Positions 1-64,000 of a stretch of 64,000 nucleotides of DNA are shown here, piece after piece. Positions within the stretch are counted from its first letter, which is position 1. The number at the start of each line of letters is the position of its first letter. The translations under genes were made by a program, and so were the position numbers. The notes beneath the pieces were generated by a model. It saw only the letters and a list, made by a program, of their open reading frames with translations. It ran no database searches and was not told the DNA's origin. This DNA is from an uncultured Eubacteriales bacterium. Its GTDB lineage: Bacteria > Bacillota > Clostridia > Oscillospirales > Oscillospiraceae. Location of the stretch: contig ONPF01000014.1 in NCBI GenBank assembly GCA_900319635.1, forward strand, positions 21,009 to 85,008, written 5' to 3'.

Positions 1-831
1 CGCGTGTTCCGTTCCCTGCTCCCGAACAAGCTGATGGTCGGCTGTTTTGAAACCGCGTTTCACACGACCATTCCGTTGTCACGGCGGATCTACGCCCTGC
101 CTTATGAGTGGTATGAACAATACGGCATCTGTCGGCTGGGCTACCACGGCGCCTCTCACAGCTATATAGCCCGCCAGATCCGCGCCCGGGCGGGAGAGCA
201 CTTTCGGCTGATCTCCTGTCACCTGGGCGGCAGCGGATCGATCTGCGCCATAGAAGACGGAAAGTCTGTGGACACCTCCTTCGGCTTCTCTCTGCAGACC
301 GGGATTCCCCACGCCAACCGAGCCGGAGACCTGGACGCCGAAGTGATTCCCTTCCTGCTGTCGCAGGGGCTGACCATGGACGAAATACTGGAGGGGATCG
401 ACAAGAAGGGCGGGCTTCTGGGTATTTCCGGCATCAGCAACGATCTGCGCGACATTCAATCTGCCGCAGAGAAGGGCAGCGAGCGGGCCGAACTTGCTAT
501 TGAAGCCTTCTGTGATTCCGTGGTAAAATTCATTGGCGCGTTTTACGCCGAGCTTGGCGGCTTGGATTATCTGGTGTTCACCGGCGGTATCGGGGAAAAC
601 GCAGCACTTATCCGGGAGAAGATCTGTTCACGCCTTTCCTGTCTCGGCGTGAAGTTCGACAGTGGCGCCAACCTTGCGCTTCACGGAGAGGGCGTGATCT
701 CGGCGCCCGAGTCGACCGCTGTGGTTCTGGTGCTTCCGACCAACGAAGAAGTCGGCATCGCCCAGACCATCCAGGAAAAGGTTTTGGCGGGAGAATTGCG
801 GCCACAAGCAGCGTCGGCTGCCGCGGTCTGA
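1..831 (+). CDS. Acetate/propionate kinase-family protein, C-terminal ~275 aa (5' end outside window)
   Basis: ORF 4..831 is open to the window edge. Motifs GYHGASHSY, NRAGDLD, FTGGIGEN and LPTNEE line up with the full-length AckA at 40498..41694, but the sequence is clearly divergent, so it is a paralogue. Confidence 0.8.
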   Translation, partial: RVFRSLLPNKLMVGCFETAFHTTIPLSRRIYALPYEWYEQYGICRLGYHGASHSYIARQIRARAGEHFRLISCHLGGSGSICAIEDGKSVDTSFGFSLQTGIPHANRAGDLDAEVIPFLLSQGLTMDEILEGIDKKGGLLGISGISNDLRDIQSAAEKGSERAELAIEAFCDSVVKFIGAFYAELGGLDYLVFTGGIGENAALIREKICSRLSCLGVKFDSGANLALHGEGVISAPESTAVVLVLPTNEEVGIAQTIQEKVLAGELRPQAASAAAV

Positions 832-848
832 TCAGGAGGCGAAAAAGC

Positions 849-1208
849 ATGTGGAAAAGATATCTTGTTGAACTTGGCTATGGAGCCGATCTGCATGGGA
901 TGGACGTCATGGAGGCGGCCACCCGCGCGGTCAAGGACGCCGTGTCCCACTGCTGCATGTGCGGCCTGGTTGAGACGCTGGGGGTCAAGGATCTCAGATC
1001 CGAGATCCGCGTCAGTATGAAGATTGGCGCGCCGGATCCCGCCGGGATTGACCCGGAGCGGCTGAAGAGACTATTGATTACGGACAATGTGGACGTGGAG
1101 GTCGTACAGGGCGGCATGACGCTCAACGGGATCCACCGGGATGAATTTGGAGAAGGGGATCAGATCATGGTCGTGGTCGCCGGACTGACCGTGTATGTGA
1201 AGGTCTGA
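849..1208 (+). CDS. Small conserved hypothetical protein, Lin0512-family-like (119 aa)
   Basis: It lies 18 nt after the preceding stop, with GGAGG upstream (835..839). MWKRYLVELGYGADLHGMD..AV..AV resembles Lin0512-type proteins by recall; the family assignment is tentative. Confidence 0.6.
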   Translation: MWKRYLVELGYGADLHGMDVMEAATRAVKDAVSHCCMCGLVETLGVKDLRSEIRVSMKIGAPDPAGIDPERLKRLLITDNVDVEVVQGGMTLNGIHRDEFGEGDQIMVVVAGLTVYVKV

Positions 1209-1263
1209 GGGACTGCCCGGAAGCCCTGGAGCGGAAAGCAGACAGAGAGGAGGCCAAACGTAT

Positions 1264-2031
1264 ATGGATTCGCTGATTCAGGTCACCCTTGTGGCAAACG
1301 CAGGCCTCCTGCTGCGGTATCAGGACACCTCTATTCTGCTTGACGCGCTCTTTTCCGGCGAGTCGTGCTCCTTTTGCGAAGCGTCTCCTGCCACAAGGGA
1401 GAGGCTTCTGCGCGGCGATCCCCCTTTTGATTGCGTGGATTACGTGCTCTTTACCCATCTGCACGAAGACCATTTCTCTGAGGCGCTGACCCGGGAATTC
1501 TTGCTCAGTCACAGGGTAAAGGGACTGGTGCTCCCCTACTCGGAGCGCTTGGAGCAAAGGGGCTTCTTTGATTTTGTGCAGGAAAGCGGAACACCCTGCC
1601 ATGTTTTGACCGGGGACAGCTGCAAGGCTGAATTTCGTCTTTCCGACACTATCCGGATCTCCGCGCTCCGTACCTTGCATCTGGATGAAAAGTACCATGG
1701 TGTTCTGCACTTTTGCTATCTGATTTCCTGCGGGGAGAAAAAGCTGCTGTTCACATCGGATGTTGACTATACCCGGGAGCAGCTTTCTTTTCTCGGAACC
1801 GACACTCTGCGAGCCGCTTTCGTAAACCCCCTGTTTTTCAGCGACCTTCAGCGCAGACGCTTTTTTCATGGCCGGCTGCCGGCGGAAACGATCGTCGTGT
1901 ATCATCTTCCCTTCTCTGAGAAAAAAGCGGGGCCGCTTCAGCGGATGTTCTCCCGCAGCCTCCAGGTCTGGCCGGAAAACGGCCCGACTGTGATCGTCCT
2001 CGAAGGGCAGCTTGAAACGATAGAGCTGTAA
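1264..2031 (+). CDS. MBL-fold metallo-hydrolase
   Basis: HxHxDH motif (FTHLHEDHF) in a 255-aa ORF with an AGGAGG RBS upstream. Confidence 0.7.
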   Translation: MDSLIQVTLVANAGLLLRYQDTSILLDALFSGESCSFCEASPATRERLLRGDPPFDCVDYVLFTHLHEDHFSEALTREFLLSHRVKGLVLPYSERLEQRGFFDFVQESGTPCHVLTGDSCKAEFRLSDTIRISALRTLHLDEKYHGVLHFCYLISCGEKKLLFTSDVDYTREQLSFLGTDTLRAAFVNPLFFSDLQRRRFFHGRLPAETIVVYHLPFSEKKAGPLQRMFSRSLQVWPENGPTVIVLEGQLETIEL

Positions 2032-2152
2032 TACTAACACCTAATAGAAATCTTTGATTCTTTCCGGTCAGAATTGCGCCATGCTTCGTTGCTTCCCTTG
2101 ACCATATATCTCCATTATGCTCTGCGGGAAGCTTTCTATCAGGTATTAGTAT
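2031..2152. mobile_element. MITE-like repeat, copy A (122 bp, about 20-bp imperfect terminal inverted repeats)
   Basis: The left end atactaacacctaatagaaa (2031..2050) matches the reverse complement of the right end tttctatcaggtattagtat (2133..2152). A 62-nt internal block is identical to 12719..12780. The element starts on the stop codon of the MBL gene. Confidence 0.6.
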
Positions 2153-2157
2153 AAAGA

Positions 2158-2184
2158 GCAGATCCGGCTATTTGAGCCGGATCT
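2158..2184. repeat. GC-rich hairpin (11-bp stem), first of a hairpin cluster 2158..2487
   Basis: cagatccggct-atttg-agccggatctg. A further hairpin gaccctccgtg..cacggagggtc lies at 2249..2277. Confidence 0.6.
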
Positions 2185-2443
2185 GTGCCGCGCAAGGCGT
2201 GTTTCGGCGCAAAGCGCGGAGCGCAGCTCGCGCGCATATGCAGCATTCGACCCTCCGTGTGACCGGCACGGAGGGTCTTGTAGGGAGAGCGCGCTTCGGC
2301 TGTCTTTCGTGTCGGAGAGGTGAACCGGACACGGCGGATCGAGGGAAATCCAGCAGCCGATCAAGCATCTGATCTGGAGGAAGAATACCATATTATTATT
2401 GCCAGCGGAAGCCCCCCTGGGGGATGAAATTTGTATGCAGCGC

Positions 2444-2487
2444 AACGTCCCTCTGTGCGTCACATCTGTGACGCACAGAGGGACGTT
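2444..2487. terminator. Perfect 21-bp-arm palindrome between convergent genes (possible bidirectional terminator or protein site)
   Basis: aacgtccctctgtgcgtcaca-tc-tgtgacgcacagagggacgtt. There are no flanking T/A tracts, so a terminator function is not assured. Confidence 0.5.
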
Positions 2488-2533
2488 ATCCTCAATCCTC
2501 TGGGCAGCGTTTTTTCATTTTCTCATGGAATGA

Positions 2534-3013
2534 TCATAGCGTTTTCAGTTCGGCTTTGATTTTTCCTGCCTCCAGCGACAAAAGCGCATAGCTTGGATGG
2601 GCCACGCGGCCGATCGTCCCCGGGTTGAGCAGCAGTATGTTCCCCTGTTTTTCGCAGTACGGATGGTGGGTATGCCCAAAGAGCGCAACCGAAGCCCCGG
2701 CCTCCCGGGCGGCTGCCAGCAGCGTGTCCAGGCCGGGCTCATACTTGACCTGGAAGAGATGGCCATGGCTGAGAAAAAAACGGATTCCGCCGATCGCGCA
2801 GATCAGCATACTGCTCAGCGAGGAGCGCAGGTCGCAGTTGCCCCGCACCGCGTAAAACGGCAGGGTCGGAAAGCGCTCCTTTACCGCCGCAAGATCCCGC
2901 TCCCCATCGCCGAGGAACAGGAACATGGCCGGCTTTTCCCGCTCAATCGCCTTGATCATATGCGCGGCGCAGCCGTGAGAATCTGAAAACACACAGAGCT
3001 TCATATCATTCAA
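2534..3013 (-). CDS. YfcE/MJ0936-family metallophosphoesterase
   Basis: Motifs MKLCVFSDSHG, GDGE, VRGNCD, GHTHHP; 159 aa. Confidence 0.85.
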   Translation of the reverse strand: MNDMKLCVFSDSHGCAAHMIKAIEREKPAMFLFLGDGERDLAAVKERFPTLPFYAVRGNCDLRSSLSSMLICAIGGIRFFLSHGHLFQVKYEPGLDTLLAAAREAGASVALFGHTHHPYCEKQGNILLLNPGTIGRVAHPSYALLSLEAGKIKAELKTL

Positions 3014-3044
3014 AACGCGGAGCCGCCGGCTGTCGGCGGCTCCG
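3012..3044 (-). terminator. Intrinsic terminator after ptsI
   Basis: 11-bp stem cggagccgccg/cggcggctccg (3018..3044), followed on the minus strand by cgtttt. Confidence 0.7.
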
Positions 3045-3061
3045 AATGGTCCTTACATTTG

Positions 3062-4741
3062 TCAGATGGTGGTTTCGCTGTTTGCCAGATCCCCCAGCAG
3101 CTTCTCGCGCACCACGCCCACGCGGGTCTCCCGCACCTTCTGGCGCAGGGGCAGCACGCTGCGCGGAGAGACGGACAGCTCGTCCAGCCCGATGGAAAGG
3201 AAGAGCTCCGTCAGCTCCAGATCCGCGCCCAGCTCGCCGCAGATGCCGCACCAGATGCCGGCCTTGTGAGCATTGTCGCAGGCCATCTTGATGAGCCGCA
3301 GCACGGCGGGGTGATGAGCGTCGAAGAAGCGGCCGAGATCGTTGTTCTGCCGGTCGCAGGCCAGGGTGTACTGGGTCAGATCGTTGGTGCCAATGGAGAA
3401 GAAGTCCACCTCTTTGGCAAGCCGATCGCTGATCATGGCGGCGGCGGGGGTCTCGATCATGATGCCCACGTCCACCTCGTCGGAGAAGGGAATGCCCTCC
3501 TTGGTCAGCTCCGCCTTCACCTGCTCGCACATCTTCTTGGCCTCCCGCACTTCCCACACGGAGGCGACCATGGGGAACATGATGGAGAGGCGACCGTAGG
3601 CGGAGGCGCGGTACAGCGCGCGCAGCTGGGTGCGGAAAATCTCCGGCCGGTTCAGGCAGATGCGCAGCGCCCGGTTGCCCAGGGCGGGGTTCTCCTCGTG
3701 GGGCAGGTTGAAGTAGCCGATCATCTTATCCGCGCCGATGTCCAGCGTGCGGATGACGACCTCCTTGCCGCCCATGTCGGAGAGCACCTTCTTATAGGCC
3801 TCGAACTGGTACTCCTCGGTGGGGTAATCGTCGCAGTTGAGATACAAAAACTCGCTGCGGAAGAGGCCGATCCCGCCGCCGTCGTTCTCCAGTACCGCGT
3901 GCACGTCATCGGGGTTGCCGATGTTGCAGTAGACCCGCATGTTCTGCCCGTCCAGCGTGACGTTGGGCTGGCCCTTCAGCTGGTTGAGCAGCTCCTGGCG
4001 CTTGAGGATCTCCGCCCGCTTTTTCATGAGGCGCGCCCGGGTGTCCTCATCCGCGTCCAGCACCACAGTGCCGGTGCCGCCGTCCACGATGACCTCCCGC
4101 CCGGCGTAGTCTTCCTTCAGCTGCTCGCCCACGCCGATGATGGCGGGGATGCCCATGGTGCGGGCCAGAATGGCGGTATGGCTGGAGCCGGAGCCGCCGG
4201 AGGTGACAAAGCCCAGGATCTTGGACTTGTCCAGCTGCACCGTCTCGCTGGGCGCCAAATCGTCGGAGGCCAGGATCACGGGCACCTCGGAGTCGATACC
4301 ACCCTGCACCACGCCCATGAGGATACCCACGATGCGGCCGGAGATGTCCTTCACGTCAGCGGCGCGAGCCTTGAAATAATCGTCCTCCATGGCGGCAAAT
4401 GCGTCCGCCTGCATGGCGCCGGCGTCGGTGACGGCGGCCTCGGCGTTGAGCCCCTGCTCCTTGATGAAGCCCTCGATGGCCTCCTCATAGTCCAGATCCT
4501 CGCACATCATCTGGTGGGTCTCGAAGAGCATGGCGGCCTCGTCGCCGGCCTCGGCTCTGGCCTTCTCGGCCAGCACGCCCAGCTGCTCGATGGCCTTGGC
4601 CTGGGCCTCCTTGAAGCGTGCAAATTCCGCCTCCCGATCCTCTACCTCATAGCGTTTGAGGGTACCCTTGGCTCTCTGATAAAAATACAGGGGGCCGGCG
4701 GCAACGCCGGTGGAAACGCCCTTTCCCTGAATGGTGATCAT
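3062..4741 (-). CDS. ptsI: Phosphoenolpyruvate-protein phosphotransferase (PTS enzyme I)
   Basis: Full-length EI-like sequence (MITIQGKGVS.., GGSGSSHTAILARTMGIPA, IGTNDLTQY). The start is set at the ATG at 4741, preceded by AAGGAG. The 42 extra N-terminal codons in the ORF track run through a terminator hairpin and were discarded. Confidence 0.95.
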   Translation of the reverse strand: MITIQGKGVSTGVAAGPLYFYQRAKGTLKRYEVEDREAEFARFKEAQAKAIEQLGVLAEKARAEAGDEAAMLFETHQMMCEDLDYEEAIEGFIKEQGLNAEAAVTDAGAMQADAFAAMEDDYFKARAADVKDISGRIVGILMGVVQGGIDSEVPVILASDDLAPSETVQLDKSKILGFVTSGGSGSSHTAILARTMGIPAIIGVGEQLKEDYAGREVIVDGGTGTVVLDADEDTRARLMKKRAEILKRQELLNQLKGQPNVTLDGQNMRVYCNIGNPDDVHAVLENDGGGIGLFRSEFLYLNCDDYPTEEYQFEAYKKVLSDMGGKEVVIRTLDIGADKMIGYFNLPHEENPALGNRALRICLNRPEIFRTQLRALYRASAYGRLSIMFPMVASVWEVREAKKMCEQVKAELTKEGIPFSDEVDVGIMIETPAAAMISDRLAKEVDFFSIGTNDLTQYTLACDRQNNDLGRFFDAHHPAVLRLIKMACDNAHKAGIWCGICGELGADLELTELFLSIGLDELSVSPRSVLPLRQKVRETRVGVVREKLLGDLANSETTI

Positions 4742-4770
4742 AAGACAATTCTCCTTTTCATGATGAATAG

Positions 4771-4804
4771 AAAAATACGGCTGTCTCGGGGCAGCCGTAT
4801 TTTT
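4771..4804 (-). terminator. Intercistronic hairpin/terminator between ptsH and ptsI
   Basis: 13-bp stem aaaaatacggctg/cagccgtattttt with A and T runs on both sides. It lies 10 nt after the ptsH stop. Confidence 0.7.
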
Positions 4805-4814
4805 CTGTGTCTTT

Positions 4815-5075
4815 TTACAGGTTGGCCTTGAAGAAATTCTCCAGCGCAGTGGCGACGGCTTCCTCATTGCCGCCCTCGACCTCGATCTTGACGGTGTCGC
4901 CCTGCTTGATGCCCATCTGCATGAGCGCCATCAGCTTGAGCGCGTTGACCTTCTTCTCTCCCTTGGTGATGGTGACGGCGGAGCCGGCAAAGTTCTTGAT
5001 CTCCTTGACCAGCAGGCCGGCGGGACGGGCGTGGATGCCCACAGGATCGGTGATGGTGTACTCAAAAGTCTTCAT
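4815..5075 (-). CDS. ptsH: Phosphocarrier protein HPr
   Basis: 86 aa with a GIHARPA His15 motif and a GGAGG RBS. The position aligned to the regulatory Ser46 appears to be Lys. Confidence 0.9.
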   Translation of the reverse strand: MKTFEYTITDPVGIHARPAGLLVKEIKNFAGSAVTITKGEKKVNALKLMALMQMGIKQGDTVKIEVEGGNEEAVATALENFFKANL

Positions 5076-5110
5076 AATGATCTCCTCCGTTTATGTATTG
5101 GTGTTGTGGA

Positions 5111-7297
5111 TTACTTCAAGCCGCACTCGACGCCTTCCAGGTCGTCGGAGTTGGTGAGCAGCATGACGACGGTGTCGTTATAGCCGGCCTTGGCAATGGC
5201 GGCCCGATCAAAGCCCAGCAGCTTCTGTCCGGCCTTGACCTCCGCGCCTTCCTCAACGAAAGCGGTAAAGCCCTCGCCCTGCATATTGACAGTGTTGACG
5301 CCGATGTGGATCAGCACCTCCATGCCGTCCTTCTCCAGGGTGATGGCATGCTTGGTGTCAAAGACAGAGGTCACGGTGCCGTCAAAAGGCGCCACGACGA
5401 TCCCGTCCTCGGGGGTGACGCCGATGCCGTCGCCCAGAATGCCGGCGGCAAAGGTCTCGTCTGGGATCTGCTCCCGGGCAACGACCGTGCCCTTACAGGG
5501 CTGCAGCAGCTCGCCGGCGGCGCACCGCACCACGGAGGGCATGGGCTCGGCAGGAGTCTCCTCCACAGGCGCCTCAGCAGGAGCGGTCTCCTTCTTGGCG
5601 GGGGCGTCCTCTTTCCAGATGAACCAGGTGATGGCAAAGGCCACGCCAGCCGCAATGAGCAGTTCGACCAGATACATGGGGACATTGTTGACAGCGGGGA
5701 TGCCGGGGATACCGGTGACGCCGTAGGTGGTAGCGCCGAAGGCCTTGGTCGCGTCGCCGGCGGCGTGCATCCAGGAGGCGAAGAGAGAACCGGCCGCGCC
5801 GCCGATCATGCCGGCCACGAAGGGCTTCATGAAGCGGAAGTTGATACCGAAGATGGCGGGCTCGGTAATGCCCAGGGAAGCGGAAAGAGAGGAGGGCAGA
5901 GCAACGGACTTGGTCTTCTGATTATGCACTTTGAGGGCAACAGCCAAGCAGGCGCCGAACTGGGCGAAGTTGGCCGCGGAGGCGATGGGCATCCAGGAGT
6001 TGACCCCGGTGGCAGAGATCATGCCCGCCTCGATGACATTGTACATGTGGTGCAGACCCATGACGACGGTAAGCGGGTAGATTGCGCCCATGATGGCTGC
6101 GCCCACGCCATAGCCGACCTTAATCAGCCACTGCGCGCCGGCCAGGACCCAGTTTTCAAACACGGAGAACACGGGTCCAATGACGGTGAAGGTGACGATG
6201 GCGGTGACGAGCACGGTGGTCAGCGGGGTGACGAAGAGGTCGATCATCTCGGGGACGATCTTGTGCAGCTTCTTTTCGATGAAGCACATGAACAGGACGG
6301 CCAGGATGACAGGAATGACGTGGCCCTGATAGCCGGACTGGGCGATGCCGAAGTCTCCGAACAGGCTCCACTTTTGGATCTCAATTCCGTTTTCGCCAAC
6401 TTTGTGTGTGGCGTTGATGTTCTCCCAAACCTTGTCGGAGAGACTATAGCCTTCCATCTCGCCGGGATTCTTTTCCGACGGGCGCTGGAAGGTGGGCATA
6501 TTGTTCAGCAGGGAGGGAGAGATCAGGCCGTCCGCCTCGGTTCCGTCGAAGGTATCCAGGGTGAGTAGATACGCTTCCACGTCGCCGTCACAGAGCAGCA
6601 GCTTCTCCTCATCGGTGAGCTCAGCGGCATTGATTCCATCCCGAACATATTCGATTGGGATCGGCTCATTGTATTTCAGCGCCACTTCCTTCACGTTGCC
6701 GGCATTCCACGCGTTAAGCAGGGCGGGATGAACCAGCATCAGGCCGATGACGGCGCCGAGGAAGATGTTGCCGCCGAAGACGCGGGCGGCGGAGATGGCA
6801 ACCAGCACCGGCAGCAGCGCGAATGCGGTATTGGCAACCAGATCCAGGAAGCCGAACCAGCCGGTCTTTTCAAAGCCATCCACGAACTTAGGAATCGCTT
6901 CCACAAGACCCATCATCAGACCGGAGGCCACGATGGCGGGCAGGATGGGCACGAACACATCGCCCGGGGTTTTCAGGATCTTCTTCCAGAGGGGCATGCG
7001 GGAGGCCGCTGCCGCCTTCACGTCCGCCTTGGTGGCGGCGGTGAGCCCGGTAACGGCAAGAAACTCGTCATAGACCTTGTTGACGGTGCCGGTGCCGATG
7101 ATGAGCTGAAGCTGGCCGTTGGAATCGAAGAGGCCTTTCACGCCCTCCACTTCCTCCAGAGCCTTGGTGTCGATCTTGCTGTTGTCCGCGATCACGAGAC
7201 GCAGACGGGTGGCACAGTGTGCCGCGCTGATGATGTTATCCTTTCCGCCCAGATGGGAAAAAATCTCCTCAGCGCACTTGCGGTAGTCAAGTGCCAT
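5111..7297 (-). CDS. PTS transporter EIIBCA (glucose/sucrose/beta-glucoside superfamily), 728 aa
   Basis: N-terminal EIIB with AAHCATRLRL (active Cys), a multi-TM EIIC, and a C-terminal EIIA-Glc-type domain (..VLIHIGVNTV..). It carries an extra segment of about 100 aa in an EIIC loop. Confidence 0.9.
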   Translation of the reverse strand: MALDYRKCAEEIFSHLGGKDNIISAAHCATRLRLVIADNSKIDTKALEEVEGVKGLFDSNGQLQLIIGTGTVNKVYDEFLAVTGLTAATKADVKAAAASRMPLWKKILKTPGDVFVPILPAIVASGLMMGLVEAIPKFVDGFEKTGWFGFLDLVANTAFALLPVLVAISAARVFGGNIFLGAVIGLMLVHPALLNAWNAGNVKEVALKYNEPIPIEYVRDGINAAELTDEEKLLLCDGDVEAYLLTLDTFDGTEADGLISPSLLNNMPTFQRPSEKNPGEMEGYSLSDKVWENINATHKVGENGIEIQKWSLFGDFGIAQSGYQGHVIPVILAVLFMCFIEKKLHKIVPEMIDLFVTPLTTVLVTAIVTFTVIGPVFSVFENWVLAGAQWLIKVGYGVGAAIMGAIYPLTVVMGLHHMYNVIEAGMISATGVNSWMPIASAANFAQFGACLAVALKVHNQKTKSVALPSSLSASLGITEPAIFGINFRFMKPFVAGMIGGAAGSLFASWMHAAGDATKAFGATTYGVTGIPGIPAVNNVPMYLVELLIAAGVAFAITWFIWKEDAPAKKETAPAEAPVEETPAEPMPSVVRCAAGELLQPCKGTVVAREQIPDETFAAGILGDGIGVTPEDGIVVAPFDGTVTSVFDTKHAITLEKDGMEVLIHIGVNTVNMQGEGFTAFVEEGAEVKAGQKLLGFDRAAIAKAGYNDTVVMLLTNSDDLEGVECGLK

Positions 7298-7352
7298 ATC
7301 CTTTCTCCTTTTCCAAGCAGCGGCCGCCCGCTTGAGCGACCGCTGAAATCTT

Positions 7353-7385
7353 TATTATCTTACAATAAAAGCAGTGCAAAGTAAA
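7353..7385 (-). promoter_or_regulatory. AT-rich promoter-like region upstream of the PTS genes
   Basis: On the minus strand there are two readings: TTTACT-17nt-TAAGAT, or TTGCAC-16nt-TAATAA. The register is ambiguous. Confidence 0.3.
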
Positions 7386-7413
7386 GAAAACGAAAAATTC
7401 TTGAAGTAAAATT

Positions 7414-8259
7414 TCAGCCTTCGTTTTTGTGACTTTCCACCAAACCCAGCTCCCGGAAGGCCCAGGCCAGGCCATCCTCGTCCACAGACGGGCAGACCAG
7501 ATCGCTGCGTTTTTTCAGCTTCGGACTGCCGTTTGCCATGCAGACGCCGATGCCGACGGTCTCGATCATCTCCAGGTCGTTCATGCTGTCCCCCACGCCG
7601 ACGGTATCCGAAAGGGGCATGTCCAGCGCCCTGCAGACCTGCCGGATGCCGCTGCCCTTGTCGAATTTGCGGTTGACAAGCTCGCCGTTGAGGCAGTTTG
7701 CCCCGGCAAGATCCTGCACCAGGAAGTAAAACTCCCCTTCCAGCTCCCGGATCGCTCCGGCCAGCTGCTCGGCCCTGGCGCACATGAAGACCACCTTGTA
7801 GATCGGTCTGCCGTCATACTCCGCCATAGGCCGGATGCCAAGATCCTTCTCCAGCGCCTCACGCCAGCGCAGAAGCTCGCTGTTGCCGCCGGAGCACTGC
7901 TGCAAGAACTCGCCCATCCCGGGATCGCAGTAGCTGGCGTCTCTGGCCTCGATGGTGCGCAGCACGCCCCCCTCTGCAAAGAGCCGCAGAGCGCGCTCCT
8001 TCTGCTCCTCTGTCATGGGGCAGTCGAACAGGACCTGATCGTCCATGAACACATAGCCGCCGCCGCTGGCCACCGCGCCGTCAAAGCCGTAGGCAAGCAG
8101 GGGGCGGAGCATGTCGTAATTCCGGCCGGTGCAGAGGAACACCTTGTGCCCCTGCGCCTGGGCGGCGCGGATGGCGTCCAGGGCGCTCTGGGGCGGGACG
8201 TTGCTGCCCGGTGCGGTCAGCGTACCGTCGATATCCAGAAAGATCAGCTTTTTGTTCAC
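7414..8259 (-). CDS. Cof-type HAD-IIB sugar-phosphate phosphatase
   Basis: Motifs FLDIDGTL and GDSMNDLEM. The start is set at GTG 8259, preceded by GGAGAGGAG, forming a GTGA overlap with the upstream stop. The ATGs at 8283 and 8292 are alternatives. Confidence 0.85.
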   Translation of the reverse strand: MNKKLIFLDIDGTLTAPGSNVPPQSALDAIRAAQAQGHKVFLCTGRNYDMLRPLLAYGFDGAVASGGGYVFMDDQVLFDCPMTEEQKERALRLFAEGGVLRTIEARDASYCDPGMGEFLQQCSGGNSELLRWREALEKDLGIRPMAEYDGRPIYKVVFMCARAEQLAGAIRELEGEFYFLVQDLAGANCLNGELVNRKFDKGSGIRQVCRALDMPLSDTVGVGDSMNDLEMIETVGIGVCMANGSPKLKKRSDLVCPSVDEDGLAWAFRELGLVESHKNEG

Positions 8260-10118
8260 TTTTTCTCCTCTCCAAAATCGCATATGAGCCATTTGAAGGC
8301 TCCGGGCAGCAGCTCCACGGCAAACTTGTCCGCTTTTTCGCCGGTCAGCAGATCATGGAAAGAGCCCATCTCGTCTACCCATATCCGCTTCTCCGTCTCG
8401 GAAAAATTAAAGAGCGCCACCAGCTTTTCGCCCTGATGATAGCGGCCGATGCCCAGCACGCCGTCGTTTCCGGTGTTCACGATCCAGACGTCCGCCGCGC
8501 CGTCAAAGACCCGGTGGGAGGCGCGCAGGCTCTCCAGCTGCCGGATGCCGGCAAAGAGCTTCCCCTCCGGCGTCTCCGGGTCGTGCCGCAGCTCGGCGGC
8601 CTTCCAGTTCATGTCGCCCCGGTGGAGGTAGCGGCTGTCGGCGGCCTTCAGGGGATCGTCATGGTAGCTGTAATCGTTCTCCTGGCCGATCTCGTCCCCG
8701 CTGTAGAGCACCGGGATGCCGGAGAGGGTGAACATGTAGGCGTGCAGCATCAGATCCAGCCGCAGCGCCCAATCGAGCATGGCGCCGTTCCCCTCTTTCC
8801 GGGCGGTCTCCACGCCGCAGAGAGAGGCCGTAGTGCCGCAGAGGCGGGCGTCCCCCAGGCGGGGATCGTCGTTATAGAGCTCTCCCCTGGCAGGGCTGCC
8901 GGGCCACTTGCCGGTCAGATAGTCGTTGAGGAACTTTTTGTGCGGCACTTCTCCCATGCCGAACCAGCCCAGGAAACCGTAATCCAAGCCCCAGCCGATG
9001 TCGTCATGGCAGCGCAGATAGTTCAGAAAGCCGTATTCCTTCGGCAGCGCGAACACCTGTCCCAGCTGGTGCCGCAGCAGGCGCACATCCTTTGTGGCCA
9101 CCGTGTGCCAGGTGCTGGCCATGGTAGTCACATTGTACAAAAGATGGCACTCCGGTTTGTCTACCGTGCCGAAATAAGGCACCACCTTGCTGGGCTCCAT
9201 CACCACCTCGCCCAGCAGCAGCGTTCCGGGGCAGACGATCTCGCAGGCCAGGCGCATGAGGCGCACCAGGCTATGTACCTGGGGCAGGTTGCGGCAGCTG
9301 GTGCCCAGCTCCTTCCAGATATAGGGCACCGCGTCCAGGCGGATGATGTCCACGCCCTGATTGCAGAGAAAGAGCATATTCTCCGTCATGTCGTTAAAGA
9401 CCGCCGGATTAGCGTAGTTCAGATCCCACTGGTAGGGGTAGAAGGTGGTCATGACCACCTTGCGCGCCTCCTGGTTCCAGGTGGAGTTCCCCGGCGCGGT
9501 GGTGGGAAACACCTGGGGCACCGTCTTCTCATAACGAATGGGGATCTCCCAGTCGTCAAACATGAAGTAGCGCTCCTGATACGCCCGCTCCCCGGCGCGT
9601 GCTCTCCGCGCCCAGGCGTGATCCTCGCTGGTGTGGTTCATCACAAAGTCCAGGCAAACGGAGATGCCGCGCCCATGGCAGTCCTCCGCCAGGGCGGCCA
9701 GATCCGCCATTGTTCCCAGCTCCGGCTGCACCTTGCGGAAATCCGAGACGGCATAGCCGCCGTCGCTGCGCCCCTCGGGGCTTTCCAGCAGGGGCATCAG
9801 ATGCAGGTAGTTGACCCCGCATTCTTCGATATAGTCCAGCTTTTCCCGAACGCCTTGCAGCGTTCCGGCGAAGGCCTTGACATACATCAGCATGCCCACA
9901 AGGTCATGTCCCTTGTACCAGCCGCTGTTGCGCTCCCGTTCCGCGTCCAGAGCCTTCAAACTCTCGCTGCGCGCATCATACATGCGCCGCAGCATTGCGA
10001 TGCAATGCTGATATGCCTGCTCATCGCCGGGATAGAGCGTCTGGAAGAGCTGCTTCAGCTCCTGCTCATGCCGACGGAATCTGTTTTGGAAAACCCGGGT
10101 CGGGTCTTTGTGTCCCAT
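8256..10118 (-). CDS. GH13 amylosucrase-type alpha-glucan/sucrose-acting enzyme
   Basis: It is collinear with recalled Neisseria amylosucrase: YLHLMPL..DGGYAVSD, DFVMNHTS, GVDIIRLDAVPYIW (nucleophile Asp), LLGEVV (acid/base Glu), LRCHDDIGW. The start ATG at 10118 is preceded by AGGAGGG. Confidence 0.85.
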   Translation of the reverse strand: MGHKDPTRVFQNRFRRHEQELKQLFQTLYPGDEQAYQHCIAMLRRMYDARSESLKALDAERERNSGWYKGHDLVGMLMYVKAFAGTLQGVREKLDYIEECGVNYLHLMPLLESPEGRSDGGYAVSDFRKVQPELGTMADLAALAEDCHGRGISVCLDFVMNHTSEDHAWARRARAGERAYQERYFMFDDWEIPIRYEKTVPQVFPTTAPGNSTWNQEARKVVMTTFYPYQWDLNYANPAVFNDMTENMLFLCNQGVDIIRLDAVPYIWKELGTSCRNLPQVHSLVRLMRLACEIVCPGTLLLGEVVMEPSKVVPYFGTVDKPECHLLYNVTTMASTWHTVATKDVRLLRHQLGQVFALPKEYGFLNYLRCHDDIGWGLDYGFLGWFGMGEVPHKKFLNDYLTGKWPGSPARGELYNDDPRLGDARLCGTTASLCGVETARKEGNGAMLDWALRLDLMLHAYMFTLSGIPVLYSGDEIGQENDYSYHDDPLKAADSRYLHRGDMNWKAAELRHDPETPEGKLFAGIRQLESLRASHRVFDGAADVWIVNTGNDGVLGIGRYHQGEKLVALFNFSETEKRIWVDEMGSFHDLLTGEKADKFAVELLPGAFKWLICDFGEEKK

Positions 10119-10224
10119 ATGAAATTCCCTCCTGCTTCTCTCTGTACCGGCATCATACCATAAGTTTTCCAATTAGGAAAGAGCCTGTTGCAGCGGAATA
10201 CAGTTTCTGCTGCAGCAGGCCCTC

Positions 10225-10261
10225 ATAGCCTGCCGGAGTTCCCGGCAGGCTATGCTTTTTT
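10225..10261. terminator. Terminator-like hairpin with its T-tract on the plus strand
   Basis: 12-bp stem atagcctgccgg/ccggcaggctat followed by gctttttt. It lies between two minus-strand genes, so its orientation is odd. Confidence 0.5.
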
Positions 10262-10263
10262 CT

Positions 10264-11372
10264 TTAGCCGGCGATCAGATACACCACTACCGCGGCAACG
10301 GTGCTGGTAAGACCGATGAGCGCCTCAAAGGGAATGAGTTTCATGCGCTTGGAGATGCTCATCCCCACAGCGCCGCCGGTGGCGTGGAAGAAGGAGCCGT
10401 GGGGCAGGGAATCCACAACGGTGGCGCCTGCGTGGATCATGGCCGCGGCTGCCAGAGCGGGGACGGAAGCCGCCAGGAGCGGCTCGGCGAAGGTCTGAGC
10501 TGCAACGGTGGCGCCGGCGGTGGTGGAGGCGGTCGCCCCGGCCATCAGCACGCCGGAGAGGGGCGCCAGGATGAAGGCAGGCATATGCATGGCCTCCAGG
10601 AGCTTGATGACATCGGTCTGAAGCGCGGAGGCCTTGATGATGCCGGCGATGGTGCCGGTGCCGATCAGCAGGATGGAGACGCCAGAGGTCCCAGAATTGC
10701 AGAAAAGAAGCCGGGCAGCTTCTGGTTGTCACTCCCCTCCAGATCCTTTGCGGTGATGGGATCGTCCTTCTTCCGGGTCAGCAGCGAGGCAAGCAGAATG
10801 GTCGCAGCCAGGGCAAAGAGCGCGGGGATGATATTCCTCATCATCACAGAGGTCAGCGGCTGCTCAAAAGCCTCAGATACAGCGATGGTATTGGGGTTTG
10901 GAGAGACGATATTGCCCGCCTTGCCGCCGCCGATCATGGCAAGCAGCACGCCGCTCTTGGAGAGGCCGGCCTTCTTGCCGATGGCCAGGGCGATGGGGGC
11001 CACAGTGATGACGGAGATGTCGATGAAGACGCCCACCGCGCAGATGATCATGGTGGCAATGGCAATGGCGATCACGGCAAAGCGCTCGCCCAGCTTGTCC
11101 ACGATGGTCTCCGCGATCTTCTGGGCGGAGCCGGTTTTGATGAGGGCGCCGGCCAGGATGCCGCTGGTCAGAATACGCAGGACGGAGGACATCATGGAGC
11201 CCGCGCCGCTGACCATGGTGTTGACGGTATTTACCAGTCCACCGCCGCCGATCAGGCCGCCGATCAGGGCGCCGAGGATCAGGCAGTAGGCCGGAGCAAT
11301 TTTGCGGATAATCAGAACGATCGAGATGGCAAGCCCGATCAGGGCGCCCAAAGTAGTGAACTGTGCATCCAT
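10264..11372 (-). pseudogene. GntP-family (gluconate/glycerate:H+) permease, split by a 1-nt frameshift near 10680..10683
   Basis: ORF 10665..11372 ends ..FFSAILGPLASPSC*. The reading VSILLIGTGTIAGIIKASALQTDVIKLLEAMHMPAF.. continues in another frame into ORF 10264..10590. Joined, the two form one normal-length permease. Confidence 0.7.
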
Positions 11373-11389
11373 CTGTTTTTCCCCTTTCC

Positions 11390-12526
11390 TTATCGGATCG
11401 CCAGCAGGCGGAACACCTGCTCCACCGTATCGGCCATGTTCTTATGGGCATTCGCAGAGTCCATTGCCTCCTGCAGCGTCACGACGCCCCGCAGGATGGG
11501 GAAGAAAGCGTCGATCCCGTGCTCGTTGCAGGCCACGGCGTCCGGTGTCACACAGCCGGCAAAGGCCACCACGGGCTTCCCGTGCTTTTTGGCGATTTCG
11601 GCCACGCCGATGGGCGCCTTGCCCATGACGGTCTGTCCGTCCAGACGGCCCTCGCCGGTGATGACGATGTCGGCGTCCTTCACGAATTCCTCCAGCCGCG
11701 TCTCCTCCAGCACGATCTTGATGCCGGATTCCAGCACCGCGTTTGTAAAGCTCAGGAAAGCAAAGCCCAGGCCGCCGGCAGCGCCGGTTCCGGGCACCTT
11801 GCGGTCCGCCTTGGGGTTAATGTCCCTGGCCAGCTCCGCGTAGGCCTTCAGCCACTTGTCCATTTGCAGGATCATGGAAGGCGTTGCGCCCTTCTGGGGG
11901 CCATAGATGGCGCTGGCGCCTTTCTCCCCGCAGAGGGGATTGGTCACGTCACAAGCGACGCGAAAGGCGCAGTCCTTCAGTTCAGGCAGCACGCCCTCGG
12001 TGGTGATGCGCTTCAGTTCCTGCAGTCCCTGCGCCCCAAAGGCCACCTGTTCGCCCGCTTCATTCAGCATCCCGTAGCCCAGAGCCTGGAGCATGCCCAC
12101 ACCGCCGTCATTGGTGGCGCTTCCGCCGATACCGACGATGAAGTGGCGGCAGCCCTTCCGGATGGCGTCGCAGATCATTTCGCCCACGCCGTAGGTGGTG
12201 GTGCAGAGGGGGTTCCGCTCCCCTTCCGGCACCAGGGTGATCCCCGCCGCGGCGGACATCTCCACAATGGCGGTGACGCCGTCGGCCAAAATGCCGTACT
12301 GCGCTTCGATCTTTTTGCCCAGCGGTCCGGTCACGCTCACGGTCTGGAGCTCGCCTCCCATGCCGATGGTCAGGGCCTCCACGGTGCCCTCTCCACCGTC
12401 CGCCAGGGGGCGCACCTGCACCACCGCGTCCTTGTATACCCGCAGGATCCCGGTGCGAATGGCGTCGCCTGCTTGCAGAGAACTGAGGCTCCCCTTCAGG
12501 GAATCAATGGCAACTACTGCTTTCAT
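11390..12526 (-). CDS. glxK: Glycerate kinase
   Basis: MKAVVAIDSLKGSLSS..PLADGGEGTVEAL.. is typical of the GlxK/GarK family (378 aa). Confidence 0.9.
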   Translation of the reverse strand: MKAVVAIDSLKGSLSSLQAGDAIRTGILRVYKDAVVQVRPLADGGEGTVEALTIGMGGELQTVSVTGPLGKKIEAQYGILADGVTAIVEMSAAAGITLVPEGERNPLCTTTYGVGEMICDAIRKGCRHFIVGIGGSATNDGGVGMLQALGYGMLNEAGEQVAFGAQGLQELKRITTEGVLPELKDCAFRVACDVTNPLCGEKGASAIYGPQKGATPSMILQMDKWLKAYAELARDINPKADRKVPGTGAAGGLGFAFLSFTNAVLESGIKIVLEETRLEEFVKDADIVITGEGRLDGQTVMGKAPIGVAEIAKKHGKPVVAFAGCVTPDAVACNEHGIDAFFPILRGVVTLQEAMDSANAHKNMADTVEQVFRLLAIR

Positions 12527-12582
12527 GTCGATTGTTCCTTTCTTAACCTGATATCTGCTAGAAAACTTGGGTTCTTTTCGGC

Positions 12583-12815
12583 CAGAATTGCGTCATGCTT
12601 CCTTGAAGCCCTTGATCATATATTTCCATCAAGCTCTGCTGCTTCGCCACGCTTGGTAAAATTCTGACTTGAAATCTTATACTAATCTCTAATAGAAATC
12701 AGACAATCTTTGCGGCTGGAATTGCGCCATGCTTCGTTGCTTCCCTTGACCATATATCTCCATTATGCTCTGCGGGAAGCGCCTCGCCTGTCACAATTCT
12801 GCCTCGGAAATCTTT
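12583..12815. mobile_element. MITE-like repeat, tandem/nested copies B1 (diverged core, 12583..12678) and B2 (12679..12815)
   Basis: B2 begins with the terminal repeat atactaatctctaatagaaa. It carries the longest version of the core and is 100% identical to copy A over 62 nt and to copy C over 72 nt. B1 is a diverged core, roughly three-quarters identical by eye. Confidence 0.6.
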
Positions 12816-12899
12816 CTTGTCTTCTGTACTGCCGGGAGGGGCAAGCCCCTCCCCTACGGCGGCGACAGGGATGTACGCGTATTTTGCAGCAGGCCCAGC

Positions 12900-14114
12900 T
12901 TAAATCTGATAAGCCCACAGCGTCAGCGAGACGTAGAAAACCAGCATCCCGCCGAAGATCAGCGCCTGCTTCAGCCGGTGAGCGGTGAGCAGGCCCACAA
13001 ATTCCCGCACCGCCGCGTTGGGCCAGAAATACCACCTGGTGTCCGCCCCCATGCCCAGCGCCCGCATCTTCACCCGCCGGGCGCAAAGGCCGCCGCGAAA
13101 CACATGGTAGTTGGTGGTGGCAAAGGCCACCTTCCCTTCCGGATTGATCGCCCAGATCTTCTCCTTGGAGAACTTCATGTTCTCCATGGTATCCGTGGAG
13201 CGATCCTCCTCCACGATGCGCTCCTCCGGCACCCCCTGCTCCAGCAGGTAGCGCTTCATGGAGGCGCTCTCGGAGATGGGCTCGTCCGGCCCCCGGCCGC
13301 CGGAGGTCACAAAGATCAGATCCCTGCCGGTCTGCGCCTTCTGCTTCGCGGCAAAGTCCAGCGCCCGGTCGATCCTCCCCCGCAGCAGGGGCGAGGGCGT
13401 GCCGTCCTTGCGGATGCCGCAGCCCAGGATGATGAGGAAATCCTTATCCGGCTCCGGCTCATAGCGGGCGGCGATGCTGTCCGCCACGATGGCACCGATG
13501 AGCATGCATTCAAAATAGAGATAGACCGCGGCGAAGAGGTTTGCAAAGAGATCGTGGACCATGACCTCCTCCCGGCTGCCGGAGGCATAGCGGTCAAAGA
13601 AGAACAAAAACAGCACCCCGCCCACCAGCAGAAAAGAGAGGATGATCCCCAGCACGTTTACGAGCCGCTTCCCCTCGTGCCGGATCAGCGAGATATTGGA
13701 GACGCAGAGCGCCGCGGAGAAGCACAGCAGGAAGGGCGCGGACAGGAGGATATAGTTCTTGGCCGAACCCAGCAGAATGTGCAGAACCGACTCCAACCGA
13801 TACTCCAGCGGAAGGCGGATCAGCTGCACGGTGAGGTAGATCTGCATGATCAGCACCGACAGCAGGAACAGGGCAAAGCCCATGTAATAGATCGTGTTGT
13901 AGGAGTAGGGGTTATACTGCAGCTGCTTGAACCAGGCTGCCACCAGCTGGATCAGCGCCGCCAGCAGATAGACCGCGATCAGCACGCTGATGGGCACCGC
14001 GTATTGTTCCGCCCCGCCGTGGATCAGCAGGAACAGAATGACCCCGACGAAAAGCGCCTGGATCAGCAGGTTATAGAGCTTGGGCTTTTTGTTTCGGGTA
14101 TCGAATTTCAGCAA
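12900..14114 (-). CDS. Multi-pass membrane protein with C-terminal DUF218 (YdcF/SanA/ElyC-like) domain
   Basis: Hydrophobic N-terminal half, then FLIILGCGIRKDGTPSPLLRGRIDRAL..FVTSGG..SESASMKRYL. It overlaps the upstream gene by 7 nt. Confidence 0.75.
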   Translation of the reverse strand: MLKFDTRNKKPKLYNLLIQALFVGVILFLLIHGGAEQYAVPISVLIAVYLLAALIQLVAAWFKQLQYNPYSYNTIYYMGFALFLLSVLIMQIYLTVQLIRLPLEYRLESVLHILLGSAKNYILLSAPFLLCFSAALCVSNISLIRHEGKRLVNVLGIILSFLLVGGVLFLFFFDRYASGSREEVMVHDLFANLFAAVYLYFECMLIGAIVADSIAARYEPEPDKDFLIILGCGIRKDGTPSPLLRGRIDRALDFAAKQKAQTGRDLIFVTSGGRGPDEPISESASMKRYLLEQGVPEERIVEEDRSTDTMENMKFSKEKIWAINPEGKVAFATTNYHVFRGGLCARRVKMRALGMGADTRWYFWPNAAVREFVGLLTAHRLKQALIFGGMLVFYVSLTLWAYQI

Positions 14115-14980
14115 GGCTGTTCCTTTCTCACCTGGTCCAGAAAACGCCGGAGGCCCTCCGGCCCCTCGGCTGCGTCCTCCAGACCCGTGTCGCCCAGGGC
14201 GATCATCTTGTTCTTTCCGTGGTAGTCGCTCCCCGCCGTGACATAAAGCCCGTAGCGCTGGGCGAAGTCCAGCATCTCCCGGTTGAGCTTTCCCGTGAAG
14301 CCGGAATAGTAGGCCTCCACGCCCTGCAGCCCCCGCTCCATCAGCCAGCGGAGCCGCTGATCCATCTCCTCGCCCAGGATGAGCTGATCTCCGTCTCCGT
14401 AGGAGGGGTGCGCCAGCACCGGGATGCCTCCGGCGCCCAGGATGCCGGCGATGGCCTGCTCCGGGCGGAGAAAATCGCTGCGGATGTGGAGCTGGTTGAT
14501 ATACTCCTTGATGGCCTGCTCCTTCGAGCGGGCATAGCCGTACTTGACCATCAGGTTCCCGATATGGGGCTTGCCGGGGTTATCCTGGGCCATGAGCCAG
14601 CGCAGCTCCTCCTCGGGAAAAGAGACGCCGAAGCGCTCCCGCAGGAAATCCAGCCTGGCGCGCAGCTTCCGCATGCGCATCCCGTGGCCGGTCTCCACCA
14701 GCTGCCGGATGGACTCCGCCCGGGGATCGTAGCCGTAGCCCAGGATATGGTACTTCCCCTTTTCGTCCCGGCAGGAAAACTCCGCCCCCGGGAGGAAGGC
14801 GGGGTCCCCCTCCCGCAGCAGCTCCAGCATGGTCACGCAGCCCTTGATGGCGTCGTGATCGGTGAGGGCAAAGAGCTGGAGCCCGACCTCCTTGACCCGG
14901 TCCAGGAGCTGGGCCGGACTGTCGCTTCCGTCGGAAACGCTGCTGTGCATATGAAGATCGATCTTGTGCGGAATTCTCAT
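14108..14980 (-). CDS. PHP-domain metal-dependent phosphoesterase (TrpH/YciV-like)
   Basis: IDLHMHSSVSDGS, ALTDHD, AHP, SDYHG motifs; 290 aa. Confidence 0.85.
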   Translation of the reverse strand: MRIPHKIDLHMHSSVSDGSDSPAQLLDRVKEVGLQLFALTDHDAIKGCVTMLELLREGDPAFLPGAEFSCRDEKGKYHILGYGYDPRAESIRQLVETGHGMRMRKLRARLDFLRERFGVSFPEEELRWLMAQDNPGKPHIGNLMVKYGYARSKEQAIKEYINQLHIRSDFLRPEQAIAGILGAGGIPVLAHPSYGDGDQLILGEEMDQRLRWLMERGLQGVEAYYSGFTGKLNREMLDFAQRYGLYVTAGSDYHGKNKMIALGDTGLEDAAEGPEGLRRFLDQVRKEQPC

Positions 14981-14983
14981 CTG

Positions 14984-16540
14984 TTATCCCAATTTCTTCT
15001 TCAGCGTCAGAATATTCTGGCCGCCTCTGTATTCATAGCTCACGTCGTCCATGAGCTTTTTGGTCAAAAACACGCCCAGGCCGCCGATCTGCCGCTTCTC
15101 CGCAGGCAGCTTGGTATTGGGATCGGCCTTGGCCAGCGGATCGTAGGGGACGCCGTGATCCAGGAAGGTGATCGTCACGGTGACAGGCTCCTCGGAGACC
15201 TCCACACGGATCTTGGTCTTCCCCGTCTCCGGCGCGTAGGCATAGCTGGCGATGTTCACGAAGATCTCCTCCACCGCCACGCCGATCTGCATCTCCGCCC
15301 TGGCGGGGCAGTCCGCCGCCTCCAGATGCTCCTCCACAAAGGACTGCAGCTCCTGCAGATTCTCCGGCACGGCGTCCAGCTCCAGCTCATTGGCGTTGAA
15401 GAGCAGGGTGTCCGTCTCCGCCAGCAGCTCCAGCAGACTTGCTTTCCAATGCTCCACATCCGCCCGGCGCTCCGGATCCTCCAGTCCGTAACGGCGGATG
15501 GTGCGGCGGATCAGGCGGGTGTAGCCGACGATCCGCGCCTTATTCTCCACCTCGCGGATCTTGGTCTCGCTGCTGGTGCCCAGGTAGGCCGCCAGCGCCT
15601 TGTGGAAGAAGGTCGCGCCGATTTCATAATCGAAGCCCTGGAATTTTTTGATGACCTCGTGATCCCGCTCCGAGAAGCCGATAAAGGAGTTGTACATGCT
15701 GCCCAGCTCGAAGATCGGGTGCCCCACCGCCAGGGTGTCCATGTCGATGAGCAGCACCTCGTCGTTCTGGAGCTCCAGATTCCTGGTGTGGTAATCCCCA
15801 TGGATCATGTGATCGTCATGGGGAACCTCCCGGATCATGGCGAGCAGCTTCTCCCCCGCCTCCTCCGGCAGATAGTCCTTGGTAAAGTTCGCCCAATTCA
15901 GCGCCGTCTCCTTCATATCCGGCAGCTTTCCGGCGGGGACCAGGGTGCCGTGGATCTTCTTGAGCATGCCCACGAATTCCTTGACGCACCAGTCCATCTT
16001 CTCCGGCTCTCTGGCCAGGATCTTGGCGAAGGAGCGGGCGTTGAGCAGTTCAAACACCGAGCCGTAGCTGTCCCCCACCTTCACGACATCATAGGAGATG
16101 GCCGTGGGAATGCCCAGGATCAGCGCCATCTTTGCCATTTCCCGCTCGTGCTGAATATCCTGCAGCGCGTCGGCGTTCTTATAGACCTTCACCACGTTGT
16201 CCTGGTCGATGCGGTAGAGCTTGCCGTTGGCGCCGCGGCCGATCTCCTCGCAGCCCTCGATGGACACCACGCGGTAGGCCTTCTCCACGGTCATCATCTC
16301 GGTGAAGCCGGTCATGTCCAGGATCTCGTAGACCTCGGGGCTGACATTGACGATGCGCATGGCGGGGTTGGTTTTCCGAATGCGCAGCAGCACCCGCAGC
16401 CCGGCGCTGGAAATGTATTCCAGTTCAGCCGCGTCCAGCACGAGGGAAGTCTTGTCCCCCTGTTCTATCTGCTTCAAAACGCTCTGCTCCACGGCGGAGG
16501 CGTTGTTGGAATCAATTCTTCCGTTCAGCTTGATCGTCAT
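14984..16540 (-). CDS. Triple-domain fusion: STAS (anti-sigma antagonist) + APH/choline-kinase-like kinase + RsbW/SpoIIAB-like GHKL serine kinase
   Basis: aa 1-95: STAS with LEYISSAGLRVLL. aa ~100-370: IGRGANGKLY, VVKVYK, HGDYHTRN (HxDxxxxN), LIDMD. aa ~385-518: EEIFVNIASYA (N-box), DHGVPYDP, IGGLGVFL. Confidence 0.85.
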   Translation of the reverse strand: MTIKLNGRIDSNNASAVEQSVLKQIEQGDKTSLVLDAAELEYISSAGLRVLLRIRKTNPAMRIVNVSPEVYEILDMTGFTEMMTVEKAYRVVSIEGCEEIGRGANGKLYRIDQDNVVKVYKNADALQDIQHEREMAKMALILGIPTAISYDVVKVGDSYGSVFELLNARSFAKILAREPEKMDWCVKEFVGMLKKIHGTLVPAGKLPDMKETALNWANFTKDYLPEEAGEKLLAMIREVPHDDHMIHGDYHTRNLELQNDEVLLIDMDTLAVGHPIFELGSMYNSFIGFSERDHEVIKKFQGFDYEIGATFFHKALAAYLGTSSETKIREVENKARIVGYTRLIRRTIRRYGLEDPERRADVEHWKASLLELLAETDTLLFNANELELDAVPENLQELQSFVEEHLEAADCPARAEMQIGVAVEEIFVNIASYAYAPETGKTKIRVEVSEEPVTVTITFLDHGVPYDPLAKADPNTKLPAEKRQIGGLGVFLTKKLMDDVSYEYRGGQNILTLKKKLG

Positions 16541-18347
16541 TCTTGCTCATTCCCTTTCCCCGGTATTCCATGCACAGCATGGTAAGGTCGTCAAATTGTT
16601 CTGCGTCCTTCACAAAGTCGGTTACCGCCGCGCTCACATTCTGCAAAATGTGCGCCGGCGCGGCCTCCGGCTCCGTATTCAGGGCCCTCAGCATCCGCTC
16701 CATCCCGAACATCCGCTCCTCGGCATTTGTCGCCTCGGGCACCCCGTCGGTGTAGAGGAAAAGCTTCGCGCCGGGCTCCAGCGTCAGCTCATACTCCCGG
16801 TATTTTGCCGAATCCATGACGCCGATGACCAGGCCGTGCTTGTCCTTCAGCAGCTCGAAGCTGCCGTCCGGCCGCTTGAGTACCGGGTACTCGTGCCCGG
16901 CGTTGGCCGCCGTGAGACGGCCTGTGGAAATCTCCAGGATCCCCAGCCAGACGGTGACAAACATCTCCTCCTGGTTGTTGGAGCAGATGGCTTCGTTGGT
17001 TTTGGCCAGCGTCTCCGCCGCGGAGCGGCCCAGCATGGCGCAGCTCTGCAGGATGATCTTGCAGACCATCATGAAGAGCGCAGCGGGCACGCCCTTTCCG
17101 GACACATCCGCCATCACCAGGCAGAGATGATCCTCGTCGATGAGATAATAGTCGTAGAAATCGCCGCCCACTTCCCTGGCCGGATCCATGCTGGCATAGA
17201 GTTCAAATTCCTGCCTGTCCGGGAAGGGCGGGAAATCATGGGGCAGGAAGGCCGCCTGCAGCCGCGTCGCCAGGGCGAGCTCCGTGGTGATCCGCTCCCG
17301 CTCCGCGGTGATGGACTCCATCCGGCCCATGTACTGGTCAAGCTCTCTCGTCAGCTTGACCACATCCTCCGAGAGCTCTCCGATCTCGTTGCGGGATCGG
17401 ATCTCCCTCAGATTCTCCGCCACGCCCGCGCTGTCCTTGCTGCGCTCGTACAGGCGGATGCTGTTCTGGATCTTCTTCAGCGGACGCAGCACGAAAAGCG
17501 ACATCAGCCCCAGGCAGATCAGCGACAGGATCACCTGGAAGATCAGGGCCGAAAGGGTCTCTTGCCAGGTCTGCCTGTCAATATCCGCCCGCAGCTCCGA
17601 GAGGCTCGAGGTCAGACCGATGAGCACAGGACGCCCGTCGATCTCACACAGATAGGCGTAATAATCCACATAATCGCCGGCGTCGGCCAGATGGCTTGCC
17701 TTCCGGCAGGCGCTGCCCATGGCCTCATGCTGGCTCTCCCCCAGATCCCGCACCACATGGCCGAGGGGGTAGACCTCCTCATAATCCGTTCCCCGCACGG
17801 CGCCTGGATCCGCGGCGCTGAAGAGGAAGAACTGGGTATCATAGGGCTCCCCGGTCACCACGCAGAAGAGATAGTCCACCTTGTGGGTCTGCTTGATGGT
17901 ATCGACGCGGGTGATCAGCCAGGAGTAACAGATCTCGGCATAGAGCTTCTGATCCTCCTCCGAGAGGGCCTCGATCTGCTCCTCTTCCATGTATCGCAGC
18001 TGAAGTCCCGGGTTCCGCCGGTGTAAGCTGCGGTACTTTGCCTCGGTCTCCGTCTCGCCGCTGAAATCCACGTCGTATTCCACATCCATGCTGTCCCAGT
18101 GCTCAAGCCAATAGCGCAGAAGCCACCGGTAACCCGGATACTCCCGCACGGCAAGGGAAACCTCGTTGGCGATTTCCGCAGAATGATTCTCCGCCTGCTG
18201 CTTGACGCTCTGATTGGCACGCAGGTGCTGGGTCACAAAGGTGATGATCCCCGACGCCACAATGGCGAGGGCAAACAGGATCGCGACCTGCAGGATGATG
18301 CTGCCTTTTCTTTTCTCCCCGCTCATGTCCGAAAACCTCTTCTGCAC
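16512..18347 (-). CDS. Membrane sensor PP2C phosphatase (TM - extracytoplasmic domain - TM - HAMP-like - SpoIIE/RsbU-type PP2C)
   Basis: Two hydrophobic segments flank a domain of about 220 aa. C-terminal motifs: REVGGDFYDY, VMADVSGKGVPAALFM, LYTDGVPEA, DDLTMLC. Confidence 0.9.
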   Translation of the reverse strand: MQKRFSDMSGEKRKGSIILQVAILFALAIVASGIITFVTQHLRANQSVKQQAENHSAEIANEVSLAVREYPGYRWLLRYWLEHWDSMDVEYDVDFSGETETEAKYRSLHRRNPGLQLRYMEEEQIEALSEEDQKLYAEICYSWLITRVDTIKQTHKVDYLFCVVTGEPYDTQFFLFSAADPGAVRGTDYEEVYPLGHVVRDLGESQHEAMGSACRKASHLADAGDYVDYYAYLCEIDGRPVLIGLTSSLSELRADIDRQTWQETLSALIFQVILSLICLGLMSLFVLRPLKKIQNSIRLYERSKDSAGVAENLREIRSRNEIGELSEDVVKLTRELDQYMGRMESITAERERITTELALATRLQAAFLPHDFPPFPDRQEFELYASMDPAREVGGDFYDYYLIDEDHLCLVMADVSGKGVPAALFMMVCKIILQSCAMLGRSAAETLAKTNEAICSNNQEEMFVTVWLGILEISTGRLTAANAGHEYPVLKRPDGSFELLKDKHGLVIGVMDSAKYREYELTLEPGAKLFLYTDGVPEATNAEERMFGMERMLRALNTEPEAAPAHILQNVSAAVTDFVKDAEQFDDLTMLCMEYRGKGMSKNDDQAERKN

Positions 18348-18383
18348 GCAGGCTGCCGCATAAGTCTCTGGCTCTACGCGGGA

Positions 18384-18683
18384 TTATTCGATATTCAGAA
18401 TATCGCAGAAGCCGGTCACTTCAAAGATCTCCTTGACTGTCTCGTTCACATGGACGAGCTTCATCTCGCCCTGCCGATTCATGATCTTCTGGGCGGCGAG
18501 CAGTACGCGCAGTCCGGCGGAGGAGATATACTCCAGCCGCTCAAAATCCAGGGTCAGCGCCTTCACATCTGCAAGGGATCCCTGCAATTCCTTCTCCAGC
18601 TGCGGCGCCGTGACCGTGTCCAGCCGTCCCTCCAGCGCCAGGCAGAGCTCTTCCTTTTCCTTCGTTTTGTTGATGGTCAGCAT
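18384..18683 (-). CDS. Anti-sigma-factor antagonist (single-domain STAS protein, 99 aa)
   Basis: MLTINKT..LEGRLDTVTAPQLEKEL..LEYISSAGLRVLL. The ATG at 18683 is preceded by GGAGG. Only the last 99 codons of track ORF 18384..19094 are used. Confidence 0.9.
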   Translation of the reverse strand: MLTINKTKEKEELCLALEGRLDTVTAPQLEKELQGSLADVKALTLDFERLEYISSAGLRVLLAAQKIMNRQGEMKLVHVNETVKEIFEVTGFCDILNIE

Positions 18684-18834
18684 ATGTTTTTCCTCCACAC
18701 AAGTTATTTTCCTGTCACGCTCCGCCCGCCGGCGAAAGCTTCTCCCCGGTGTCGGCGCGCAGGGGCGCCGGCCAGGAGGAACCCGTAACGGACGTAAAAA
18801 GCATCCTCTGTTTTTTGCTATGGGCATTTTGTAT

Positions 18835-18863
18835 ATTATAACGCAGCAATGGGAAAATGTCAG
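18835..18863 (-). promoter_or_regulatory. Sigma-A-type promoter for the partner-switching operon
   Basis: Minus strand CTGACA-17nt-TATAAT. It predicts a leader of about 145 nt. Confidence 0.5.
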
Positions 18864-19092
18864 CAAAAAATCGTGTCTCTTCCGACATTTTTTTGATCCC
18901 CCGCCGCCCCGGAAAGCTCCTGTTCCTTTGCGCGCTGCTCCGGGCGCTTCGCACCCCGGGCTTTGCCCCGGCGTTTGGCAGCTTCTCTTTCCCCGCATTG
19001 GGGATTGCCAGTCCGGGACCACAGGAGTAGAATAGGGAAAAATGCGCGCCTCCCATATGCGGATGCCGGGAAGGCGCGAAGGAGGCATTTGC

Positions 19093-19674
19093 ATGCATAT
19101 CTGTGTTTACGGAGCGTCCGGGAGTCAACTGGATCGGGCATATTTCGACGCAGCCCGCGCTCTCGGGCGGCTGCTGGCCGGGAGCGGGCATACGCTGGTC
19201 TTCGGCGGCGGCGCCGGCGGGCTGATGGGCGCCTGCGCCGAGGGCGCCGCCGAAAGAAACGGCGACATTTACGGCATCGCCCCGCGCTTTTTCGACGAGC
19301 CGGGCATCCTCTTCCCCCGCTGCAGTCGCTTTCTCTTCACGGAGACCATGGCGGAGCGGAAGAGCGCCATGGAGGAGGCCAGCGAGGCCTTCATTGCCCT
19401 GCCCGGCGGCATCGGCACCTTTGAGGAGTTTTTCGAGACCCTGACCCTCAAGCAGCTGGGGCGGCACGGAAAGCCCATAGCGCTGCTGAACACTCTGGAC
19501 TACTACGCGCCTCTGGTGGACATGCTGGAGCGGGCGGCGGAGGGCGGCTTTCTCAGCCGAAGCTGTCTGGAGCTTTTCGCTCTCTGCGCCACACCGGAGG
19601 AGGCGCTGCGGCATGTTTGTACCGCCCCGGAGCGCACCGGCAGCATCCGGAGGCTCACGGATTACAACAAATAG
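19093..19674 (+). CDS. LOG-family (TIGR00730-type) nucleotide phosphoribohydrolase
   Basis: VYGAS.., GGGAGGLMG, PGGIGTFEE motifs. The ATG at 19093 lies 7 nt after GGAGG. Confidence 0.85.
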   Translation: MHICVYGASGSQLDRAYFDAARALGRLLAGSGHTLVFGGGAGGLMGACAEGAAERNGDIYGIAPRFFDEPGILFPRCSRFLFTETMAERKSAMEEASEAFIALPGGIGTFEEFFETLTLKQLGRHGKPIALLNTLDYYAPLVDMLERAAEGGFLSRSCLELFALCATPEEALRHVCTAPERTGSIRRLTDYNK

Positions 19675-19731
19675 CCGGTTCTCCGGAAAAGCCACCCAAA
19701 GGCCTTTCTCAAAAATGTATTTGGGGGAGTT

Positions 19732-19756
19732 CAGAGGGGAACACCCCTCTGTTTTT
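19732..19756 (+). terminator. Intrinsic terminator after the LOG gene
   Basis: cagagggg-aaca-cccctctg followed by ttttt. Confidence 0.8.
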
Positions 19757-19925
19757 CGCCTCGCAAGGCGAAAAACAAATCAAATTGTTTTTTCCGGGGG
19801 CGTGTACCTCGGAAAAAACTCTTCTCAGCCTGCAAGTGTGCGAGCGTCCCCCGCAAGCAAGTGCGCGCAGCAGGCTGCAAGCTCCTTTCGTTTCGCATAA
19901 ATGCCCTCAGGCATTTTTGTGAAAC
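19752..19925. repeat. Run of further hairpins (A/T-clamped stems)
   Basis: tttttcgcc..ggcgaaaaa (19752..19775), ttttttccg..cggaaaaaa (19788..19818), cagcctgc..gcaggctg (19827..19876) and gtttcgcataaatgcc..ggcatttttgtgaaac (19890..19925). Confidence 0.6.
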
Positions 19926-19951
19926 GACCGTGAAAAACTTCCCTCCCGCTC

Positions 19952-19980
19952 TTGCATTCATGTGTTGGATTTGATAGAAT
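19952..19980 (+). promoter_or_regulatory. Putative promoter of recJ-relA-dtd cluster
   Basis: TTGCAT-17nt-TAGAAT. Confidence 0.4.
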
Positions 19981-20012
19981 AATGTGATGAGAAAAAGATA
20001 AAGTGGGAAGTT

Positions 20013-22037
20013 ATGAATACATTAGGATGGAAAATACCCTATACGCGGCCGGAATACCCGGCTGCTCTGAAACAGGCGGGCTTCGGGCCGCTTCTTTCTG
20101 CTGTCCTCGCCCTGCGCGGGATCCGGACGGCGGAGGCGGCGCAGGCCCTGCTGGAGAGCGGGATCGACTGTCTGCATGACCCCATGCGGATGCAGGGCAT
20201 GCCCGCCGCGGTGGAGCGCATCCGCCGGGCCATCGGGCAGAAGGAGGCCGTCGCCGTCTACGGAGACTATGACGTGGACGGCATCACCGCCACCTGTCTG
20301 CTCACGGACTACCTGCGGGGAAAGGGGCTGCGCTGTGTCGGCTATATCCCCGACCGAAACGAGGAGGGCTACGGGCTCAACTGCGCCGCGCTGGACAGTC
20401 TGCGCGCCGACGGCGTGACATTGCTCATTACGGTAGACTGCGGCATCACCGCGGTGGAAGAGGCGGAGTACACCAAGCGCATCGGCATGGACATGATCGT
20501 CACCGATCACCACGAGTGCAAGCCCGGCGCCCTGCCGGACGCGCTGGCCGTCATCGACTGCAAGCAGGAGGGCAACCGCTATCCCAACCCGGATCTCTGC
20601 GGCGTGGGCGTGGCGCTGAAGCTGGTCTGCGCCTGCGAGGGGAATGCCGCCGCCATGCTGGAGCGCTATGCGGATCTGGTGGCCGTGGGCACGGTTGCGG
20701 ACGTGATGCCCCTGGTGGGGGAAAACCGCTTTCTGGTGCGGCAGGGGCTGGAAAAGCTGGTGCACAATCCCCGTCCCGGCTTTGCCGCCATGCTGCGGGA
20801 GGCCGGGGTGGATCCGGAACGGATCACCGCCTCCAGCATCGGCTTCAGTCTGGCGCCCCGCCTGAACGCCGCGGGCCGTCTGGGGCAGGCCACCCGGGCA
20901 GCGGAGCTGCTGATGGCCACCGAGCCCGACAAGGCCGCCGCCCTGGCCGCCGAGCTCTGCGAACTGAACCGCCAGCGGCAGAGCATCGAGACCGAGATCT
21001 GGAAGGACGCTCTGCATCAATTGGAGGGTCGTCATCCCGACGAGCCCATCGTCCTGGCCAGCGATCGCTGGCACCAGGGGGTCATCGGCATCGCCGCCTC
21101 CCGCCTGGCGGAGCAGTTTTCGCTGCCCGCCATCATGGTCTGTCTCAACGGCGACCACGGCAAGGGCTCCTGCCGCAGCTACGGCGGCTTTAATCTCTTT
21201 GAGGCGCTCTCCGCCTGCTCCCGGCATCTGCTGGGCTTCGGCGGGCACGCGCTGGCCGCCGGCATGACCATCAGCCGCGACAAGCTCAATGATTTTCGCG
21301 CGGCTCTCGCCGCGTATTATCGCGCCAACCGCCCCAAGCCGGTGCCGGATGTGAACTGCGACCTGCTGATCCGGGATCCCTCTCTGCTCACGCTGGAGAA
21401 CGTGCGGGAGCTGGATCGGCTGGAGCCCTTCGGCAACGCCAATCCCAAGCCCGTGTTCTGCTTCAGCGACGCGCTGCTGGAATCCGCCGACCAGGTGGGC
21501 GGCGGCAGGCATCTGAAGGTGCGCGTCAGCCTCGGCGGGGCGCGGCTGGACGGGATCTTCTTTTCCCACAGCGCCCAGGCGCTGGGCGTTGCGGCGGGCG
21601 ATCGGGTGGATCTGGCCTTTACCCCCCAGATCAATGAATTCCGCGGACACGCCAGCGTACAGCTGGTGATCTCCGCCCTGCGCCGCCACGACGGTACTGC
21701 GCTCTGCCGCAAGATTTTGGCGGGCGAGGGCAATACCGCTTATGCCGCCGCGGCCTTCTGTCCCCAGCGGGCGGACTTCGTGCGCATCTGGCGCGGCGCC
21801 GGCGGGAGGCTCTCTCTGCCGGAGGACGCGGAGGGCATTCTCTCCCTCTGCCCCAAGGACATGGAGCCGGAGCGCTTCTGCCTTTGCCTGATGATCCTGC
21901 AGGAGGCGGGACTGCTGCACAGCGCGGACGGGCGCATCTTCGGCGCCTGCTGCTGTGCCACCGAGGGGAAGGCGGATCTGAACGCCACGCCCCTCATGCA
22001 GAGCCTCCAGCTGGAGCTGGAGGGAGACCACAGCTGA
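20013..22037 (+). CDS. recJ: Single-stranded-DNA-specific exonuclease RecJ
   Basis: DHH motifs (VYGDYDVDGITA, ITVDCG, VTDHH), a DHHA1 region (GGHALAAG) and typical length. Confidence 0.9.
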   Translation: MNTLGWKIPYTRPEYPAALKQAGFGPLLSAVLALRGIRTAEAAQALLESGIDCLHDPMRMQGMPAAVERIRRAIGQKEAVAVYGDYDVDGITATCLLTDYLRGKGLRCVGYIPDRNEEGYGLNCAALDSLRADGVTLLITVDCGITAVEEAEYTKRIGMDMIVTDHHECKPGALPDALAVIDCKQEGNRYPNPDLCGVGVALKLVCACEGNAAAMLERYADLVAVGTVADVMPLVGENRFLVRQGLEKLVHNPRPGFAAMLREAGVDPERITASSIGFSLAPRLNAAGRLGQATRAAELLMATEPDKAAALAAELCELNRQRQSIETEIWKDALHQLEGRHPDEPIVLASDRWHQGVIGIAASRLAEQFSLPAIMVCLNGDHGKGSCRSYGGFNLFEALSACSRHLLGFGGHALAAGMTISRDKLNDFRAALAAYYRANRPKPVPDVNCDLLIRDPSLLTLENVRELDRLEPFGNANPKPVFCFSDALLESADQVGGGRHLKVRVSLGGARLDGIFFSHSAQALGVAAGDRVDLAFTPQINEFRGHASVQLVISALRRHDGTALCRKILAGEGNTAYAAAAFCPQRADFVRIWRGAGGRLSLPEDAEGILSLCPKDMEPERFCLCLMILQEAGLLHSADGRIFGACCCATEGKADLNATPLMQSLQLELEGDHS

Positions 22038-22062
22038 TTTCATGATAGTTTTGGAGTGAGCC

Positions 22063-24300
22063 ATGAACGAAACGCCGAAAAAAGAGAATATCCCGCTGGA
22101 TCCGGACAAGCTCTACGCGGCGCTGGAGGAGAAGATCAAGAACTCCGGCCACCCCATGGATTTGGGACGCATCCGCGCGGCCTATGAGATGGCAAAGCTT
22201 GCCCACGCCGGGCAGCTGCGCAAGGACGGCTGCTCCCCCTATGTGACCCACTGTGTGGCCGCGGCGGACATCTCCGTGGATCTGGGTCTGGACGAGGATT
22301 CCATCTGCGCGGCGCTGCTGCACGACGTGATCGAGGACACCCCCCTCACCCACGCGGACATCGCCCACCAGTTCGGCGCACCGGTGGCGGACATTGTGGA
22401 GGGCGTCACCAAGCTCACCCGGGTGCAGTACACCAGCAAGGAAGACGAGCAGATGGAGAACCTGCGCAAGATGCTCATGGCCATGGCCAAGGACATCCGC
22501 GTGATCCTCATCAAGATCGCCGATAGGCTCCACAACATGCGCACCATGGACTACCAGACGCCGGAGAAGCAGCGCACCAAGTCGCTGGAGACCATGGAGA
22601 TCTACGCCCCCATCGCCCACCGCCTGGGCATGCAGCAGGCCAAGTGGGAGCTGGAGGATCTGTCGCTGCGCTATCTGGATCCCACCGGCTACCGGGAGAT
22701 CACCGAAGCCCTGAACGCCCGCATGCCGGAGCTGGAGGCCTTCATGTCCTCTGTGGAGGAGAAGATCCAGACCCGCCTCAAGAGCGAGGGGATCAAGGCC
22801 TCCATCTTCTCCCGCATCAAGCATGTCTACAGCATCTACCGGAAGATGTACGCCCAGAAGCTGGACATCAACGGCATTTTCGACCTCTGCGCCTTCCGGG
22901 TCATCGTGGACTCCCTGCCCGACTGCTATAACGTTCTGGGCGTCATTCACGATATGTTCAAGCCCGTGCCCGGGCGCTTCAAGGACTATATCTCCACCCC
23001 CAAGCCCAACATGTACCAGAGCCTGCACACCACCGTCATCGGCACGGAGGGCATCCCCTTTGAGGTGCAGATCCGCACCTGGGAGATGCACCACACCGCC
23101 GAATACGGCATCGCCGCCCACTGGAAGTACAAGATGGACGGCAGCAGCAGCGTGGTCAGGGACGGGGATGAGGAGAAATTCGCCTGGGTGCGCCGCCTGC
23201 TGGAGGATCAGCAGGAGTCCGACGCCCAGGACTTCTTCCACGATCTGAAGATCGATATGTTCGCCGACGAGGTCTTCGTCTTCTCCCCCAAGGGGGACGT
23301 CATTAACCTGCCCGCCGGCGCCACGCCCATCGACTTTGCCTACAGCATCCACTCGGATGTGGGCAACCACATGGTGGGCGCCAAGGTCAACGGCCGCATC
23401 GTGACCTTTGACTATGTGCTGCAAAACGGCGACATTGTGGAGATCCGCACCTCCAAATCCTCCCCCGGCCCCAGCCGGGACTGGCTGAGCATCGTCAAAA
23501 GCGGCTCCGCCCGCACCAAGATCAAGCAGTGGTACAAGAAGGAGCGGCGGGAGGAGAACGTACTCCGGGGTCTGGAGATGCTGGAGGACGAGCTCAAGCA
23601 CAACGAGCTGAGCCTGGAGGACGTGCAGGGCGAGGAGATCATGACGCCGGTGCTCAAGCGTCTCAGCTACGCCACGCCCGAGGACATGTACGCCGCCATC
23701 GGCTACGGCGGCGTCACCGCCGCCCGGGTGGCCAACCGCCTGCGGGACGAACAGAAGAGCGCCATGGCGGAAAAGAAGTCCGTGCTGGATCGGGTCTCCG
23801 CCGCCGCCGAACGGCGGGAGGAGCGTGCCAAAAAAGAGGGCAAGGCTGTCCACGGCATCCTGGTGGAGGGGCTGGACAACTGTCTGGTCAAATTCTCCCG
23901 CTGCTGCACCCCCGTGCCGGGGGACGAGATCATCGGCTTCATCACCCGGGGCCAGGGCGTTTCCATCCACCGGAAGGACTGCGAAAATTATCTGCGCCGC
24001 ACCCGGGATCAGGTGGACGCCGGCCGCTGGATCCATGTCTCCTGGGCCAGTCAGATCACCGACAGCTATGTGACCATCCTCACCATCGCTGCCAAGGATC
24101 GCTCGGGCCTGGTCATGGATATTGCCACGGTGCTGAACTCGCTGAACGCCAAGGTGCGCAATCTCTCCGCCCGGGATAACGCCGGGCTTGCGCTGGTGAA
24201 CATCTCGCTGGAGGTCAGGAGCACCGCCGAGCTGCGGCAGATCATGAACCGGCTCGCGTCTGTTCCCAGCGTCACCGAGGTATCGCGCAGCGGGAAATAG
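22063..24300 (+). CDS. relA: Bifunctional (p)ppGpp synthetase/hydrolase, RelA/SpoT family
   Basis: HD domain (HDVIEDT), synthetase motifs (YQSLHTTV, EVQIRT), plus TGS and ACT regions; 745 aa. Confidence 0.95.
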   Translation: MNETPKKENIPLDPDKLYAALEEKIKNSGHPMDLGRIRAAYEMAKLAHAGQLRKDGCSPYVTHCVAAADISVDLGLDEDSICAALLHDVIEDTPLTHADIAHQFGAPVADIVEGVTKLTRVQYTSKEDEQMENLRKMLMAMAKDIRVILIKIADRLHNMRTMDYQTPEKQRTKSLETMEIYAPIAHRLGMQQAKWELEDLSLRYLDPTGYREITEALNARMPELEAFMSSVEEKIQTRLKSEGIKASIFSRIKHVYSIYRKMYAQKLDINGIFDLCAFRVIVDSLPDCYNVLGVIHDMFKPVPGRFKDYISTPKPNMYQSLHTTVIGTEGIPFEVQIRTWEMHHTAEYGIAAHWKYKMDGSSSVVRDGDEEKFAWVRRLLEDQQESDAQDFFHDLKIDMFADEVFVFSPKGDVINLPAGATPIDFAYSIHSDVGNHMVGAKVNGRIVTFDYVLQNGDIVEIRTSKSSPGPSRDWLSIVKSGSARTKIKQWYKKERREENVLRGLEMLEDELKHNELSLEDVQGEEIMTPVLKRLSYATPEDMYAAIGYGGVTAARVANRLRDEQKSAMAEKKSVLDRVSAAAERREERAKKEGKAVHGILVEGLDNCLVKFSRCCTPVPGDEIIGFITRGQGVSIHRKDCENYLRRTRDQVDAGRWIHVSWASQITDSYVTILTIAAKDRSGLVMDIATVLNSLNAKVRNLSARDNAGLALVNISLEVRSTAELRQIMNRLASVPSVTEVSRSGK

Positions 24301-24329
24301 TTTTGAGTTTTGAAAATACGGGAGCTTAT

Positions 24330-24776
24330 ATGAGGGCTGTTGTTACAAGAGTCAATTCCGCCTCGGTGGAGATCGAGGGCGCCGTACACGGGCAGATCGG
24401 CCGGGGCTTTCTGGTGCTGCTGGGCGTCCACGGGGACGACACGGAAGCGGAGGCCAGAAAGATCTCCGACAAGATCTGCGGCCTGCGCGTCTTTGAGGAC
24501 GAGGCGGGCAAAATGAACCGGAACCCGGTGGACGCCGGGGCGGCGGAGCTGCTGATCATCAGCCAGTTCACCCTCTTTGCCGACTGCCGCTCCCGCCGCC
24601 CGGGCTTCTCCCACGCCGCCCGGCCGGAGACCGCCATCCCCCTCTACGAGCTGGTGATCGCGGAATGCCGTGCCCGGGGCTTCCGGGTGGAAACCGGCGT
24701 CTTCGGCGCCGAAATGCTTGTCGCCTCCGTCAACGACGGGCCGGTGACCATCCTTCTGGACACAAAGGAGCTATAA
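24330..24776 (+). CDS. dtd: D-aminoacyl-tRNA deacylase
   Basis: MRAVVTRV.., SQFTL, GPVT motifs. The ATG at 24330 follows GGGAG. The TTG start in the ORF track was discarded. Confidence 0.9.
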   Translation: MRAVVTRVNSASVEIEGAVHGQIGRGFLVLLGVHGDDTEAEARKISDKICGLRVFEDEAGKMNRNPVDAGAAELLIISQFTLFADCRSRRPGFSHAARPETAIPLYELVIAECRARGFRVETGVFGAEMLVASVNDGPVTILLDTKEL

Positions 24777-24778
24777 AT

Positions 24779-25390
24779 ATGCTGATCAAAACCATCCCCG
24801 TCGGGCAGCTGGAGACCAACTGCTATGTGGTCACCGACGAGAAGACCCTGGACTGCGCCGTCATCGACCCCGGCGACGAGAGCAACACCATTCTGGACTA
24901 TCTGGAGGAGCACCGTCTCCGCTGCCGAGCGATCTTCCTGACCCACGGGCACTACGACCATGTGGGAGCGGTGGAGGCCGTGGCGGAGGAGACCGGCGCC
25001 ACCGTCTATATGAGCCGCCTGGACGACGCGGAGGAGCGTCGGGATCCCCACTTCCCCTTCCATTTGCCGGAGGGCGGCGAGTATTACGGCGACGGGGACA
25101 GCGTGGAGATCGCAGGGCTCCGCTTTGAGGTGCTGGGCACCCCGGGCCACACCCCCGGCGGCGTCACCCTGCGCTGCGGCGACGCGCTCTTCACCGGGGA
25201 CACGCTCTTTCGCGGCAGCTGCGGGCGGACGGATCTGCCCGGCGGCGACATGGACGAGGAGCTGCGCTCGCTCCGGAAGCTCTGCGCGCTGGAGGGAGAC
25301 TATGAGGTCTATCCCGGCCACATGGATCCCAGCAGCCTGGCGCGGGAGCGGCTGTTCAACTACTACTGCCGCGCGGCGATAAACGCATAA
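24779..25390 (+). CDS. MBL-fold hydrolase (glyoxalase-II-like)
   Basis: THGHYDH motif, ..GHTPG.. and TGDTLF. The ATG at 24779 lies 3 nt after the dtd stop. Confidence 0.85.
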   Translation: MLIKTIPVGQLETNCYVVTDEKTLDCAVIDPGDESNTILDYLEEHRLRCRAIFLTHGHYDHVGAVEAVAEETGATVYMSRLDDAEERRDPHFPFHLPEGGEYYGDGDSVEIAGLRFEVLGTPGHTPGGVTLRCGDALFTGDTLFRGSCGRTDLPGGDMDEELRSLRKLCALEGDYEVYPGHMDPSSLARERLFNYYCRAAINA

Positions 25391-25407
25391 GCGAAGGAGG
25401 AAGCATC

Positions 25408-26316
25408 ATGCAGGAACCGACTCTTGTTATCCTGGCGGCGGGCATGGGCAGCCGCTTCGGCGGGCTCAAGCAGATCACCGCTGTGGACGATTTCGGCCAC
25501 GCCATCATCGACTTTTCCCTCTATGACGCCTGGCGGGCGGGCTTCCGCAAGGTGGTTTTCATCATCAAGCATGAGATCGAGGAGGACTTCAAGGCCGCCG
25601 TGGGGCGCCGGATGGAGAAATACTTTGATGTGAAGTACGTCTTCCAGCAGATCGACATGCTGCCCGAGGGCTATTCTGTCCCGGCATGCCGCAAAAAGCC
25701 CTGGGGCACGGCCCACGCGGTGCTCTGCGCGGCCCAGGCCATCGACGGCCCCTTCGCCGTCATCAATGCCGACGACTTCTACGGCCGCGGCGCCTTTGAG
25801 ACCATCTACCGCTTCCTGGCCGCCGACCGGCCGGGCAACCGGCACGCCATGGTGGCCTACCTGCTCCGGAACACCGTCACCGAGCACGGCACCGTGGCCC
25901 GTGGCATCTGCCAGGTGGAAAAGGGGCTCCTCACCGATGTGGTGGAGCGCACCAGGATCGCAAAACGGGGCGAGGACGCCGCCTTCACCGAGGACGGGGA
26001 GACCTGGGTCCCCCTCTCCGGCGACTGTCCGGTGTCCATGAACTTCTGGGGCTTCGGGCAGGATATGCTGCTTGAGCTGCGGGATCGCTTCCCCGCCTGG
26101 CTGGACGCCAATCTGCCGGTGAACCCGGAGAAGGCGGAGTACTTCCTCCCCTTCGTGACCAACGCCCTCATCCACGAGGGGAAGGGCACGGTGGAGGTGC
26201 TCCCCTGCCATGAGACCTGGCACGGCATCACCTACAAAGAGGACATGCCGGATGTGGTAAACTATATCGCGGGGCTGCGCCGGGAGGGCGTGTACCCGGA
26301 TGCACTTTTGGACTAA
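25408..26316 (+). CDS. Sugar-1-phosphate nucleotidyltransferase-family protein
   Basis: N-terminal LAAGMGSRFGG signature. It is adjacent to galE. Confidence 0.75.
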   Translation: MQEPTLVILAAGMGSRFGGLKQITAVDDFGHAIIDFSLYDAWRAGFRKVVFIIKHEIEEDFKAAVGRRMEKYFDVKYVFQQIDMLPEGYSVPACRKKPWGTAHAVLCAAQAIDGPFAVINADDFYGRGAFETIYRFLAADRPGNRHAMVAYLLRNTVTEHGTVARGICQVEKGLLTDVVERTRIAKRGEDAAFTEDGETWVPLSGDCPVSMNFWGFGQDMLLELRDRFPAWLDANLPVNPEKAEYFLPFVTNALIHEGKGTVEVLPCHETWHGITYKEDMPDVVNYIAGLRREGVYPDALLD

Positions 26317-26332
26317 CAATGGAGGATCGAAC

Positions 26333-27358
26333 ATGAACGTACTCGTCACCGGCGGGGCCGGTTATATCGGAAGCCACACCTGCGTGGAGCTGCTGGAGCA
26401 GGACATCGGCGTGGTGGTCATCGACAATCTGGTGAACTCCAGCGCCAAGGCCATTGAGCGGGTGGAGCAGATCACCGGCAAGCACGTGGATTTCTACCAG
26501 GAGGACGTGCGCAACCGCGCCGCCCTGGATCGGATCTTTGAAAAGCACAAGATCGACTGCACCATCCACTTCGCCGGTCTCAAGGCCGTGGGCGAATCGG
26601 TGGTCATGCCGCTGGAATACTACGACAACAACCTCTTCTCCACCATCACCCTCTGTGAGGCCATGCGGGATCACGGGGTACACGACATCGTGTTCTCCTC
26701 CTCCGCCACGGTCTACAACGGCTCGAACCAGATGCCTCTGAAGGAAACCGCCGTCACCGGCGGCTGCACCAACCCCTACGGCTGGACGAAATACATGTCC
26801 GAGCAGATCCTGCGGGACACCGCCAAGGCGGTGAACGATTTCTCCGTCTCCCTGCTGCGCTACTTTAACCCCATCGGCGCCCACCGCAGCGGCCTCATCG
26901 GCGAAGATCCCCGGGGCATCCCCAACAATCTGATGCCCTTTATCGCCCAGGTGGCCGTGGGCCGCCGAGATCACCTGAACATTTTCGGCGACGACTATGA
27001 CACCCCCGACGGCACCTGCATCCGGGACTATATCCACGTCACCGATCTGGCCCGGGGCCATGTGGCCGCCATCGACTACATGCGCCATCACCGGGGCGAG
27101 AACGTCTTCAACCTGGGCACCGGCACCGGCTACAGCGTGCTGGATATGGTGAAGACCTTCGAGAAGGTCAACGGCATCAAGATCCCCTATGAGATCGCCC
27201 CCCGCCGGGCCGGCGACCTGCCCCGGCTCTATTCCAACCCCGACAAGAGTGCCCAGCTTCTGGGCTGGAAGGCTCAGTACACCCTGGAGGACATGTGCCG
27301 GGACACCTGGAGCTGGCAGTCCAAGAACCCCATGGGCTACGGAACAAGTGAAGATTGA
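26333..27358 (+). CDS. galE: UDP-glucose 4-epimerase
   Basis: VLVTGGAGYIGSH, YGWTK and DYIHV motifs. The ATG at 26333 follows GGAGG. Confidence 0.95.
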   Translation: MNVLVTGGAGYIGSHTCVELLEQDIGVVVIDNLVNSSAKAIERVEQITGKHVDFYQEDVRNRAALDRIFEKHKIDCTIHFAGLKAVGESVVMPLEYYDNNLFSTITLCEAMRDHGVHDIVFSSSATVYNGSNQMPLKETAVTGGCTNPYGWTKYMSEQILRDTAKAVNDFSVSLLRYFNPIGAHRSGLIGEDPRGIPNNLMPFIAQVAVGRRDHLNIFGDDYDTPDGTCIRDYIHVTDLARGHVAAIDYMRHHRGENVFNLGTGTGYSVLDMVKTFEKVNGIKIPYEIAPRRAGDLPRLYSNPDKSAQLLGWKAQYTLEDMCRDTWSWQSKNPMGYGTSED

Positions 27359-27375
27359 ACAGTGAACAGTGATAA
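27349..27375 (+). repeat. TGA heptad array overlapping the galE stop
   Basis: TGA at 27349, 27356 (the galE stop), 27363 and 27370, then TAA at 27373. The period is exactly 7 nt. Confidence 0.8.
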
Positions 27376-27410
27376 AACGCAGGCGTCAGTAAAACCGACG
27401 CCTGCGTTTT
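27374..27410. terminator. Bidirectional intrinsic terminator (galE / degV convergent pair)
   Basis: 14-bp stem aaaacgcaggcgtc/gacgcctgcgtttt. Confidence 0.85.
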
Positions 27411-27452
27411 CGTATACGATCTTCTTTTCTTCCTCAGCTTTTTAATTCCGAA

Positions 27453-28304
27453 TTATTCCTCAATGAACAGCACGCCCAGGGTCTTGGGGCCGCAGTGGGT
27501 GGACACGGTGCAGCCGGCCAGGGTATGATGCACCTCCCGGCAGCCGGAGAGCTCCTGGGCCAGCTTGCACATCCGCTCCGCCACCTCCGGCTCCACCTCG
27601 CCGGACTCGGTGATGAAGATGTGGCCGGGGCGAACCTTCTTGCCCGCCAGCCGCTCCCGGATGTATTGCTCGTAGACCTTGTCGATATTGCCGCGGTATT
27701 TCTTGTAGACCACCAGCTTGCCGTCCCTCATCTCCAGGCCGGGCTTGAGGCGCAGGAGATTTGCGCCCAGGGCCGCGACGCCGGTGCAGCGTCCGCCCTT
27801 CCACATGAACTCCAGGGTATCCAGCACAAAGCTGGTGGAGACCTTGCCGGTCAGGCTCTCCAGATGCTCGTAGATCTCCCTGGCGCCCATGCCCCGATCC
27901 CGGCACTCCGCCCCCTCGATGGCCAGCAGCGCCACGCCGGTGGAGAGCATGCGGCTGTCCACCACATAGACGCCTTCCAGCTCCTGGGCGGCCAGCTTTG
28001 CCGTGCTGCAGGTGCTGGAGAGCTCAGAGCTGATGTCCACATGGACGATCTCGTAGCCCTGCTCCACATAGGGCGTGAAGAAGTCCAGCAGCTCCTGCAG
28101 GCCGGGCGCGGAGGTCTTGGGCAAGGTGCCGTCCTGCCGATAACGTCTGTACATATCCAGCGGCGTAAAGCTGACGCCGTCATCCAGAAAATGATCCTCC
28201 CCCAGGGTGATCATCAGGGGCAATACCTTGATGTCAAAACGCTTTACCAGATCCGGAGAGAGATCCACCGTGCTGTCAGCCGTAATCAAAACAGGTTTGG
28301 CCAT
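27453..28304 (-). CDS. DegV-family fatty-acid-binding protein
   Basis: ITADSTVDL N-terminus, 283 aa, typical DegV layout. Confidence 0.9.
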   Translation of the reverse strand: MAKPVLITADSTVDLSPDLVKRFDIKVLPLMITLGEDHFLDDGVSFTPLDMYRRYRQDGTLPKTSAPGLQELLDFFTPYVEQGYEIVHVDISSELSSTCSTAKLAAQELEGVYVVDSRMLSTGVALLAIEGAECRDRGMGAREIYEHLESLTGKVSTSFVLDTLEFMWKGGRCTGVAALGANLLRLKPGLEMRDGKLVVYKKYRGNIDKVYEQYIRERLAGKKVRPGHIFITESGEVEPEVAERMCKLAQELSGCREVHHTLAGCTVSTHCGPKTLGVLFIEE

Positions 28305-28481
28305 ACTGCGTCCACTCCTCGTTTGTCAATTTGGTGATATGTCTGGATTATAACAAAGCATTTCCCGTCTGTCTATCGTACACTTTGCCAAAAGTGTCTA
28401 AACCTCGTCGTTTTTTCTTGCTTTTTCTCTCCTCTTGCCTCATAATGTAGTCTGTGATTTTTTGAATCGGGAGGAAAGCCA

Positions 28482-29567
28482 ATGAAACGAATGACACGCG
28501 TTGCGCTGATCACCAGCGGCGGCGACTGCCAGGGTCTCAACGCCGCTATCCGGGGCGTGGGCAAAGCCCTGCGCCAGCGGATCCCCAATGTGGAGATCTA
28601 CGGCATGTACGACGGCTACCGGGGTCTGATCGAGTGCGACTACAAGTTTATGGAGTCCAAGGACTTTTCCGGCATTCTGACCCAGGGCGGCACCATCCTC
28701 GGCACCTCGCGGCAGCGCTACATTCCGGGCAAGGACATTGTGGACGAGAACGGCAACAGCCTGCTGCCGGACATGATGAGCACCTATAACCGGCTGAATC
28801 TGGACTGCCTGGTGATCATGGGCGGCAACGGCACCCAGAAGAGCGCCAAGCTCATTTCCGACTACGGCATGAACGTGGTCACCCTGCCCAAGACCATCGA
28901 CAACGACATCTACGGCACGGACACCACCTTCGGCTTCCAGAGCGCCGTGGACATCGCCACCAATGTCATCGACTATCTGCACACCACCGCCAGCTCCCAC
29001 GGGCGGGTCTTCGTGGTGGAGCTCATGGGCCGGGACGCGGGCTGGCTGACCCTGGCCGCCGGTATCTCCTCCGGCGCCGACGCGATCCTGATCCCCGAGA
29101 TCCCCTATGACATCGAGAGCGTGGCCGAACTGGTCCGTGCCCGCAAGAGGACCGGTCACGGCTTCTCCATCGTGGCCTGCGCCGAGGGCGCCGTCTCCAA
29201 GGACGACAAGAAGCTCACCGAGGAAGAGGCCCGCAAAAAGAAGGAGGCCAACCGCTATTCCACCGTCTCCTATGCCATCGCGGCGGAGATCGAGCGCCTC
29301 ACCGGTGCGGACACCCGCGTGACCGTCCCCGGCCATTACCAGAGAGGCGGCCCTCCCTGCCCCTACGACCGGCTGCTGGCTACCCAGTTCGGCACTGCCG
29401 CGGCGGATCTGATCGTCAACAAGCAGTATAACCGCATGGTGGCGATCCAGAACGGCAAGATCACCTCCATCCCCCTGGACGAGGCCGCCAGCAAGACCAA
29501 GTTCCTGCCGGTGGATCACCCCATCATCCAGGTGGCCCGGGACATCGGCATCTGCATGGGCGACTGA
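28482..29567 (+). CDS. pfkA: 6-phosphofructokinase
   Basis: TSGGDCQGLNAAIRG, MGGNGT, PKTIDNDI, ELMGRDAGW, GHYQRGG. Confidence 0.9.
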   Translation: MKRMTRVALITSGGDCQGLNAAIRGVGKALRQRIPNVEIYGMYDGYRGLIECDYKFMESKDFSGILTQGGTILGTSRQRYIPGKDIVDENGNSLLPDMMSTYNRLNLDCLVIMGGNGTQKSAKLISDYGMNVVTLPKTIDNDIYGTDTTFGFQSAVDIATNVIDYLHTTASSHGRVFVVELMGRDAGWLTLAAGISSGADAILIPEIPYDIESVAELVRARKRTGHGFSIVACAEGAVSKDDKKLTEEEARKKKEANRYSTVSYAIAAEIERLTGADTRVTVPGHYQRGGPPCPYDRLLATQFGTAAADLIVNKQYNRMVAIQNGKITSIPLDEAASKTKFLPVDHPIIQVARDIGICMGD

Positions 29568-29582
29568 TACCGCAAAACATTC

Positions 29583-29615
29583 AAACGGCACACGGAAGTT
29601 TTCCGTGTGCCGTTT
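29583..29615. terminator. Bidirectional terminator (pfkA / M20 convergent pair)
   Basis: 13-bp stem aaacggcacacgg/ccgtgtgccgttt. Confidence 0.85.
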
Positions 29616-29622
29616 GCTGTTT

Positions 29623-31059
29623 TCAGCGGTTTTCGCGGATCAGGCTCTTGTAGTAATCCACAGCGCCGGGCAGAGAGCAGACATCGATGTTCTCGTTGAT
29701 ACCGTGCATGCCCTTCATTTGCTCCGGCCCGTAGATTACCGGGGAAAAGCGGATGCAGGCGTCGCAGATCTTCTGATAAAAGCGGGCGTCGGTGCCGCCG
29801 GTCATCACATAGGGGCAGGTGGGCAGGCCCGGGAACACCTCGCCAATGACCTTTTCCACCAGGGCGTAGGCCGGGCTGTCGATGCGCACCGGCTCGCAGG
29901 CGTCGTTTGCCATCAGCACCTCCGTCTCCAGATCGTAGCGGGCCGCCAGCTCCCGGATCACCCGGTTGCTCTCCTCCAGGCGCTGGTGGGGGATGTAGCG
30001 CAGATCCAGGGTGAGGCTTGCCTGCTGGGGCAGGACGTTGGGCGCGTCGGAGCCGGACTGCATGGTAAAGGCCACGGTGGTCTTGAGAAGAGCGCCGGCC
30101 TGGGGAGAGATCTTCGGCAGCAGCTTTTTCAGCAGGGGCTTGAAGAGCCAGAGATTGCCGAAGAGGAGCCGCAGATAGAAGGGCCCGTAGGGCGCGAGAG
30201 TCCGGAACATGGCGGTGACCTCCGGCTCGAAGTCCGCCCGCATGGGGTCGCGCTTCTCCACCCGGGCGATGAACTTGCCAAGCCGGGCGATGGGCGAGTT
30301 TTTGGGCGGATAGCTGGCGTGGCCGCCGCCTGAGCGGGCGGTGAGCCGCAGGGCGCCCCTTCCCTTCTCCAGCACGCCGATCATGGCGTAGCAGCCCTTC
30401 ACGCCGCCGATGGGCTCCTGCACGATGGCGCCGCCCTCGTCACAGACCAAAAAGGGCTTTACGCCCCGGCGGGAGAGCTCCTCCACCAGCTTGGGGCAGC
30501 CGTCGCCGCCGAACTCCTCCGTGCAGGAGGAGCTGAGATAGACATCCTGCTCCGGCTCGAAGCCCTGCTCCAGCAGCTCCTCCACCGCCTGGAAAAAGCC
30601 CATCACGGAGCACTTGGTGTCGGCGCTGCCCCGGCCCCAGACCTTGCCCTCCGCGATGTCGCCGGAGAAGGGCTCATGCTTCCACTCCCCCTCGGCGGGC
30701 ACCACGTCCTGGTGACTCATGAGCACCAGGGGCCGGTCGTGGGACTTGCCTTTCCAGTAGAAGAGCAGGTTCCCGTCGATCTCGGTCTTTTCCAGCTTTT
30801 CGTGCACCAGGGGGAAGAGCTCCTCCAGCAGCCGGTGGAAGCCCAAAAACTTCTCCCTCTGATCCTCCCCCTTGCGGGAGACGGTTTCGCAGCGCACCAT
30901 GCGGGAGAGGGTCTCGGCGTAGCGCGCCTCCCGCTCCGGCTCCGCGGCGGGCTTCCAGCGGGACTGCTTCGCCGGGCTCAGCAGGGTGCGCAGCAGGGCA
31001 ATCAGCAGCAGCAAAAGGCCCAGGCCCAGAAGGCCCAGCAGTATGTACAGTGCGATCAT
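29623..31059 (-). CDS. M20-family metallopeptidase/deacylase with N-terminal membrane anchor
   Basis: Hydrophobic N-terminus, then HQDVVP, GRGSADTK, EEFGG and GGTDARF motifs. Confidence 0.85.
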   Translation of the reverse strand: MIALYILLGLLGLGLLLLLIALLRTLLSPAKQSRWKPAAEPEREARYAETLSRMVRCETVSRKGEDQREKFLGFHRLLEELFPLVHEKLEKTEIDGNLLFYWKGKSHDRPLVLMSHQDVVPAEGEWKHEPFSGDIAEGKVWGRGSADTKCSVMGFFQAVEELLEQGFEPEQDVYLSSSCTEEFGGDGCPKLVEELSRRGVKPFLVCDEGGAIVQEPIGGVKGCYAMIGVLEKGRGALRLTARSGGGHASYPPKNSPIARLGKFIARVEKRDPMRADFEPEVTAMFRTLAPYGPFYLRLLFGNLWLFKPLLKKLLPKISPQAGALLKTTVAFTMQSGSDAPNVLPQQASLTLDLRYIPHQRLEESNRVIRELAARYDLETEVLMANDACEPVRIDSPAYALVEKVIGEVFPGLPTCPYVMTGGTDARFYQKICDACIRFSPVIYGPEQMKGMHGINENIDVCSLPGAVDYYKSLIRENR

Positions 31060-31754
31060 GCCTGCGCCTCCTTTGCGGCTCTGTCACGCCGGAAATAGAA
31101 CCAGGCCAGGCCGATGGCTACGGCGCCGCTGGGGGTGATCATAAAGCTGGTGGAGCCGATGAGCCCGGGCACCAGCATGAACAGCGCTGCCATCAGCAGC
31201 ACGGTCGGGCAGGCGATGCGCCCGTGATGCCGGTAGTACTTGCAGGCCATGGCCCCAAAGAGGGCGGGGAGCACGCTGTCAAAGGCCGGCTTCAGCACCG
31301 GGGAATCCAGCACCGGCCGCAGCGGGCTCAGCAGCAGCACCCCCAGGGCCAGGATCAGGATGGTGACCAGGGAGGAGGTGGCAATGGACAGGGTGGAGAT
31401 GATCTCGTTCTCCGCCGTGCCGGACTTTGCCCCCACGATGTCCCGGGCGTTCATGGCGCAGGGGATCTTCATGTTGATGAGGTTGCCGGTGATGAAGGCC
31501 AGATAGCTGCCGCCGGCGCCCAGCATGGGCACATAGATCAGATACTCCGCCACGCAGCTGACCAGGTACACCAGGCCGATGCTGGCAAAGCCCCTGCCCA
31601 TGGCGCCCAGATCCGGCATGGCCCCCAGATAGGCTCCGATGGCGAAGGGCGCGCCCAGAAGCAGCACCAGGGCGATCACGCAGGCGATGCGGCCCAGCAG
31701 GTGGGTCGTGTTCAGATACCGCTCGTAGATTTCCCGATTCTTTTCTTCGTTCAT
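31056..31754 (-). CDS. Hypothetical multi-pass membrane protein (232 aa)
   Basis: At least six hydrophobic segments. It has a 4-nt overlap with the M20 gene. No family was recognised. Confidence 0.6.
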   Translation of the reverse strand: MNEEKNREIYERYLNTTHLLGRIACVIALVLLLGAPFAIGAYLGAMPDLGAMGRGFASIGLVYLVSCVAEYLIYVPMLGAGGSYLAFITGNLINMKIPCAMNARDIVGAKSGTAENEIISTLSIATSSLVTILILALGVLLLSPLRPVLDSPVLKPAFDSVLPALFGAMACKYYRHHGRIACPTVLLMAALFMLVPGLIGSTSFMITPSGAVAIGLAWFYFRRDRAAKEAQA

Positions 31755-31766
31755 GTCAGCACCCCC

Positions 31767-32534
31767 TTACGCAAGCCATCCCAGAAAGATGGCCGAGGTC
31801 ATGGCGATCAGCATACTGCCGGCAATGGAGAAGCTCTCCACCCAGGCCGCGTGCCAGCGCTCCTGGATCCAGAGGAAGAGGCGCATGGCCGCGGCCCCCA
31901 CCAGAGCCACCGCCAGCGGGATCCAGTCCCCCGCGAAGCGGAAGAGCCCCTCTCCGGAGACGAAGCCGCCCACATAGCTGCCCAGATACGCGGAGACCAG
32001 CCCGATGAACATGGCGGTCATGGCGATGTCGCCGAAGCCGGAGAGGGCGGATTTTTTCTTCGCCTTTTCCCCGCCGCCGGCGCCGAGTCTGCGGGTATAG
32101 CGCTTGCAGTTGAAGAGGCTGAAGACCATGCCCCAGATGATGCACACGCTCATCAGCAGAGCGATGGTGGCAAAGCTCCCGGGGGTCATGTAGTCCATGG
32201 ACAGGCTCTTCATGCCGACAGCCTCGGCAGCGGCGCCCGCCACCTGGGTCTCATAGTGCAGGGCCCCGATGACGCTCAGGCGCAGCCAGGGCCAGGCCGT
32301 GCCCAGATTGCCCGACAGGGCGATGACGCCCAGCAGGATGCCGATGCTGGGCAGCACCGCGAAGGTTGCGCTGGCCACGATGGTTCGCTTCATTTTGTTC
32401 ACGTCCATGCCGATGGCTTTCCCCGCCCGGTACGCCCGCACGGCGAACACCACGCAGGTCAGGGCCACCACCAGCACGATGCTCCCGCAGATCAGAAACA
32501 TCACGGGACTGTTGAGCTGGTTCTTGAGTTCCAC
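31767..32534 (-). CDS. Hypothetical multi-pass membrane protein (255 aa; DUF5058-like by recall)
   Basis: Hydrophobic profile. It lies 12 nt upstream of the next gene. The family assignment is tentative. Confidence 0.6.
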   Translation of the reverse strand: MELKNQLNSPVMFLICGSIVLVVALTCVVFAVRAYRAGKAIGMDVNKMKRTIVASATFAVLPSIGILLGVIALSGNLGTAWPWLRLSVIGALHYETQVAGAAAEAVGMKSLSMDYMTPGSFATIALLMSVCIIWGMVFSLFNCKRYTRRLGAGGGEKAKKKSALSGFGDIAMTAMFIGLVSAYLGSYVGGFVSGEGLFRFAGDWIPLAVALVGAAAMRLFLWIQERWHAAWVESFSIAGSMLIAMTSAIFLGWLA

Positions 32535-32648
32535 GGTATCACCTCTCGTTTCTTTTTTTCGCTAAACCAAGTATAATTCCCCCGGAGCCGTTTTTCAACC
32601 GCAACTTGTGCGTTTCCGGTCATTTTCTGCCCGCGCTGCCACTACATC

Positions 32649-32677
32649 TTGCATTTCACGGCCCTTTGTGGTAAAAT
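32649..32677 (+). promoter_or_regulatory. Putative promoter of the topoisomerase pair
   Basis: TTGCAT-17nt-TAAAAT. Confidence 0.4.
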
Positions 32678-32721
32678 ATATTGGTTATAATCGGTAATTT
32701 GTGCAGCAAAGGAACGAAACT

Positions 32722-34716
32722 ATGGCAAAGACGAACGAACAGTACGGAAACGACTCGATCTCCCAGCTGAAGGGCGCGGATCGGGTGCGCAAGCGCCCCG
32801 GCGTCATCTTCGGCTCCGACGGGCTGGACGGCTGCGAGCACGCGGTATTCGAGATCCTCTCCAACTCCATCGACGAGGCGCGGGAGGGCCACGGCAATCT
32901 CATCACCCTCAGCTACTATGAGGACAAGTCCATCGAGGTGGAGGACTTCGGACGGGGCTGCCCCCTGGACTGGAACCCCACGGAGAAGCGCTTCAACTGG
33001 GAGCTGGTGTTCTGCGAGCTCTACGCCGGCGGCAAGTATAAAAACGACGACGGCGGCGATTACGAGTACTCCCTGGGGCTCAACGGTCTGGGCTCCTGCG
33101 CCACCCAGTACGCCTCCGAGTACATGGACGTGACGGTGTGGCGGGACGGGAACAAGTACAGCCTCCATTTCAAGAAGGGCAAGGTGCAGGGCAAGAAGGG
33201 CCAGGAGCTTCTCATCGAGCCCGCCGACCGGAAGAAGACCGGCACCACCATCCGCTGGCGGCCGGATCTGGAGGTCTTTACGGACATCAACATCCCCGAG
33301 GACTATTTTGACGACGTGCTGCACCGCCAGGCGGTGGTGAACGCGGGCGTCACCTTCCGGCTGCGCATCCAGCGGGGCAAGCAGTTTGAGACCCGGGACT
33401 ACTGCTACCCCAACGGCATCATGGACTATGTGACGGAGCTGGCCGGCGAGGGCCCCCTCACCGCGCCCCACTTCGTCTCCACCGAGCGGAAGGGCCGGGA
33501 TCGGGAGGACAAGCCCGAGTACAAGGTGAAGATCTCCGCCGCCTTCTGCTTCTCCAACAAGACCACAGCCCTGGAGTACTACCACAACTCCTCGTGGCTT
33601 GAAAACGGCGGCGCGCCGGACAAGGCGGTGAAGAGCGCCTTCCTCTCCGCCATCGACGCCTATCTGAAGCAGCAGGGCAAGTACCAGAAGAACGAGAGCT
33701 CCATCAAGTTTCAGGACATTCAGGACTGTCTGGTGCTGGTGACGAACTGCTTCTCCACCCAGACCTCCTACGAAAACCAGACCAAGAAGGCCATCAACAA
33801 CAAGTTCATCCAGCAGGCCATGACGGAATTTCTCAAGGCGCAGCTGGAGGTCTATTTCATTGAGAATAAGCCCGAGGCCACCCGCATCTCCGACCAGGTG
33901 CTCATCAACAAGCGCAGCCGGGAGACCGCCGAGAAGGCCCGCCAGGGCATGAAAAAGAAGCTCTCCGGCTCCATCGACATCGCAAACCGGGTGCAGAAGT
34001 TTGTGGACTGCCGCAGCAGGGACCCGGAGAAGCGGGAGATCTACATCGTGGAGGGCGACTCGGCTCTGGGCTCGGTGAAGCTCTCGCGAGACGCGGAATA
34101 CCAGGGCATCATGCCCGTGCGGGGCAAGATCCTCAACTGCCTGAAGGCCGACTACGTCCGCATCTTCAAGAGCGACGTCATCACCGATCTGATGAAGGTG
34201 CTGGGCTGCGGCGTGGAGGTCAGGGACAAGCACACCAAGGAGCTGCAGAGCTTCGATCTGAATAACCTGCGCTGGAGCAAGGTGGTCATCTGCACCGACG
34301 CGGACGTGGACGGCTATCATATCCGCACGCTGATCCTCACCATGCTCTACCGGCTGGTGCCGACCCTCATCCGGGAGGGCTATGTGTACATCGCGGAGTC
34401 GCCGCTGTACGAGATCAACAGCAAAGGCAAGACCTGGTTTGCCTACTCGGAGAAGGAAAAGGCGGAGATCGTGGAGAGCCTCAAGGGCGCCAAGGCCACC
34501 ATCAGCCGCAGCAAGGGTCTGGGCGAGAACGACCCGGACATGATGTGGATGACCACCATGAATCCGGAGACCCGGCGGCTTATCAAGGTCATGCCGGAGG
34601 ACGCGGAGCGCATGGCCCAGGTCTTCGACCTGCTGCTGGGAGACGATCTGGAGGGGCGGAAGAACCACATCTCCGAATTCGGCGCCCAGTATTTGGACCT
34701 GGCGGATCTGTCGTAA
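32722..34716 (+). CDS. parE: Type IIA topoisomerase subunit B (ParE/GyrB paralogue)
   Basis: GHKL N-terminus (ILSNSIDEA, GLNGLG) and Toprim (EGDSA, DADVDGYHI). Start at the ATG at 32722. The sequence diverges from canonical GyrB, so the symbol is tentative. Confidence 0.8.
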   Translation: MAKTNEQYGNDSISQLKGADRVRKRPGVIFGSDGLDGCEHAVFEILSNSIDEAREGHGNLITLSYYEDKSIEVEDFGRGCPLDWNPTEKRFNWELVFCELYAGGKYKNDDGGDYEYSLGLNGLGSCATQYASEYMDVTVWRDGNKYSLHFKKGKVQGKKGQELLIEPADRKKTGTTIRWRPDLEVFTDINIPEDYFDDVLHRQAVVNAGVTFRLRIQRGKQFETRDYCYPNGIMDYVTELAGEGPLTAPHFVSTERKGRDREDKPEYKVKISAAFCFSNKTTALEYYHNSSWLENGGAPDKAVKSAFLSAIDAYLKQQGKYQKNESSIKFQDIQDCLVLVTNCFSTQTSYENQTKKAINNKFIQQAMTEFLKAQLEVYFIENKPEATRISDQVLINKRSRETAEKARQGMKKKLSGSIDIANRVQKFVDCRSRDPEKREIYIVEGDSALGSVKLSRDAEYQGIMPVRGKILNCLKADYVRIFKSDVITDLMKVLGCGVEVRDKHTKELQSFDLNNLRWSKVVICTDADVDGYHIRTLILTMLYRLVPTLIREGYVYIAESPLYEINSKGKTWFAYSEKEKAEIVESLKGAKATISRSKGLGENDPDMMWMTTMNPETRRLIKVMPEDAERMAQVFDLLLGDDLEGRKNHISEFGAQYLDLADLS

Positions 34717-34756
34717 TCAATCCAATCCGTGCCGCAAAGCGGCACACCGCAATTAT

Positions 34757-34786
34757 TCATTTTTCAAACTTCATTTTTCACTTTCA
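34757..34786 (-). repeat. TGA heptad array on the minus strand in the parE-parC spacer
   Basis: Plus-strand tca at 34757, 34764, 34771 and 34778 (7-nt period), and at 34784. Confidence 0.7.
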
Positions 34787-34801
34787 CACGGAGTGTGACC
34801 T

Positions 34802-37042
34802 ATGGCTAAGAAAAAGGAACCCGAAAAGAAGAAATTTGACAATCCCAACGTGGTAGGCCTGCGCTCCGAGGTGCTGGAGCAGCCCATCACCGAGACGCTG
34901 GAGCAGAACTTCATGCCCTACGCCATGAGCGTGATCGTCTCCCGCGCCATCCCGGAGATCGACGGCTTCAAGCCCTCCCACCGGAAGCTCCTCTACACCA
35001 TGTTCAAGATGGGGCTTCTCAGCGGCGCGCGCACCAAGAGCGCCAACATCGTGGGCCAGACCATGCGCCTCAACCCCCACGGCGACGCCGCCATCTACGA
35101 GACCATGGTGCGTCTCGCCACCGGCAACGAGGCGCTGCTGACCCCCTTTGTGGACTCCAAGGGCAACTTCGGCAAGGTCTATTCCCGGGACATGTCCTAC
35201 GCCGCCTCCCGCTACACGGAGGCAAAGCTTTCCCCCATCTGCGCAGAGCTGTTCCGGGACATCGACAAGGAGACCGTGGATTTCGCCGACAACTACGACG
35301 GCAGCATGAAGGAGCCCACGCTCCTGCCCACCGCCTTCCCCAATGTCCTGGTGTCCAACAACACCGGCATCGCCGCCGGCATGGCCAGCGCCATCTGCGG
35401 CTTCAACCTGGGCGAGGTCTGCGACACCACCATCGCCCTCCTGCGGGACCCGGAGCACGACATTCTTTCCACCCTCCCCGCGCCGGACTTCCCCACCGGA
35501 GGCGAGATCATCTATGACCGGGCGGAGATGGAGAAGATCTACCGTACAGGCCGGGGCAGCGTGAAGCTCCGCGCCCGCTGGCGCTATCTCAGCAAGGAAA
35601 ACATTATCGAGATCTACGAGATCCCCTACACCACCACCTCCGAGGCCATTCTGGACAAGGTGGCGGAGCTCATCAAGGCCGGCAAGATCCGGGAGATCAA
35701 CGACATGCGGGACGAGACCGATCTGAGCGGCCTGCGCCTCGCCATCGACCTGAAACGGGGCGTGGATCCGGACAAGCTCATGCAGAAGCTCATGAAGCTC
35801 ACGCCCCTGCAGGACGCCTTTGCCTGCAACTTCAACATCCTGGTGGGCGGCAATCCCCGGGTGCTGGGGGTGCGGGAGATCCTGGAGGAGTGGATCGCCT
35901 GGCGCACGGACTGCGTCCGCCGCCGGGTCTACTTCGACCTGGCCCGGAAGAAGGAAAAGCTCCACCTGCTGCAGGGTCTGCAGCGCATCCTGCTGGACAT
36001 CGACAAGGCCATCGCCATCATCCGCAACACCGAGCTGGAGGCGGACGTGGTGCCCAACCTGATGATGGGCTTCGGCATCGACCAGATCCAGGCGGAGTAT
36101 GTGGCGGAGATCAAGCTGCGCAACATCAACCGGGAATACATTCTCAAGCGCACCGCCGAGACCGAGGAGCTGGAGCAGGCCATCGAGGAGCTGGAGGCTA
36201 CGCTGAATAACCGGCGGAAGCTGCGCAGCATCATCATCGACGAGCTCAGGCAGGTGAACAAGAAGTACCCCTCGCCGCGCAGGAGCATCATCGTCTACGC
36301 CGACGAAATCGAGGAGTTTGACGAGAGTGAGACCGTGGAGGACTACCCCGTCACCCTCTTCCTCTCCCGGGAGGGCTATTTCAAGAAGATCACCGCCCAG
36401 TCCCTGCGGATGAGCGGCGAGCAGAAGTATAAGGAGGGCGACGGGCTGATGGCCTCCTTCGAGTCCTCCAACCGGCGGGAGCTGCTGATCCTGACGGATC
36501 GGCAGCAGATGTACAAGTGCCGGGTCTCGGACTTTGAGGACGGCAAGGCCTCGGCGCTGGGCGTGTACCTGCCCACAAAGCTGCAGATGGACGAGGGGGA
36601 GAGCGTGCTGGCCATGCTCGACCCGCTGGATTACAAGGGACAGCTGCTGCTCTTCTTTGAAAACGGCAAGGCCGCCCGGATCGAGCTTTCCGCCTACGAG
36701 ACCAAGACCAACCGGCGCAAGCTGGTGGGCGCTTATTCGGACAAGAGCCCGGTGCGCGCCGTGCTGGTGCTGCGGGAAGAGGCCGACGTCGCCGTGGAGG
36801 CCAGCGACGGCCGCTGCCTGGTGTTCCACACTTCCCTGCTGCAGCCCAAGACCAGCCGCAGCACCCAGGGCGTGGGCGTGATGGCGCTGAAGCCGAAGAA
36901 GCTGCTGACCGGCGCCGCCTTCCTGGCGGACACCCCCATCCGGGACGTAAAGCGCTACCGCGTCCGCTCCATCCCCGCCGCCGGCGCCCTTCTCAGGCCG
37001 GAGGATCGGGGCGAGGAGCAGATGACTTTGACGGAGGAATAA
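34802..37042 (+). CDS. parC: Type IIA topoisomerase subunit A (ParC/GyrA paralogue)
   Basis: SRAIPEIDGFKPSHRK, HGD and AASRYTE (catalytic Tyr). At 746 aa it is shorter than typical GyrA. Confidence 0.8.
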   Translation: MAKKKEPEKKKFDNPNVVGLRSEVLEQPITETLEQNFMPYAMSVIVSRAIPEIDGFKPSHRKLLYTMFKMGLLSGARTKSANIVGQTMRLNPHGDAAIYETMVRLATGNEALLTPFVDSKGNFGKVYSRDMSYAASRYTEAKLSPICAELFRDIDKETVDFADNYDGSMKEPTLLPTAFPNVLVSNNTGIAAGMASAICGFNLGEVCDTTIALLRDPEHDILSTLPAPDFPTGGEIIYDRAEMEKIYRTGRGSVKLRARWRYLSKENIIEIYEIPYTTTSEAILDKVAELIKAGKIREINDMRDETDLSGLRLAIDLKRGVDPDKLMQKLMKLTPLQDAFACNFNILVGGNPRVLGVREILEEWIAWRTDCVRRRVYFDLARKKEKLHLLQGLQRILLDIDKAIAIIRNTELEADVVPNLMMGFGIDQIQAEYVAEIKLRNINREYILKRTAETEELEQAIEELEATLNNRRKLRSIIIDELRQVNKKYPSPRRSIIVYADEIEEFDESETVEDYPVTLFLSREGYFKKITAQSLRMSGEQKYKEGDGLMASFESSNRRELLILTDRQQMYKCRVSDFEDGKASALGVYLPTKLQMDEGESVLAMLDPLDYKGQLLLFFENGKAARIELSAYETKTNRRKLVGAYSDKSPVRAVLVLREEADVAVEASDGRCLVFHTSLLQPKTSRSTQGVGVMALKPKKLLTGAAFLADTPIRDVKRYRVRSIPAAGALLRPEDRGEEQMTLTEE

Positions 37043-37045
37043 GCG

Positions 37046-37927
37046 ATGCAAGACAAAAAGACGGGCAAAGCCCTCTGGCGGCAAATCCGAAAGTACGGCC
37101 TGATCGTGCTGGGCTCCTTCATTTACGGCTTCAGCTTTCAGGCCTTCCTGTTTCCCAACAGCATCGTGTCCGGAGGCGTCACCGGTATCGCCATGATCCT
37201 CAACGCCTTTACCCACTGGCCCATCGGCTTGATGGTGATCGCCATGAACGTGCCCCTCTTCCTCGTCGCCTGGCGGCACTTCGGGCTGGACTTTCTCATC
37301 AGCTCCCTTGTTGGCATGGCCCTGTCCTCCATCTTCGTGGATCTCTTTGCTCTGACGGGCCTGGTGCTGACGAGCGACCCCCTGCTGGCCAGTGTCATCG
37401 GCGGCGTCATCAAGGGCGTGGGTCTGGGCATGATCTATTACTACGGCGCCACCACCGGCGGCATCGACATCGTGGTGAAGCTCCTGCGCACGCGCTTCAT
37501 GCAGCTCAACTTCGGCACCATCATGCTGATCCTGGACGCGGCCATCATTCTGGCCTACGCGCTGATCATCAAGAACTACGACAGCGCCATGTATTCCGTC
37601 ATCACCATGTTCGTGGTCACCAAGGTCATCGACTTGGTGCTTTACGGGCTGGACATGTCCTGCGTCTGCCACATCATCAGCGAGAAGAGCGAGGAGCTGA
37701 TCCGGGAGCTGACCAGCGGCCACGTGCACCGGGGCGTCACCATCCTGGAGGGCGAGGGCGCCTATTCCCGCAAGCAGAAGCATGTGATCCTCTGCGTCAT
37801 CAAGCGCAGCCAGATCCCCGAGCTGCGCCGCACCATCCGGGATCTGGACGAAAACGCCTTCGTCATCATCACGGACGCCAAAAACGTCTTCGGCAGAGGC
37901 TTTGAAAACATAGCGGAGGTAAGGTGA
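37046..37927 (+). CDS. YitT-family membrane protein (DUF2179 C-terminus)
   Basis: N-terminal TM bundle with GGVTG/GGIDIV motifs and a soluble C-terminal domain. Confidence 0.85.
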   Translation: MQDKKTGKALWRQIRKYGLIVLGSFIYGFSFQAFLFPNSIVSGGVTGIAMILNAFTHWPIGLMVIAMNVPLFLVAWRHFGLDFLISSLVGMALSSIFVDLFALTGLVLTSDPLLASVIGGVIKGVGLGMIYYYGATTGGIDIVVKLLRTRFMQLNFGTIMLILDAAIILAYALIIKNYDSAMYSVITMFVVTKVIDLVLYGLDMSCVCHIISEKSEELIRELTSGHVHRGVTILEGEGAYSRKQKHVILCVIKRSQIPELRRTIRDLDENAFVIITDAKNVFGRGFENIAEVR

Positions 37928-39120
37928 TTTCCATGAAACGCCGTTTGGCGGCGCTGCTGCTGGCCGGCTGCGCCCTGCTGCTCTCCGGCTGCGGCAATCT
38001 CTTCGATCAGGAATACGTCTCCATCACCGACTACGAGCCTCCCGTGCAGGAGCCTGCAGGCGGGGAGGACAGCATCAGCGTCCGGGACGTGGACGAGCTG
38101 CGGGAGGTGCTGGTGGAGCAGCTGAACGCGGGGGCGGAGGACGTCCGCGTGATTTTCGACGCGGCCTACGCGGGGGACATCAACGCGGATCTGGCCGCCG
38201 TGTGCTGGCAGGTACGCACCCGGGACGCGCTCTTTGCCTACTGCGTGGAGTCCATCTCCTACGACGTGAGCAAGCTGGTGAACCACTACGAGGTGCGCTT
38301 CACCATCCGCTACACCGAGGCGGATCGGGACAGCATCGTCCGCCTGCAGCTCACAAACGGCCTGGAGGCCAAGCTGCGGGAGGCCATCCAGCAGGGCGAC
38401 AGCCGCCTGGTGGTGCTCATCGGGCGAAGCTCTCTCAGCGCCGAGGATGTGGAGAGTCTGGCCAGCCGCGTCTACCGGAATAATCCCATCGCGGAGCCGA
38501 GGGAGCCCCGGGTCACGGTGAACATGCTCAGCGGCACCGGGATGCAGCGCCTGTACGAGATCAACTTCAACTACAGCATGAGCCCGGAGGAGCTGGCGGA
38601 GCGCCGGGAGGCGCTGCAGGCGCTGGCGCCCTTCGCCGGGGAGGAGGAGCCCTCCGCCGACCCCGCCCTGTGCGCCCTGGCCGCCTGCGAATATCTGCTG
38701 GAAAACTGCAGCTACACCGAGAGCGGGCAAAACGACATCTACTCCGCGCTGATCCTGGGCGAGGCCAACAGCGAGGGCATGGCCCTGGCCTATGTGGAGC
38801 TCTGCCGCCAGCTGGACATTCCCTGTCAGATCGTCTACGGGCAGCGAAACTGGCGCAGTCACTGCTGGAACATTATCCAGTTGGGCGGTGATTCCTACCA
38901 CGTGGATGTGTCGGTCTGCGCCGAGCAGGGCCTGGAGAGCGGCTTCCTGCTGCCGGACGAGACCATGTGGGGGCACTACCGCTGGGACATCTCCTCCTAT
39001 CCCCCCTGCCGGGGCAAGATGTCCTATGCCGCGCTGATTCCGCCCGCCCCGGAGGAGGAGGGCGTGGACGAGGCCGACGGAGAGCCGGGCGAGATCCCCG
39101 CAGAGAGCCCGGAGCCATAA
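37924..39120 (+). CDS. Lipoprotein with transglutaminase-like C-terminal fold
   Basis: Lipobox LLLSGC. The C-terminus ..ALAYVELCRQLDIPCQIVYG..SHCWNII..YHVDVS resembles a transglutaminase-like core, but a catalytic Cys is not obvious. The start could instead be the ATG at 37933. Confidence 0.7.
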   Translation: MISMKRRLAALLLAGCALLLSGCGNLFDQEYVSITDYEPPVQEPAGGEDSISVRDVDELREVLVEQLNAGAEDVRVIFDAAYAGDINADLAAVCWQVRTRDALFAYCVESISYDVSKLVNHYEVRFTIRYTEADRDSIVRLQLTNGLEAKLREAIQQGDSRLVVLIGRSSLSAEDVESLASRVYRNNPIAEPREPRVTVNMLSGTGMQRLYEINFNYSMSPEELAERREALQALAPFAGEEEPSADPALCALAACEYLLENCSYTESGQNDIYSALILGEANSEGMALAYVELCRQLDIPCQIVYGQRNWRSHCWNIIQLGGDSYHVDVSVCAEQGLESGFLLPDETMWGHYRWDISSYPPCRGKMSYAALIPPAPEEEGVDEADGEPGEIPAESPEP

Positions 39121-39121
39121 G

Positions 39122-39156
39122 AAGAGACCCGGAATGCAAAAAATTCCGGGTCTCTT
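39122..39156. terminator. Terminator hairpin between convergent genes
   Basis: 14-bp stem aagagacccggaat/attccgggtctctt. Confidence 0.8.
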
Positions 39157-39160
39157 TCTC

Positions 39161-39191
39161 TCAAAACTCAAAACTGAAAACTCAAAACTCA
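39161..39191 (-). repeat. TGA heptad array (TGAGTTT units) overlapping the tmcAL stop
   Basis: Plus-strand tca at 39161, 39168, 39182 (the stop) and 39189. The 39175 unit reads TGA on the plus strand instead. Confidence 0.75.
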
Positions 39192-40387
39192 AGCCGCGGC
39201 ATGCGGCGCCAGTCCTCGCCGGGGCGGCGCTGCTCCTCCTCGGGAAAGCCCAGGACATAGAAATCGTGAGCCCGGGCGCCGAGACGGAAGAGCGCCTCAC
39301 AGTCCTCCCCCAGCTCCCGCACGGCGCCGGGTCTGGTGAGGATCGGCACGCCGCTCTGCCCGGAGAGCTCCCGCAGCAGCGCCCGACCCCGGGCATTCGC
39401 CGCGAGAACGCGGGCATAGGGCGGCAGCCCCCGGGCCATCTCTCCCCGGATTCCCAGGGCGGCGCAGAGGCACATCCGCCGCAGGCGGGCCAGGGCATAG
39501 CGCTTGCTCTTGGCCGCGGCCAGGATCCCCTCCAGGCTCGCCTCCTCCTGCACGGCGCGATAGAGGCGCCTTCCCAGGCCGCCTTCCGCGTCCGGGAGCT
39601 TACCGTAATCCGTCTCCTCCAGCATCCGCAGACGGGAGAGCAGGGCGAGCTCCGGCAGACGCGGGTCCCGCAGCTCCCGCCCCAGCGCACGCTCCCGGGC
39701 GTAGACCTCCTCCGCCGGCCGGGGGACTTCCCCCGCGATGCTCTCCCCCGCCCGCAGCATGCGGCGCAGCTTGGAGGCGGAGCGGGGGCCTTCGCCGTCC
39801 CCTTCCCCGTCGTGGGGGGCGCCCTCGCGCAGGATCGGCAGCGGCGTGAGGGGCAGACCCAGCTCCCCGATGGCTTTCAGATACTCCACGGCCAGGATGT
39901 TGTTGGGCTGGCGCAGCAGCAGGGCCGGATCGCCCAGCCTTTGCTGCGCCGCCCGCTCCCGCGCTGCGGCAAAGGAGAGACTGGGCTCCCGCTCCAGCAG
40001 CGCCTTGATCTCAAGGAGAAAGCCAGGCTCCCGCAGGGTGTCTGCCAGCGCCCTAAGCGCCTCCAGCTCCCCGGTCTCGCTGCCGAAGCTCAGGTGCGTG
40101 CATCCAAGGGCGCCCAGCAGGCTCACCGCGCCCCGGGCAAAGCCCTCCGCGGAGCTGAGGCACCAGGGCAGGGGCAGCTCGATCACCAGATCGGCCCCGC
40201 AGCGGCAGGCGGCCTCTGCCCGGGCGAACTTATCGTACACCGCGGCCTCGCCCCGCTGGACGAAGTCCCCGGACTGTACGCAAATCACCGGGCTCTCCTC
40301 CCCCAGGGCGGCGCGGCTCTTCTGAATATGCAGTTCGTGACCCCGGTGGAAGGGGTTATACTCACAGACGATCCCAATGACGGCCAT
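39182..40387 (-). CDS. tmcAL: tRNA(Met) cytidine acetate ligase (UPF0348/YlbM nucleotidyltransferase)
   Basis: MAVIGIVCEYNPFHRGH signature. The start is trimmed to the ATG at 40387. Confidence 0.85.
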   Translation of the reverse strand: MAVIGIVCEYNPFHRGHELHIQKSRAALGEESPVICVQSGDFVQRGEAAVYDKFARAEAACRCGADLVIELPLPWCLSSAEGFARGAVSLLGALGCTHLSFGSETGELEALRALADTLREPGFLLEIKALLEREPSLSFAAARERAAQQRLGDPALLLRQPNNILAVEYLKAIGELGLPLTPLPILREGAPHDGEGDGEGPRSASKLRRMLRAGESIAGEVPRPAEEVYARERALGRELRDPRLPELALLSRLRMLEETDYGKLPDAEGGLGRRLYRAVQEEASLEGILAAAKSKRYALARLRRMCLCAALGIRGEMARGLPPYARVLAANARGRALLRELSGQSGVPILTRPGAVRELGEDCEALFRLGARAHDFYVLGFPEEEQRRPGEDWRRMPRLEF

Positions 40388-40410
40388 AGACTTCTCCCGA
40401 GAAAAAAGAC

Positions 40411-40438
40411 TTGCAATATTCTGTGTTTGTATTAAAAT
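40411..40438 (+). promoter_or_regulatory. Putative ackA promoter
   Basis: TTGCAA-16nt-TAAAAT. Confidence 0.45.
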
Positions 40439-40497
40439 AGTCTTTGCGTGTATTCTATCGAATTTCCCCAAAGTTTACAAGTGAAAGGAAACGATTT

Positions 40498-41694
40498 ATG
40501 AAAATTCTCGTCATCAACGCAGGCAGCTCTTCCCTGAAGTATCAGCTCATTGATATGGAGACCGAGGCCGTGCTGGCCAAGGGTCTCTGCGAGCGCATCG
40601 GCATCGACGGCCACCTGAAGCACACCCCGCTGGTGGAGGGCAAGGCGGTCTTCAACGAGGACGTGGCCATGCCCACCCACTCCGAGGCCATTGCCGCCGT
40701 CATCGACAAGCTCACCAGCCCCCAGTACGGCGTGGTCAACTCCATGAAGGAGATCGACGCGGTGGGTCACCGGGTCGTCCACGGCGGGGAGAAGTTCGCC
40801 TCCTCCGTGCGCATCACCGACGATGTGATGAAGGCCATCGAGGAGTGCATCCCCTTCGCGCCGCTGCACAACCCCGCCAACATCACCGGCATCAAGGCCT
40901 GCCAGGCCGTCATGGGCGACGTGCCCATGGTCGCCGTGTTCGACACCGCCTTCCATCAGACCATGCCCGGCAAGGCCTTCATGTACGCCCTGCCCTATCA
41001 GTACTACCTCTCCAACGGCGTGCGGCGCTACGGCTTCCACGGCACCAGCCACCGCTACGTCTCCGCCCGCTGCGCGGAGCTCATGGGCAAACCCATCGAG
41101 GAGCTGAAGATCGTCTCCTGCCACATGGGCAACGGCTCCTCCCTGGCCGCCATCGACCACGGCAAGTGCGTGGACACCTCCATGGGCTTCACCCCGCTGG
41201 TGGGTCTGCCCATGGGCACCCGCTGCGGCGATCTGGACGCGGGCGTCATCCAGTACCTGATGAACAAGTACGGCTACAGCATTGACGAGATGCTGAACAT
41301 CCTGAACAAGAAGTCCGGCGTGCTGGGCGTCTCCGGCGTCTCTTCCGACTTCCGCGATCTGGACAAGGCCGCCGCCGAGGGCAACGAGCGGGCCAAGCTC
41401 GCCCTGGACATGTTCCACTACTGGGTGGCCAAGGTGGCCGGCTCCTACGTCGCCGCCATGAACGGCGTGGACGCCATCGTCTACACCGCCGGTGTGGGCG
41501 AGAACAGCAGCGCCACCCGCGCCGCCATCTCCGAGTACTTCGGCTATCTGGGCGTCAAGATCGACCCCGTGGCCAATTCCAAGCGGGGCGAGGATATCGA
41601 GATCAGCACCCCCGACTCCAAGGTGAAGGTCTTCGTGATCCCCACCAACGAGGAGCTGGTCATCGCCCGCGACACCCGCGACATCGTTGCGTAG
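40498..41694 (+). CDS. ackA: Acetate kinase
   Basis: MKILVINAGSSSLKYQL, HRVVHGG, FHGTSHRY, GTRCGDLD, IPTNEE. Confidence 0.95.
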   Translation: MKILVINAGSSSLKYQLIDMETEAVLAKGLCERIGIDGHLKHTPLVEGKAVFNEDVAMPTHSEAIAAVIDKLTSPQYGVVNSMKEIDAVGHRVVHGGEKFASSVRITDDVMKAIEECIPFAPLHNPANITGIKACQAVMGDVPMVAVFDTAFHQTMPGKAFMYALPYQYYLSNGVRRYGFHGTSHRYVSARCAELMGKPIEELKIVSCHMGNGSSLAAIDHGKCVDTSMGFTPLVGLPMGTRCGDLDAGVIQYLMNKYGYSIDEMLNILNKKSGVLGVSGVSSDFRDLDKAAAEGNERAKLALDMFHYWVAKVAGSYVAAMNGVDAIVYTAGVGENSSATRAAISEYFGYLGVKIDPVANSKRGEDIEISTPDSKVKVFVIPTNEELVIARDTRDIVA

Positions 41695-41797
41695 TACTTA
41701 GTGCTTAGTAATTAGTACATAGGGGACGGAGGAAGCGTTTTCGCATCCTTCGTCCCCTAACTACTACGCACTAAGCACTACGCACTAAGCACTACGC
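41692..41797. terminator. Composite element: five TAG heptads, a 17-bp-arm hairpin (41721..41758), then six mirror-image TAG heptads on the minus strand
   Basis: Plus-strand TAG at 41692 (the ackA stop), 41699, 41706, 41713 and 41720. Plus-strand cta at 41757, 41764, 41771, 41778, 41785 and 41792. The dut stop is at 41800..41802. Confidence 0.8.
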
Positions 41798-41799
41798 CC

Positions 41800-42225
41800 T
41801 CACACCCCCGTGGAGCCGAAGCCGCCGCGGCTCTCGGCGCGCAGGTGCTCCACCGTCTCAAACTCCAGCTCCGGCTGCTTTTCCAGGATGCGGAACTGGC
41901 AGATCCGGTCGTTTTTGCGGATCACGGTGTCCCGCATGGCCAGGATCGGCAGGCGCCACTCGTCCTCCTCCCCGCAGTAGGAGTTGTCGATGACGCCGAA
42001 GGAGTTTGCAACGATCACGCCGAAGTTTTTGAAGGTGCTGCTGCGGGGCGCCACATGGGCCTCATAGCCCGCGGGCAGGATCATGCCCACCCCCAGGCGC
42101 AGATAGCAAAAGTCCCCCGCGCGCAGCTCCAGATCCTCCGCCGCCCGCAGGTCGATCCAGTCCCCCTTCTGGAGCTTCTCCACCGGCTGCAGCCCTTCCA
42201 CGAAGTATTTCACCTGAATTTTCAT
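41800..42225 (-). CDS. dut: dUTP diphosphatase
   Basis: GYEAHVAPRSS, GVIDNSY and a C-terminal RGGFGSTG motif. Confidence 0.9.
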   Translation of the reverse strand: MKIQVKYFVEGLQPVEKLQKGDWIDLRAAEDLELRAGDFCYLRLGVGMILPAGYEAHVAPRSSTFKNFGVIVANSFGVIDNSYCGEEDEWRLPILAMRDTVIRKNDRICQFRILEKQPELEFETVEHLRAESRGGFGSTGV

Positions 42226-42298
42226 CCCGATCCCCCATTTTCAAGCTATTTTCGGGGCAAATCGCCCCCGAATCATACACTTTCCCCCGCATTGCCGC

Positions 42299-42327
42299 TT
42301 GACGGGGCGAAAAAACGCGTGTACAAT
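42299..42327 (+). promoter_or_regulatory. Putative promoter of the hydrolase gene
   Basis: TTGACG-17nt-TACAAT. Confidence 0.4.
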
Positions 42328-42373
42328 TTATGTAGATACACGGACATTTTAGCATAGATGGGAGGAAGAATCC

Positions 42374-43315
42374 ATGCCTAAATTTGAAGATTTCACCTTT
42401 GAATCCAGCACCGGAAAGAATCTGCTCCACGCCCGCCGCTGCATCCCCGACGGCAAGCCCCGGGCCGTTGTGCAGATCGAACACGGCGTGGCCGACCATA
42501 TCAGCCGCTACGACGATCTGATGGAGTATCTGGCGAAAAACGGCATCGTCTGCGTGGGAGACGACCATCTGGGTCACGGGGAGAGCATCCGCGAGCCGGA
42601 GCAGCAGGGCTTCTTCAACGAGGAGGACGGCTGGAACTGCGTCGTGAAGGACGTGGACACCCTGCGGGATCTGACGAGGCGGGATTATCCCGATCTGCCC
42701 TACATCTTCTTCGGCCACAGCATGGGCAGCTTCGTGGTGCGCACCTACCTGATCCAGCACCCGGACAAGTATGACGCCGCCATCCTCAGCGGCACCGGCC
42801 ACCAGAACAAGCTGATGATCCTGGCCGGCTACACCGCCGCAAGCCTGATGACCAAGAGCAAGGGCCCCATGGGCGACGGGAAGAAGCTCAACGACATGGC
42901 CTTCGGCTCCTACTGCAAGAAGATCCCCAATCCCCGCACGGAGTTTGACTGGATCAGCCGGGACGAGGCCGCCGTGGACAAGTACATCGCCGATCCGTAC
43001 TGCGGCTTTGTGTGCAAGGTGAGCCTGTACCGGGACATGATGGCGGGCGTGAAGTTCATCACCAACCAGAAGAACATCGACAAGATGAACAAGGAAGCCC
43101 CGGTGTACTTCATGTCCGGCGACGCCGACCCCGTGGGCGACTACGGCGTGGGCGTGGAGCGGGCCTACCGGGCCTTCTGCAGCGCCGGTCTCAAGGACGT
43201 GAGCATGAAGCTCTACCCCGGCGGCCGGCACGAGATGCTCAACGAGACCAATAAGGAGGACGTGAAGAAGGATATCCTGGACTGGATCAACGAAAAGCTG
43301 AAGAAGATCTCCTGA
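42374..43315 (+). CDS. Alpha/beta hydrolase (lysophospholipase/monoacylglycerol-lipase-like)
   Basis: GHSMGS nucleophile elbow, HG oxyanion motif, C-terminal GGRHE. Confidence 0.85.
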   Translation: MPKFEDFTFESSTGKNLLHARRCIPDGKPRAVVQIEHGVADHISRYDDLMEYLAKNGIVCVGDDHLGHGESIREPEQQGFFNEEDGWNCVVKDVDTLRDLTRRDYPDLPYIFFGHSMGSFVVRTYLIQHPDKYDAAILSGTGHQNKLMILAGYTAASLMTKSKGPMGDGKKLNDMAFGSYCKKIPNPRTEFDWISRDEAAVDKYIADPYCGFVCKVSLYRDMMAGVKFITNQKNIDKMNKEAPVYFMSGDADPVGDYGVGVERAYRAFCSAGLKDVSMKLYPGGRHEMLNETNKEDVKKDILDWINEKLKKIS

Positions 43316-43327
43316 ACCTGCGAACGC

Positions 43328-43361
43328 GCCCCCTCTGGCCTTTGTCAGAGGGGGCTTTTTG
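43328..43361 (+). terminator. Intrinsic terminator
   Basis: gccccctctg..cagagggggc followed by ttttt. Confidence 0.85.
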
Positions 43362-43381
43362 CGCTCCGGGGACGAGAAGAA

Positions 43382-43398
43382 TGAAGAATGAAAAATGA
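43382..43398 (+). repeat. TGA heptad array (TGAAGAA TGAAAAA TGA)
   Basis: TGA at 43382, 43389 and 43396. Confidence 0.7.
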
Positions 43399-43404
43399 AT
43401 CATT

Positions 43405-44190
43405 ATGGTGTCGCCTCCGGCGACGGATTGAGATTCGGGGAGCGTGGGGGAAACGTTCGTTCGCTCCGTAGGGGCGACCCTTGTGGTCGCCCGTTTCCCC
43501 CGTAGGGCCGAGCATTGCTCGGCCGCTTGTCGGACACGGGCGCAGGTCGGCGGGCGATTCGTGAATCGCCCCTACGGGGGAACCTCCGTCCGCGCCGTAG
43601 GGGCGGGTAATACCCGCCCGCTTGTCCGTTCGCTGCGTAGGGGCCGGCGCCCTCGACGGCCCGTTTGTCGGACATGGGCGCAGGTCGCGGACACGGCTTT
43701 GTGCTTCCCCCAGCGGGGGAAGCTCCCGCGTAGCGGGTGATGAGGGAGAAGCCTGCCGCAGCGGTTGAGATGGTCTATAAGGGAAGCCTCTCCCTCATCC
43801 GTCAGCCGCCTTCCGTGAGACGGCGGCCGCCACCTTCCCCCGCTGGGGGAAGGACTGAGGCGGGCCGCTTGTCGGACGCCGGCGCATGTCGGCGGAGCGA
43901 TTCGGCTATCGCCCCTACGGGGAACCCCTTCCTTCAGCGGCGGGCGTTACACGCCGCTGACACCTCCGCCTTGCGGTGCCCGAAAAACGCTGCGCACATT
44001 CGTTTGCTTGTGTTTTTCGACCGCTGCGGAAATTCCGGCTTCGCTTCATCTGCCACTGGCAGCGCGAAGCCGCAATTCCCCCGGAGGGGGAGGCAAGGCG
44101 CACTGGCCTTGCAATAACACGGGGTTTTGGGTTTATCTGCATATTGACAGCTCCCGCAGCCGAGAGGCGGCGGGAGCTGCTTTTTTTACT
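43405..44190. repeat. Hairpin forest: about 20 consecutive GC-rich stem-loops with internal ~62-nt repeat units
   Basis: Example stems: 43472..43492, 43506..43524, 43553..43570, 43601..43619, 43703..43723, 43739..43799, 43833..43853, 43934..43960, 43981..44019, 44093..44112, 44148..44187. The units 43523..43584 and 43865..43926 are related. Confidence 0.75.
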
Positions 44191-45274
44191 TCTTTACAAA
44201 GGTGACAGTTCCCACAGACTCCTTGTCCCAGTCGAGGAAGGTAACGGTGAGGGTGTCGCCCGCTTCTCCCTGTCCCTGGCTGTACGCAGCGAAGAAGCTG
44301 CCGTCCTCCCGAAGTCCCAGGCCGCCATTGCCATGAAACTCCATCCCCTCCACGCGCAGGGTCATGAAATCTGCCTCGGCAAAGTCGTCGGTGGGCACTC
44401 CCGTGAGACGCAGGCTGATCCCGAGGGGCGTCCGTTCCAGCCGAAGCTCGCCCAGCTCCAGTCCGGGTATTGCCTTCGGATCCTCCGGCGCATAGACGCC
44501 GAGGAGTGTACCCACTCCCTCCGACATGGTGAGGGGGATCTCCAGACGCTGGATAGCCGCCGGATCATATTCCAGATTCAGATTGCCCGGCTCGACAATT
44601 TGCGCGTTGATCTGGCAGACTGTCTCGATCACCGGAGCGGAAACACTCTTGGTTGCCTCCAGATACAGCACCATCTCTCTGTCAGAGAGATACACCGCAT
44701 GCTGTCCAAAACTTTCAACGCCCAAGTTCTCCCACGGGAGACTCGCCCCCACAAAGAGGAGCTTGCGCTCCTGCCCGAGGGCATATTCCTCCAGTGTGCC
44801 TTCTCCTTCAAGCCCGATGCTCTGCAGCTCAGTGAAGGGATCCTCACTGCTGTCAGCCAGGACATAGCCCTCGTCCGCCGTGACGCTCAGGGTCAGCAGA
44901 ATGGTGTTCTCATCACAGTAGCTCTCGGTTATCCGCGCCTGGAAGCCCTCGCCCTCGGCTGTTTCCTGCCGGGTCTCGATCACCGCCTGCGCCTCCTGGG
45001 GCATCTCACCACGGTTGGGGTTTGCGTACAGCTCCCGAAGACCGAACAGGTTCAGCGCGTAGGCCGTCGCCGCCAGCGCCAGCACGAGACAGGCCGCGAG
45101 AGCCAGGGCGATCCCTCGACGTACCATGACAGGGTGGTTTTCCAAATGATTCTTCTTCATTTTCTTGTTCCTTTCCGGGATCCGGCTTCGCTCAGCAGCC
45201 CGGAACTCCATCGCCTCCGCGATCAGCTCCTCGTCGATTCCGGTCAGGGCATTGGATACCAGCTTGCGATTCAT
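44186..45274 (-). CDS. Putative single-pass anti-sigma factor with large extracytoplasmic domain
   Basis: Its start shares an ATGA overlap with the ECF sigma gene's stop. It has one TM segment (IALALAACLVLALAATAYAL). No family was recognised for the C-terminal ~270 aa. Confidence 0.65.
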   Translation of the reverse strand: MNRKLVSNALTGIDEELIAEAMEFRAAERSRIPERNKKMKKNHLENHPVMVRRGIALALAACLVLALAATAYALNLFGLRELYANPNRGEMPQEAQAVIETRQETAEGEGFQARITESYCDENTILLTLSVTADEGYVLADSSEDPFTELQSIGLEGEGTLEEYALGQERKLLFVGASLPWENLGVESFGQHAVYLSDREMVLYLEATKSVSAPVIETVCQINAQIVEPGNLNLEYDPAAIQRLEIPLTMSEGVGTLLGVYAPEDPKAIPGLELGELRLERTPLGISLRLTGVPTDDFAEADFMTLRVEGMEFHGNGGLGLREDGSFFAAYSQGQGEAGDTLTVTFLDWDKESVGTVTFVKK

Positions 45275-45861
45275 GCCATCATCCCCTCCTTTTTCAAATA
45301 ATCCTGCAAACGTTGGCGCAAGCGGAAAAGACGCACAGACAGGGCGTGGGGCTTTCTCCCCGTGGCAGACGCGATCTCGGAGATGGAGTCCCCAAACCAA
45401 TAGCGGCGCAGGAACAGCACCCGATCATCAGGCTCCAAGCTGCGGAGAAATTGGTTTACATAACCCGTCAATTCTCTTGCCTCGTACTCGGTCTCCACAT
45501 TGGAGAGCGCCGGCACGGTCTCCTCCAGCTCGTCCAGCGCCACGTCATAAAAGGTGTTGCGCTTTTTTGCGCTGTTGGAGCGATAGCGGTTGATGGCCAG
45601 ATTCCGGGCGATTTTGCAAGCGTAGGCGCCCAGGTGTTCCGGCTGCCCGGGCGGAATGCTGTTCCAGACCTGCAGGCAGGTGTCGCTGGCGCACTCTTCC
45701 GCATCCTGCCGATCCCGCAGAACATGGTCGGTCACCTGGCGGATCTGTCTGCCGTATTTTCGATTCAGTTCCTCGATCGCCTCTTCCGAGCGTTGCCGGA
45801 ACAGGGCGACGATCTCTTGATCTTTCAAAACTGTACCTTCTTTCCCCGGGAAGTGATGCAT
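45271..45861 (-). CDS. ECF-type RNA polymerase sigma-70 family factor
   Basis: Region 2 (DAEECASDTCLQVW..YACKIARNLAINRYR) and region 4 (ISEIASATGRKPHALSVRLFRLRQRL). Confidence 0.85.
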   Translation of the reverse strand: MHHFPGKEGTVLKDQEIVALFRQRSEEAIEELNRKYGRQIRQVTDHVLRDRQDAEECASDTCLQVWNSIPPGQPEHLGAYACKIARNLAINRYRSNSAKKRNTFYDVALDELEETVPALSNVETEYEARELTGYVNQFLRSLEPDDRVLFLRRYWFGDSISEIASATGRKPHALSVRLFRLRQRLQDYLKKEGMMA

Positions 45862-45909
45862 CCTTTTCCCCTTGCATCTATATAGTCGAAAACGGGGAGG
45901 AAATATCTC

Positions 45910-46024
45910 ATACTAATACCTGATAGAAAGCTTTAGAAAGATTTCCGAGGCAGAATTGTGACAGGCGAGGCGCTTCCCGCAGAGCATAATGGAGATATAT
46001 GGTCAATCTATTAGGTGTTAGTAT
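45910..46024. mobile_element. MITE-like repeat, copy C (115 bp, inverted relative to copy A)
   Basis: Ends atactaatacctgatagaaa / tctattaggtgttagtat. Its 72-nt interior is identical to the reverse complement of 12746..12817. Confidence 0.6.
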
Positions 46025-46034
46025 CAGAGGCGCA

Positions 46035-46064
46035 AAAAACCGCTGTCTTGCGACAGCGGTTTTT
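46035..46064. terminator. Bidirectional terminator after the ispH-S1 gene
   Basis: aaaaaccgctgtc-ttgc-gacagcggttttt. Confidence 0.85.
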
Positions 46065-46079
46065 GCAGTTCGGAACGGA

Positions 46080-48146
46080 TTACGCCTCGGTCTCGCCCTC
46101 GGGGGCGATGCCGGTGGCGGTGCCGTCGGCAGAGACCTCATAGACCAGAGCGTCCTCGCGGGCCTCTTCCTTCTCCTCCTCCACGGGAGCCTTCTCCACG
46201 GGGGCGGGCTCGCTCAGCGCGCGGATGGACAGGGAGATCTTGTGCTTCTCCTGGTCGATGGCGGTGATCTTGGCGTCCACCACGTCGCCCACGGTCAGCA
46301 CGTCACCGGGCTTGCCGATGCGGCGGTTGGCGATCTGGCTGATGTGGATCAGGCCGTCCACGCCGGGCAGAACTTCCGCAAAGGCGCCGAAGTCCATGAG
46401 CTTGACGATGGTGACGGGGGCAATGTCGCCCACCTGGTACTTGTTGGTGAACTGGGTCCAGGGGTTGCCGTTGGGATCCTTGTAGCCCAGGGAGATCTTG
46501 CGCTTCTCCCGGTCGAAGTTGATGACGTAGACCTCGATCTCGTCGCCCACGGAGACGACCTCGGAGGGCTGGTGGATGCGGCCCCAGCTCAGCTCGGAGA
46601 CGTGCACCATGCCGTCGATGCCGCCGATGTCCACGAAGGCGCCGTAGCTGGTCAGAGACTTGACCACGCCCTTGTAGTGCTTGCCGATCTCGATGTTGTT
46701 CCAGATGGCCTCGGTGCGCTCGCGGCGCTCGGCCTGGGCCACGCGGCGGATGGAGCCCACCACGCGCTTGCGGGCCTTGTTGACCTCGGTGATCTTGAGA
46801 CGCACGGTCTTCTTCAGCAGCTGGCTCATCTCAGCATCGCGGGGCAGGTCGGTCTGGGAAGCGGGCACGAACACGCGCACGCCCTTGACAGAGACGACCA
46901 CGCCGCCCTTGTTCTCCTCGGTGACAACGCCTTCCATCACGGTGCCGTCTTCCACGGCGGCCTCGACCTCGTTCCAGATCTTGGCGGCGTCCAGACGCTT
47001 CTTGGACAGGGTGACAACGCCGTCCACATCGTTCACGCGAACCACAACGGCCTCCAGGGTGTCGCCGACCTTGACGGCGTCTTCCAGCTTGGTGCCGTCC
47101 TCGGTGAACTCCTCGGTGGGGATGATGCCGGTCTGCTTGGTGCCGAGATCCACGCTGATCTCGGTGCCGGTGATCGCCACGACGGTGCCGCTGACCTTAT
47201 CTCCATTATAGATAGGCTTGAGGCTCTCCTCCAGCATTTCGTCGAAGGTCATTTCCTTCTCAACTGCGGGCTCCTCTACCTTGATTTCTTCATTTTTGAT
47301 TTCGTCCATTTTGTTTCTTACCTCCTTAATGATCCACGCGGGGGTGGACGCTCCGGCCGTCAGCCCGACGGTATCAGCGCTCCTGAGCCTGTCCAGCTCC
47401 AACTCCGCCGGACCTTCGATGAACTGGACATGGGCGCAGTGCTCGCCGCAGATCTGGGCGAGATGGACGCTGTTTGCGCTGTGCCTGCCGCCGATGACGA
47501 CCATCGCATCGCACGAAGCGGCAATTTTCGCCGCCTCTTCCTGCCGCGTAAACGTAGCAAGGCATATTGTATCATGGATTTTCGCATTTGTACATCTTTT
47601 TTTTAGGATTTCGCAACATTCGGTAAAATTACTGCGCGTCTGGGTGGTTTGCACCACGACAGTTATCGGTTTCTCCAAAAGATCCGGGTTTTCTTCCAGA
47701 AAAAGGCTGGTTTCCGCCGGATTTTCCAGCACCCGATGCTCTTTGCACCAGCCGCAGATGGCCTCCACCTCCGGGTGACGGCGCATGCCGATGATGAGCA
47801 CGAAGCGCCCCTCCCGGGCGGCGCGGGAGACGATGGTGTGGATGGCCTTGACCTTGGGGCAGGTGGCGTCGGTGACCTGGGCGCCGGCCTTCTCCAGGGC
47901 GGCATAGACCTCCGGCGCGGCCCCGTGGGCGCGGATCAGCACCGCCTCCCCCGGCCGCAGCTCCTCCGGTGTATTCACCACGCGCATGCCCTTTGCCTCC
48001 AGGGCGCGCACCACGTCCTCGTTGTGGATGAGCTGCCCCAGGCTTGCGCAGTGTCCCTTCTCCCGTATGAGCCCCTCGGCCAGCTCCACGGAGCGCTGCA
48101 CCCCGAAGCAGAAGCCCGCGCTCTCGGCTACGATCAGCTCTCTCAC
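46080..48146 (-). CDS. ispH: Bifunctional 4-hydroxy-3-methylbut-2-enyl diphosphate reductase / ribosomal protein S1 fusion
   Basis: N-terminal IspH (GFCFGVQRSV, HNEDVV, three Cys ligands), then four S1 OB-fold repeats (..G.V..L..FGAFV..G..GL.H.S..). Confidence 0.9.
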   Translation of the reverse strand: MRELIVAESAGFCFGVQRSVELAEGLIREKGHCASLGQLIHNEDVVRALEAKGMRVVNTPEELRPGEAVLIRAHGAAPEVYAALEKAGAQVTDATCPKVKAIHTIVSRAAREGRFVLIIGMRRHPEVEAICGWCKEHRVLENPAETSLFLEENPDLLEKPITVVVQTTQTRSNFTECCEILKKRCTNAKIHDTICLATFTRQEEAAKIAASCDAMVVIGGRHSANSVHLAQICGEHCAHVQFIEGPAELELDRLRSADTVGLTAGASTPAWIIKEVRNKMDEIKNEEIKVEEPAVEKEMTFDEMLEESLKPIYNGDKVSGTVVAITGTEISVDLGTKQTGIIPTEEFTEDGTKLEDAVKVGDTLEAVVVRVNDVDGVVTLSKKRLDAAKIWNEVEAAVEDGTVMEGVVTEENKGGVVVSVKGVRVFVPASQTDLPRDAEMSQLLKKTVRLKITEVNKARKRVVGSIRRVAQAERRERTEAIWNNIEIGKHYKGVVKSLTSYGAFVDIGGIDGMVHVSELSWGRIHQPSEVVSVGDEIEVYVINFDREKRKISLGYKDPNGNPWTQFTNKYQVGDIAPVTIVKLMDFGAFAEVLPGVDGLIHISQIANRRIGKPGDVLTVGDVVDAKITAIDQEKHKISLSIRALSEPAPVEKAPVEEEKEEAREDALVYEVSADGTATGIAPEGETEA

Positions 48147-48823
48147 GCCTGCGCCTCCATCCGCTCCCGGATGATGCGGCAGAGGAGCCGGAAGCTCTCC
48201 TCAAAGTCGATCTCCGTGGTGTCCACCAGCACCGCGTCCTCCGCCCGGCGCAGGGGGGCGACCAACCGGTTCATGTCCTGCTCGTCCCGCTGGACGATCT
48301 CCCGCAGCACCTCTTCAAAGCTCTGCTCCACGCCCTTGGCCGCGAGCTCCTTCATCCGGCGCTCCGCCCGGGCCTCGGCGCTGGCGGTGAGATAGATCTT
48401 CAGCGGCGCGTCGGGCAGCACCACGGTGCCGATGTCCCGGCCGTCCATGATGACCCGGTGCTCCCGGGCCAGACGGCGCTGGGTCTCCATCAGATAGTCC
48501 CGCACGGCGGCGTGAGCCGACACATCGGAGGCGCAGAGGGAGATCTCCGGCAGGCGGATTTCCCGGGAAACGTCCTCGCCGTTTAGGAACATGCGCTGCT
48601 CCCCGTCCTCGTAGCGGAGCGCAATGTCCAGCTCGGGCAGGATCGCCGCCACCTGGGCCTCGTCTTTCCGGTCAATCCCCCGACGCAGGGCGGCCAGACC
48701 CACCGTGCGGTAGATGGCGCCGGTGTCCACATACAAAAAGCCCAGCTCCTGGGCGCAGCGGCGCGCCAGACTGCTCTTGCCCGCCCCGGAGGGGCCGTCG
48801 ATGGCGACTGCGAAATTGTTCAT
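48143..48823 (-). CDS. cmk: Cytidylate kinase
   Basis: IAIDGPSGAGKSS P-loop and DTGAIYR. It has a 4-nt overlap with ispH. Confidence 0.95.
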   Translation of the reverse strand: MNNFAVAIDGPSGAGKSSLARRCAQELGFLYVDTGAIYRTVGLAALRRGIDRKDEAQVAAILPELDIALRYEDGEQRMFLNGEDVSREIRLPEISLCASDVSAHAAVRDYLMETQRRLAREHRVIMDGRDIGTVVLPDAPLKIYLTASAEARAERRMKELAAKGVEQSFEEVLREIVQRDEQDMNRLVAPLRRAEDAVLVDTTEIDFEESFRLLCRIIRERMEAQA

Positions 48824-48856
48824 GTTCTCTCTCCTTCTGCCGTTTTTCCGTTGTGT

Positions 48857-48885
48857 ATTGTACTGACTTTTTCCCGGTCTGTCAA
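48857..48885 (-). promoter_or_regulatory. Putative cmk-ispH promoter
   Basis: Minus strand TTGACA-17nt-TACAAT. Confidence 0.5.
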
Positions 48886-48886
48886 G

Positions 48887-48920
48887 GAGACGCGGCGAAG
48901 GTCTCCCCTCGCCGCGTCTC
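48887..48920. terminator. Hairpin after the giant surface-protein gene
   Basis: 12-bp stem gagacgcggcga/tcgccgcgtctc. The T-tract is weak. Confidence 0.55.
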
Positions 48921-48960
48921 TTTGCCTGTATGGTGCCTGTATGGATTTATTCCTCTGATG

Positions 48961-51900
48961 TCAGTAAATCTCCACTTCCTCGCCCTTGAGGTAGCGCTGC
49001 AGGCGGGTCAGATCCTTGTTGTTGACCTTGCCGTCGCCGTTCACGTCCAGCGCGGCCTCCACAACCTCCGTCTCCTCGCCCTTGAGATAGCGCTGCAGGC
49101 GGGTCACATCCTTGTTGTTGACCTTTCCGTCGCCGTTGATGTCGCCGGGGATGTGGTCGGGCTCCAGCCCGGTGACCACCTTCTGATTCACGTCGATCCG
49201 CAGCAGGCCGCCCAGGGTGCCGCCGCTGTACTCCGCATAAGTTCCATTCTCCGTGCGGGTGCCGTTGCAATAGGCGTCCAGCAGGATCGGGTTCTCCGTG
49301 AGATCCAGGCTCGCCAGGCTGTTGCCGTAGCAGGAGAGGGTCTTCAGCTCTTCAAAGTACTTCAGGCCGCTTAAGCTCCCGATGGACTTGTTGGACACGT
49401 CCATGCTCGTCACCGCCTGGCGCTCCGCCCGGGAGAGCCAGCCGTCGCCGTCCAGGTCGATCTGCTCCAGGATGTAGGCGCGGAAGTTTGCGTCCGGGAA
49501 GGTGGTCTCGTCGATGGGCAGGAGCTTTTCAAAGACGGCGTAGAGCGCGTTGTCCACGAAAATGCCGATGTCCATCTCCGGGTTGCCGCTGTCCTCGCCG
49601 GGGCTGCCGCCGTAGGCGTCCTCCCAGTGGTCGAAGCGGTAGCCTTCCGCCGCCCGGGCACGGACGGTGATCCAGGTGCCGTAGGGGTAGCTGCCGGACT
49701 GCTCAAGCTGGAAGTCCCCGTCGTTGAAATCCACCAGGCCGCCCACGTCCTCGTTGCCCTCCAGATCCTTGACGCCCAGAATGATCGTCGGATTCCTGTC
49801 GGTGATCTGCACGTCCTGGGCGGGATCGCCGGTTTCGGGGTCGATAACGGTGCCGCCGCTGACGGTGCCGTTCTCCGGCATGCGGATGAAGTGGGTGTCG
49901 GGATAGCTGATGGAGCCGGCCTCAACGGCCTGGATGTTCCCATAGGCGGTCATGCCGCCGTTCTGGATGTTCAGCGCGCCGGTGCAGATGAGACCGATGT
50001 CGTTTCGGGAGCTGGCCCAGAGGGTGCCGCCCACCAGCCGCACCTCGCCGCCGCCCTGGAGGCCGGCCTCGCCGGCAGCGGTGAACAGATCGCCCGCCAC
50101 GATCACGGTGCCGCGGCAGTCCACGCCGATGCCCTCATCGGTCTCGACCCGCAGGGAGCCCAGGAAGACCCGGAGGGTGCCGCCCACGCCCACGCCCACC
50201 TGGGTGGTGTTGTGGACCTTCACATTGCCGGACACGCTCAGGTCGCCGGCGGCGTAAATGCCGTGGAGCCAGGCGTAGATCACAAAGTCCCCGTCCAGGG
50301 TCAGATTGCCGCCGCAGCTGATGCCGCCCCGGAGACTGTCGTCCAGAAGCACGCCGCTGCCGGTGACGGTCAGATCGCCGCTGGCGGTGATGCTGAAGAG
50401 CCTGGTGAGGTCGGGATCGACGGTGTCCTGGCCCAAAACGCCGATGCTGCCGGTGTAGCCCTCCAGATGCAGCGTGCAGGTATCCGGGTCATAGCTGGCC
50501 TTGCCGCCCAGGACGGGAATGTCGTCCTTGTTGTCCGCGTTGACCTGGACGCTGCCCAGATAGACGTCATAGCGCTCCGGGCCGAAGCGGTAGATCATGG
50601 TGCCGATGCGGCCGGAGGGGGTGTGGAACTCCAGATCGCCGTAGATATTGCCGCAGCGAAGCACCCGGGCCGTGCCGTCGTCATAGAAGTCGATGTAAAT
50701 ATCGTTGCTCCCGTCGTCGTCCAGATCCCGCTCAAGCCTTGTGCCCGCCTCATGCTCGCCGAAGAGCCAGAGCGCGTCTTTGGCGTTCATCTCGTGGACG
50801 CCGTCCTCCAGCTCGAAGATATAGGTCTCCTGGGGCAGCAGCTCGCCGGTGACACTCACGTCCTTTGCGGGCATGGCGAAGCCCCAGGTGAGCTCCGTGA
50901 GCTGTTTGAGCTCCACATCGTCGCTGGTCACATTGGCCAGATACACGCCCTCCGGCTGGGTGGTGATGTCAGCGCGCACCACCACATAGTCCCCCGGACG
51001 GGCGCTGGTGACCTCCACATCGTTCAGGCGGAACTTGACGTAGCTGCCGCTGAGCTGGTAGCTCTCGGTGGGGATCTCGATGCTCTCGGTGTGGAGCCAG
51101 AGAGAGCCGTCGGTCGTAAGGTACTCCGTGGTGAAGGACAGGCCGTTGCGCAGCGTCACCTGGGTGTCCGCGGTGAGCGCGTAGCCCTGGTCCGCGTGCA
51201 TGCGGACAGTGGCGTAATAGACGCAGCCGGGCTGGAAGCTGGCAGTCACGCTGTCCTTGGCGCCGGTGGCCTGGTCGGCGCCGTTCTTCCACAGGGTGTA
51301 CATCTCGCCCACATGCGGCGTGTAGAAGGTGGCCCAGAGTCTGCTCTCGGCCTCGAAGCTGCTGCCCAGCTCCGGCAGATCCAGGGACAGCTCCACGCTG
51401 TCGATCTCCGTCTCCGGCAGCGTGATAAAGTTGGAGGTGAGGACCAGATTGCCGTCACTCCGTTTGTAGGGGGTAACCTCCCCGAATCTGCTGTCCATGC
51501 CGGTGCCGTCGCTGAAGAGGAGGAAGGCGCCGGGATTGTCGCCAAAGCACCAGCCGGGATTCGGAGCCAGGATGATCTCCACGCAGTACTGCTCACCGGG
51601 GACGAAGCTGCTCGGCGTCCCGACCCCGTGCTCCTGGAGCTCATACCAGCGGGCGCTCACCACCGTGTACTTGGAGGTGTTGACCGCGTTGAGCGTGACG
51701 GTGGCGGGGGCCAGGCCGCTGTAATTCCCGCCGGGGGCAGGAAGCTGCACGTTCAGATCCACCGTGGAGCAGGTCACGGGCTCGTCCGCAAGGGCGAAGA
51801 AGGCATGGACATATACGTCGCCGGGCTCATCCGCCACATAGAACTCCAGACTGTCGGTGATATCCTCGCCGACCTGCTCGGAATCGCGTGCTGCGGTCAT

Positions 51901-54627
51901 CCACTGAAGGCGGTAGCCATTTTGGGGCATCGCGCTGAAGATGAGGGTGTCCCCCACCTTGGGACTGCTGTCGTTGGGCAGCACGTAGCCGCCGGAGCCG
52001 GAGGAGTAGACGGAGCCGTCGGCATTCATGACGTAATTGGTCACAAAAACCCGGCGCTGCTGGGCCGCGGCCTCCGGATTCAGGGAGTACCAGGAGGTGA
52101 CCACGTGGATGGAGCCGTCGGAATCAAGGGTTTTGATCTCCACGCTGCCGTCTGTGAGCTCGATCTGGGTGTCCGCGGTGAAGACGTAGCCCTCGTTGGG
52201 GATCAGGTCAAACTCGGTGAAGTAGCGGCCGTCTGCGGTGAAGAAGCCGGCGGCCAGGCCGATGCCGCCGCTTTCCTGGTTGGCATAGTTGTACCAGATG
52301 GCGTCGGAGACGGTGAAGGGGGCGTTCTCAGGCAGATCGAAGACCACCGGGCAGCCCTGGGGATACTCGCCGCCCTCCTCGAACATCTGCACCATGAGCT
52401 CCGCCGTGGCGATGTTGGCGGTGGGAAGCTCAAACTCCTCGCCCACGATGTGCAGGCGCCCCTCGCTGTCCACGCTCAGGGTGCAGCCGCCGGAGAAGGC
52501 GACGTTGTTCGGATCCGGGTCGCTGGGGTCGCGATAGACCAGCAGGCAGTCGGTGTCCGCCTTCCAGTACCAGTGCTCATGGGGCTCCAGAACGATCTCC
52601 ACATAGTACTTGGCGCCGGGCCGGAAGCTGGCGGGCTCCTGACCCACGCAGCCGCTGCCCTCGCCGCCCAGCCAGCGGGCGGAGTACAGGTCATACCAGC
52701 TGCCCTCCAGGTTCCCGAAGTGGACCGTGCCGGTATTCTCCCCGGGCTGGGGGATGTCCAGGATGAGAGACATGCTTCTCGGCAGGGGCAGGACGGTACC
52801 CGTGGGCGTAAAGCAGACATAGAGCTCCAGCATGCCGTAATCCTCCGGAACGGTAAAGCTCATCTCCGGTGTGGCGTCGTAGCCCATGCGCACGCCGTCG
52901 TCATAGTAGACGTACTGGAGCTGATAGCCCGGGGCCGGGGTCGCGGTGACGGTCACCGTGTCGCCGGGGTGGGGGTTGGCCGGAGAATAGCTGGCCGTGC
53001 CGCCGACCACGTCGGGAATGATATGGTAGTTTGCGTCATAGACCTCCACCTCGAACACGACGGGGATGGCGCCGCCGGTGGGCTGTGCGGTGCTGGGCAC
53101 CTGCAGCAGGGGGCTCTTCACGGTGATGCTGCCGTCGGCGTTGGGCGTGGCGGTGAAGTCGCCGTCCGTGCTTCTCAGGATCGAGCCGTCGGGCAGGGTG
53201 AGCTCGACCAGGCAGTTGTCTGCGAAGGTCCAGCCGGGATTGGGTCTCAGGGTAAAGAGCGCGTAATAGTCCCGAACATCATAGAACCATCCGATGCAGT
53301 TTCCGTACTCGCTCCGCCAGGAGGCGTCCGTCACGGAAAAGGCGCTGGGAAAGATTGCCATGCTCGTCATGCTGAGATAGGGCGTGAGGACGGGCGCGGC
53401 CGGCAGGCTGGTATAGCCGGAGGCCGCGGGATTCTCCAGCTGCACCGCCAGCGCATAGCAGCTCCTGCTGCCGCCGTCCTTGACAAAGTAGGCCCGGAAC
53501 TCCATGTCCCGATCCGGCATGACGGCCTGCAGCGTATCGGTGACGTCCGCCACAGGTTCGTCGTCCGGCAGCGCAAACTGCACCGCCAGCAGCGTATAGC
53601 CCTCATTGGGCGTCACCGTGCAGGAGACGGTCGAGCCCTCCTGGGCGCAGCCGGTGCTGACTGTGATCGTGCCGCCGGTGAGGCTCGCGTCATAGTCGCC
53701 GTTTTCATCGTAGGTGAAGGTATTTGCATAGAGATTGTGCCAGCCCGCGGTTTCGGGAACGGTGTACAGGGGGCTTCGAATCAGCAGATTGCCGTTGAGC
53801 TGCCTGCTGACCGTAACAGCGCCGTTGGCGCTGCTGACCTTGCTGCCATTGGGCATGGTGAGCTGGATCTCCACGTTGGACACGCTGCTGGGAAAGGCCC
53901 AGCCGCTGTTGGGCGTCAGGACAGCTTCCACATAATAGCTCTTCCCGATCTGGAAGCTGGTGGGATTGGCGCCGCCCTCCTCCTTCCAGACAGCGCTCAC
54001 CACCGAGTAGGCGCCCAGCGCCGTGGGAGCGTTGTTGGTCAGGTCGGTATAGTACTTCGTCAGGCTCGCACCCACCGTTCCGCTGTAGCTGCCGCCCAGG
54101 CCGGGGGCGGCAATGCGCAGGGACGCGCCGCCGCAGGGCATGGTGCCGCTCTCCGCGATAAAGATGGCGAAGAAAGCGCAGTTCTCGTTCTGCATGGTGG
54201 CGCTCAGGGTCTCGGTCACGTCGGTCTTCGCGCCGCTGCTCGGGCCGAAGAACACCGCCACCAGCCGATACCCCGAGGCGGCCAGGGGCTTGCATTTCAC
54301 GGTCTGGCCGGAGGACGCGCTGCTTGCGCTCACGGTGACTGTGCCGCCGGTGAGACTCGCGTCATACACGCCTCTTTCGTTGTAGGTAAGGGCATGTCCC
54401 CGGAGGGAATAGCTTACCTCCGGTTCGTCCGCCGGGACCGGCGCCGCCTCCGGCTCCTCCGTCGGGTTGAGCTCTTCCGCAGGGGCGGGCTCTTCCGCAG
54501 GGGCAGGCTCTTCCGCCGGAGCGAGCTCCTCCGTCTCCGGCGCTTCCGCCAGCGCCGGGGCGGGCAGCAGACTGATCATCATCAGCAGCGCCAGCAGAAG
54601 ACTGCATACTCGCTTGGTGATTCTCAT
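48961..54627 (-). CDS. Secreted 1888-aa multi-repeat surface protein with beta-helix, B-repeat-like, LRR and C-terminal type-I dockerin modules
   Basis: Signal peptide MRITKRVCSLLLALLMMISLLPAPALA, a PAEE linker, six repeats of about 115 aa, G-rich beta-helix-like repeats, LRR (..LSGLKYFEELKTLSCYGNSLASLDL..) and a duplicated DxNGDGKVNNKDxTRLQRYLKG. Confidence 0.9.
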   Translation of the reverse strand: MRITKRVCSLLLALLMMISLLPAPALAEAPETEELAPAEEPAPAEEPAPAEELNPTEEPEAAPVPADEPEVSYSLRGHALTYNERGVYDASLTGGTVTVSASSASSGQTVKCKPLAASGYRLVAVFFGPSSGAKTDVTETLSATMQNENCAFFAIFIAESGTMPCGGASLRIAAPGLGGSYSGTVGASLTKYYTDLTNNAPTALGAYSVVSAVWKEEGGANPTSFQIGKSYYVEAVLTPNSGWAFPSSVSNVEIQLTMPNGSKVSSANGAVTVSRQLNGNLLIRSPLYTVPETAGWHNLYANTFTYDENGDYDASLTGGTITVSTGCAQEGSTVSCTVTPNEGYTLLAVQFALPDDEPVADVTDTLQAVMPDRDMEFRAYFVKDGGSRSCYALAVQLENPAASGYTSLPAAPVLTPYLSMTSMAIFPSAFSVTDASWRSEYGNCIGWFYDVRDYYALFTLRPNPGWTFADNCLVELTLPDGSILRSTDGDFTATPNADGSITVKSPLLQVPSTAQPTGGAIPVVFEVEVYDANYHIIPDVVGGTASYSPANPHPGDTVTVTATPAPGYQLQYVYYDDGVRMGYDATPEMSFTVPEDYGMLELYVCFTPTGTVLPLPRSMSLILDIPQPGENTGTVHFGNLEGSWYDLYSARWLGGEGSGCVGQEPASFRPGAKYYVEIVLEPHEHWYWKADTDCLLVYRDPSDPDPNNVAFSGGCTLSVDSEGRLHIVGEEFELPTANIATAELMVQMFEEGGEYPQGCPVVFDLPENAPFTVSDAIWYNYANQESGGIGLAAGFFTADGRYFTEFDLIPNEGYVFTADTQIELTDGSVEIKTLDSDGSIHVVTSWYSLNPEAAAQQRRVFVTNYVMNADGSVYSSGSGGYVLPNDSSPKVGDTLIFSAMPQNGYRLQWMTAARDSEQVGEDITDSLEFYVADEPGDVYVHAFFALADEPVTCSTVDLNVQLPAPGGNYSGLAPATVTLNAVNTSKYTVVSARWYELQEHGVGTPSSFVPGEQYCVEIILAPNPGWCFGDNPGAFLLFSDGTGMDSRFGEVTPYKRSDGNLVLTSNFITLPETEIDSVELSLDLPELGSSFEAESRLWATFYTPHVGEMYTLWKNGADQATGAKDSVTASFQPGCVYYATVRMHADQGYALTADTQVTLRNGLSFTTEYLTTDGSLWLHTESIEIPTESYQLSGSYVKFRLNDVEVTSARPGDYVVVRADITTQPEGVYLANVTSDDVELKQLTELTWGFAMPAKDVSVTGELLPQETYIFELEDGVHEMNAKDALWLFGEHEAGTRLERDLDDDGSNDIYIDFYDDGTARVLRCGNIYGDLEFHTPSGRIGTMIYRFGPERYDVYLGSVQVNADNKDDIPVLGGKASYDPDTCTLHLEGYTGSIGVLGQDTVDPDLTRLFSITASGDLTVTGSGVLLDDSLRGGISCGGNLTLDGDFVIYAWLHGIYAAGDLSVSGNVKVHNTTQVGVGVGGTLRVFLGSLRVETDEGIGVDCRGTVIVAGDLFTAAGEAGLQGGGEVRLVGGTLWASSRNDIGLICTGALNIQNGGMTAYGNIQAVEAGSISYPDTHFIRMPENGTVSGGTVIDPETGDPAQDVQITDRNPTIILGVKDLEGNEDVGGLVDFNDGDFQLEQSGSYPYGTWITVRARAAEGYRFDHWEDAYGGSPGEDSGNPEMDIGIFVDNALYAVFEKLLPIDETTFPDANFRAYILEQIDLDGDGWLSRAERQAVTSMDVSNKSIGSLSGLKYFEELKTLSCYGNSLASLDLTENPILLDAYCNGTRTENGTYAEYSGGTLGGLLRIDVNQKVVTGLEPDHIPGDINGDGKVNNKDVTRLQRYLKGEETEVVEAALDVNGDGKVNNKDLTRLQRYLKGEEVEIY
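48964..49143 (-). other. Dockerin module (two 22-residue Ca-binding-type segments)
   Basis: The nucleotide duplication is visible directly: 48975..49040 versus 49071..49136. Confidence 0.8.
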
Positions 54628-54701
54628 GGGAAAATCCTCCTTTTTCCGGCTGCGCCGCCAGCTCCGACCGCGCAGCGTTTTCTATACTTGAACCGCCAAT
54701 G

Positions 54702-54730
54702 TTTATACTTGCTCAATATTACTGTATCAA
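54702..54730 (-). promoter_or_regulatory. Putative promoter of the giant gene
   Basis: Minus strand TTGATA-17nt-TATAAA. GGAGG RBS before the ATG at 54627. Confidence 0.45.
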
Positions 54731-54780
54731 ATAAGAGAGGAAAAGTCCAGCAAATTTGTTGCAAAATTGCATCATTTTGT

Positions 54781-54818
54781 AAAAAACATGGCAGCCGGAT
54801 CCCTCAGACCCGGCTGCC
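54781..54818 (-). terminator. Intrinsic terminator after the oxidoreductase gene
   Basis: ggcagccgg..ccggctgcc, followed on the minus strand by atgtttttt. Confidence 0.75.
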
Positions 54819-54833
54819 GATGCAGCGTTCTTC

Positions 54834-56063
54834 TTATTCTTCGCCCGGCACGGCGTTCCCGGCAACATAGCCGGTGCACCAGGCGATCTGCAGGTTGAAG
54901 CCGCCGGTGTAGGCGTCCAGATCCAGCACCTCCCCGGCAAAGTACAGCCCCCGCACCAGCTTGGACTCCATGCTTCTGGGGTCTACTTCCTTCGTGCTCA
55001 CGCCCCCGGCGGTGACGATGGCCTCGTCGATGGGCCGGGTGCCGGAGACGGAGACCGGGAAGGCCTTCAAAAGCCGCAGCAGCGCCATGCGCTGTTCCCG
55101 GGTGATGTCATGCACCTTGGTCTCCCCCGGGATGCCGGAGAGCTCCACCAGCACCGGGATCATCGCCCGTCCGGCCAGCTCCCCCAGGGCGTTGCGAAAC
55201 TCCCGGTTGGAAAACTTCTGAAAATCCCGCAGCAGGCGGGCGTCCAGCTTCTTCTCGTCCAGGGCGGGCTTCAGGTCGATCTCCAGCCGGCAGGGCAGTT
55301 CCCCGATATGCCGCAGCTTGGCGCTGGCCGAGAGCACCAGCGGCCCCGAGACGCCGAAGTGGGTAAACAGCATCTCCCCCAGCTCCCGGAACACCAGCTT
55401 CCCCCTCTCGTAGGCGGAGAGGCTCACGTTCCGCAGGGAAAAGCCCTGCATCTGGGCGCACCAGGGATCCTCGCTCGTAAGCGGCACCAGGGAGGGGCGC
55501 CTGGGCGTCACCGTATGTCCCGCCTCCCGAGCCAGCCGGTAGCCCGTGCCGTCGGAGCCGGTCTTGGGATAGCTGAGGCCCCCCGTGCAGACCGCCGCCG
55601 CCCGGCAGGAGAGCTCCCCCTCGTCGGTAAGTACCCCGCACACCGCGCCGTCTTGGGTCAGAAGCCGCCGGGCCGATGTACGCAGCATCTGCACGCCCAG
55701 GCGGCGGCATTCCTTCACCAGGGCGTCGGCTATGTCGTTTGCGTTGTCGGAGACCGGGAAGACCCGGTTGCCCCGCTCGATTTTCAGCGGCACCCCCAGG
55801 TTCTCGAAAAAGGCCATGACCTCCCGGGTGCCGAAGCGGCTCATGGCGCTGTAGAGAAAGCGCCCGTCCCCGGGGATGTTGGCCATGAACTCCCGGATGT
55901 CACAGGCGTTGGTGACGTTGCAGCGACCCTTGCCCGTGATGCGCAGCTTCCGCCCCAGCTGGAGATTCCGATCCAAAATTGTGACGGAGAGCCCCCGCCG
56001 GGCGGCCATGACAGCGCACATCATCCCGGCAGCCCCGCCGCCGATGACCACAAGATCCGTCAT
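54834..56063 (-). CDS. HI0933/BaiN-like NAD(P)/FAD-dependent oxidoreductase
   Basis: MTDLVVIGGGAAGMM dinucleotide-binding motif and GKGRCNVTN. The start is trimmed to the ATG at 56063 (ATGA overlap with the rluB stop). Confidence 0.85.
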   Translation of the reverse strand: MTDLVVIGGGAAGMMCAVMAARRGLSVTILDRNLQLGRKLRITGKGRCNVTNACDIREFMANIPGDGRFLYSAMSRFGTREVMAFFENLGVPLKIERGNRVFPVSDNANDIADALVKECRRLGVQMLRTSARRLLTQDGAVCGVLTDEGELSCRAAAVCTGGLSYPKTGSDGTGYRLAREAGHTVTPRRPSLVPLTSEDPWCAQMQGFSLRNVSLSAYERGKLVFRELGEMLFTHFGVSGPLVLSASAKLRHIGELPCRLEIDLKPALDEKKLDARLLRDFQKFSNREFRNALGELAGRAMIPVLVELSGIPGETKVHDITREQRMALLRLLKAFPVSVSGTRPIDEAIVTAGGVSTKEVDPRSMESKLVRGLYFAGEVLDLDAYTGGFNLQIAWCTGYVAGNAVPGEE

Positions 56064-56770
56064 GTCTCCACCCCCAGCTTCCGCAGCTCCTCTTTTGTCA
56101 GCTCCCTCCACTGACCCGGGCGCAGATCGCCCAGCACAAGGCCGCCCTCCCGCACCCGGCAGAGCCGGGTCACGGTGAGCTCCGCCTGCTCGCACATCCG
56201 GCGCACCTGGCGGTTTCGCCCCTCGTGGATGCTGATCTCCAGCACGGCGCCCTCGGGTGTCGGCTCCAGCAGCTTCACCTTGGCCGGGTGGAGCCGGTAG
56301 CCGTCCAGCTCCATGGGCTGGCGCAGACGCTGGATCCCCGCCGCGGCGTCCCCCCGCACCCAGGTACGGTAGACTTTCTCCACCTCATGGGAGGGGTGCA
56401 TCAGCCGGTTTGCCAGGGCGCCGTCATTGGTCATGAGCAGCAGCCCCTCGGAGTCCATATCCAGCCGTCCTACCGGCACCAGGCGCTCCGGAATCTCACT
56501 GATCAGCTCGCTCACGTCCCGCCGCCCCTTTTCATCGTGGAGCGTGGTCACCACCCCCCGGGGCTTATGCAGCATGATGGTAAGCATTCTGGTCACGGAC
56601 GGCAGCGTTTTGCCGTCCACAAGGATGGTATCGGTCTCCGGATCGGCGCTGTCCCCGATGTGGGCGGGCAGGCCGTTCACGGTCACGCGGCCGGCCTCGA
56701 TGGCCTCCTCCGCCTTCCGCCGCGCCATCAGCCCGGAGGCCGCGATGATCTTTTGCAGTCGTTCTCTCAT
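56060..56770 (-). CDS. rluB: Pseudouridine synthase, RsuA/RluB family
   Basis: S4 domain (RLQKIIAASG..SRR-like) and the catalytic GRLDMDSEGLLL. The start is trimmed to the ATG at 56770 (ATGA overlap). Confidence 0.9.
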   Translation of the reverse strand: MRERLQKIIAASGLMARRKAEEAIEAGRVTVNGLPAHIGDSADPETDTILVDGKTLPSVTRMLTIMLHKPRGVVTTLHDEKGRRDVSELISEIPERLVPVGRLDMDSEGLLLMTNDGALANRLMHPSHEVEKVYRTWVRGDAAAGIQRLRQPMELDGYRLHPAKVKLLEPTPEGAVLEISIHEGRNRQVRRMCEQAELTVTRLCRVREGGLVLGDLRPGQWRELTKEELRKLGVET

Positions 56771-57828
56771 GTGTTCTTTCCTGTTTCTCCCAAAGTCTGG
56801 GTAAAGCGCAGCGGCACGCTGCCCAGCTCTACCCCGTCCCGGCATACGTGCACGCAGCCGCCGATCTCCCCGGCGCGCACCGGCGCCAGCACAAAGGGCG
56901 GCAGCTCCGCCGCTACCTTCAGCTCCGTGTCCTTCGGCAGCGTCAGCGTCAGCGGATCCGCCCGCAGGCGGATCTCCTTCTCCTCCGCCCCGAAGAGGGG
57001 CAGGGTGTAGCACAGCTGCGCGGTGACGTCGGCGCTCACATAACGGGCAAAGCCCCAGTCGTAGAGTGCCATGTGGTCGTTCCAGTCCTCCGGCGCGGAG
57101 AGGGTCACGCAATAGAGACGGGTGCCCTCCCGCTCGCAGCAGCTCACCAGGCAGCGCCCCGCCGCCCGGGTGTAGCCGGTCTTGCCGCCCAGGCAGCCGG
57201 GACAGCGCCAGAGCAGCTTGTTGTGGTTAACATAATATTGCCCATGGATCTCGGCCCCGCTCCGGCTCAGAATGGCGCAGAGCTCCGGCCGCTCCATGCA
57301 GGCGGCCATCAGCAGGGCCAGATCCGCCGCCGAGCCGTAGTGCTCCTCGTCGTCCAGCCCGTGGGGATTCACAAAATGGCTGTCCGCCATGCCGAGCTCC
57401 GCCGCCTTCTCGTTCATCCAGGCCGCAAAGCGCTCCTCGCTCCCGGCACAGTGCAGGGCCAGGGCCTGGGCCGCGTCGTTGCCGGAGGCCAGCAGCAGCC
57501 CGGTGAGCAGCTCCTCCACGGTATAGGTCTCCCCCGCCGCGAGATACATGGAGGAGCCCTCGATCTCGCAGCAGGCGGGCGGGATCTCCACCGTCTCATC
57601 CAGGCTGCAGTGCTCCGCCGCCACCAGGGCGGTCATGAGCTTGGTCGTGCTGGCGATGAGGCTGCGCTGATGGGCGTTCTTTTCGTAGAGGATCTGTCCG
57701 TCGGCTGTCATGAGCACCGCGCAGTCGGCGCTGAGCTCCGGGGCGGGCGTCTCCGTCGGAAGGCTCTGCCCGTTCAGCAGCAGGGCTGCCGCCAGCAGGA
57801 TCAGGATTTTTCGCACAATAAGCACCAC
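56767..57828 (-). CDS. D-alanyl-D-alanine carboxypeptidase (S11 peptidase, PBP5/DacB-like)
   Basis: Signal-like N-terminus, ASTTK (SxxK), SGN, KTGYT. Confidence 0.9.
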   Translation of the reverse strand: MVLIVRKILILLAAALLLNGQSLPTETPAPELSADCAVLMTADGQILYEKNAHQRSLIASTTKLMTALVAAEHCSLDETVEIPPACCEIEGSSMYLAAGETYTVEELLTGLLLASGNDAAQALALHCAGSEERFAAWMNEKAAELGMADSHFVNPHGLDDEEHYGSAADLALLMAACMERPELCAILSRSGAEIHGQYYVNHNKLLWRCPGCLGGKTGYTRAAGRCLVSCCEREGTRLYCVTLSAPEDWNDHMALYDWGFARYVSADVTAQLCYTLPLFGAEEKEIRLRADPLTLTLPKDTELKVAAELPPFVLAPVRAGEIGGCVHVCRDGVELGSVPLRFTQTLGETGKNT

Positions 57829-57870
57829 CTTTTTTAAGGTAGTGCTTATTATGGCGTGATCGTTTTCGAT

Positions 57871-58254
57871 TTATTTATCCTGCTGCTTGTTGATAAAGGC
57901 GTCCACCTTGTCCATCACCTGGGGCACCAGGTCGATGATGCGATCCACGGTGGTGCTGGCGGGCGGGGTGATGTTGATCATCCGCACCGTGCCTTCCTTG
58001 ATGACCAAAAAGCCGATGGGGTCGATCTTCACGCCGGTGGCGTTGCCGCCGCCGTAGGGCCGGTTGCCCTCCTTCTTGGGAGTAAACTCCACACCGCCGC
58101 CGCCAAAGCCCACGCTGATCCGGGAAATGGGAACCAGGGTGATGCCGTCGGGGGTATAGATGGGCTCGCCGACAACGGTGTCGACCTTGAGAATGTTCTT
58201 GACATTGTCCATGGTGGACTGCATGAGTTCGCCGATCGGGTTGATGTTATCCAT
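57871..58254 (-). CDS. ytfJ: Sporulation protein YtfJ (GerW family)
   Basis: VGEPIYTPDGITLVPISRISVGFGGGG signature. Confidence 0.9.
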   Translation of the reverse strand: MDNINPIGELMQSTMDNVKNILKVDTVVGEPIYTPDGITLVPISRISVGFGGGGVEFTPKKEGNRPYGGGNATGVKIDPIGFLVIKEGTVRMINITPPASTTVDRIIDLVPQVMDKVDAFINKQQDK

Positions 58255-59038
58255 TTGCTGCCATCCTTTCCTCTTCCTGTATGTTTTCTTTTTTCTCTTT
58301 CACAATCGTCAAATGCCCCTCTTCGATAGCAAGGGCAGGCTTCTCCGTCCCTTCCTTACTTCCAAGAGCGGCGGCTTCCGCCTTCTGCGCCTTTTCCAGG
58401 GCTTTTTTCTCCTTCTTTTTCCGGCGCTTGGAACGGATCAGAATCTTCAGCGCGCCGAAGAGCAGGCAGTTGATAACGCCGTTGAGGCGCCAGAGCGTGA
58501 TGGTCATGGCGAGGCCGCCCTCGAAGAAGGTCTTGTCCGCAGTGAAGTCCACATCCGTCCACACGCTGCAGTCCTTCACATGGAAGCGCTTTTTGCACAG
58601 CGGCGCCAGACTGGAGAGCGCGGCGTTCACCTTGCCGTAGGTCATGGCGGTGTCATAGGGATCGTCTCCCGCCGCGATGTAGTGCAGCACGAAGCGATCC
58701 ACCTTCCAGGCGCGGCCGAATTTGCCGATGCCCTTGAGAACGATGCGCAGCAGCTCCAGAAGCTCATCCCGGTTGAAGGGCAGGGAGCGCTTCTTCTTGG
58801 TCTTGGGCTCTTCTTCCTCTTCCTCGGGCTTTTTCTTCTTTTTCTTCTTCTTTTTCTTTTCCTTCTTGGGCTTTTTCTCCGCCTCCGGCTTCTTGGGCAG
58901 GATCTGGATCAGCAGCGCGCTGACCTTGGCCGAGAGGTGGAACTCGCCGCCCTCATTGCCCACGTCCACCCCGATGGGGATGAACAGGATCAGCAGAATG
59001 AGCGCAACGATGATGCCGAGGATGATCCATCCAACCAA
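58247..59038 (-). CDS. DUF2953-like sporulation-associated membrane protein with poly-Lys/Glu tract
   Basis: N-terminal TM segment. It is adjacent to and overlaps ytfJ (the ytfI-ytfJ arrangement in Bacilli). The family call is by recall. Confidence 0.7.
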   Translation of the reverse strand: MVGWIILGIIVALILLILFIPIGVDVGNEGGEFHLSAKVSALLIQILPKKPEAEKKPKKEKKKKKKKKKKPEEEEEEPKTKKKRSLPFNRDELLELLRIVLKGIGKFGRAWKVDRFVLHYIAAGDDPYDTAMTYGKVNAALSSLAPLCKKRFHVKDCSVWTDVDFTADKTFFEGGLAMTITLWRLNGVINCLLFGALKILIRSKRRKKKEKKALEKAQKAEAAALGSKEGTEKPALAIEEGHLTIVKEKKENIQEEERMAANG

Positions 59039-59044
59039 ATTTCA

Positions 59045-59656
59045 TCACTCCTTCGCCCCGTCCAGAACCTCCTCCATGGCGATCTGGTTCGGATCGGCGG
59101 CATTTTGCAGTTCATGAATCGCTTGCTGGAGCTTTTCCACGCCCTCGCTGCCGGCAAGCTCCGGCAGAGGCGGCAGCTGGCTTAGCTGGGATATGCCCAT
59201 GGTGCGCAGAAACACATCGGTGGTGCGGAAGAGGGCGGGGCGGCCCGGCGCTTCCAGCCGGCCGCAGATCTCGATGAGACCCCGCTCCGTCAGAGCGCCC
59301 ACGGTATAGGAGCTGTCCACCCCGCGCACCCGGTCGATATAGGCCCGGGTCACCGGCTGGTAGTAGGCCACGATCGCCAGCGTCTCCAGCGCGGACTGGC
59401 TGAGCATGGGCGGTCTGCGCTGCTCCAGCGCCTTGATCACGAAGGGAGCGTAGTCCGGGTCGGAGCACATCTGCAGCTTATCGTCCAGCCGCAGGATGCG
59501 GATGCCGCGCCCCTCCCGCTCATAGCGCTGGGCCAGCTCCTCCGCGATCTGCCCGAGCTCCTCCTCGTCCGTATCCAGCACCAGGGACAGACGCGCCAGC
59601 GGCACGCTCTCCCCCGCTGCAAAGAGTATCGCCTCAAGGGCGGCAGAAATATCCAT
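59045..59656 (-). CDS. scpB: Segregation and condensation protein B
   Basis: LEAILFAAGESV N-terminus, two winged-helix repeats and gene order after scpA. Confidence 0.9.
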   Translation of the reverse strand: MDISAALEAILFAAGESVPLARLSLVLDTDEEELGQIAEELAQRYEREGRGIRILRLDDKLQMCSDPDYAPFVIKALEQRRPPMLSQSALETLAIVAYYQPVTRAYIDRVRGVDSSYTVGALTERGLIEICGRLEAPGRPALFRTTDVFLRTMGISQLSQLPPLPELAGSEGVEKLQQAIHELQNAADPNQIAMEEVLDGAKE

Positions 59657-59663
59657 ATACTTC

Positions 59664-60449
59664 TTATTCCTCGATTTTTTCCAGGATCTCTTCCAGATCG
59701 GCGCCGGTGAGGGAGAGCAGATAACCCTGCTCCTCCCGCTCGATGTGGACGCCGCCCATGCTGCACAGCTCCAGCACGGACAGGAAGGTGGCTACGATCT
59801 CCGAACGGGAGGCGCAGCTCTGGTACAGCTCCTCCAGCGTGGCGGGGCTCCGCCGCAGCCGCTCCAGCAGCTCTCGGCTCTTGGAGCGCACGCTGTAGAT
59901 GATGCGGCTGGGGATGGCCTCGGCAAAGCGGTCTTCCTCCTCCGGCACCTTCACGCCCCGGGAGAACACCGCCCACAGCGCCTTCAGCAGATCCACCGGC
60001 TCGTGCCGGTACTCGTACTCCTTCGCGGTCTTCGGCAGCGGTTCGGGGAGCTTGGGAAAGTACAGCAAGCCCCGCTCCGAGGCGGCCTTCAGCTCCGGCA
60101 CCACCTGGCGAACCAGCGCCAGATTGTCCCTGGCCTTCAGCTGCTCCAGGGATTCCATCAGCACTTCCAGCTCTGAGACCTCTTCCTCGCTGGTCAGGAG
60201 GGTGCGGGTCTTGATATACAGCAGATGGGAGGCCATCTGTACAAATTCGCTGGCGATCTCCAGATCCATGCTCTGCATCTCGGCCATCCAGGCCAGATAC
60301 TGATCCAGGATCTCGGAGATCTTCAGGTCGCGGATCTCGATTTTATTCTTTTGCAGCAGCATCAGGATCAGGCTCAGCGGGCCTTCAAAATCCTGCAGCT
60401 CGTCTTTTTCGTGAACAATGCCTTCCAGGTGAAAATTGGGATTTTCCAT
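59664..60449 (-). CDS. scpA: Segregation and condensation protein A (kleisin)
   Basis: F.GPL.LLL.LL.K..I.I.D..I..I..QYL pattern and typical length. Confidence 0.9.
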   Translation of the reverse strand: MENPNFHLEGIVHEKDELQDFEGPLSLILMLLQKNKIEIRDLKISEILDQYLAWMAEMQSMDLEIASEFVQMASHLLYIKTRTLLTSEEEVSELEVLMESLEQLKARDNLALVRQVVPELKAASERGLLYFPKLPEPLPKTAKEYEYRHEPVDLLKALWAVFSRGVKVPEEEDRFAEAIPSRIIYSVRSKSRELLERLRRSPATLEELYQSCASRSEIVATFLSVLELCSMGGVHIEREEQGYLLSLTGADLEEILEKIEE

Positions 60450-60458
60450 TCTATCCCC

Positions 60459-61157
60459 TTAAAATATCAGTTTGCCCAGCTCAAAGCCGCCCCGGAGCAC
60501 CGGATCCAGCAGGTCGATCCCCTTCTCCAGCAGCCACATGAGCGGCCCGTCGATGACGCCGCTGTAGAGCAGCACCAGCAGCACCACAAAGCCGTAGCGC
60601 TCGTACTGCATCAGCTTCCAGTAGGCTTCCTCCGGCAGGAGGGAGAACACGACCTTGGAGCCGTCCAGCGGTGGGATGGGCAGGATGTTGAAGATCGCCA
60701 TGGCCATGCTGAGCGAGGCCGTCATGCCCAGCATCTCCAGCGCCACCTTGCCCGCCGCGCTGCCATAGAGCGCCGGGGTCAGCAGGCCATAGAGGAAGAG
60801 AAAGACCACCGCGATGAGCACGTTGCTCCCGGGTCCGGCCAGCGCCGTCACCGCCATGCCTCGCTTGGGGTTTTTGAACTTCAGCATGTTGACCGGCACG
60901 GGCTTTGCGTAGCCGAAGCCGAAGATCACCATCATCAAAAGTCCCATGGGATCCAGGTGCTTGATGGGGTTCAGGGTCAGGCGCCCGGCCTTCTTGGCCG
61001 TATCGTCCCCCAGGGCATAGGCCACCGCCCCGTGGCTCAGCTCATGGAGCGTGATGCACAGCAGCGCGGGGATCACCCGCATCAGCATCTGCTGTACGCC
61101 TCCAAAGTCAAAGCCGTTCCATATTTCCCGCAGCGCGTCGATTGCCTTCACCCCCAT
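60459..61157 (-). CDS. Site-2 protease family (M50) membrane metalloprotease
   Basis: HELSHG zinc motif in a multi-TM protein. Confidence 0.85.
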   Translation of the reverse strand: MGVKAIDALREIWNGFDFGGVQQMLMRVIPALLCITLHELSHGAVAYALGDDTAKKAGRLTLNPIKHLDPMGLLMMVIFGFGYAKPVPVNMLKFKNPKRGMAVTALAGPGSNVLIAVVFLFLYGLLTPALYGSAAGKVALEMLGMTASLSMAMAIFNILPIPPLDGSKVVFSLLPEEAYWKLMQYERYGFVVLLVLLYSGVIDGPLMWLLEKGIDLLDPVLRGGFELGKLIF

Positions 61158-61182
61158 AATACAGTTATTTTACCAAAGAAAG

Positions 61183-61234
61183 AAAAAAAATACAAGGACG
61201 AGACGGAAAAAACCGTCGCGTTCTTGTATTTTTT
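61183..61234 (-). terminator. Terminator after engB
   Basis: Nested stems aaaaaatacaag..cttgtatttttt enclosing gacgg..ccgtc. Confidence 0.65.
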
Positions 61235-61824
61235 CATAACAGGCTCATGATCTCCGCCAGAAGCTGTTCCCGTCCCTGTCCCTTCTCCGCGGAAAAGGGG
61301 ATCAGCGGCACGGACTCCGGCAGCTCCAGCGTTTCCCGGATGCAGGCCAGATTCGGCTCGATCTCGCTCTTTTTCAGCTTGTCCAGCTTGTTGGCCACCA
61401 CCGCAAAGCGGCGGCCGGAGCTCTTGAACCAGGCTGCCATGGTGCCGTCGTCCGCCGTGGGCTTGTGCCGGGCGTCCACGATCATGACCCCCAGGTCAAA
61501 GGAGCCGGGATCCGCGAAGAAGTCCTCCATGAGCTTTCCCCAGCGATCCCGCTCCGCCTGGGACACCTTGGCAAAGCCGTAGCCCGGCAGATCCACGAAA
61601 TAGAGCTTGCCGTCGATGAGAAAGTAGTTCACATGGACGGTCTTCCCCGGCTGGGCACCTACCCGGGCGAAGTTTTTGCGGTTCAGCATCCGGTTGATGA
61701 CGGAGCTTTTACCCACATTGGACTTGCCCGCGAAGGCCACCGTCGGCACGGAGCTGTGGATGAACTGAGCCGGCGCGGCGGCGGATTTCACGAAGTCCGC
61801 CTTGTTTACATTCAGCGTCGCCAT
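61234..61824 (-). CDS. engB: Ribosome-biogenesis GTPase YsxC/EngB
   Basis: GKSNVGKSS (G1), DLPGYG (G3), NKLDK (G4). It is downstream of lon, as in Bacillus. Confidence 0.95.
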   Translation of the reverse strand: MATLNVNKADFVKSAAAPAQFIHSSVPTVAFAGKSNVGKSSVINRMLNRKNFARVGAQPGKTVHVNYFLIDGKLYFVDLPGYGFAKVSQAERDRWGKLMEDFFADPGSFDLGVMIVDARHKPTADDGTMAAWFKSSGRRFAVVANKLDKLKKSEIEPNLACIRETLELPESVPLIPFSAEKGQGREQLLAEIMSLL

Positions 61825-61827
61825 GGC

Positions 61828-64000
61828 TCACACCCGGATCGGCTCTCTGCCCTTGGCGGCGGGCACCGCAGCGGGCAGGGGCATGGTCTCGTGCAGCTCG
61901 CCCCGCAGCAGCGCCACGTCCAGCGCGGCGTCCGCGTGATCCACCGGCACAAAGTGCAGCTGCTGCCGCACGGTCTGGTCGATCTCCTGCAGGTCGGGCT
62001 CGTTCTCCGCGGGGATGATGACGGTCTTGACCCCGGCGCGCAGCGCCGCCATGGTCTTCTCCCGCAGGCCCCCGATGGGCAGCACCCGGCCGCGCAGGGT
62101 GATCTCCCCGGTCATGGCCACGTCGCTGCGCACCGGCGTCCCGGTGAGGGCGGAGATGAGGGCGATGGTCACGGTGATGCCGGCGGAGGGGCCGTCCTTG
62201 GGCACCGCGCCCTCCGGGAAGTGCAGGTGGATGTCGTTATTCTTATAGAAGTCCGGGTCGATGCCCAGGCGCTCGGCCCGGGAGCGGATGTAGGTCACGG
62301 CCGCCCGGGCGGACTCCTTCATCACGTCGCCCAGGTTGCCGGTGAGTTCCAGCTTACCGGAGCCGGGAATCACAGCGGCCTCCACGTCCAGCACCTCGCC
62401 GCCCACGGCGGTATAGGCCAGGCCGCGAACCAGGCCGACCTCCGGCCGGGTGCGCAGGGCGTCGGGCTTGAACTTCGCCGGGCCCAGCAGGGGCTCCAGC
62501 TGCCCGGCCTTCACCCGCAGGCTCTTATATGTTCCCTCGGCGATCCCGGAGGCTGCCTTGCGGCAGACGGCGGCCAGCTCCCGCTCCAGCAGACGCACGC
62601 CGGATTCCCGGGTATAGCTGCGGATCATCTCGCGGATGGCGGCGTCGTCCACCTTCAGCTGCACCGCCTTCAGGCCGTGCTTTTTCCGCTGCTTGGGCAG
62701 CAGGTGGCGCTTGGCGATCTGCAGCTTCTCCTCATCGGTGTAGCTGGAGAGCTCAATGACCTCCATGCGATCCAGCAGCGCCCGGGGGATGGTGTTCAGA
62801 TCGTTTGCGGTGGTGATGAAGAACACGCTGGAGAGGTCGAAGGGCAGTTCCAGAAAGTGATCCCGGAAGCTCGCGTTCTGCTCCGGATCCAGCGCCTCCA
62901 GGAGCGCCGCGCTGGGGTCGCCCCGATAGTCGGCGCCCAGCTTGTCGATTTCATCCAGCACCATCAGGGGGTTGCAGCTGCCCGCCTGCTGGATGCCGGT
63001 GATGATGCGGCCCGGCATGGAGCCGATGTAGGTCTTGCGGTGGCCGCGGATCTCCGCCTCGTCCCGGATGCCGCCCAGAGACACCCGCACCAGCTTCCGC
63101 CCGGTGGCGTGCGCCACGCTCATGGCGATGCTGGTCTTGCCGGTGCCCGGAGGGCCCACCAGGCAGAGAAGTCCGCCCTTGATGTCCGGGGAGAGCTGCT
63201 TCACGGCCAGGTATTCCAGGATGCGCTCCTTGACCTTCTCCAGGCCGAAGTGCTCGTCGTCTAGGATCTTGCGGGCTTTCGCGATGTCCAGGGTCTCCGG
63301 GGTCTTTTTGCCCCAGGGCAGCTCCAGGCAGGTGTCCAGATAGCCCCGGATCACCGCCGCCTCGGCAGAGCCGAAGGGCTGCTTCTGCAGGCGGCTCAGC
63401 TCCTTTTTCAGCTTGTCGCGGACTTCCTCTGAGGCGTCCAGCGCCTCGATCTTCCGGCGGTACTCGTCGTAATCGTCTACGGAGCCGTCCTCGCCCAACT
63501 CGGCCTGGATGATCTTCAGCTCTTCCCGCAGGTAGTACTCCCGCTGACCCCGGTTCATGGCCTCCTGGGTCTGGTCATTGAGCTCCTTCTCGATGCTGAG
63601 CACGTCCAGCTCCTTGCTGAGCATCCGGATCAGCAGTGTGAGGCGCCGGGCGGCGCCGGCCTCCTCCAGCAGCTGCTGCTTCTCCTCCACCCGGAAGTGG
63701 ACGTTCTGGGCGATGTAGTCCGAGACATAGCCCGGATTGGGATTGGCCAGCACGTTCAGGATCTGCTCCCCCGGCATCTCCGGGTTCATCTGCAGATACT
63801 CCTGGAACAGGGACACGCAGCTTCGCAGCAGCGCCTCCGTCCGGGCCGCGCCCGCGCGCTCCTCCTTCACCGGCAGGGGGCGCAGAAGGGCGCTGTAGCC
63901 CTTGGGATCGGTGTGGATCTCCTCGGCCTCGGCCCGGTACAGGCCTTCCACCATCACGCGGCACATGCCGCCCTGGGGCTGGCGCAGCTGCTGCCGGATG
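61828..64000 (-). CDS. lon: ATP-dependent Lon protease (N-terminus outside window)
   Basis: GPPGTGKTS Walker A, the sensor region, and the protease domain [10 protein letters not shown] (catalytic Ser). The frame stays open to the window edge. Confidence 0.95.

Follow-up and report, generated by a model that had tools for sequence, protein, structure and literature searches.

Five consecutive genes, all on the minus strand, occupy positions 12900-18683 of the window, i.e., the whole 64-kb stretch of DNA analyzed here, from a rumen/gut Clostridia genome, where an earlier, sequence-only reading had placed them. From 5′ to 3′, ORF coordinates delimit genes for a STAS protein (18384-18683(-), 99 aa, from an ORF scan), a PP2C phosphatase (16512-18347(-), 611 aa from a GTG start, or 16512..18326(-), 604 aa from a likelier ATG start), a STAS-APH-GHKL fusion (14984-16540(-), 518 aa), a PHP phosphoesterase (14108-14980(-), 290 aa), and a DUF218 protein (12900-14114(-), 404 aa). 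Because a GAGG lies 9 nt upstream of it, public gene calls use it, and homologues start with MxxxEKRK, the ATG at 18326 is more likely than the GTG at 18347 to be the PP2C start. The tight packing described earlier (a 36-nt gap, a 29-nt overlap, a 3-nt gap, and a 7-nt overlap) follows from the coordinates, except that the first gap, between the STAS and PP2C genes, becomes 57 nt if translation begins at 18326. The domain calls made for the five products all scored above the Pfam gathering threshold, and the rest of the window holds no further STAS, GHKL, PP2C, APH, PHP, or DUF218 gene.

Upstream of the first gene, the proposed sigma-70/SigA-type promoter (CTGACA-17-TATAAT, 18835..18863(-)) matches the consensus at 11/12 positions and is the best match within 12000-20200; shuffled sequence of this interval contains 2.5 ± 1.7 sites at ≥9/12. 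If transcription starts just past the -10 box, the 5′ leader would span ~145 nt (18684..18828(-)). An Rfam search of this leader returned no match even at E ≤ 1, its fold was not better than that of shuffles (z = -0.5), and the pairing of a CCUCC with the STAS ribosome-binding site, found in both the MFE and centroid structures, was not significant. At the other end, a GC-rich hairpin without a U tract (8 bp, CTTG loop, 12834..12853(-), read from the sequence) lies ~50 nt past the last stop codon; it was not called by a terminator scan and may mark the transcript end. Judging from the spacing and the single promoter-like site, the five genes form one putative operon.

The first product is a free single-domain STAS protein of the RsbV/SpoIIAA-like type (18384..18683(-); Pfam STAS 9e-17; TIGR00377 5.8e-21, above the cutoff). 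Its predicted phospho-acceptor is Ser55 in LEYISSAGLRVLL (YISSAGL), and the acceptor motif is retained in 106/114 free STAS genes from related loci, as expected of a STAS antagonist that consists of one domain and keeps a Ser/Thr for phosphorylation. The fusion's own STAS domain shares 39% identity with it, and the 13-residue acceptor stretch is the same in both.

The PP2C protein (Pfam SpoIIE/PP2C 4e-52) is laid out as a first transmembrane (TM) segment, an outside domain, a second TM segment, a HAMP-like segment, a coiled coil, and the phosphatase. Hydropathy places the TM segments at residues 10-28 and 261-279, separated by ~230 aa outside and followed by an RPL...NEIGEL motif. The catalytic domain of SpoIIE type (aa 397-590, 16557..17138(-)) was delimited from Pfam, conserved Asp residues, and Foldseek: the AF2 model (pLDDT 79) best matched SiaA-PP2C (6k4e, TMt 0.85), RssB, the Rv1364c RsbU domain, RsbX, and SpoIIE, and the metal-ligand Asp residues D389, D407, D527, and D579/580 were invariant across 27 PP2C homologues, as in a SpoIIE/RsbU-class PPM/PP2C with its metal-binding Asp. 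While the two TM segments and the phosphatase proposed by the sequence-only reading hold, the HAMP-like segment is backed by a weak profile match only: no HAMP was found by Pfam at E ≤ 0.01, and the region after TM2, helical in the AF2 model, gave partial, weak NCBIfam matches to SiaA and an ArsS-type kinase. The extracytoplasmic sensor domain between the TM segments (aa 29-260, 17547..18242(-)) is predicted by AF2 to form a five-strand alpha/beta unit preceded by a long helix and, judging from this model, may be Cache/PDC-like. Since only 11/88 module-linked PP2Cs carry this sensor type, the input domain varies.

The third product combines three domains recognized by Pfam (STAS 5e-15, APH 2e-13, HATPase_c_2 6e-25) in a compact AF2 model (pLDDT 88, pTM 0.81). 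It has >8000 homologues, the best 120 of which are 73–99% identical with the same architecture, and a close relative is encoded in 496 species-level genomes. In public annotation, proteins of this type appear as anti-sigma factor antagonists. Its STAS domain (aa 1-90, 16271..16540(-)) carries the predicted phospho-acceptor Ser45, which aligns (1auz) with the first Ser of the SpoIIAA DSSG; this residue is presumably the phospho-acceptor Ser58 of the B. subtilis protein. Among 38 diverse three- and two-domain relatives, S45, G47, L48, and T77 were invariant, and the acceptor motif was retained in 166/168. Together with the adjoining APH domain (aa 93-384), it makes up a predicted enzyme covalently joined to a STAS that keeps its acceptor Ser, as in the All4160 type.

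This central domain (15389..16264(-); 51 bits vs. a Pfam cutoff of 23) resembles APH/choline-kinase-like small-molecule kinases and has a complete set of motifs: a Gly-rich loop, the beta3 Lys118, the alphaC Glu132, H247xD249xxxxN254, and the metal-binding D266xD268, with a short segment past the metal-binding Asp in place of a protein-kinase activation loop. Residues G101, G103, G106, K118, E132, H247, D249, N254, D266, and D268 are invariant or ≥90% conserved, as is, in sequence, an Arg-rich helix in the C-terminal lobe conserved. By its score against TIGR02172 (1e-30, 107.1 bits, below the cutoff of 228.2), the domain is related to that family but not a member. A PDB sequence search gave no match for it. 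Foldseek retrieved APH(2''), APH(3'), Cph, MTR kinase, and APH(9) at 12–19% identity, with probability 1.0 for the bilobal kinase fold against APH(2''), APH(3'), and MTR kinase; at TMt 0.4–0.6, this match of the model is generic and gives no substrate. The C-terminal domain (aa 385-518 plus stop, 14984..15388(-)) is an RsbW/SpoIIAB-like GHKL Ser kinase (RsbW profiles 1.6e-9; PDB match to RsbW, 6m36), the N, G1, and G2 boxes being intact in 115/117 family members. A HATPase_c_2 Ser kinase with intact ATP boxes is found here within a larger protein rather than as a free RsbW.

The PHP protein is of the TrpH/YciV type (Pfam PHP 3e-9), and its nearest NCBIfam models describe a 3′,5′-nucleoside bisphosphate phosphatase (NF041577, 3.5e-33) and RNase RNM-AM (NF047791), although neither equivalog cutoff was reached (115 vs. 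400 and 101 vs. 375, respectively). PDB matches were 3e0f, 2yb1, 9etk, and 7ug9 (phmmer E-values 2e-31 to 5e-12). All trinuclear-site ligands (HxH, D, H, E, H, H, D, H) were present in alignments to 3e0f and 2yb1, and H10, H12, D17, H42, E67, H78, H191, D252, and H254 were ≥97% conserved in 74 module-linked copies, as were R102, K105, K137, and H139. The last gene encodes a DUF218 domain (2e-25, 90 bits vs. a Pfam cutoff of 27.6, aa 225-374) within a protein of seven predicted TM segments, six N-terminal and one C-terminal, for which a PDB sequence search found no match. This architecture is unlike that of SanA, a single-TM protein of the SanA/YdcF/ElyC family.

We then considered how these genes are associated in relatives, counting neighbors in 48 non-redundant, well-flanked genome loci out of ~175 related loci. 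On the strand of the fusion, STAS was found in 42 of the 48, PHP in 37, PP2C in 35, and DUF218 in 18, i.e., in 73–88% of loci for the first three partners and 38% for DUF218; the complete five-gene set occurred in only 11/48. In 34/62 loci, PHP was the next gene 3′ of the fusion, no more than 100 nt away; DUF218 lay directly 3′ of PHP in 13. PHP and DUF218, whose co-travel the sequence-only reading had proposed to check, do accompany the fusion, and from these gene counts the core is STAS, PP2C, fusion, and PHP, with DUF218 an accessory. Since gene order is variable, selection would act on the set rather than the set reflecting shared ancestry of one arrangement. It is very improbable that the five genes are mere neighbors without a common function: for all that only 11/48 loci hold all five, STAS, PP2C, and PHP accompany the fusion on the same strand in 73–88% despite rearranged order, stop and start codons of adjacent genes overlap or lie almost end to end, and domains have been fused independently among the partners.

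The fusion itself is a variation on a smaller unit. Most of the best 150 relatives are ~390 aa long and span query residues 1-381, with 808 clusters (50% identity) at E < 1e-30, and two-domain STAS-APH is, in these sequences, the invariant unit of the family. The GHKL domain is shuffled around it: it sits at the C-terminus of STAS-APH in the window, at the N-terminus in one relative found on several contigs, in a free RsbW-size gene beside STAS-APH and a free STAS at eight loci, and fused to PP2C at six; three further PP2C-GHKL fusions carry the sensor type of the window. PP2C was absent near ~1/4 of three-domain loci, and 7/16 well-flanked two-domain STAS-APH loci had no kinase, phosphatase, or STAS neighbor, so that the APH kinase can also occur with no switch close by. 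Rare relatives join STAS-APH to HD_4, HD-CE, or PolyA_pol nucleotidyltransferase domains. Across MAGs labeled Oscillospiraceae, Lachnospiraceae, Ruminococcaceae, and one Spirochaetales, the fusion is 68–80% identical. No homologues of its STAS-APH part were found on 72,556 plasmids, and PADLOC anti-phage defence models matched none of the five proteins.

Further genes were seen near relatives. MatE transporters with a C-terminal HATPase_c_2 domain occur in 16 related loci; this domain lacks the G1/G2 ATP-lid boxes in 20/21, and such domains look like catalytically dead STAS-docking handles. Also in related clusters are SDF symporters extended by an additional N-terminal domain. Near some relatives lies a gene for a VanX-like M15 D-Ala-D-Ala dipeptidase.

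Sigma factors were sought with a SigF probe, checked against PDB sigma factors (1l0o_C, 8.5e-128), alongside an ECF profile. Across 173 loci (1.9 Mb), only four sigma-like ORFs were found, none within the gene run: all four lay 2–5 kb away, one on the opposite strand, and by our estimate they are no more than background. The window itself contains a single sigma-like ORF, an ECF-type gene at 45271-45861(-), as had been noted. The absence of a sigma factor in or beside the operon therefore held, and extended to homologous operons: neither the operon, its flanks, nor the 173 loci encode a sigma factor target together with the partner-switching module.

The same three parts are known from RsbU/RsbV/RsbW-SigB and SpoIIE/SpoIIAA/SpoIIAB-SigF of Bacillus: a single-domain STAS with the acceptor Ser two residues ahead of a Gly, a HATPase_c_2 Ser kinase with N, G1, and G2 boxes, and a SpoIIE/RsbU-class PP2C. 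Unlike in these systems, the sigma probes place no sigma factor in or near any of the 173 loci, and in the window the kinase is fused to a second STAS and an APH-type kinase, while the phosphatase is a two-TM receptor. In M. tuberculosis Rv1364c, which is linked to SigF regulation, PP2C, GHKL kinase, and STAS are similarly joined in one chain, and its RsbU domain (3ke6) is a structural match of the window’s PP2C; however, Rv1364c has no APH domain. To our knowledge, no characterized member of the APH/choline-kinase/MTR-kinase group (PF01636; TIGR02172) sits between STAS and GHKL domains, and the window’s domain, which has the fold and all catalytic motifs of that group, is only 12–19% identical to its solved members. 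The PHP protein likewise has the full metal-ligand set of Cv1693 (2yb1) and E. coli RNase AM (7ug9), and its basic residues align with Cv1693 positions that are presumably phosphate-binding. Its identity to these structures is low and its scores fall far below the equivalog cutoffs, so its substrate need not match theirs.

Precedents also exist among switches with other outputs. In Anabaena, a PP2C and a kinase of RsbW type together set the phosphorylation of the All4160 STAS domain, regulating an enzyme directly, without transcription (PMC13555669). HenR/All4160/Alr3423 is thus a precedent for a switched STAS-enzyme fusion, an enzyme with its own STAS (PMC13555669); in Anabaena, a glycosyltransferase is the regulated enzyme, and its kinase is a separate protein encoded elsewhere, whereas the window has an enzyme of APH fold, a fused GHKL, a second free STAS, and a coupled PHP. 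P. aeruginosa SiaABCD resembles the cassette in its membrane-anchored HAMP-PP2C sensor SiaA, whose structure (6k4e) is the best match of the window’s phosphatase; in that system, a kinase/phosphatase pair acting on a small switch protein controls an enzyme, the output being a diguanylate cyclase bound by SiaC (PMC7647112). Against the SiaA equivalog, the window’s PP2C scored 57 vs. a cutoff of 700. SiaB is not known to be a HATPase_c_2 protein, nor SiaC a STAS protein. Vibrio fischeri SypE-SypA, Bordetella BtrUVW, and Rhodobacter RbaVWY are further sigma-independent partner switches (PMC8256260, PMC10120452); SypE joins an RsbW-like kinase and a PP2C, like the PP2C-GHKL proteins beside two-domain STAS-APH genes, and these systems act on secretion or biofilm where an output is assigned, none with an APH-type kinase or PHP. 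The sequence-only reading knew of no characterized system of this composition, and our literature search found no paper on the cassette; partner switching without a sigma factor, on the other hand, was already known (PMC8256260, PMC13555669, PMC7647112). Given enzyme-output switches such as SiaABCD, HenR/All4160, and SypE/SypA, the cassette is therefore not a new category: it is an uncharacterized but widespread variant of a known signaling scheme.

We propose, with a probability of about 0.55, that this variant is a sigma-independent partner switch that acts on the APH-type small-molecule kinase of the fusion as its effector. From the computed domain identities, catalytic and acceptor residues, gene linkage, GHKL shuffling, and sigma absence, we infer the binding and phosphotransfer steps below, along with the direction of regulation and the kind of substrate. 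The membrane PP2C would read an outside signal by way of its extracytoplasmic domain, which varies, and its HAMP-like linker, setting phosphatase activity. The RsbW-like GHKL domain of the fusion would bind and phosphorylate STAS serines, i.e., Ser55 of the free STAS and/or its own Ser45, and the PP2C would remove these phosphates. Whether the APH kinase is on or off would then depend on the phosphorylation state of Ser45 and on which STAS captures GHKL, the free unphosphorylated one or the one in cis. This kinase would phosphorylate a hydroxyl group on a metabolite that is small and probably anionic, and the translationally coupled PHP would hydrolyze the same or the next phospho-compound, with the polytopic DUF218 protein as an optional membrane accessory. 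Weighing against this model are the two-domain loci with no switch genes nearby, the three-domain loci that lack PP2C, and the generic fold match of the APH domain. The non-transcriptional output suggested by the sequence-only reading is supported, and comparative data single out one of its three candidates (APH kinase, PHP, DUF218), namely the first, since STAS-APH is what stays constant throughout the family.

Alternatively, the free STAS could be the output, as for SypA and RbaV, leaving GHKL for another target, e.g., a transporter, with APH as an input or ATP sensor. Such an arrangement would fit the MatE genes of 16 loci with their box-less HATPase_c_2 domains (20/21), the SDF symporters in related clusters, and the existence of non-canonical STAS-output systems (PMC8256260). 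It is unlikely, however, as the window has neither such a transporter nor a second GHKL-like gene, the catalytic residues of APH do not vary within the family, pointing to an enzyme rather than a sensor, and STAS-APH is constant whereas some loci lack the free STAS. More doubtful still is a conventional anti-sigma system, i.e., GHKL sequestering a distant sigma factor so that the operon controls transcription. This would agree with the RsbW and SpoIIAB profile matches of GHKL and with the public annotation as anti-sigma factor antagonist, and our view covers 64 kb of this genome; yet no sigma gene lies in or beside the module over 173 loci and 1.9 Mb, and the fusion of GHKL to either end of STAS-APH or to PP2C ties it to these partners. 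An equally poor prospect is an inducible resistance cassette, in which APH would phosphorylate a drug or toxin sensed by PP2C, and transporters or the SanA-like DUF218 would handle the compound or envelope damage. The top structural matches, aminoglycoside and capreomycin phosphotransferases, would fit this, but they agree at fold level only (12–19% identity), and a tightly coupled phosphoesterase would undo the modification. MatE efflux and VanX-like M15 D-Ala-D-Ala dipeptidase genes near some relatives would suit resistance, and we read the 68–80% identity of the fusion across differently labeled MAGs as suggesting lateral spread; against this, STAS-APH homologues were absent from the 72,556 plasmids and no PADLOC match was found, and a chromosomal housekeeping context in ~500 species-level genomes is unlike a typical resistance gene.

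One may speculate further, at rather long odds, that a receptor-gated kinase/phosphoesterase pair makes and destroys a phosphorylated small molecule in gut and rumen Clostridia, perhaps a nucleotide-derived signal. This reading draws on the branch to which the PHP belongs, which hydrolyzes 3′,5′-bisphosphonucleotides and 5′-phosphorylated RNA ends, on the rare fusions of STAS-APH to HD_4, HD-CE, and PolyA_pol, and on the conserved Arg-rich helix in the C-terminal lobe of the kinase. If true, partner switching would here set the level of a metabolite or second messenger, not act on a protein target.

Overall, the ORF listing bears out the five packed minus-strand genes proposed by the sequence-only reading: a free STAS gene (18384-18683; 99 aa), a membrane PP2C phosphatase gene (16512-18347; GTG start, 611 aa), the fusion gene (14984-16540; 518 aa), a PHP gene (14108-14980; 290 aa) and a DUF218 gene (12900-14114; TTG start, 404 aa). 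The spacings proposed with them, i.e., a 36-nt gap, a 29-nt overlap, a 3-nt gap and a 7-nt overlap, follow from these coordinates, with the exception of the first if PP2C starts at 18326. This ATG is more probably the start than the GTG at 18347, because it has a GAGG 9 nt upstream, is the choice of public gene callers, and matches homologues beginning MxxxEKRK; the STAS-PP2C gap would therefore be 57 nt. A promoter-like site (CTGACA-17-TATAAT, 18863..18835, minus strand) matches at 11/12 positions and is the top site of the 8-kb region, in line with the sigma-A-type promoter suggested earlier. The ~145-nt leader ahead of the STAS gene (18684-18828, minus strand) had no Rfam match at the gathering score or at E ≤ 1 and folded no more stably than shuffled sequences (z = −0.5), and a riboswitch or structured leader was rejected; both the MFE and centroid folds have the STAS ribosome-binding site, GGAGG, paired to a CCUCC stretch of the leader. 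About 50 nt past the DUF218 stop codon lies a GC-rich 8-bp hairpin, GGGAGGGG-CTTG-CCCCTCCC (12834-12853, minus strand), which is without a U tract and was not picked up by a consensus terminator scan.

No second gene with any of the operon's domains occurs elsewhere within the 64-kb window. A 788-aa ORF antisense to the fusion and PHP genes (14219-16585, plus strand), longer than either, is typical of the spurious long ORFs of this ~60% GC window and was dismissed as a gene. Divergent from the operon are LOG-family (Lysine_decarbox/LDcluster4), recJ, relA/spoT, dtd and metallo-beta-lactamase-fold genes (19005-22037 on the plus strand, and beyond), with a TTGCCA-17-TAGAAT site at 19005-19033; this nucleotide-metabolism neighborhood was not conserved in the other loci with annotated neighborhoods examined. 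Farther away, a 688-aa ORF (46080-48146, minus strand) seems, from a by-eye reading of its translation, to combine an IspH/LytB-like N-terminal part with repeated S1-like RNA-binding motifs.

The domain calls on all five products held under profile search, each exceeding its Pfam gathering score: STAS; SpoIIE-type PP2C; STAS, APH and HATPase_c_2 in the fusion; PHP; and DUF218. Across 38 three- and two-domain relatives with 33–80% identity to the window protein, residues S45, G47, L48 and T77 of the fusion STAS, and G101, G103, G106, K118, E132, H247, D249, N254, D266 and D268 of the APH kinase, are invariant or ≥90% conserved. S45 aligns with the first serine of DSSG in SpoIIAA, which we take to be the phospho-acceptor Ser58 of the B. 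subtilis protein. Identity between the free and fusion STAS domains is 39%, and the stretch LEYISSAGLRVLL is exactly the same in both; the predicted acceptor motif is retained in 106/114 free and 166/168 fused STAS domains, and 115/117 fusion proteins have all three GHKL boxes (N, G1 and G2) intact. The fusion was modeled with good confidence (pLDDT 88, pTM 0.81), and by reading of its sequence the short segment past D266xD268 may be the small-molecule-kinase counterpart of a protein-kinase activation loop. In the phosphatase, the metal-binding Asp residues are invariant, and a structure model built from an alignment of database homologues matched SiaA, RssB, the Rv1364c RsbU domain, RsbX and SpoIIE (Foldseek), all through the PP2C domain and none through the sensor domain. 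Hydropathy places its transmembrane segments at 10–28 and 261–279, enclosing a ~230-aa outside domain; the RPL...NEIGEL stretch after the second is HAMP-like in look, with no Pfam call and partial NCBIfam matches. The DUF218 protein has six N-terminal transmembrane segments and one C-terminal one by the same measure. Across 74 module-linked copies of the PHP protein, nine metal ligands and several basic residues show ≥97% conservation. Among solved structures this protein is closest to 3e0f, to 2yb1 (entered in the PDB as "amidohydrolase"; presumably the 3',5'-nucleotide bisphosphate phosphatase Cv1693) and to 7ug9 (entered as "5'-3' exoribonuclease"; we take it to be RNase AM/YciV), and it scores far under the NCBIfam equivalog cutoffs.

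The fusion protein has >8000 database relatives, the best 120 of which are 73–99% identical with the same three domains. With each species represented by one genome, 496 species-level genomes encoded a protein closely related to the three-domain form; of these, the 80 kept are nearly all rumen or gut MAGs labeled Oscillospiraceae, Ruminococcaceae, Lachnospiraceae or Clostridia. Searched exhaustively and without profiles, 1.84 billion representatives (50% identity clusters) yielded 17,369 matches, 808 of them <1e-30. At this 50% identity level three-domain proteins are few, and the majority of the best 150 relatives are ~390 aa long and cover query residues 1–381, i.e., STAS-APH without GHKL. 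This STAS-APH core spans >800 such clusters, mostly from rumen and gut Clostridia.

For the two-domain form, 80 metagenome loci seeded on it were mapped with jackhmmer domain profiles (L numbers denote related loci, P numbers individual related proteins). The two-domain gene has as neighbors a free STAS of 98 aa and a stand-alone GHKL of RsbW size (133–204 aa) in L128, L134, L140, L141, L148, L151, L158, L165, L166 and L169, adjoins a PP2C-GHKL fusion in L088, L101, L102, L105, L107, L123, L162 and L171, and is sometimes found with PHP (L122, L168); near it, no partner was detected in 7 of 16 well-flanked loci. The window-type sensor-PP2C is also known with a C-terminal HATPase_c_2 (733–744 aa), and on several contigs the domain order is permuted to GHKL-STAS-APH, with a free STAS gene after it. 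STAS-APH is thus the fixed element, to which GHKL may be joined at one end or the other, or GHKL may be free or on PP2C. Such domain fusions are classical evidence that GHKL, PP2C and STAS act on one another, and these arrangements indicate that the APH kinase is what they would serve. One STAS-APH-PHP fusion protein (P0157) comes from a lone 3-kb contig; read-through or faulty assembly may account for it, and little weight is given to it. Another relative (P0248) is a Na+/H+ exchanger fused to STAS-APH. Three two-domain loci adjoin pyr/upp genes, but nothing systematic linked the family to pyrimidine metabolism across 177 loci.

Given these data, we favor, at a probability of roughly 0.55, a STAS phospho-switch gating an APH kinase that is paired with PHP. 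Specifically, the membrane PP2C would be tuned by an outside signal and would remove the phosphates that the GHKL domain places on Ser55 (free STAS), on Ser45 (the STAS in its own chain) or on both. The on/off state of APH would be set by competition of the free and tethered STAS for GHKL and by the phosphorylation state of Ser45. The active kinase would yield a phosphorylated small molecule, and the PHP enzyme, whose gene is in most cases probably translationally coupled to the fusion gene, would hydrolyze this product or a downstream phospho-compound. This scheme is inferred as regards every step of binding or transfer, the direction of regulation and the nature of the substrate. That the kinase/PHP pair makes and breaks a phosphorylated signal, possibly nucleotide-derived, is a speculative extension that we consider rather unlikely.

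Alternatively, the free STAS could be the real output, acting on other targets. It is present in 42/48 non-redundant loci with ≥4 kb on both sides of the fusion; the constant element across the arrangements of the wider family is STAS-APH, and we regard this alternative as doubtful. In 16 related loci, MatE transporters of ~590 aa with a C-terminal HATPase_c_2 lie inside or beside STAS/PP2C/fusion clusters (e.g., L048:3249-5021; also L010, L026, L042, L053, L054, L056, L066, L071 and others). Their GHKL domains have lost the G1 and G2 ATP-lid boxes in 20/21 cases and may be catalytically dead STAS-docking handles. In some loci, among them L028 (6295-7941), L012, L034, L013 and L022, a gene lying between those for PP2C and the fusion codes for an SDF (sodium:dicarboxylate symporter) with an extra ~140-aa N-terminal domain. 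A conserved protein of ~195 aa, found in 9 loci (L038:8484-9071; also L019, L023, L043, L053, L060, L061 and L011) and adjoining the free STAS gene in most, has no Pfam match, and an hhalign probability of only 3% lends no support to a degenerate GHKL.

A distant sigma factor as the target appears less likely still. The module contains the three RsbV/RsbW/RsbU components and no fourth, co-encoded sigma factor. All ORFs of 173 loci (1.9 Mb) were searched with jackhmmer, an ECF profile, and probes for SigF, SigA and SigB; the SigF probe was checked against the PDB before use and matched sigma F (1l0o_C) at 8.5e-128, as well as SigA, RpoD, RpoS, FliA and SigB. This yielded only four sigma-like ORFs, which double as positive controls within the locus data: a group-3-like one in L140, 5 kb off and on the opposite strand, and ECF-like ones in L115, L129 and L172, each 2–4 kb from the module. 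We judged these four as no more than background: from typical sigma-gene frequencies, a rough estimate is ≥10 sigma genes in the ~2400 genes covered. The ECF profile includes the window's own ECF gene, missed by single-sequence ECF probes, and its sensitivity for divergent ECF factors is limited. That gene (45271-45861, minus strand), ~26 kb from the operon and the only sigma-like gene of the window, overlaps the start of a gene for a 404-aa protein with one hydrophobic segment (44186-45400, minus strand), a probable anti-sigma factor, and appears unrelated to the operon. The earlier statements that no sigma factor lies in or next to the operon, and that the sole one in the window is an ECF factor with its own anti-sigma, were thus upheld, and in the 173 loci none travels in the module with fusion homologues; as far as sequence analysis reaches, the proposed non-transcriptional output is supported.

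An inducible drug-modifying cassette is comparably improbable. The APH model does match aminoglycoside, capreomycin and methylthioribose kinases, at the fold level only (TMt 0.4–0.6, 12–19% identity), and the four plasmid records matched were each hit by the GHKL domain alone. The fusion protein's 68–80% identity across family-level labels hints at lateral transfer.

Mapping the window's five proteins by tblastn onto the loci of the genomes kept further revealed, among the 48 well-flanked ones, PHP in 37, PP2C in 35, DUF218 in 18 and the complete set in 11. Gene order varies, most commonly STAS-PP2C-fusion-PHP, with others including PP2C-fusion-STAS-PHP and STAS-fusion-PHP-DUF218. PHP starts ≤100 nt past the fusion end in 34/62 loci with sufficient downstream sequence, and DUF218 is immediately 3' of PHP in 13. 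These frequencies and spacings point to a core made up of STAS, PP2C, fusion and PHP, to which DUF218 is accessory; of the two genes whose co-travel had been in question, PHP co-travels more often than DUF218. With all partners detected on the fusion gene's strand, accidental adjacency of the five genes can be set aside as highly improbable. Some genomes may carry paralogous fusion copies: L025 and L067, separate contigs of one MAG (Tb.RUG.214), each have a fusion gene. Several loci (L052, L055, L076) have two PP2C genes. In one Ruminococcaceae lineage, a large serine recombinase and three small HTH-type genes 2–5 kb upstream of the module (L003:3616-6525, L004:967-3876) may mark a mobile-element border. 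A defence system was also considered and rejected; PADLOC gave no matches.

Partner switching is usually taught as sigma-factor release, and direct control of enzymes has by now been described for a few systems. Sigma-independent switches include SypE-SypA, BtrUVW and RbaVWY (PMC8256260) and SiaABCD (PMC7647112). Nearest in logic is a 2026 report from Anabaena, in which the enzyme under control, a glycosyltransferase, has its own STAS and is switched by the PP2C HenR together with an RsbW-type kinase (PMC13555669). Because such enzyme-output switches exist, the module is no new category; it differs from them in having an APH-fold kinase as effector, a GHKL kinase covalently joined to that effector, a second, free STAS, and a PHP phosphoesterase coupled to the APH-fold kinase. 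Full-text searches (TIGR02172; STAS with aminoglycoside phosphotransferase; the Pfam accession combination) returned nothing on the STAS-APH family, and the label of public records, "anti-sigma factor antagonist", is misleading. Taken together, the family is a large, unstudied addition to enzyme-controlling partner switches, in which the switch would be built onto a kinase of small-molecule type, with a phosphoesterase as its counterpart. The repeated relocation of GHKL, whether free, on the phosphatase or at either effector end, is a clear natural case of circuit rewiring. Identifying the substrate could bring to light a novel metabolite or signal under regulation in the dominant anaerobes of the gut, and would also mend a widespread misannotation.

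Follow-up and report, generated by a model that had tools for sequence, protein, structure and literature searches.

Within the window (the whole 64-kb stretch of DNA analyzed here), five genes on the minus strand encode a free-standing STAS protein, a membrane phosphatase, a multidomain fusion protein, a PHP-family phosphoesterase and a DUF218 protein. The genes are packed as in an operon, with overlaps or 3-nt gaps between them. A consensus scan alone yielded a sigma-70-like promoter candidate at 18835..18863 (minus strand; CTGACA-17-TATAAT, 11/12 matches), ~150 nt ahead of the free STAS gene; the operon probably starts at this site. The free STAS gene (18384..18683, minus strand) encodes a single-domain protein of 99 aa (STAS, 1e-16; TIGR00377, 5e-21) that carries the motif LEYISSAGLRVLL. 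The next gene (16512..18347, minus strand) encodes a 611-aa membrane sensor phosphatase (SpoIIE, 4e-52), for which hydropathy predicts two transmembrane segments (approximately aa 15-40 and 263-290) and, between them, an extracytoplasmic region of ~225 aa; a linker then leads to the SpoIIE/PP2C domain (aa 404-595; nt 16563..17138). The last 29 nt of the phosphatase gene are shared with the fusion gene. The PHP gene (14108..14980, minus strand; 290 aa) starts 3 nt past the stop codon of the fusion gene, and its last 7 nt are shared with the start of the DUF218 gene (12900..14114, minus strand; 404 aa), with which the operon therefore probably ends. In related loci, DUF218 is a frequent but inconstant neighbor, represented in 13/78 loci in one set and 6/20 in another. 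No second copies (paralogs) of the module components were found elsewhere in the 64-kb window. An anti-phage defense system was considered and rejected, given that none of the five operon proteins matched a PADLOC model at E<=1e-3.

The fusion protein (518 aa) is encoded by an ORF at 14984..16540 (minus strand) that begins with ATG, has no earlier in-frame start, and shows a GC3 of 0.85, as in the real genes of the window. Profile searches delineate, in this order, a STAS domain (residues 2-87, 5e-15), an APH/ChoK-fold kinase domain (PF01636, residues 98-301, 1.7e-13; 51.4 bits, with the cut-off at 23.2) and an RsbW-type GHKL kinase domain (HATPase_c_2, PF13581, residues 390-515, 6e-25). All three Pfam matches exceed the gathering cut-offs, confirming the claim of the sequence-only reading of this DNA that the three domains belong to one polypeptide. 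Every motif named in that reading was located in the translation: LEYISSAGLRVLL at residues 40-52 in the STAS domain; IGRGANGKLY at 100-109, VVKVYK at 116-121, HGDYHTRN at 247-254 and LIDMD at 264-268 in the kinase domain; and EEIFVNIASYA at 424-434, DHGVPYDP at 461-468 and GGLGVFL at 486-492 in the GHKL domain.

In most relatives, the GHKL domain resides in another gene, which would fit an assembly or frameshift artefact joining separate STAS-APH and RsbW-like genes, the outcome that had been named in advance as fatal to the proposal. This explanation was checked and is refuted, its residual probability being negligible. The identical protein is present on several contigs that were assembled independently from different samples, and the gene order is also the same in independent assemblies. 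All three domains lie in a continuous ORF in every one of the best 120 clusters of homologs (lengths of 511-529 aa, identities of 73-99%) and in at least 78 species genomes, and the linker and the GHKL region are conserved in frame. Altogether, the three-domain architecture is represented in more than 100 sequence clusters.

The fused STAS domain (aa 1-90; 16271..16540, minus strand) and the free STAS protein both exceed the Pfam STAS and TIGR00377 cut-offs. The two are 39% identical overall, and the 13-residue identity between them, pointed out earlier, is exact. The corresponding DNA is identical at 30 of the 39 nt, with all 9 differences synonymous, so that the shared stretch reflects selection on a family-wide motif; these differences, together with the conservation of the motif across the family, rule out recent duplication or gene conversion as its cause. 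Among ~145 clusters at 50% identity, Y42, S44, S45, G47, L48 and R49 are near-invariant, and position 45 is Ser in 141/144 cluster representatives. Ser45 (codon 16406..16408), the candidate phospho-acceptor, aligns with Ser58 of SpoIIAA. The fused STAS domain lacks ~13 N-terminal residues that are present in the free protein, presumably the first beta-strand, and its junction with the kinase N-lobe is short and highly conserved (K87, A88, Y89, R90, S93, G96, C97, E98).

The kinase domain (aa 96-385; 15386..16255, minus strand) belongs to the APH/ChoK superfamily (PF01636), as indicated by its profile score, bilobal fold and catalytic set. The kinase fold postulated for the middle domain was borne out by an AF2 model (pLDDT 88.8; pTM 0.83, a value that speaks only to the confidence of the predicted domain packing) and by a Foldseek search of the PDB, where the best 50 matches were all APH-fold small-molecule kinases (E 5e-9 to 4e-7; target-normalized TM-score 0.38-0.59). 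The completeness of the catalytic set, also claimed from the letters, is upheld across the family: the Gly-rich loop (G101, G103), the beta3 Lys (K118), the alphaC Glu (E132), the HxDxxxxN catalytic loop (H247, D249, N254; 15779..15802) and the metal-binding D266 (15743..15745) are near-invariant, with the residues from K118 onward each conserved in at least 93% of ~145 cluster representatives (K118, 142/144; E132, 135/144; H247 and D249, 144/147 each; N254, 143/147; D266, 143/145). Several of the catalytic residues are invariant in A1 and A3. The C-terminal helical lobe includes an Arg-rich helix (R342, R345, R346, R349, R350).

The bilobal fold and each of these catalytic elements are shared with APH(2''), the MTR kinase MtnK, choline kinase and hygromycin kinase. 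The identity to characterized APH/ChoK kinases is only 10-18%, however, with the closest solved structure at E ~3e-6 by profile, and the N-terminal STAS fusion is unique to the STAS-APH family. Among curated families, TIGR02172 (Fibrobacter APH-like paralogous family) comes nearest, but the match reaches only 107.1 of the 228.2 bits required; membership was therefore rejected, the domain being related to this family but not part of it. A literature search found no descriptions of the STAS-APH family or of TIGR02172. The best 50 Foldseek matches include the APH(2''), APH(3'), APH(4), APH(9), capreomycin and corramycin phosphotransferases and the amicoumacin kinase AmiN, along with MTR kinase and a ChoK-family protein, and the best PDB sequence match is hygromycin-B kinase. 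These similarities might suggest a resistance kinase, one of the phosphotransferases for aminoglycosides or peptide antibiotics, that has incidentally come under the control of a STAS module. We consider this very unlikely, given that the low identity to such enzymes is accompanied by sequence E-values of 1e-6 to 1e-2. Furthermore, the family retains 57-80% identity across many families of gut Clostridia, and the gene sits in a signaling operon linked to nucleotide-type phosphohydrolases, both unlike mobile resistance genes.

The GHKL domain of the fusion (aa 386-518; 14987..15385, minus strand) is of the RsbW/SpoIIAB Ser-kinase type and contains the N box (E425/N429), the G1 box (D461-x-G463) and the G2 box (G486-G-L-G489); of 61 three-domain homologs, at least 95% retain each of these box residues. 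Membership in the RsbW, SpoIIAB or SpoIIAA equivalogs was rejected, all matches being far below the cut-offs.

The three-in-one fusion on which the sequence-only reading centered proved not to be the essence of the system. The core of the family is a STAS-APH protein of ~390 aa, represented by 808 clusters at 50% identity (E<1e-30), and the GHKL domain is absent from most of the best 150 clusters in the STAS-APH search; in most relatives, the orthologous GHKL domain is part of the PP2C protein or free-standing. The family is found in at least 596 species genomes of gut and rumen Clostridia, and its loci include some from relatives of Christensenella, Mogibacterium and Solobacterium. In 5/6 annotated two-domain loci, the neighboring gene encodes a sensor-SpoIIE-HATPase_c_2 protein. 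The GHKL domain of the fusion is 55-57% identical to the C-terminal GHKL domain of these PP2C-GHKL proteins and, judging from this similarity, is its ortholog. The PP2C of the window is itself 41-49% identical to the PP2C-GHKL proteins, yet stops short of their GHKL domain. Comparison of the loci thus indicates that the GHKL domain moves between genes, residing at the PP2C C-terminus (or free-standing) in most relatives and at the C-terminus of STAS-APH here; this relocation is the only difference of the window module from most relatives. A separate permutation, GHKL-STAS-APH (P0126), was also found. In a neighbor-joining tree, which is too crude for counting fusion events, all forms with a C-terminal GHKL domain fall within one subclade, interleaved with unfused and PHP-fused forms.

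The module carries a single GHKL domain: a second one was found nearby in 0/20 three-domain loci, whereas a separate GHKL was found near the gene in 25/53 two-domain loci. Neighbors were counted by targeted tblastn in place of unsupervised clustering of neighboring ORFs, in which the long antisense shadow ORFs of these high-GC genomes interfered and single linkage merged the STAS and GHKL families. Because in most relatives the GHKL domain is located in a separate protein, regulation must work in trans, and hence the intramolecular docking of STAS and GHKL that had been suggested to gate the kinase cannot be obligatory.

In textbook cases, partner-switching modules regulate sigma factors. The module in the window resembles the Bacillus subtilis systems RsbU/RsbP-RsbV-RsbW-sigmaB and SpoIIE-SpoIIAA-SpoIIAB-sigmaF in three respects: a STAS domain has Ser at the same position (S45, equivalent to S58 of SpoIIAA), the HATPase_c_2 Ser kinase carries N, G1 and G2 boxes, and a PP2C of the SpoIIE family is encoded next to it. 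Unlike these systems, it has no linked sigma factor gene in the window and includes a second, free STAS protein, whereas the other STAS domain is fused to an APH-fold kinase, with the GHKL domain on the same polypeptide. Pfam annotation of 11 distinct loci, over ~6-7 kb around the gene, called no member of the Sigma70 family. The free STAS protein is found alongside the gene in most related loci, and a SpoIIE-type PP2C is adjacent in many.

The module could still represent a classical anti-sigma switch, in which the fused GHKL domain is the anti-sigma factor for a sigma factor encoded elsewhere, the STAS domains antagonize it, and the APH-like domain, instead of being the output, serves as an accessory sensor or as a scaffold. 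STAS, PP2C and GHKL indeed constitute the canonical trio, there are weak NCBIfam matches to the RsbW, SpoIIAB and RsbA models, and proteins of the family are named 'anti-sigma factor antagonist' in databases. However, the RsbW and SpoIIAB equivalog matches are far below the cut-offs, no sigma gene was called in the 11 annotated loci, and the invariant feature of the family is the STAS-APH fusion rather than sigma linkage. In addition, the strong purifying selection on the catalytic set of the APH-like domain would be needless in a scaffold. This explanation accordingly appears improbable, and the database label is probably misleading.

The best explanation, to which we assign a probability of roughly 0.6, is that of a partner-switching module without a sigma factor, whose output is the STAS-fused APH/ChoK-fold kinase, most likely a small-molecule kinase. 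Given that the free STAS protein and the SpoIIE-type PP2C travel with the gene, an enzyme-output switch with two STAS substrates is the most economical reading, and what the family appears to control is an enzyme, not a sigma factor. Of the earlier proposal of a partner switch with a kinase output, the switch itself is favored by the lack of a called sigma gene in the 11 loci and by the linkage to STAS and PP2C, but the fusion with GHKL is not shared by most relatives.

A nucleotide-type phosphohydrolase is directly adjacent to the gene in ~40-70% of the loci, depending on the set, and absent in ~30-60%. This linkage had not been mentioned in the sequence-only reading. The three-domain forms are associated with PHP, which is directly downstream in approximately 28-34 of the 69 genome loci and in 10/14 metagenome loci, whereas the two-domain forms are associated with an HD_4 small-alarmone-hydrolase-like gene, directly upstream in 28 of the 46 cases. 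Both associations also occur as fusions: PHP is fused to STAS-APH in 9 clusters (the PHP part of one of these proteins, P0128, is 57% identical to the PHP protein of the window), and an HD_4-STAS-APH fusion exists as well. In the STAS-APH-PHP fusion loci examined, neither PP2C nor GHKL was found nearby, and the Ser of the STAS domain is lost in 2/9 of these fusions, so that STAS phosphorylation is not universal in the family. The PHP protein of the window is closest to the 3',5'-nucleoside bisphosphate phosphatase/RNase AM type and also matches PhnPP-type models, and the HD_4 partners match the RelA/SpoT hydrolase domain. The PHP protein and the APH-like kinase are probably functional partners, and the linkage to PHP or HD_4 is the best clue to the substrate class of the kinase.

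APH-fold enzymes also include protein kinases, such as YihE/SrkA and CotS/YtaA, and the kinase domain shows weak sequence matches to CotS, Bud32, YihE and YtaA, so that the substrate may instead be a protein. Under this alternative, which we regard as unlikely, the domain would phosphorylate a protein, possibly the STAS domain, and the adjacent PHP, Y_phosphatase3 or HAD proteins would be the matching protein phosphatases. Genes for Y_phosphatase3 are located upstream in two loci (L012 and L028), and the PHP family includes the CpsB/YwqE protein-tyrosine phosphatases. Conversely, the best 50 structural neighbors are all small-molecule kinases, no CpsB-type model was among the matches of the window PHP protein, the HD_4 partners match the RelA/SpoT hydrolase domain, and the module already includes, once, a dedicated STAS kinase, the GHKL domain.

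For the preferred reading, a switch with a small-molecule kinase as its output, we infer the following mechanism. An extracytoplasmic cue would cause the membrane PP2C of the SpoIIE family to dephosphorylate Ser45 of the fused STAS domain and the equivalent Ser of the free STAS protein, and the RsbW-type GHKL domain would re-phosphorylate them. The STAS domain is predicted to be rigidly attached to the kinase N-lobe, beside the Gly-rich loop, and its phosphorylation state would set the activity of the kinase and also decide whether GHKL binds STAS. The GHKL kinase and PP2C probably have a second substrate or partner in the free STAS protein; the two STAS domains would compete for the same kinase-phosphatase pair, with the free protein acting as a buffer or as a second output. 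In the window, the location of GHKL at the C-terminus of STAS-APH would tether this kinase to its own substrate. The product of the APH-fold kinase is probably a phosphorylated small molecule that would be removed by the co-transcribed PHP phosphoesterase or, in the two-domain relatives, by the HD_4 hydrolase.

To our knowledge, only a handful of partner switches control anything besides sigma factors. One of these is HsbR-HsbA of Pseudomonas, where a bifunctional PP2C and RsbW-like regulator is paired with a STAS protein and the output does not involve a sigma factor. The two-domain relatives of the window protein resemble this arrangement, as they adjoin a sensor-SpoIIE-HATPase_c_2 protein, with the phosphatase and the kinase on one chain and no sigma factor. 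A comparable regulator, SypE of Vibrio fischeri, is described as acting on the STAS protein SypA with a non-sigma output (PMC10120452). Relative to both pairs, the GHKL domain in the window has moved from the phosphatase onto the substrate, and the output of the STAS switch is an enzyme on the same chain, in place of a free STAS protein binding to a target. A precedent for uniting an RsbW-type kinase with its STAS substrate in a single polypeptide is Rv1364c of Mycobacterium tuberculosis, a PAS-PP2C-GHKL-STAS protein with phosphorylation-dependent interdomain switching (PMC9138534). Unlike Rv1364c, which includes PP2C and regulates sigmaF, the module in the window has PP2C as a separate membrane protein and no linked sigma factor, and its domain order is STAS-APH-GHKL, with an additional catalytic kinase domain inserted between STAS and GHKL.

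A more specific possibility, which we put forward tentatively and hold to be rather unlikely, is that the STAS-gated kinase and the adjacent or fused phosphohydrolase (PHP or HD_4) form a synthase/hydrolase pair for an unrecognized nucleotide-like signal in gut Clostridia, the level of which would be set by PP2C, GHKL and the free STAS protein. A purine nucleotide phosphorylated at the ribose 3' or 2' position is one example of such a signal. If so, this would be a new second-messenger pathway under the control of STAS Ser phosphorylation.

Regardless of the substrate, this is a large, unstudied family in which a STAS switch is covalently joined to an APH-fold kinase with an intact catalytic set, while the cognate RsbW-type kinase is shuffled and may reside on the phosphatase, in a gene of its own or on the substrate. 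Should the model prove correct, the family would offer a tractable partner switch over metabolite phosphorylation, possibly over a new signaling nucleotide, and a natural experiment on how a switch is rewired by tethering a kinase to its substrate.

The minus-strand ORF at 14984..16540 (hereafter, the fusion) encodes a 518-aa protein that starts with ATG and has no in-frame start further upstream; its codon-position GC profile (GC3 0.85) matches that of real genes of the ~61% GC window. Pfam profile searches identified a STAS domain (residues 2-87, 5e-15), an APH domain (PF01636; residues 98-301, 1.7e-13) and a HATPase_c_2 domain (residues 390-515, 6e-25), all over the curated cut-offs. Thus, the sequence-only reading of a STAS domain, an APH-like kinase and an RsbW-type GHKL kinase in one ORF was confirmed, and all the motifs it quoted are present at the positions it gave. 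The 788-aa ORF 14219..16585 (+), antisense to the fusion, was rejected as a non-coding shadow ORF with an inverted GC profile (GC1 0.85, GC3 0.62). Long antisense shadow ORFs are common in this high-GC3 genome.

An assembly artefact or a frameshift joining separate genes, one of the conditions under which the proposal was to be abandoned, is contradicted by the identical protein and the same gene order on contigs that were assembled independently, from separate samples, and by the best 120 homologous clusters, all of which contain the three Pfam domains (511-529 aa, 73-99% identical). With one genome scanned for each GTDB species, at least 596 proved to contain a relative. Among the genome loci, the best 80 all carry the GHKL-containing form (56-80% identity), with 78 complete three-domain genes and two clipped by a contig end. 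Almost all come from MAGs of the ruminant gut, under the labels Oscillospiraceae, Ruminococcaceae, Lachnospiraceae, Mogibacterium/Anaerovoracaceae, Solobacterium/Erysipelotrichaceae or Christensenella.

The fusion belongs to a set of minus-strand genes with operon-like packing. Downstream of a promoter-like site (18863..18835, minus strand, 11/12 consensus match) are the genes for a free STAS protein (18683..18384); a 611-aa membrane PP2C phosphatase (18347..16512; SpoIIE domain, 4e-52) with two predicted transmembrane segments around ~225 extracytoplasmic residues; the fusion (16540..14984), with its start 29 nt inside the PP2C gene; a PHP phosphoesterase (14980..14108), beginning 3 nt past the fusion stop; and a DUF218 protein (14114..12900), which shares 7 nt with the PHP gene. 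None of the five operon proteins matched PADLOC defence models, and no second copy of any module component was found within the 64-kb window. The divergent upstream neighbours on the plus strand encode a LOG/SLOG-family protein (Lysine_decarbox/LDcluster4; 19042..19674), RecJ (20013..22037) and a bifunctional RelA/SpoT (p)ppGpp synthetase/hydrolase (22063..24300). The RelA/SpoT adjacency is not conserved at other loci and is probably coincidental.

Several other neighbours were observed at the loci of relatives (L-numbers). An SDF-family (sodium:dicarboxylate symporter) transporter of ~535-550 aa with a ~130-aa N-terminal extension recurs beside the free STAS or the module in two- and three-domain loci (L005 6325-7971, L063 2900-4507, L087 8507-10144, L088 1931-3529, L115, L141 and L147). 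A ~215-aa helical protein with weak apolipoprotein/YtxH-like matches is encoded directly downstream of the three-domain gene, replacing PHP, in L040 (9935-10624), L053 (9946-10584) and ~11 others labelled Mogibacterium, Anaerovoracaceae or Clostridiales. Y_phosphatase3-family phosphatases are encoded directly upstream of three-domain genes in L012 (719-1921) and L028 (5320-6492), and a PNP_UDP_1 nucleoside phosphorylase downstream in L012 (3523-4299). An ORF with MatE transporter and HATPase_c_2 matches beside the three-domain gene in L016 (6200-7954) is possibly an ORF-calling artefact.

The stretch LEYISSAGLRVLL is common to the fused STAS and the free STAS 18384..18683 (-), and the 13-residue identity reported earlier is exact; over the whole length, identity is 39%, and the ~13 residues at the start of the free protein have no counterpart in the fused STAS. 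In a phmmer alignment, S45 of the fusion pairs with the phospho-acceptor Ser58 of SpoIIAA. The identity could be taken to reflect a special relationship between the two copies. However, the DNA coding for this stretch differs at 9 of 39 positions, all synonymously, and Y42, S44, S45, G47, L48 and R49 are near-invariant family-wide (~145 representatives of 50%-identity clusters), so that the identity is no sign of such a relationship.

The middle domain adopts a kinase fold, as had been proposed from its motifs. An AF2 model from a 121-sequence alignment (mean pLDDT 88.8, pTM 0.83) was compared with the PDB using Foldseek, and all 50 best matches are APH-fold small-molecule kinases (E 5e-9 to 4e-7; target-normalised TM-score 0.38-0.59; 10-18% identity), including APH(2''), APH(3'), APH(4), APH(9), capreomycin, corramycin and amicoumacin kinases, 5-methylthioribose kinase and a choline/ethanolamine-kinase-family protein. 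The catalytic residues are properly aligned, and the set is almost invariant across the ~145 representatives: the same residue is found at G101 in 134/144, G103 in 143/145, K118 in 142/144, E132 in 135/144, H247 and D249 each in 144/147, N254 in 143/147 and D266 in 143/145. Among solved structures, even the best sequence-profile matches are distant (hygromycin kinase, 3e-6; YihE, 2e-4; then YtaA, ChoK and NahK), which makes the APH-like domain a distinct subfamily. The nearest curated family is TIGR02172, matched at 1e-30, under its cut-off; a full-text literature search found no description of the STAS-APH family or TIGR02172.

When representatives of 1.84 billion 50%-identity clusters were searched exhaustively with HMMER, 17,369 matched at E<=1e-3, and 808 of these also passed E<=1e-30. 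The best 150 are mostly proteins of ~380-400 aa consisting of STAS and the APH-like kinase alone, and only a few clusters have a C-terminal GHKL, which indicates that STAS-APH is the conserved unit and the three-domain protein a derived form. Other fusions were also observed among the cluster representatives: Na+/H+ exchanger-STAS-APH (P0219), STAS-APH-PolyA_pol head (nucleotidyltransferase; P0249), HD-CE-STAS-APH (P0229) and STAS-APH-YezG-like (P0157).

Among six annotated two-domain (STAS-APH) loci, five adjoin a sensor-SpoIIE-HATPase_c_2 gene, which joins PP2C and an RsbW-like kinase in one chain, four contain a free STAS, and three have a small HD_4 gene directly upstream. With the C-terminal GHKL of these PP2C-GHKL proteins, the GHKL of the fusion shares 55-57% identity; the window PP2C shares 41-49% identity with their phosphatase part and stops where their GHKL starts. 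The GHKL domain has thus been relocated from the phosphatase onto the STAS-APH protein. In a survey of 80 metagenome loci, a second GHKL was found near none of 20 three-domain genes, and a separate GHKL, either PP2C-fused or stand-alone after a free STAS, near 25 of 53 two-domain genes. One protein has the circularly different order GHKL-STAS-APH (P0126). A rough NJ tree places all C-terminal-GHKL forms in one subclade, interleaved with genuine two-domain and STAS-APH-PHP forms. Evidently, domain shuffling is frequent in this family.

Judged against RsbV/W/U-type modules, the window components show every defining feature but one: a search of the gene neighbourhoods located no sequestered sigma factor, and no sigma factor gene was called in 11 distinct annotated loci, the window included. 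The module is therefore described as working like a partner switch, without being classed among anti-sigma systems. A precedent for joining the kinase and STAS in a single polypeptide is M. tuberculosis Rv1364c (PMC9138534), but it contains PP2C and regulates sigmaF, whereas in the window PP2C is a separate gene and the locus has no sigma factor gene. SypE/SypA-type systems provide a precedent for bifunctional PP2C+GHKL regulators with non-sigma output (PMC10120452); their arrangement corresponds to that of the two-domain relatives rather than the window.

The best reading remains the one proposed from sequence alone, a partner switch whose output is an enzyme. Upon an extracytoplasmic cue, the membrane PP2C would dephosphorylate Ser45 of the fused STAS as well as the free STAS, and the GHKL domain would re-phosphorylate both, with the free STAS competing for the same kinase and phosphatase. 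The fused kinase would be controlled by the STAS phospho-state and, as in SpoIIAA/SpoIIAB, by the binding of unphosphorylated STAS to the GHKL domain. The junction between STAS and the kinase N-lobe is short, with R90 and C97 invariant and their neighbours near-invariant. Intramolecular gating is not supported as an obligatory feature: because the GHKL is on another polypeptide in most relatives, control in trans must be possible, and the mechanism cannot be founded on the three-domain fusion. The fusion would tether the GHKL kinase to its substrate and may alter kinetics.

The sequence-only reading recognized the fusion but missed its family-wide context and the linkage to phosphohydrolases. 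The window PHP resembles 3',5'-nucleoside bisphosphate phosphatase (NF041577, 3.5e-33; PDB 2yb1), RNase AM/RNM-type enzymes (PDB 7ug9) and a Bifidobacterium PHP phosphoesterase (PDB 3e0f, 2e-31), with all NCBIfam matches under equivalog cut-offs. PHP lies directly downstream of three-domain genes in ~40-70% of loci depending on the set (L003-L082, L093-L172), namely, ~28-34 of 69 genome loci and 10 of 14 metagenome loci; its place is taken by HD_4 in three genome loci (L026, L032, L033) and by a Cof-type HAD in one (L077). Two-domain genes almost never have PHP (1/45); 28 of 46 have directly upstream, often overlapping, a gene for HD_4 (RelA/SpoT-hydrolase-like; TIGR00691, 1.5e-24), a ~190-aa protein similar to 'small alarmone hydrolase' (L083 3878-4447, L087 6424-7011, L090 5402-6004; also L093-L172). 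STAS-APH-PHP fusions form nine distinct 90%-identity clusters (P0128, P0405-P0412), two of which have lost the phospho-Ser (N or G instead); the PHP part of P0128 is 57% identical to the window PHP. HD_4-STAS-APH (P0248) is found as well, alongside the HD-CE and PolyA_pol-head fusions.

We read this linkage and these fusions as evidence that the kinase substrate is a small phosphorylatable molecule from which the linked hydrolase removes the phosphate; in the window, the PHP enzyme would reverse the reaction of the fused kinase. From the hydrolase types, we infer that the substrates might be nucleotide-like. That the STAS-gated kinase/hydrolase pair makes and breaks a new nucleotide-like signal is a speculative extension that we consider rather unlikely. 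At L085, a fusion of STAS with a Cof-type HAD-IIB phosphatase (3784-4866; also in L094 and L140) shares its operon with a free STAS, a single PP2C-GHKL and a STAS-APH kinase. Several enzymes that carry a STAS tag, among them a kinase and a phosphatase that oppose each other, may thus be under the control of one kinase/phosphatase pair.

Follow-up and report, generated by a model that had tools for sequence, protein, structure and literature searches.

The window, by which we mean the whole 64-kb stretch of DNA analysed here, carries two convergent genes, ackA and dut, whose products match the Pfam families Acetate_kinase (6.9e-155) and dUTPase (1.2e-10), respectively. On the forward strand TAG starts at 41692, 41699, 41706, 41713 and 41720; the first of these is the ackA stop codon itself and the last is the base of the hairpin that follows. 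On the same strand CTA starts at 41757, 41764, 41771, 41778, 41785 and 41792, which amounts to six TAGs on the reverse strand. The dut stop codon is a TGA at 41802–41800, and the first TAG of the dut-side array lies 8 nt beyond it. The original prediction had TAG recurring at an exact 7-nt spacing, five times after ackA and six times on the opposite strand after dut, and every position proved correct when checked. TRF describes the ackA-side array as 4.4 copies at period 7 and the dut-side array as 4.6 copies at period 7; on the forward strand the latter is also a perfect 14-nt repeat, ACTACGCACTAAGC, of 2.5 copies (TRF period 14, 100% match).

Because the TAGTNNN arrays form an inverted pair, the ackA–dut spacer is one long imperfect palindrome (Table 1). 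Its arms pair over 50 nt at 80% complementarity, in agreement with the earlier claim that the arrays are partly complementary. The whole spacer folds as a single hairpin with arms of ~50 nt, at −62.1 kcal/mol on the forward strand (z −9.95) and −69.4 kcal/mol on the reverse strand (z −8.15). The hairpin with 17-bp arms expected between the arrays is present, with one mismatch; its energy is −31.0 kcal/mol on the forward strand and −26.9 kcal/mol on the reverse strand, and it starts with ATAGGGG on the former and TTAGGGG on the latter. It has the GC-rich stem-loop of an intrinsic (Rho-independent) terminator. A U-tract 3′ of the core stem is absent on both strands, CCCCUAACUACUACG following on the forward strand and CCCCUAUGUACUAAU on the reverse, and a terminator scan of the window did not place this hairpin among its predictions. 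Its designation as the ackA/dut terminator is thus an assumption. No second copy of the hairpin was found in the window or in the related taxa searched, and no Rfam family matched anywhere within the window at gathering thresholds.

Table 1. Heptamer arrays and associated structures in the window
Feature	Coordinates	Strand	Units or description
ackA-side heptamer array	41692..41722	+	TAGTACT TAGTGCT TAGTAAT TAGTACA TAG
Core GC-rich hairpin	41720..41759	both strands	17 bp, one A·A mismatch, loop TTTT
dut-side heptamer array	41757..41797	−	GCG TAGTGCT TAGTGCG TAGTGCT TAGTGCG TAGTAGT TAG
Imperfect palindrome, arrays plus hairpin	41689..41797	both strands	fills entire ackA–dut spacer
relA-end array (short)	24298..24318	+	TAGTTTT GAGTTTT GAAAATA; starts at relA/spoT stop, upstream of next gene's start
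galE-end array	27349..27376	+	TGAAGAT TGAACAG TGAACAG TGATAAA; straddles stop (27356) of galE-like epimerase gene
34757 array	34757..34790	+	TTCATTT TTCAAAC TTCATTT TTCACTT; TGA ×4 on − strand
NTase array	39157..39191	−	TGAGTTT TGAGTTT TCAGTTT TGAGTTT TGAGAGA; straddles stop (39184–39182) of HIGH_NTase1-family gene (NTase)
43375 array	43375..43402	+	AGAAGAA TGAAGAA TGAAAAA TGAATCA; after hydrolase-gene terminator, before small hairpin 43409–43425

Period-7 repeats in the window and a sister strain

Period-7 tandem repeats are in excess throughout the species, and the ackA–dut arrays are an example. When the comparison of period-7 stop arrays with dinucleotide shuffles suggested by the original prediction was run on the 64-kb window, runs of at least four stop codons at a fixed spacing were found as four arrays at period 7, against 0.02 expected from dinucleotide shuffles of intergenic DNA; none of 300 shuffles reached four. 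No such run occurs in the window at any other period from 4 to 14. The pattern TAGTNNNTAGTNNNTAGT had five matches, against 0.00 in 100 shuffles. Across the 64 kb TRF finds six period-7 arrays, two period-14 arrays and none of period 8, and all arrays with at least three copies are intergenic. The repeat census of this species covers ~82 kb.

Several of the related arrays adjoin hairpins. The galE-end array runs into the galE terminator hairpin (27375–27411), and the NTase array adjoins a hairpin at 39121–39156; the latter array is identical in every strain fetched, its broken TCA unit included, and leaves frame +1 open for 1420 nt. The array at 34757 sits in a 5′ UTR, between a hairpin (34727–34747) and the ribosome-binding site of a topoisomerase A-subunit gene. 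It is homologous to the array at 43375, such that one hairpin-plus-array module is present twice in the window; upstream of the 43375 array the hydrolase-gene terminator is complete, with a U-tract (43328–43355). The hairpins that adjoin the other arrays are unrelated in sequence. Four of the six longer window arrays are one-sided. The arrays of ackA, galE, NTase and mnmG keep the phase of the genuine stop codon. The mnmA-end array in the sister strain L173 lacks stops on the sense strand.

Six heptamer unit families occur in the species, five in the window and GAGTTCA in L173, all of them with a stop on at least one strand. Within the ~82 kb of this species the unit GAGTTTT is found at three loci (the NTase, sbcC-like and relA ends) and CAGTGAA at two (the galE end and, in L173, the mnmG end). 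The presence of the same units at unrelated loci, together with the duplicated module, suggests dispersal or sequence-specific constraint; strand slippage alone gives no mechanism for such recurrence.

Variation within the arrays is concentrated in unit positions 5–7, while the stop and the next base are nearly invariant: mismatches number 1, 1, 0, 3, 10, 7 and 9 at the seven successive positions, or 1, 1, 0, 0, 5, 3 and 5 with the last units left out, these being small counts from units that are not independent where copied as 14-mers, in a phase picked with the data in view. Such a concentration in positions 5–7 is not what plain neutral decay of slippage products would give. In 8 of the 10 arrays of the species an NAGT core is found immediately 5′ of a hairpin on the sense strand, a post hoc tally that is not significant with each unit family counted once.

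Variation among strains and relatives

Same-species contigs were found solely via the dut homologue P0001 and a Lin0512-family protein, and show 95–97% nucleotide identity to the window. A metagenome scan with ackA gave no same-species contigs (best identity 88%), exact-protein look-ups with the window ackA, dut and engB-like products gave no match, and a look-up with ScpB gave short contigs only, without new territory.

Copy number varies between strains in 7- or 14-nt steps. At the same site on the ackA side the strains carry 5, 7 or 9 units, in 14-nt steps, and on the dut side 6 units in most strains and 8 in L167. The array at 34757 is 14 nt shorter in L161, and the array at 43375 has one additional unit, TGAATCA (+7 nt), in L161, L162, L164 and L165. 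Independent assemblies agree on each ackA–dut allele (L161–L165 are identical). The L161 allele includes a CAG unit, and L161–L168 carry the core hairpin flipped, as the exact reverse complement of the window version. The ackA–dut site can also hold a different palindromic element: in L169 and L170 a REP-like inverted pair and another hairpin fill the spacer instead of the arrays, which are present in all other same-species contigs.

Congeners are without the arrays. Congener L001 is syntenic with the window at ~82% aligned nucleotide identity (88–91% in the best-conserved blocks), and its locus has no heptamer arrays and other terminators. Conservation among relatives, on which the original prediction was staked, extends to sister strains, with variable copy number, but not to this congener. 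Across 364 kb from closely related genomes there is no run of four or more stops at period 7, and 430 kb of closely related metagenome contigs yield a single one; the 160 loci compared from related taxa are all without a TAGT-type array. Other array-rich genomes have a similar appearance: in 1.04 Mb of viral contigs, picked up through one of the arrays, period-7 arrays number 214 and period-8 arrays 55, and the former are often mirrored or begin right after a stop codon.

Known heptamer repeats

The original prediction knew of no named feature class for such arrays, which was mistaken: heptanucleotide SSRs, STRR-type repeats and inverted pairs of them have been described, and Xanthomonas, Nostoc, other cyanobacteria and Beggiatoaceae have heptamer repeats between genes, often paired in inverted orientation shortly past a gene end (PMC4692102, PMC4679880, PMC2670836). 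Heptanucleotide long SSRs in prokaryotes were reported by Mrazek et al. (2007), as represented in two later papers (PMC4679880, PMC4692102), with slippage proposed as their source, and heptameric SSRs are over-represented in some bacteria (PMC4692102). The arrays described here share their main properties: head-to-tail 7-nt units beyond chance, intergenic placement with period 7 above neighbouring periods, copy number differing between close strains by whole units, and sporadic, lineage-specific occurrence. They differ in being short (3–9 units), in starting at or on a stop codon and in abutting a hairpin. As far as we could find, no earlier report describes heptamer SSRs in Oscillospiraceae.

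In Xanthomonas and Nostoc the repeats have the units GGGAATC and GGGGA(C/T)T (Rehm et al. 2015, PMC4692102). Those of Xanthomonas are 89–93% intergenic, lie on average 28 nt after the upstream ORF and mostly comprise 4 units; 70–75 convergent inverted pairs are able to form stem-loops, length differs between close species and no function was found (PMC4692102). The present arrays are likewise intergenic after an ORF, with some unit positions conserved and others free. However, the Xanthomonas and Nostoc units are G-rich and G-quadruplex-capable, whereas the present ones are A/T-rich with TAG or TGA and quadruplex-incapable, and several unrelated unit families coexist in the present species.

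Units of the cyanobacterial STRR include CCCCAGT, TTGGTCA and CAACAGT; a literature search by these sequences returned primer matches only. STRR are 7-bp units in intergenic hairpin arrangements, for example between hupS and hupL, and a role in transcript stability or translational coupling has been suggested for them (PMC2670836). Units of 7 bp and intergenic hairpins are what they have in common with the present arrays, but the phylum and the unit sequences are different. According to another report (MacGregor 2015, PMC4679880), TAACTGA repeats occur in marine Beggiatoaceae, cyanobacteria and Bacteroidetes in 2–6 copies per set; their forward orientation is excluded from coding sequence because the heptamer carries the stops TAA and TGA. 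These too are stop-carrying, intergenic and lineage-specific. As described there, they have a single unit sequence and lie mostly just upstream of start codons, whereas the present arrays comprise several unit families and lie mostly between a stop codon and a hairpin.

Origin and possible roles of the arrays

The stop arrays are a real feature, far beyond chance, and belong to a known but poorly understood kind of repeat. The ackA–dut arrays are probably (we put the probability at about 0.6) TAGTNNN heptanucleotide SSRs that change length by strand slippage between the stop codon and the hairpin; for slippage as the mechanism, and for why the period is 7, we rely on the literature. The arrays may have been seeded from a heptamer containing the gene's own stop codon. 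Duplication of such a heptamer would leave the protein unchanged, while the same 7-nt event within the gene or the hairpin would do harm. The mirror copy may have arisen from template switching or recombination across the hairpin, and the flip of the core hairpin between strains would be explained by the same process. At the RNA level the two arrays could pair and so lengthen the stem, which may help to block or shield the two convergent transcripts at their 3′ ends.

A frame-independent translation stop was among the purposes first proposed. All frames are indeed closed within 21 nt after ackA and 22 nt after dut, against a median of 476 nt after the 49 window genes, but the purpose is not supported: three-frame closure looks like a by-product, because any stop-containing heptamer repeated three times shuts all frames automatically. 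That the arrays are kept so that ribosomes which have read through or shifted frame are released, whatever their frame, before they arrive at the hairpin and melt it is improbable in our judgement, even though off-frame ORFs in this genome, of 62% GC, are long (the final 409 nt of ackA have no stop in the +2 frame), the units vary least in their stop triplet, all six unit families of the species have a stop on at least one strand, and TGA/TCA occurs in 47–48% of distinct units in unselected arrays at other array-rich loci, compared with ~21% of random heptamers. Most window genes leave a frame open for hundreds of nt. The broken NTase unit, which leaves its long open frame, is kept in all strains, the L161 allele has its CAG unit, the mnmA-end array is without a sense stop, the arrays at 34757 and 43375, in a 5′ UTR and past a complete terminator, are not placed downstream of a translated frame, and the congener lacks the arrays altogether. 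Fail-safe stops would be expected to show sense-strand enrichment at gene ends and conservation among relatives, and this combination was not found; arrays downstream of ORFs in other genomes carry the stop on the sense strand only in 22 cases and on the antisense strand only in 25, and a general sense-strand bias of stops in heptamer arrays is rejected on these counts. A published survey reports no selection for fail-safe extra stops in bacteria (PMC6764699). A second early proposal, a structural extension of the stem, is supported by the folding of the spacer in so far as the extended fold is very stable on both strands when set against the core alone, but the 9-unit allele folds less well (−55.8 kcal/mol) than the 5-unit allele and leaves 22 nt unpaired; the pairing register is therefore not maintained. 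Selection for a bidirectional terminator or 3′-end protector, in which a ~50-bp stem would stop RNA polymerase or exonucleases better than the 17-bp core, has little probability in our view. Extra structure could matter because the core is without a U-tract. Mirrored arrays themselves form the hairpin in viral contigs (e.g. L315, L321 and L216), and STRR hairpins have been suggested to stabilise transcripts (PMC2670836). Against this, one-sided arrays, which make up most of the longer ones in the window, are unable to lengthen a stem, and the variable unit positions make mismatches every 7 nt without compensatory changes.

Two further explanations invoke a dedicated protein. The spacer resembles REP/REPIN elements, which have RAYT transposases, in being an intergenic imperfect palindrome with what may be a (G)TAG head and in forming an inverted doublet. 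The window has six REP-like elements, each made of the head CGTAGGGGC and a variable hairpin, and others lie beside arrays in L173, L162 and L003. An inverted pair of them occupies exactly the ackA–dut spacer in L169/L170, TAGGGG opens the core hairpin on both strands, alternate units read GTAG, the hairpin-plus-array module occurs twice, and recombination acts on the palindrome, as the flipped core shows. Nevertheless it is highly improbable that the hairpin, headed by TAGGGG and flanked by (G/T)TAG heptamers, is a mobile palindrome made or moved by a REP-associated tyrosine transposase or similar enzyme: the many dispersed copies typical of REP/REPIN were found neither in the window, where the ackA–dut hairpin is single-copy, nor in related taxa, the TAGT pattern being absent from all 160 loci, and hairpins by other arrays are unrelated in sequence. 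Lengths change by whole heptamers, which fits slippage rather than insertion or excision of an element, and no RAYT or other transposase-like gene was seen among the window proteins scanned for families (all except ORFs 37046–37924, 44189–45400, 46083–48146, 48146–48823, 48964–54627 and 54837–56195). A phased RNA-binding platform, on which an oligomeric protein would bind UAG, GAG or CAG followed by U and three variable bases at 7-nt spacing, also seems unlikely. By analogy with HutP, or with cold-shock-type proteins as other candidates, the bound protein would modulate hairpin formation or 3′-end stability. HutP binds three XAG motifs 7 nt apart at sites flanking a GC-rich terminator stem, recognising the A and G specifically and ignoring the spacer (PMC2425495). 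As in the hut sites of Bacillus subtilis, XAG motifs with 4-nt spacers lie on the sense RNA directly 5′ of a GC-rich stem (UAG five times on the forward strand and six times on the reverse). Sense-strand AG recurs at period 7 at least five times at ackA (5), dut (7, from the stop) and NTase (5), as it does in L173 at the ends of the sbcC-like gene and mnmA, and in L003 downstream of ackA, and XAG is kept in both units that have lost the stop, TCAGTTT and CAGTTCT. Cold-shock, S1 and CsrA-like proteins have been proposed as binders of the TAACTGA heptamer (PMC4679880). However, HutP sites comprise two sets of three XAG, 12–17 nt apart across the stem, in a 5′ leader (PMC2425495), whereas the present arrays are one contiguous run of 5–9 at the 3′ ends of convergent genes; past the stem the sequence offers nothing more than AAG at 14-nt spacing in place of a second XAG site, and antitermination would be without an obvious target between convergent housekeeping genes. 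The arrays at 34757 and 43375 are without the motif, copy number is not constant (5, 7 or 9), the congener, which presumably shares the RNA-binding proteome, lacks the arrays, and the same protein scan gave no HutP, TRAP or cold-shock family match. Elsewhere, unselected heptamer arrays show no enrichment of the AGT core, and a universal NAGT core across taxa is rejected (AGT/ACT 24% vs 21%). In a broader form of this idea, to which we give only an outside chance, the arrays are not neutral but a lineage-specific phased code at gene ends, with either the terminating ribosome or an oligomeric RNA-binding protein like HutP or TRAP as its reader. The code would consist of a 4-nt core, (U/G/C)AGU or UGAA, every 7 nt on the sense RNA, 5′ of a hairpin.

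To our knowledge, heptamer repeats have stood out since 2007 as oddly abundant in certain bacterial genomes, and neither a mechanism nor a function for them has gained acceptance. With the ackA–dut arrays read as heptanucleotide SSRs that grow and shrink by slippage, these repeats are now extended to an uncultured rumen and gut Oscillospiraceae lineage. The strains provide a natural allele series for the ackA–dut spacer, in which the ackA-side array has 5, 7 or 9 units and the dut-side array 6 or 8, the core hairpin occurs in both orientations and a REP-like doublet can stand in place of the arrays; this series is usable to measure the effects of the repeats on termination, 3′-end stability and read-through. 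Scans for multi-frame stop arrays pick up heptamer repeats, and therefore need a control for tandem-repeat origin. If there is no reader protein, the arrays are strain markers (variable-number tandem repeats) for this species in metagenomes. If, on the other hand, the 4-nt core reflects a reader protein, they would constitute a new post-transcriptional signal; a phased code of this kind would set the insulation efficiency of convergent or adjacent transcription units, and slippage would tune it strain by strain.

The ackA–dut spacer and its alleles

The convergent genes ackA and dut, whose identities are both backed by Pfam, are separated by two inverted arrays of heptamers around a hairpin. 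On the plus strand the spacer reads gcg TAGTACT TAGTGCT TAGTAAT TAGTACA TAG, then GGGACGGAGGAAGCG tttt CGCATCCTTCGTCCCC, then TA ACTACTA CGCACTA AGCACTA CGCACTA AGCACTA CGC cc TCA. The original prediction placed five TAG triplets at 7-nt spacing after ackA and six on the minus strand after dut, and all of these positions are confirmed. The first is the ackA stop itself; dut ends in TGA (41802–41800), 8 nt ahead of the first TAG in its array. The 17-bp hairpin described between the arrays is likewise present at 41720–41759, with 17 pairs and a TTTT loop. The partial complementarity of the arrays also stands (50-nt arms, 80%), and the entire spacer is predicted to fold as a single hairpin of −62.1 kcal/mol on the plus strand and −69.4 on the minus strand (z-scores −10 and −8). 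Its designation as a terminator fared less well: neither flank of the hairpin has a U-tract and it is not among the hairpins reported by the terminator scan, therefore the label is an assumption.

A dut homologue at 96% identity gave access to ten syntenic contigs of the same species (L161–L170), 95–97% identical to the window. In eight of these (L161–L168) the spacer holds the same palindrome with other unit counts. The ackA side has five units in L168, as in the window, seven in L166 and L167 and nine in L161–L165, the length steps consisting of the 14-mer TAGTTCT TAGTAAT; the dut side has six, or eight in L167. One unit of the long ackA-side allele carries CAG in place of TAG. In all eight contigs the 36-nt core hairpin (an imperfect stem with its loop) matches that of the window exactly, but as the reverse complement, with the flanking arrays unflipped. 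On sequence comparison the central part of the palindrome is inverted, a flip-flop polymorphism of the kind that recombination or template switching between inverted arms would be expected to produce. In L169 and L170 the heptamer palindrome gives way to another hairpin, flanked by two REP-like elements (GTAGGGGCCGGCGCCCTCGACGGCCC) in inverted orientation. In these two contigs and most relatives ackA ends GTC GGC TGA (Gly, TGA), and in the array-bearing allele GTT GCG TAG (Ala, TAG; window 41686–41694). Only ackA and relA, of 49 genes, end in TAGT, and at both a heptamer array starts at the stop.

Elsewhere in the same contigs, L161 lacks 14 nt of the array at 34757, and four contigs have one additional TGAATCA in that at 43375. 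The array behind the HIGH_NTase1-family gene (NTase) is identical in all strains, broken unit included, even where the adjoining hairpin is replaced. In L162 (4570–4932) this array and its flank occur twice with an N run between, probably a scaffolding artefact at a repeat and not a true duplication.

Heptamer arrays and other repeats (window coordinates; contig named where outside the window)
Feature	Position	Strand	Remarks
Array, at least four stops at period 7	27349	+	
Array, at least four stops at period 7	34780	-	
Array, at least four stops at period 7	41692	+	ackA side; TAG at 41692, 41699, 41706, 41713, 41720
Array, at least four stops at period 7	41794	-	dut side; TAG at 41794, 41787, 41780, 41773, 41766, 41759
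Fifth array	39191-39157	-	after NTase gene; one broken unit
Sixth array	43375-43402		
Short array	24298-24318		
Array, L173			TAG + (TTTTGAG)4; end of sbcC-like gene, then terminator
Array, L173			(CAGTGAA) units; mnmG end
Array, L173			(GAGTTCA)4; mnmA end; no sense-strand stop
Hairpin-plus-array module	34715-34800	+	
Hairpin-plus-array module	43365-43440	-	
REP-like elements	43468, 43597, 43637	+	
REP-like elements	43575, 43918, 12857	-	
REP-like elements, L169, L170			ackA-dut spacer
REP-like elements, L162, L165, L166			beside NTase array
REP-like elements, L173			after mnmA and mnmG
~100-nt repeat	2031-2132, 12545-12646, 12679-12817, 45935-46006		intergenic
Acetate-kinase-family gene	1-831		cut by window start
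Acetate-kinase-family gene	40498-41694		

Distribution and class of the arrays

When periods 4–14 were scanned, runs of at least four stop codons at fixed spacing occurred at period 7 only, as four arrays. The shuffle test proposed in the original prediction, run on the intergenic DNA of the window, bears this out: dinucleotide shuffling gives 0.02 such arrays, and four were reached in 0/300 shuffles. TAGTNNNTAGTNNNTAGT occurs five times against 0.00 in shuffles. Stop-run counts at periods 4, 5, 8, 10 and 11 match expectation from dinucleotide shuffles, and period 7 is in excess over neighbouring periods. Genes were mapped from ORFs and GC3, with Pfam support for most of them. Another contig of the species with different synteny, L173, has three more arrays within 9 kb, giving about 10 arrays in the ~82 kb covered. 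One hairpin-plus-array module is present twice, with ~60 nt homologous, and consists of CAATCCGT, a small hairpin with compensatory stem changes, ACACC..AAT.ATTCATT and a TTCATTY heptamer array; thus a hairpin and its array can form one dispersed unit.

The window derives from the Candidatus Limivicinus group of Oscillospiraceae. Conservation among relatives, another proposed check, was not found. The region 3' of ackA is not conserved across 160 loci of related taxa (~2 Mb), and the TAGT array is absent from all of them. Period-7 runs of at least four stops are all but missing: close genomes (364 kb) have none and close metagenome contigs (430 kb) have one. The nearest syntenic genome, the congener L001 (~82% aligned nucleotide identity, 88–91% in the best-conserved blocks), has no arrays at three orthologous spacers, which hold other terminators instead. 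A different array, CAGTGGY x5, directly follows ackA in the comparison locus L003. The arrays are restricted at species level.

Because of their whole-unit length polymorphism, intergenic restriction, period-7 excess and species-level restriction, the arrays are heptanucleotide simple-sequence repeats (SSRs). It had been suggested that no named class existed; such repeats are already described (PMC4692102, PMC4679880). According to Mrazek (2007), as cited in these two papers, long SSRs in repeat-rich prokaryotes are most often heptamers, and a slippage mechanism linked to the polymerase footprint was put forward for them. The GGGAATC repeats of Xanthomonas are 89–93% intergenic and begin at a mean distance of 28 nt from the upstream ORF; most comprise four units, with some positions conserved and others free. 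They form 70–75 convergent inverted pairs capable of stem-loops and differ between close species, with no function found (PMC4692102). Like them, the ackA–dut arrays are intergenic, follow a gene end, form an inverted pair and vary in length, here between strains. Cyanobacterial STRR heptamers form intergenic hairpins (PMC2670836), and TAACTGA repeats hold two stop codons per unit (PMC4679880). Two viral-contig scans found the same architecture to be widespread, with TAGTNNN and TTTTGAG arrays often beginning immediately after a stop codon and often, as in L190, L223, L216, L315 and L321, mirrored around a hairpin or themselves forming one. Contigs found via one array held 214 period-7 against 55 period-8 arrays in 1.04 Mb. 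In L190, L216, L223, L268, L296, L299, L314, L315 and L321 (IMG/VR, 25–70% GC), heptamer arrays (units TAGTGGT, TAGTTTT, TTTTGAG and others) form mirrored pairs or are interspersed with small hairpins as parts of longer tandem arrangements, with several different arrays per contig.

Other repeats accompany the arrays. In the REP-like elements a shared, conserved head, CGTAGGGG(C), precedes a GC-rich hairpin that varies; the elements cluster in a gene-free 870-nt stretch (43316–44185) and often adjoin heptamer arrays. A dispersed ~100-nt repeat (TACTAACACCTAATAGAAATC...GCTCTGCGGGAAGC) has four intergenic copies, one pair being inverted, 33 kb apart and 100% identical over 72 nt. L173 loses synteny with the window immediately past the gene that comes before the copy at 2031. 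The repeat resembles a small mobile element or the terminus of one. At 48923–48944 two copies of an 11-nt unit (TGCCTGTATGG) separate a large dockerin-containing protein gene (minus strand), at its stop, from its terminator hairpin, another short tandem repeat in a stop-to-hairpin spacer, with a period other than 7. A distance of 40 kb separates the two acetate-kinase-family genes; in sister strains the first ends a 2-oxoacid dehydrogenase/NAD kinase cluster, beside a sigma-54 activator gene (L171).

Function and origin of the arrays

All three frames are closed within 21–22 nt after ackA and dut, and as a description the proposed frame-independent stop holds there; several tests speak against its being a selected function. 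In its favour, no other part of the unit varies as little as the stop triplet, and TGA/TCA is about twice as frequent as expected in unselected heptamer units elsewhere, which A/T-rich composition explains in part. Against selection, the 49 window genes have a median distance of 476 nt to all-frame closure, frame +1 stays open for 1420 nt behind the strain-conserved NTase gene array, the mnmA-end array lacks a sense stop, no translated frame precedes two of the arrays, and L001 lacks arrays. Of the heptamer arrays of other genomes at most 60 nt past an ORF, 22 have stops on the sense strand alone and 25 on the antisense strand alone, by crude ORF calls at loci selected by array pattern. A published survey found no selection for additional 3' stops in bacteria (PMC6764699).

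The SSR account leaves several features unexplained: the double module, the recurrence of identical units at unrelated genes, variation within arrays concentrated at unit positions 5–7 (mismatches per position 1, 1, 0, 3, 10, 7, 9), and an NAGT core on the sense strand 5' of the hairpin in 8/10 arrays, a motif chosen post hoc. The most interesting reading of these is that the arrays form a phased RNA-binding platform, since the core resembles the XAG-N4 sites of HutP (PMC2425495). Unlike HutP sites, the arrays have no second site or leader position and no candidate binder among the window proteins scanned, and the motif is not enriched in heptamer arrays elsewhere; we consider this reading improbable. 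A structural extension of the stem, also envisaged in the original prediction, agrees with the predicted pairing of the arrays, but the register is not maintained: the nine-unit allele has 22 nt unpaired and, at −55.8 kcal/mol, is less stable than the five-unit one, and 4/6 of the longer window arrays are one-sided.

The sequences of these SSRs show 7- or 14-nt length steps, the core flip, allele replacement and a predicted pairing of the two arrays. Because the real stop is in phase at ackA, at the galE-like epimerase gene (galE), at NTase and at mnmG, and as allele lengths suggest, slippage may grow an array from the heptamer holding the gene's own stop. From gene to hairpin, this heptamer would be the only position that tolerates a 7-nt duplication without harm. 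Recombination or template switching across the hairpin could then give rise to a mirror copy, and the lengthened stem may help to block or protect both convergent 3' ends.
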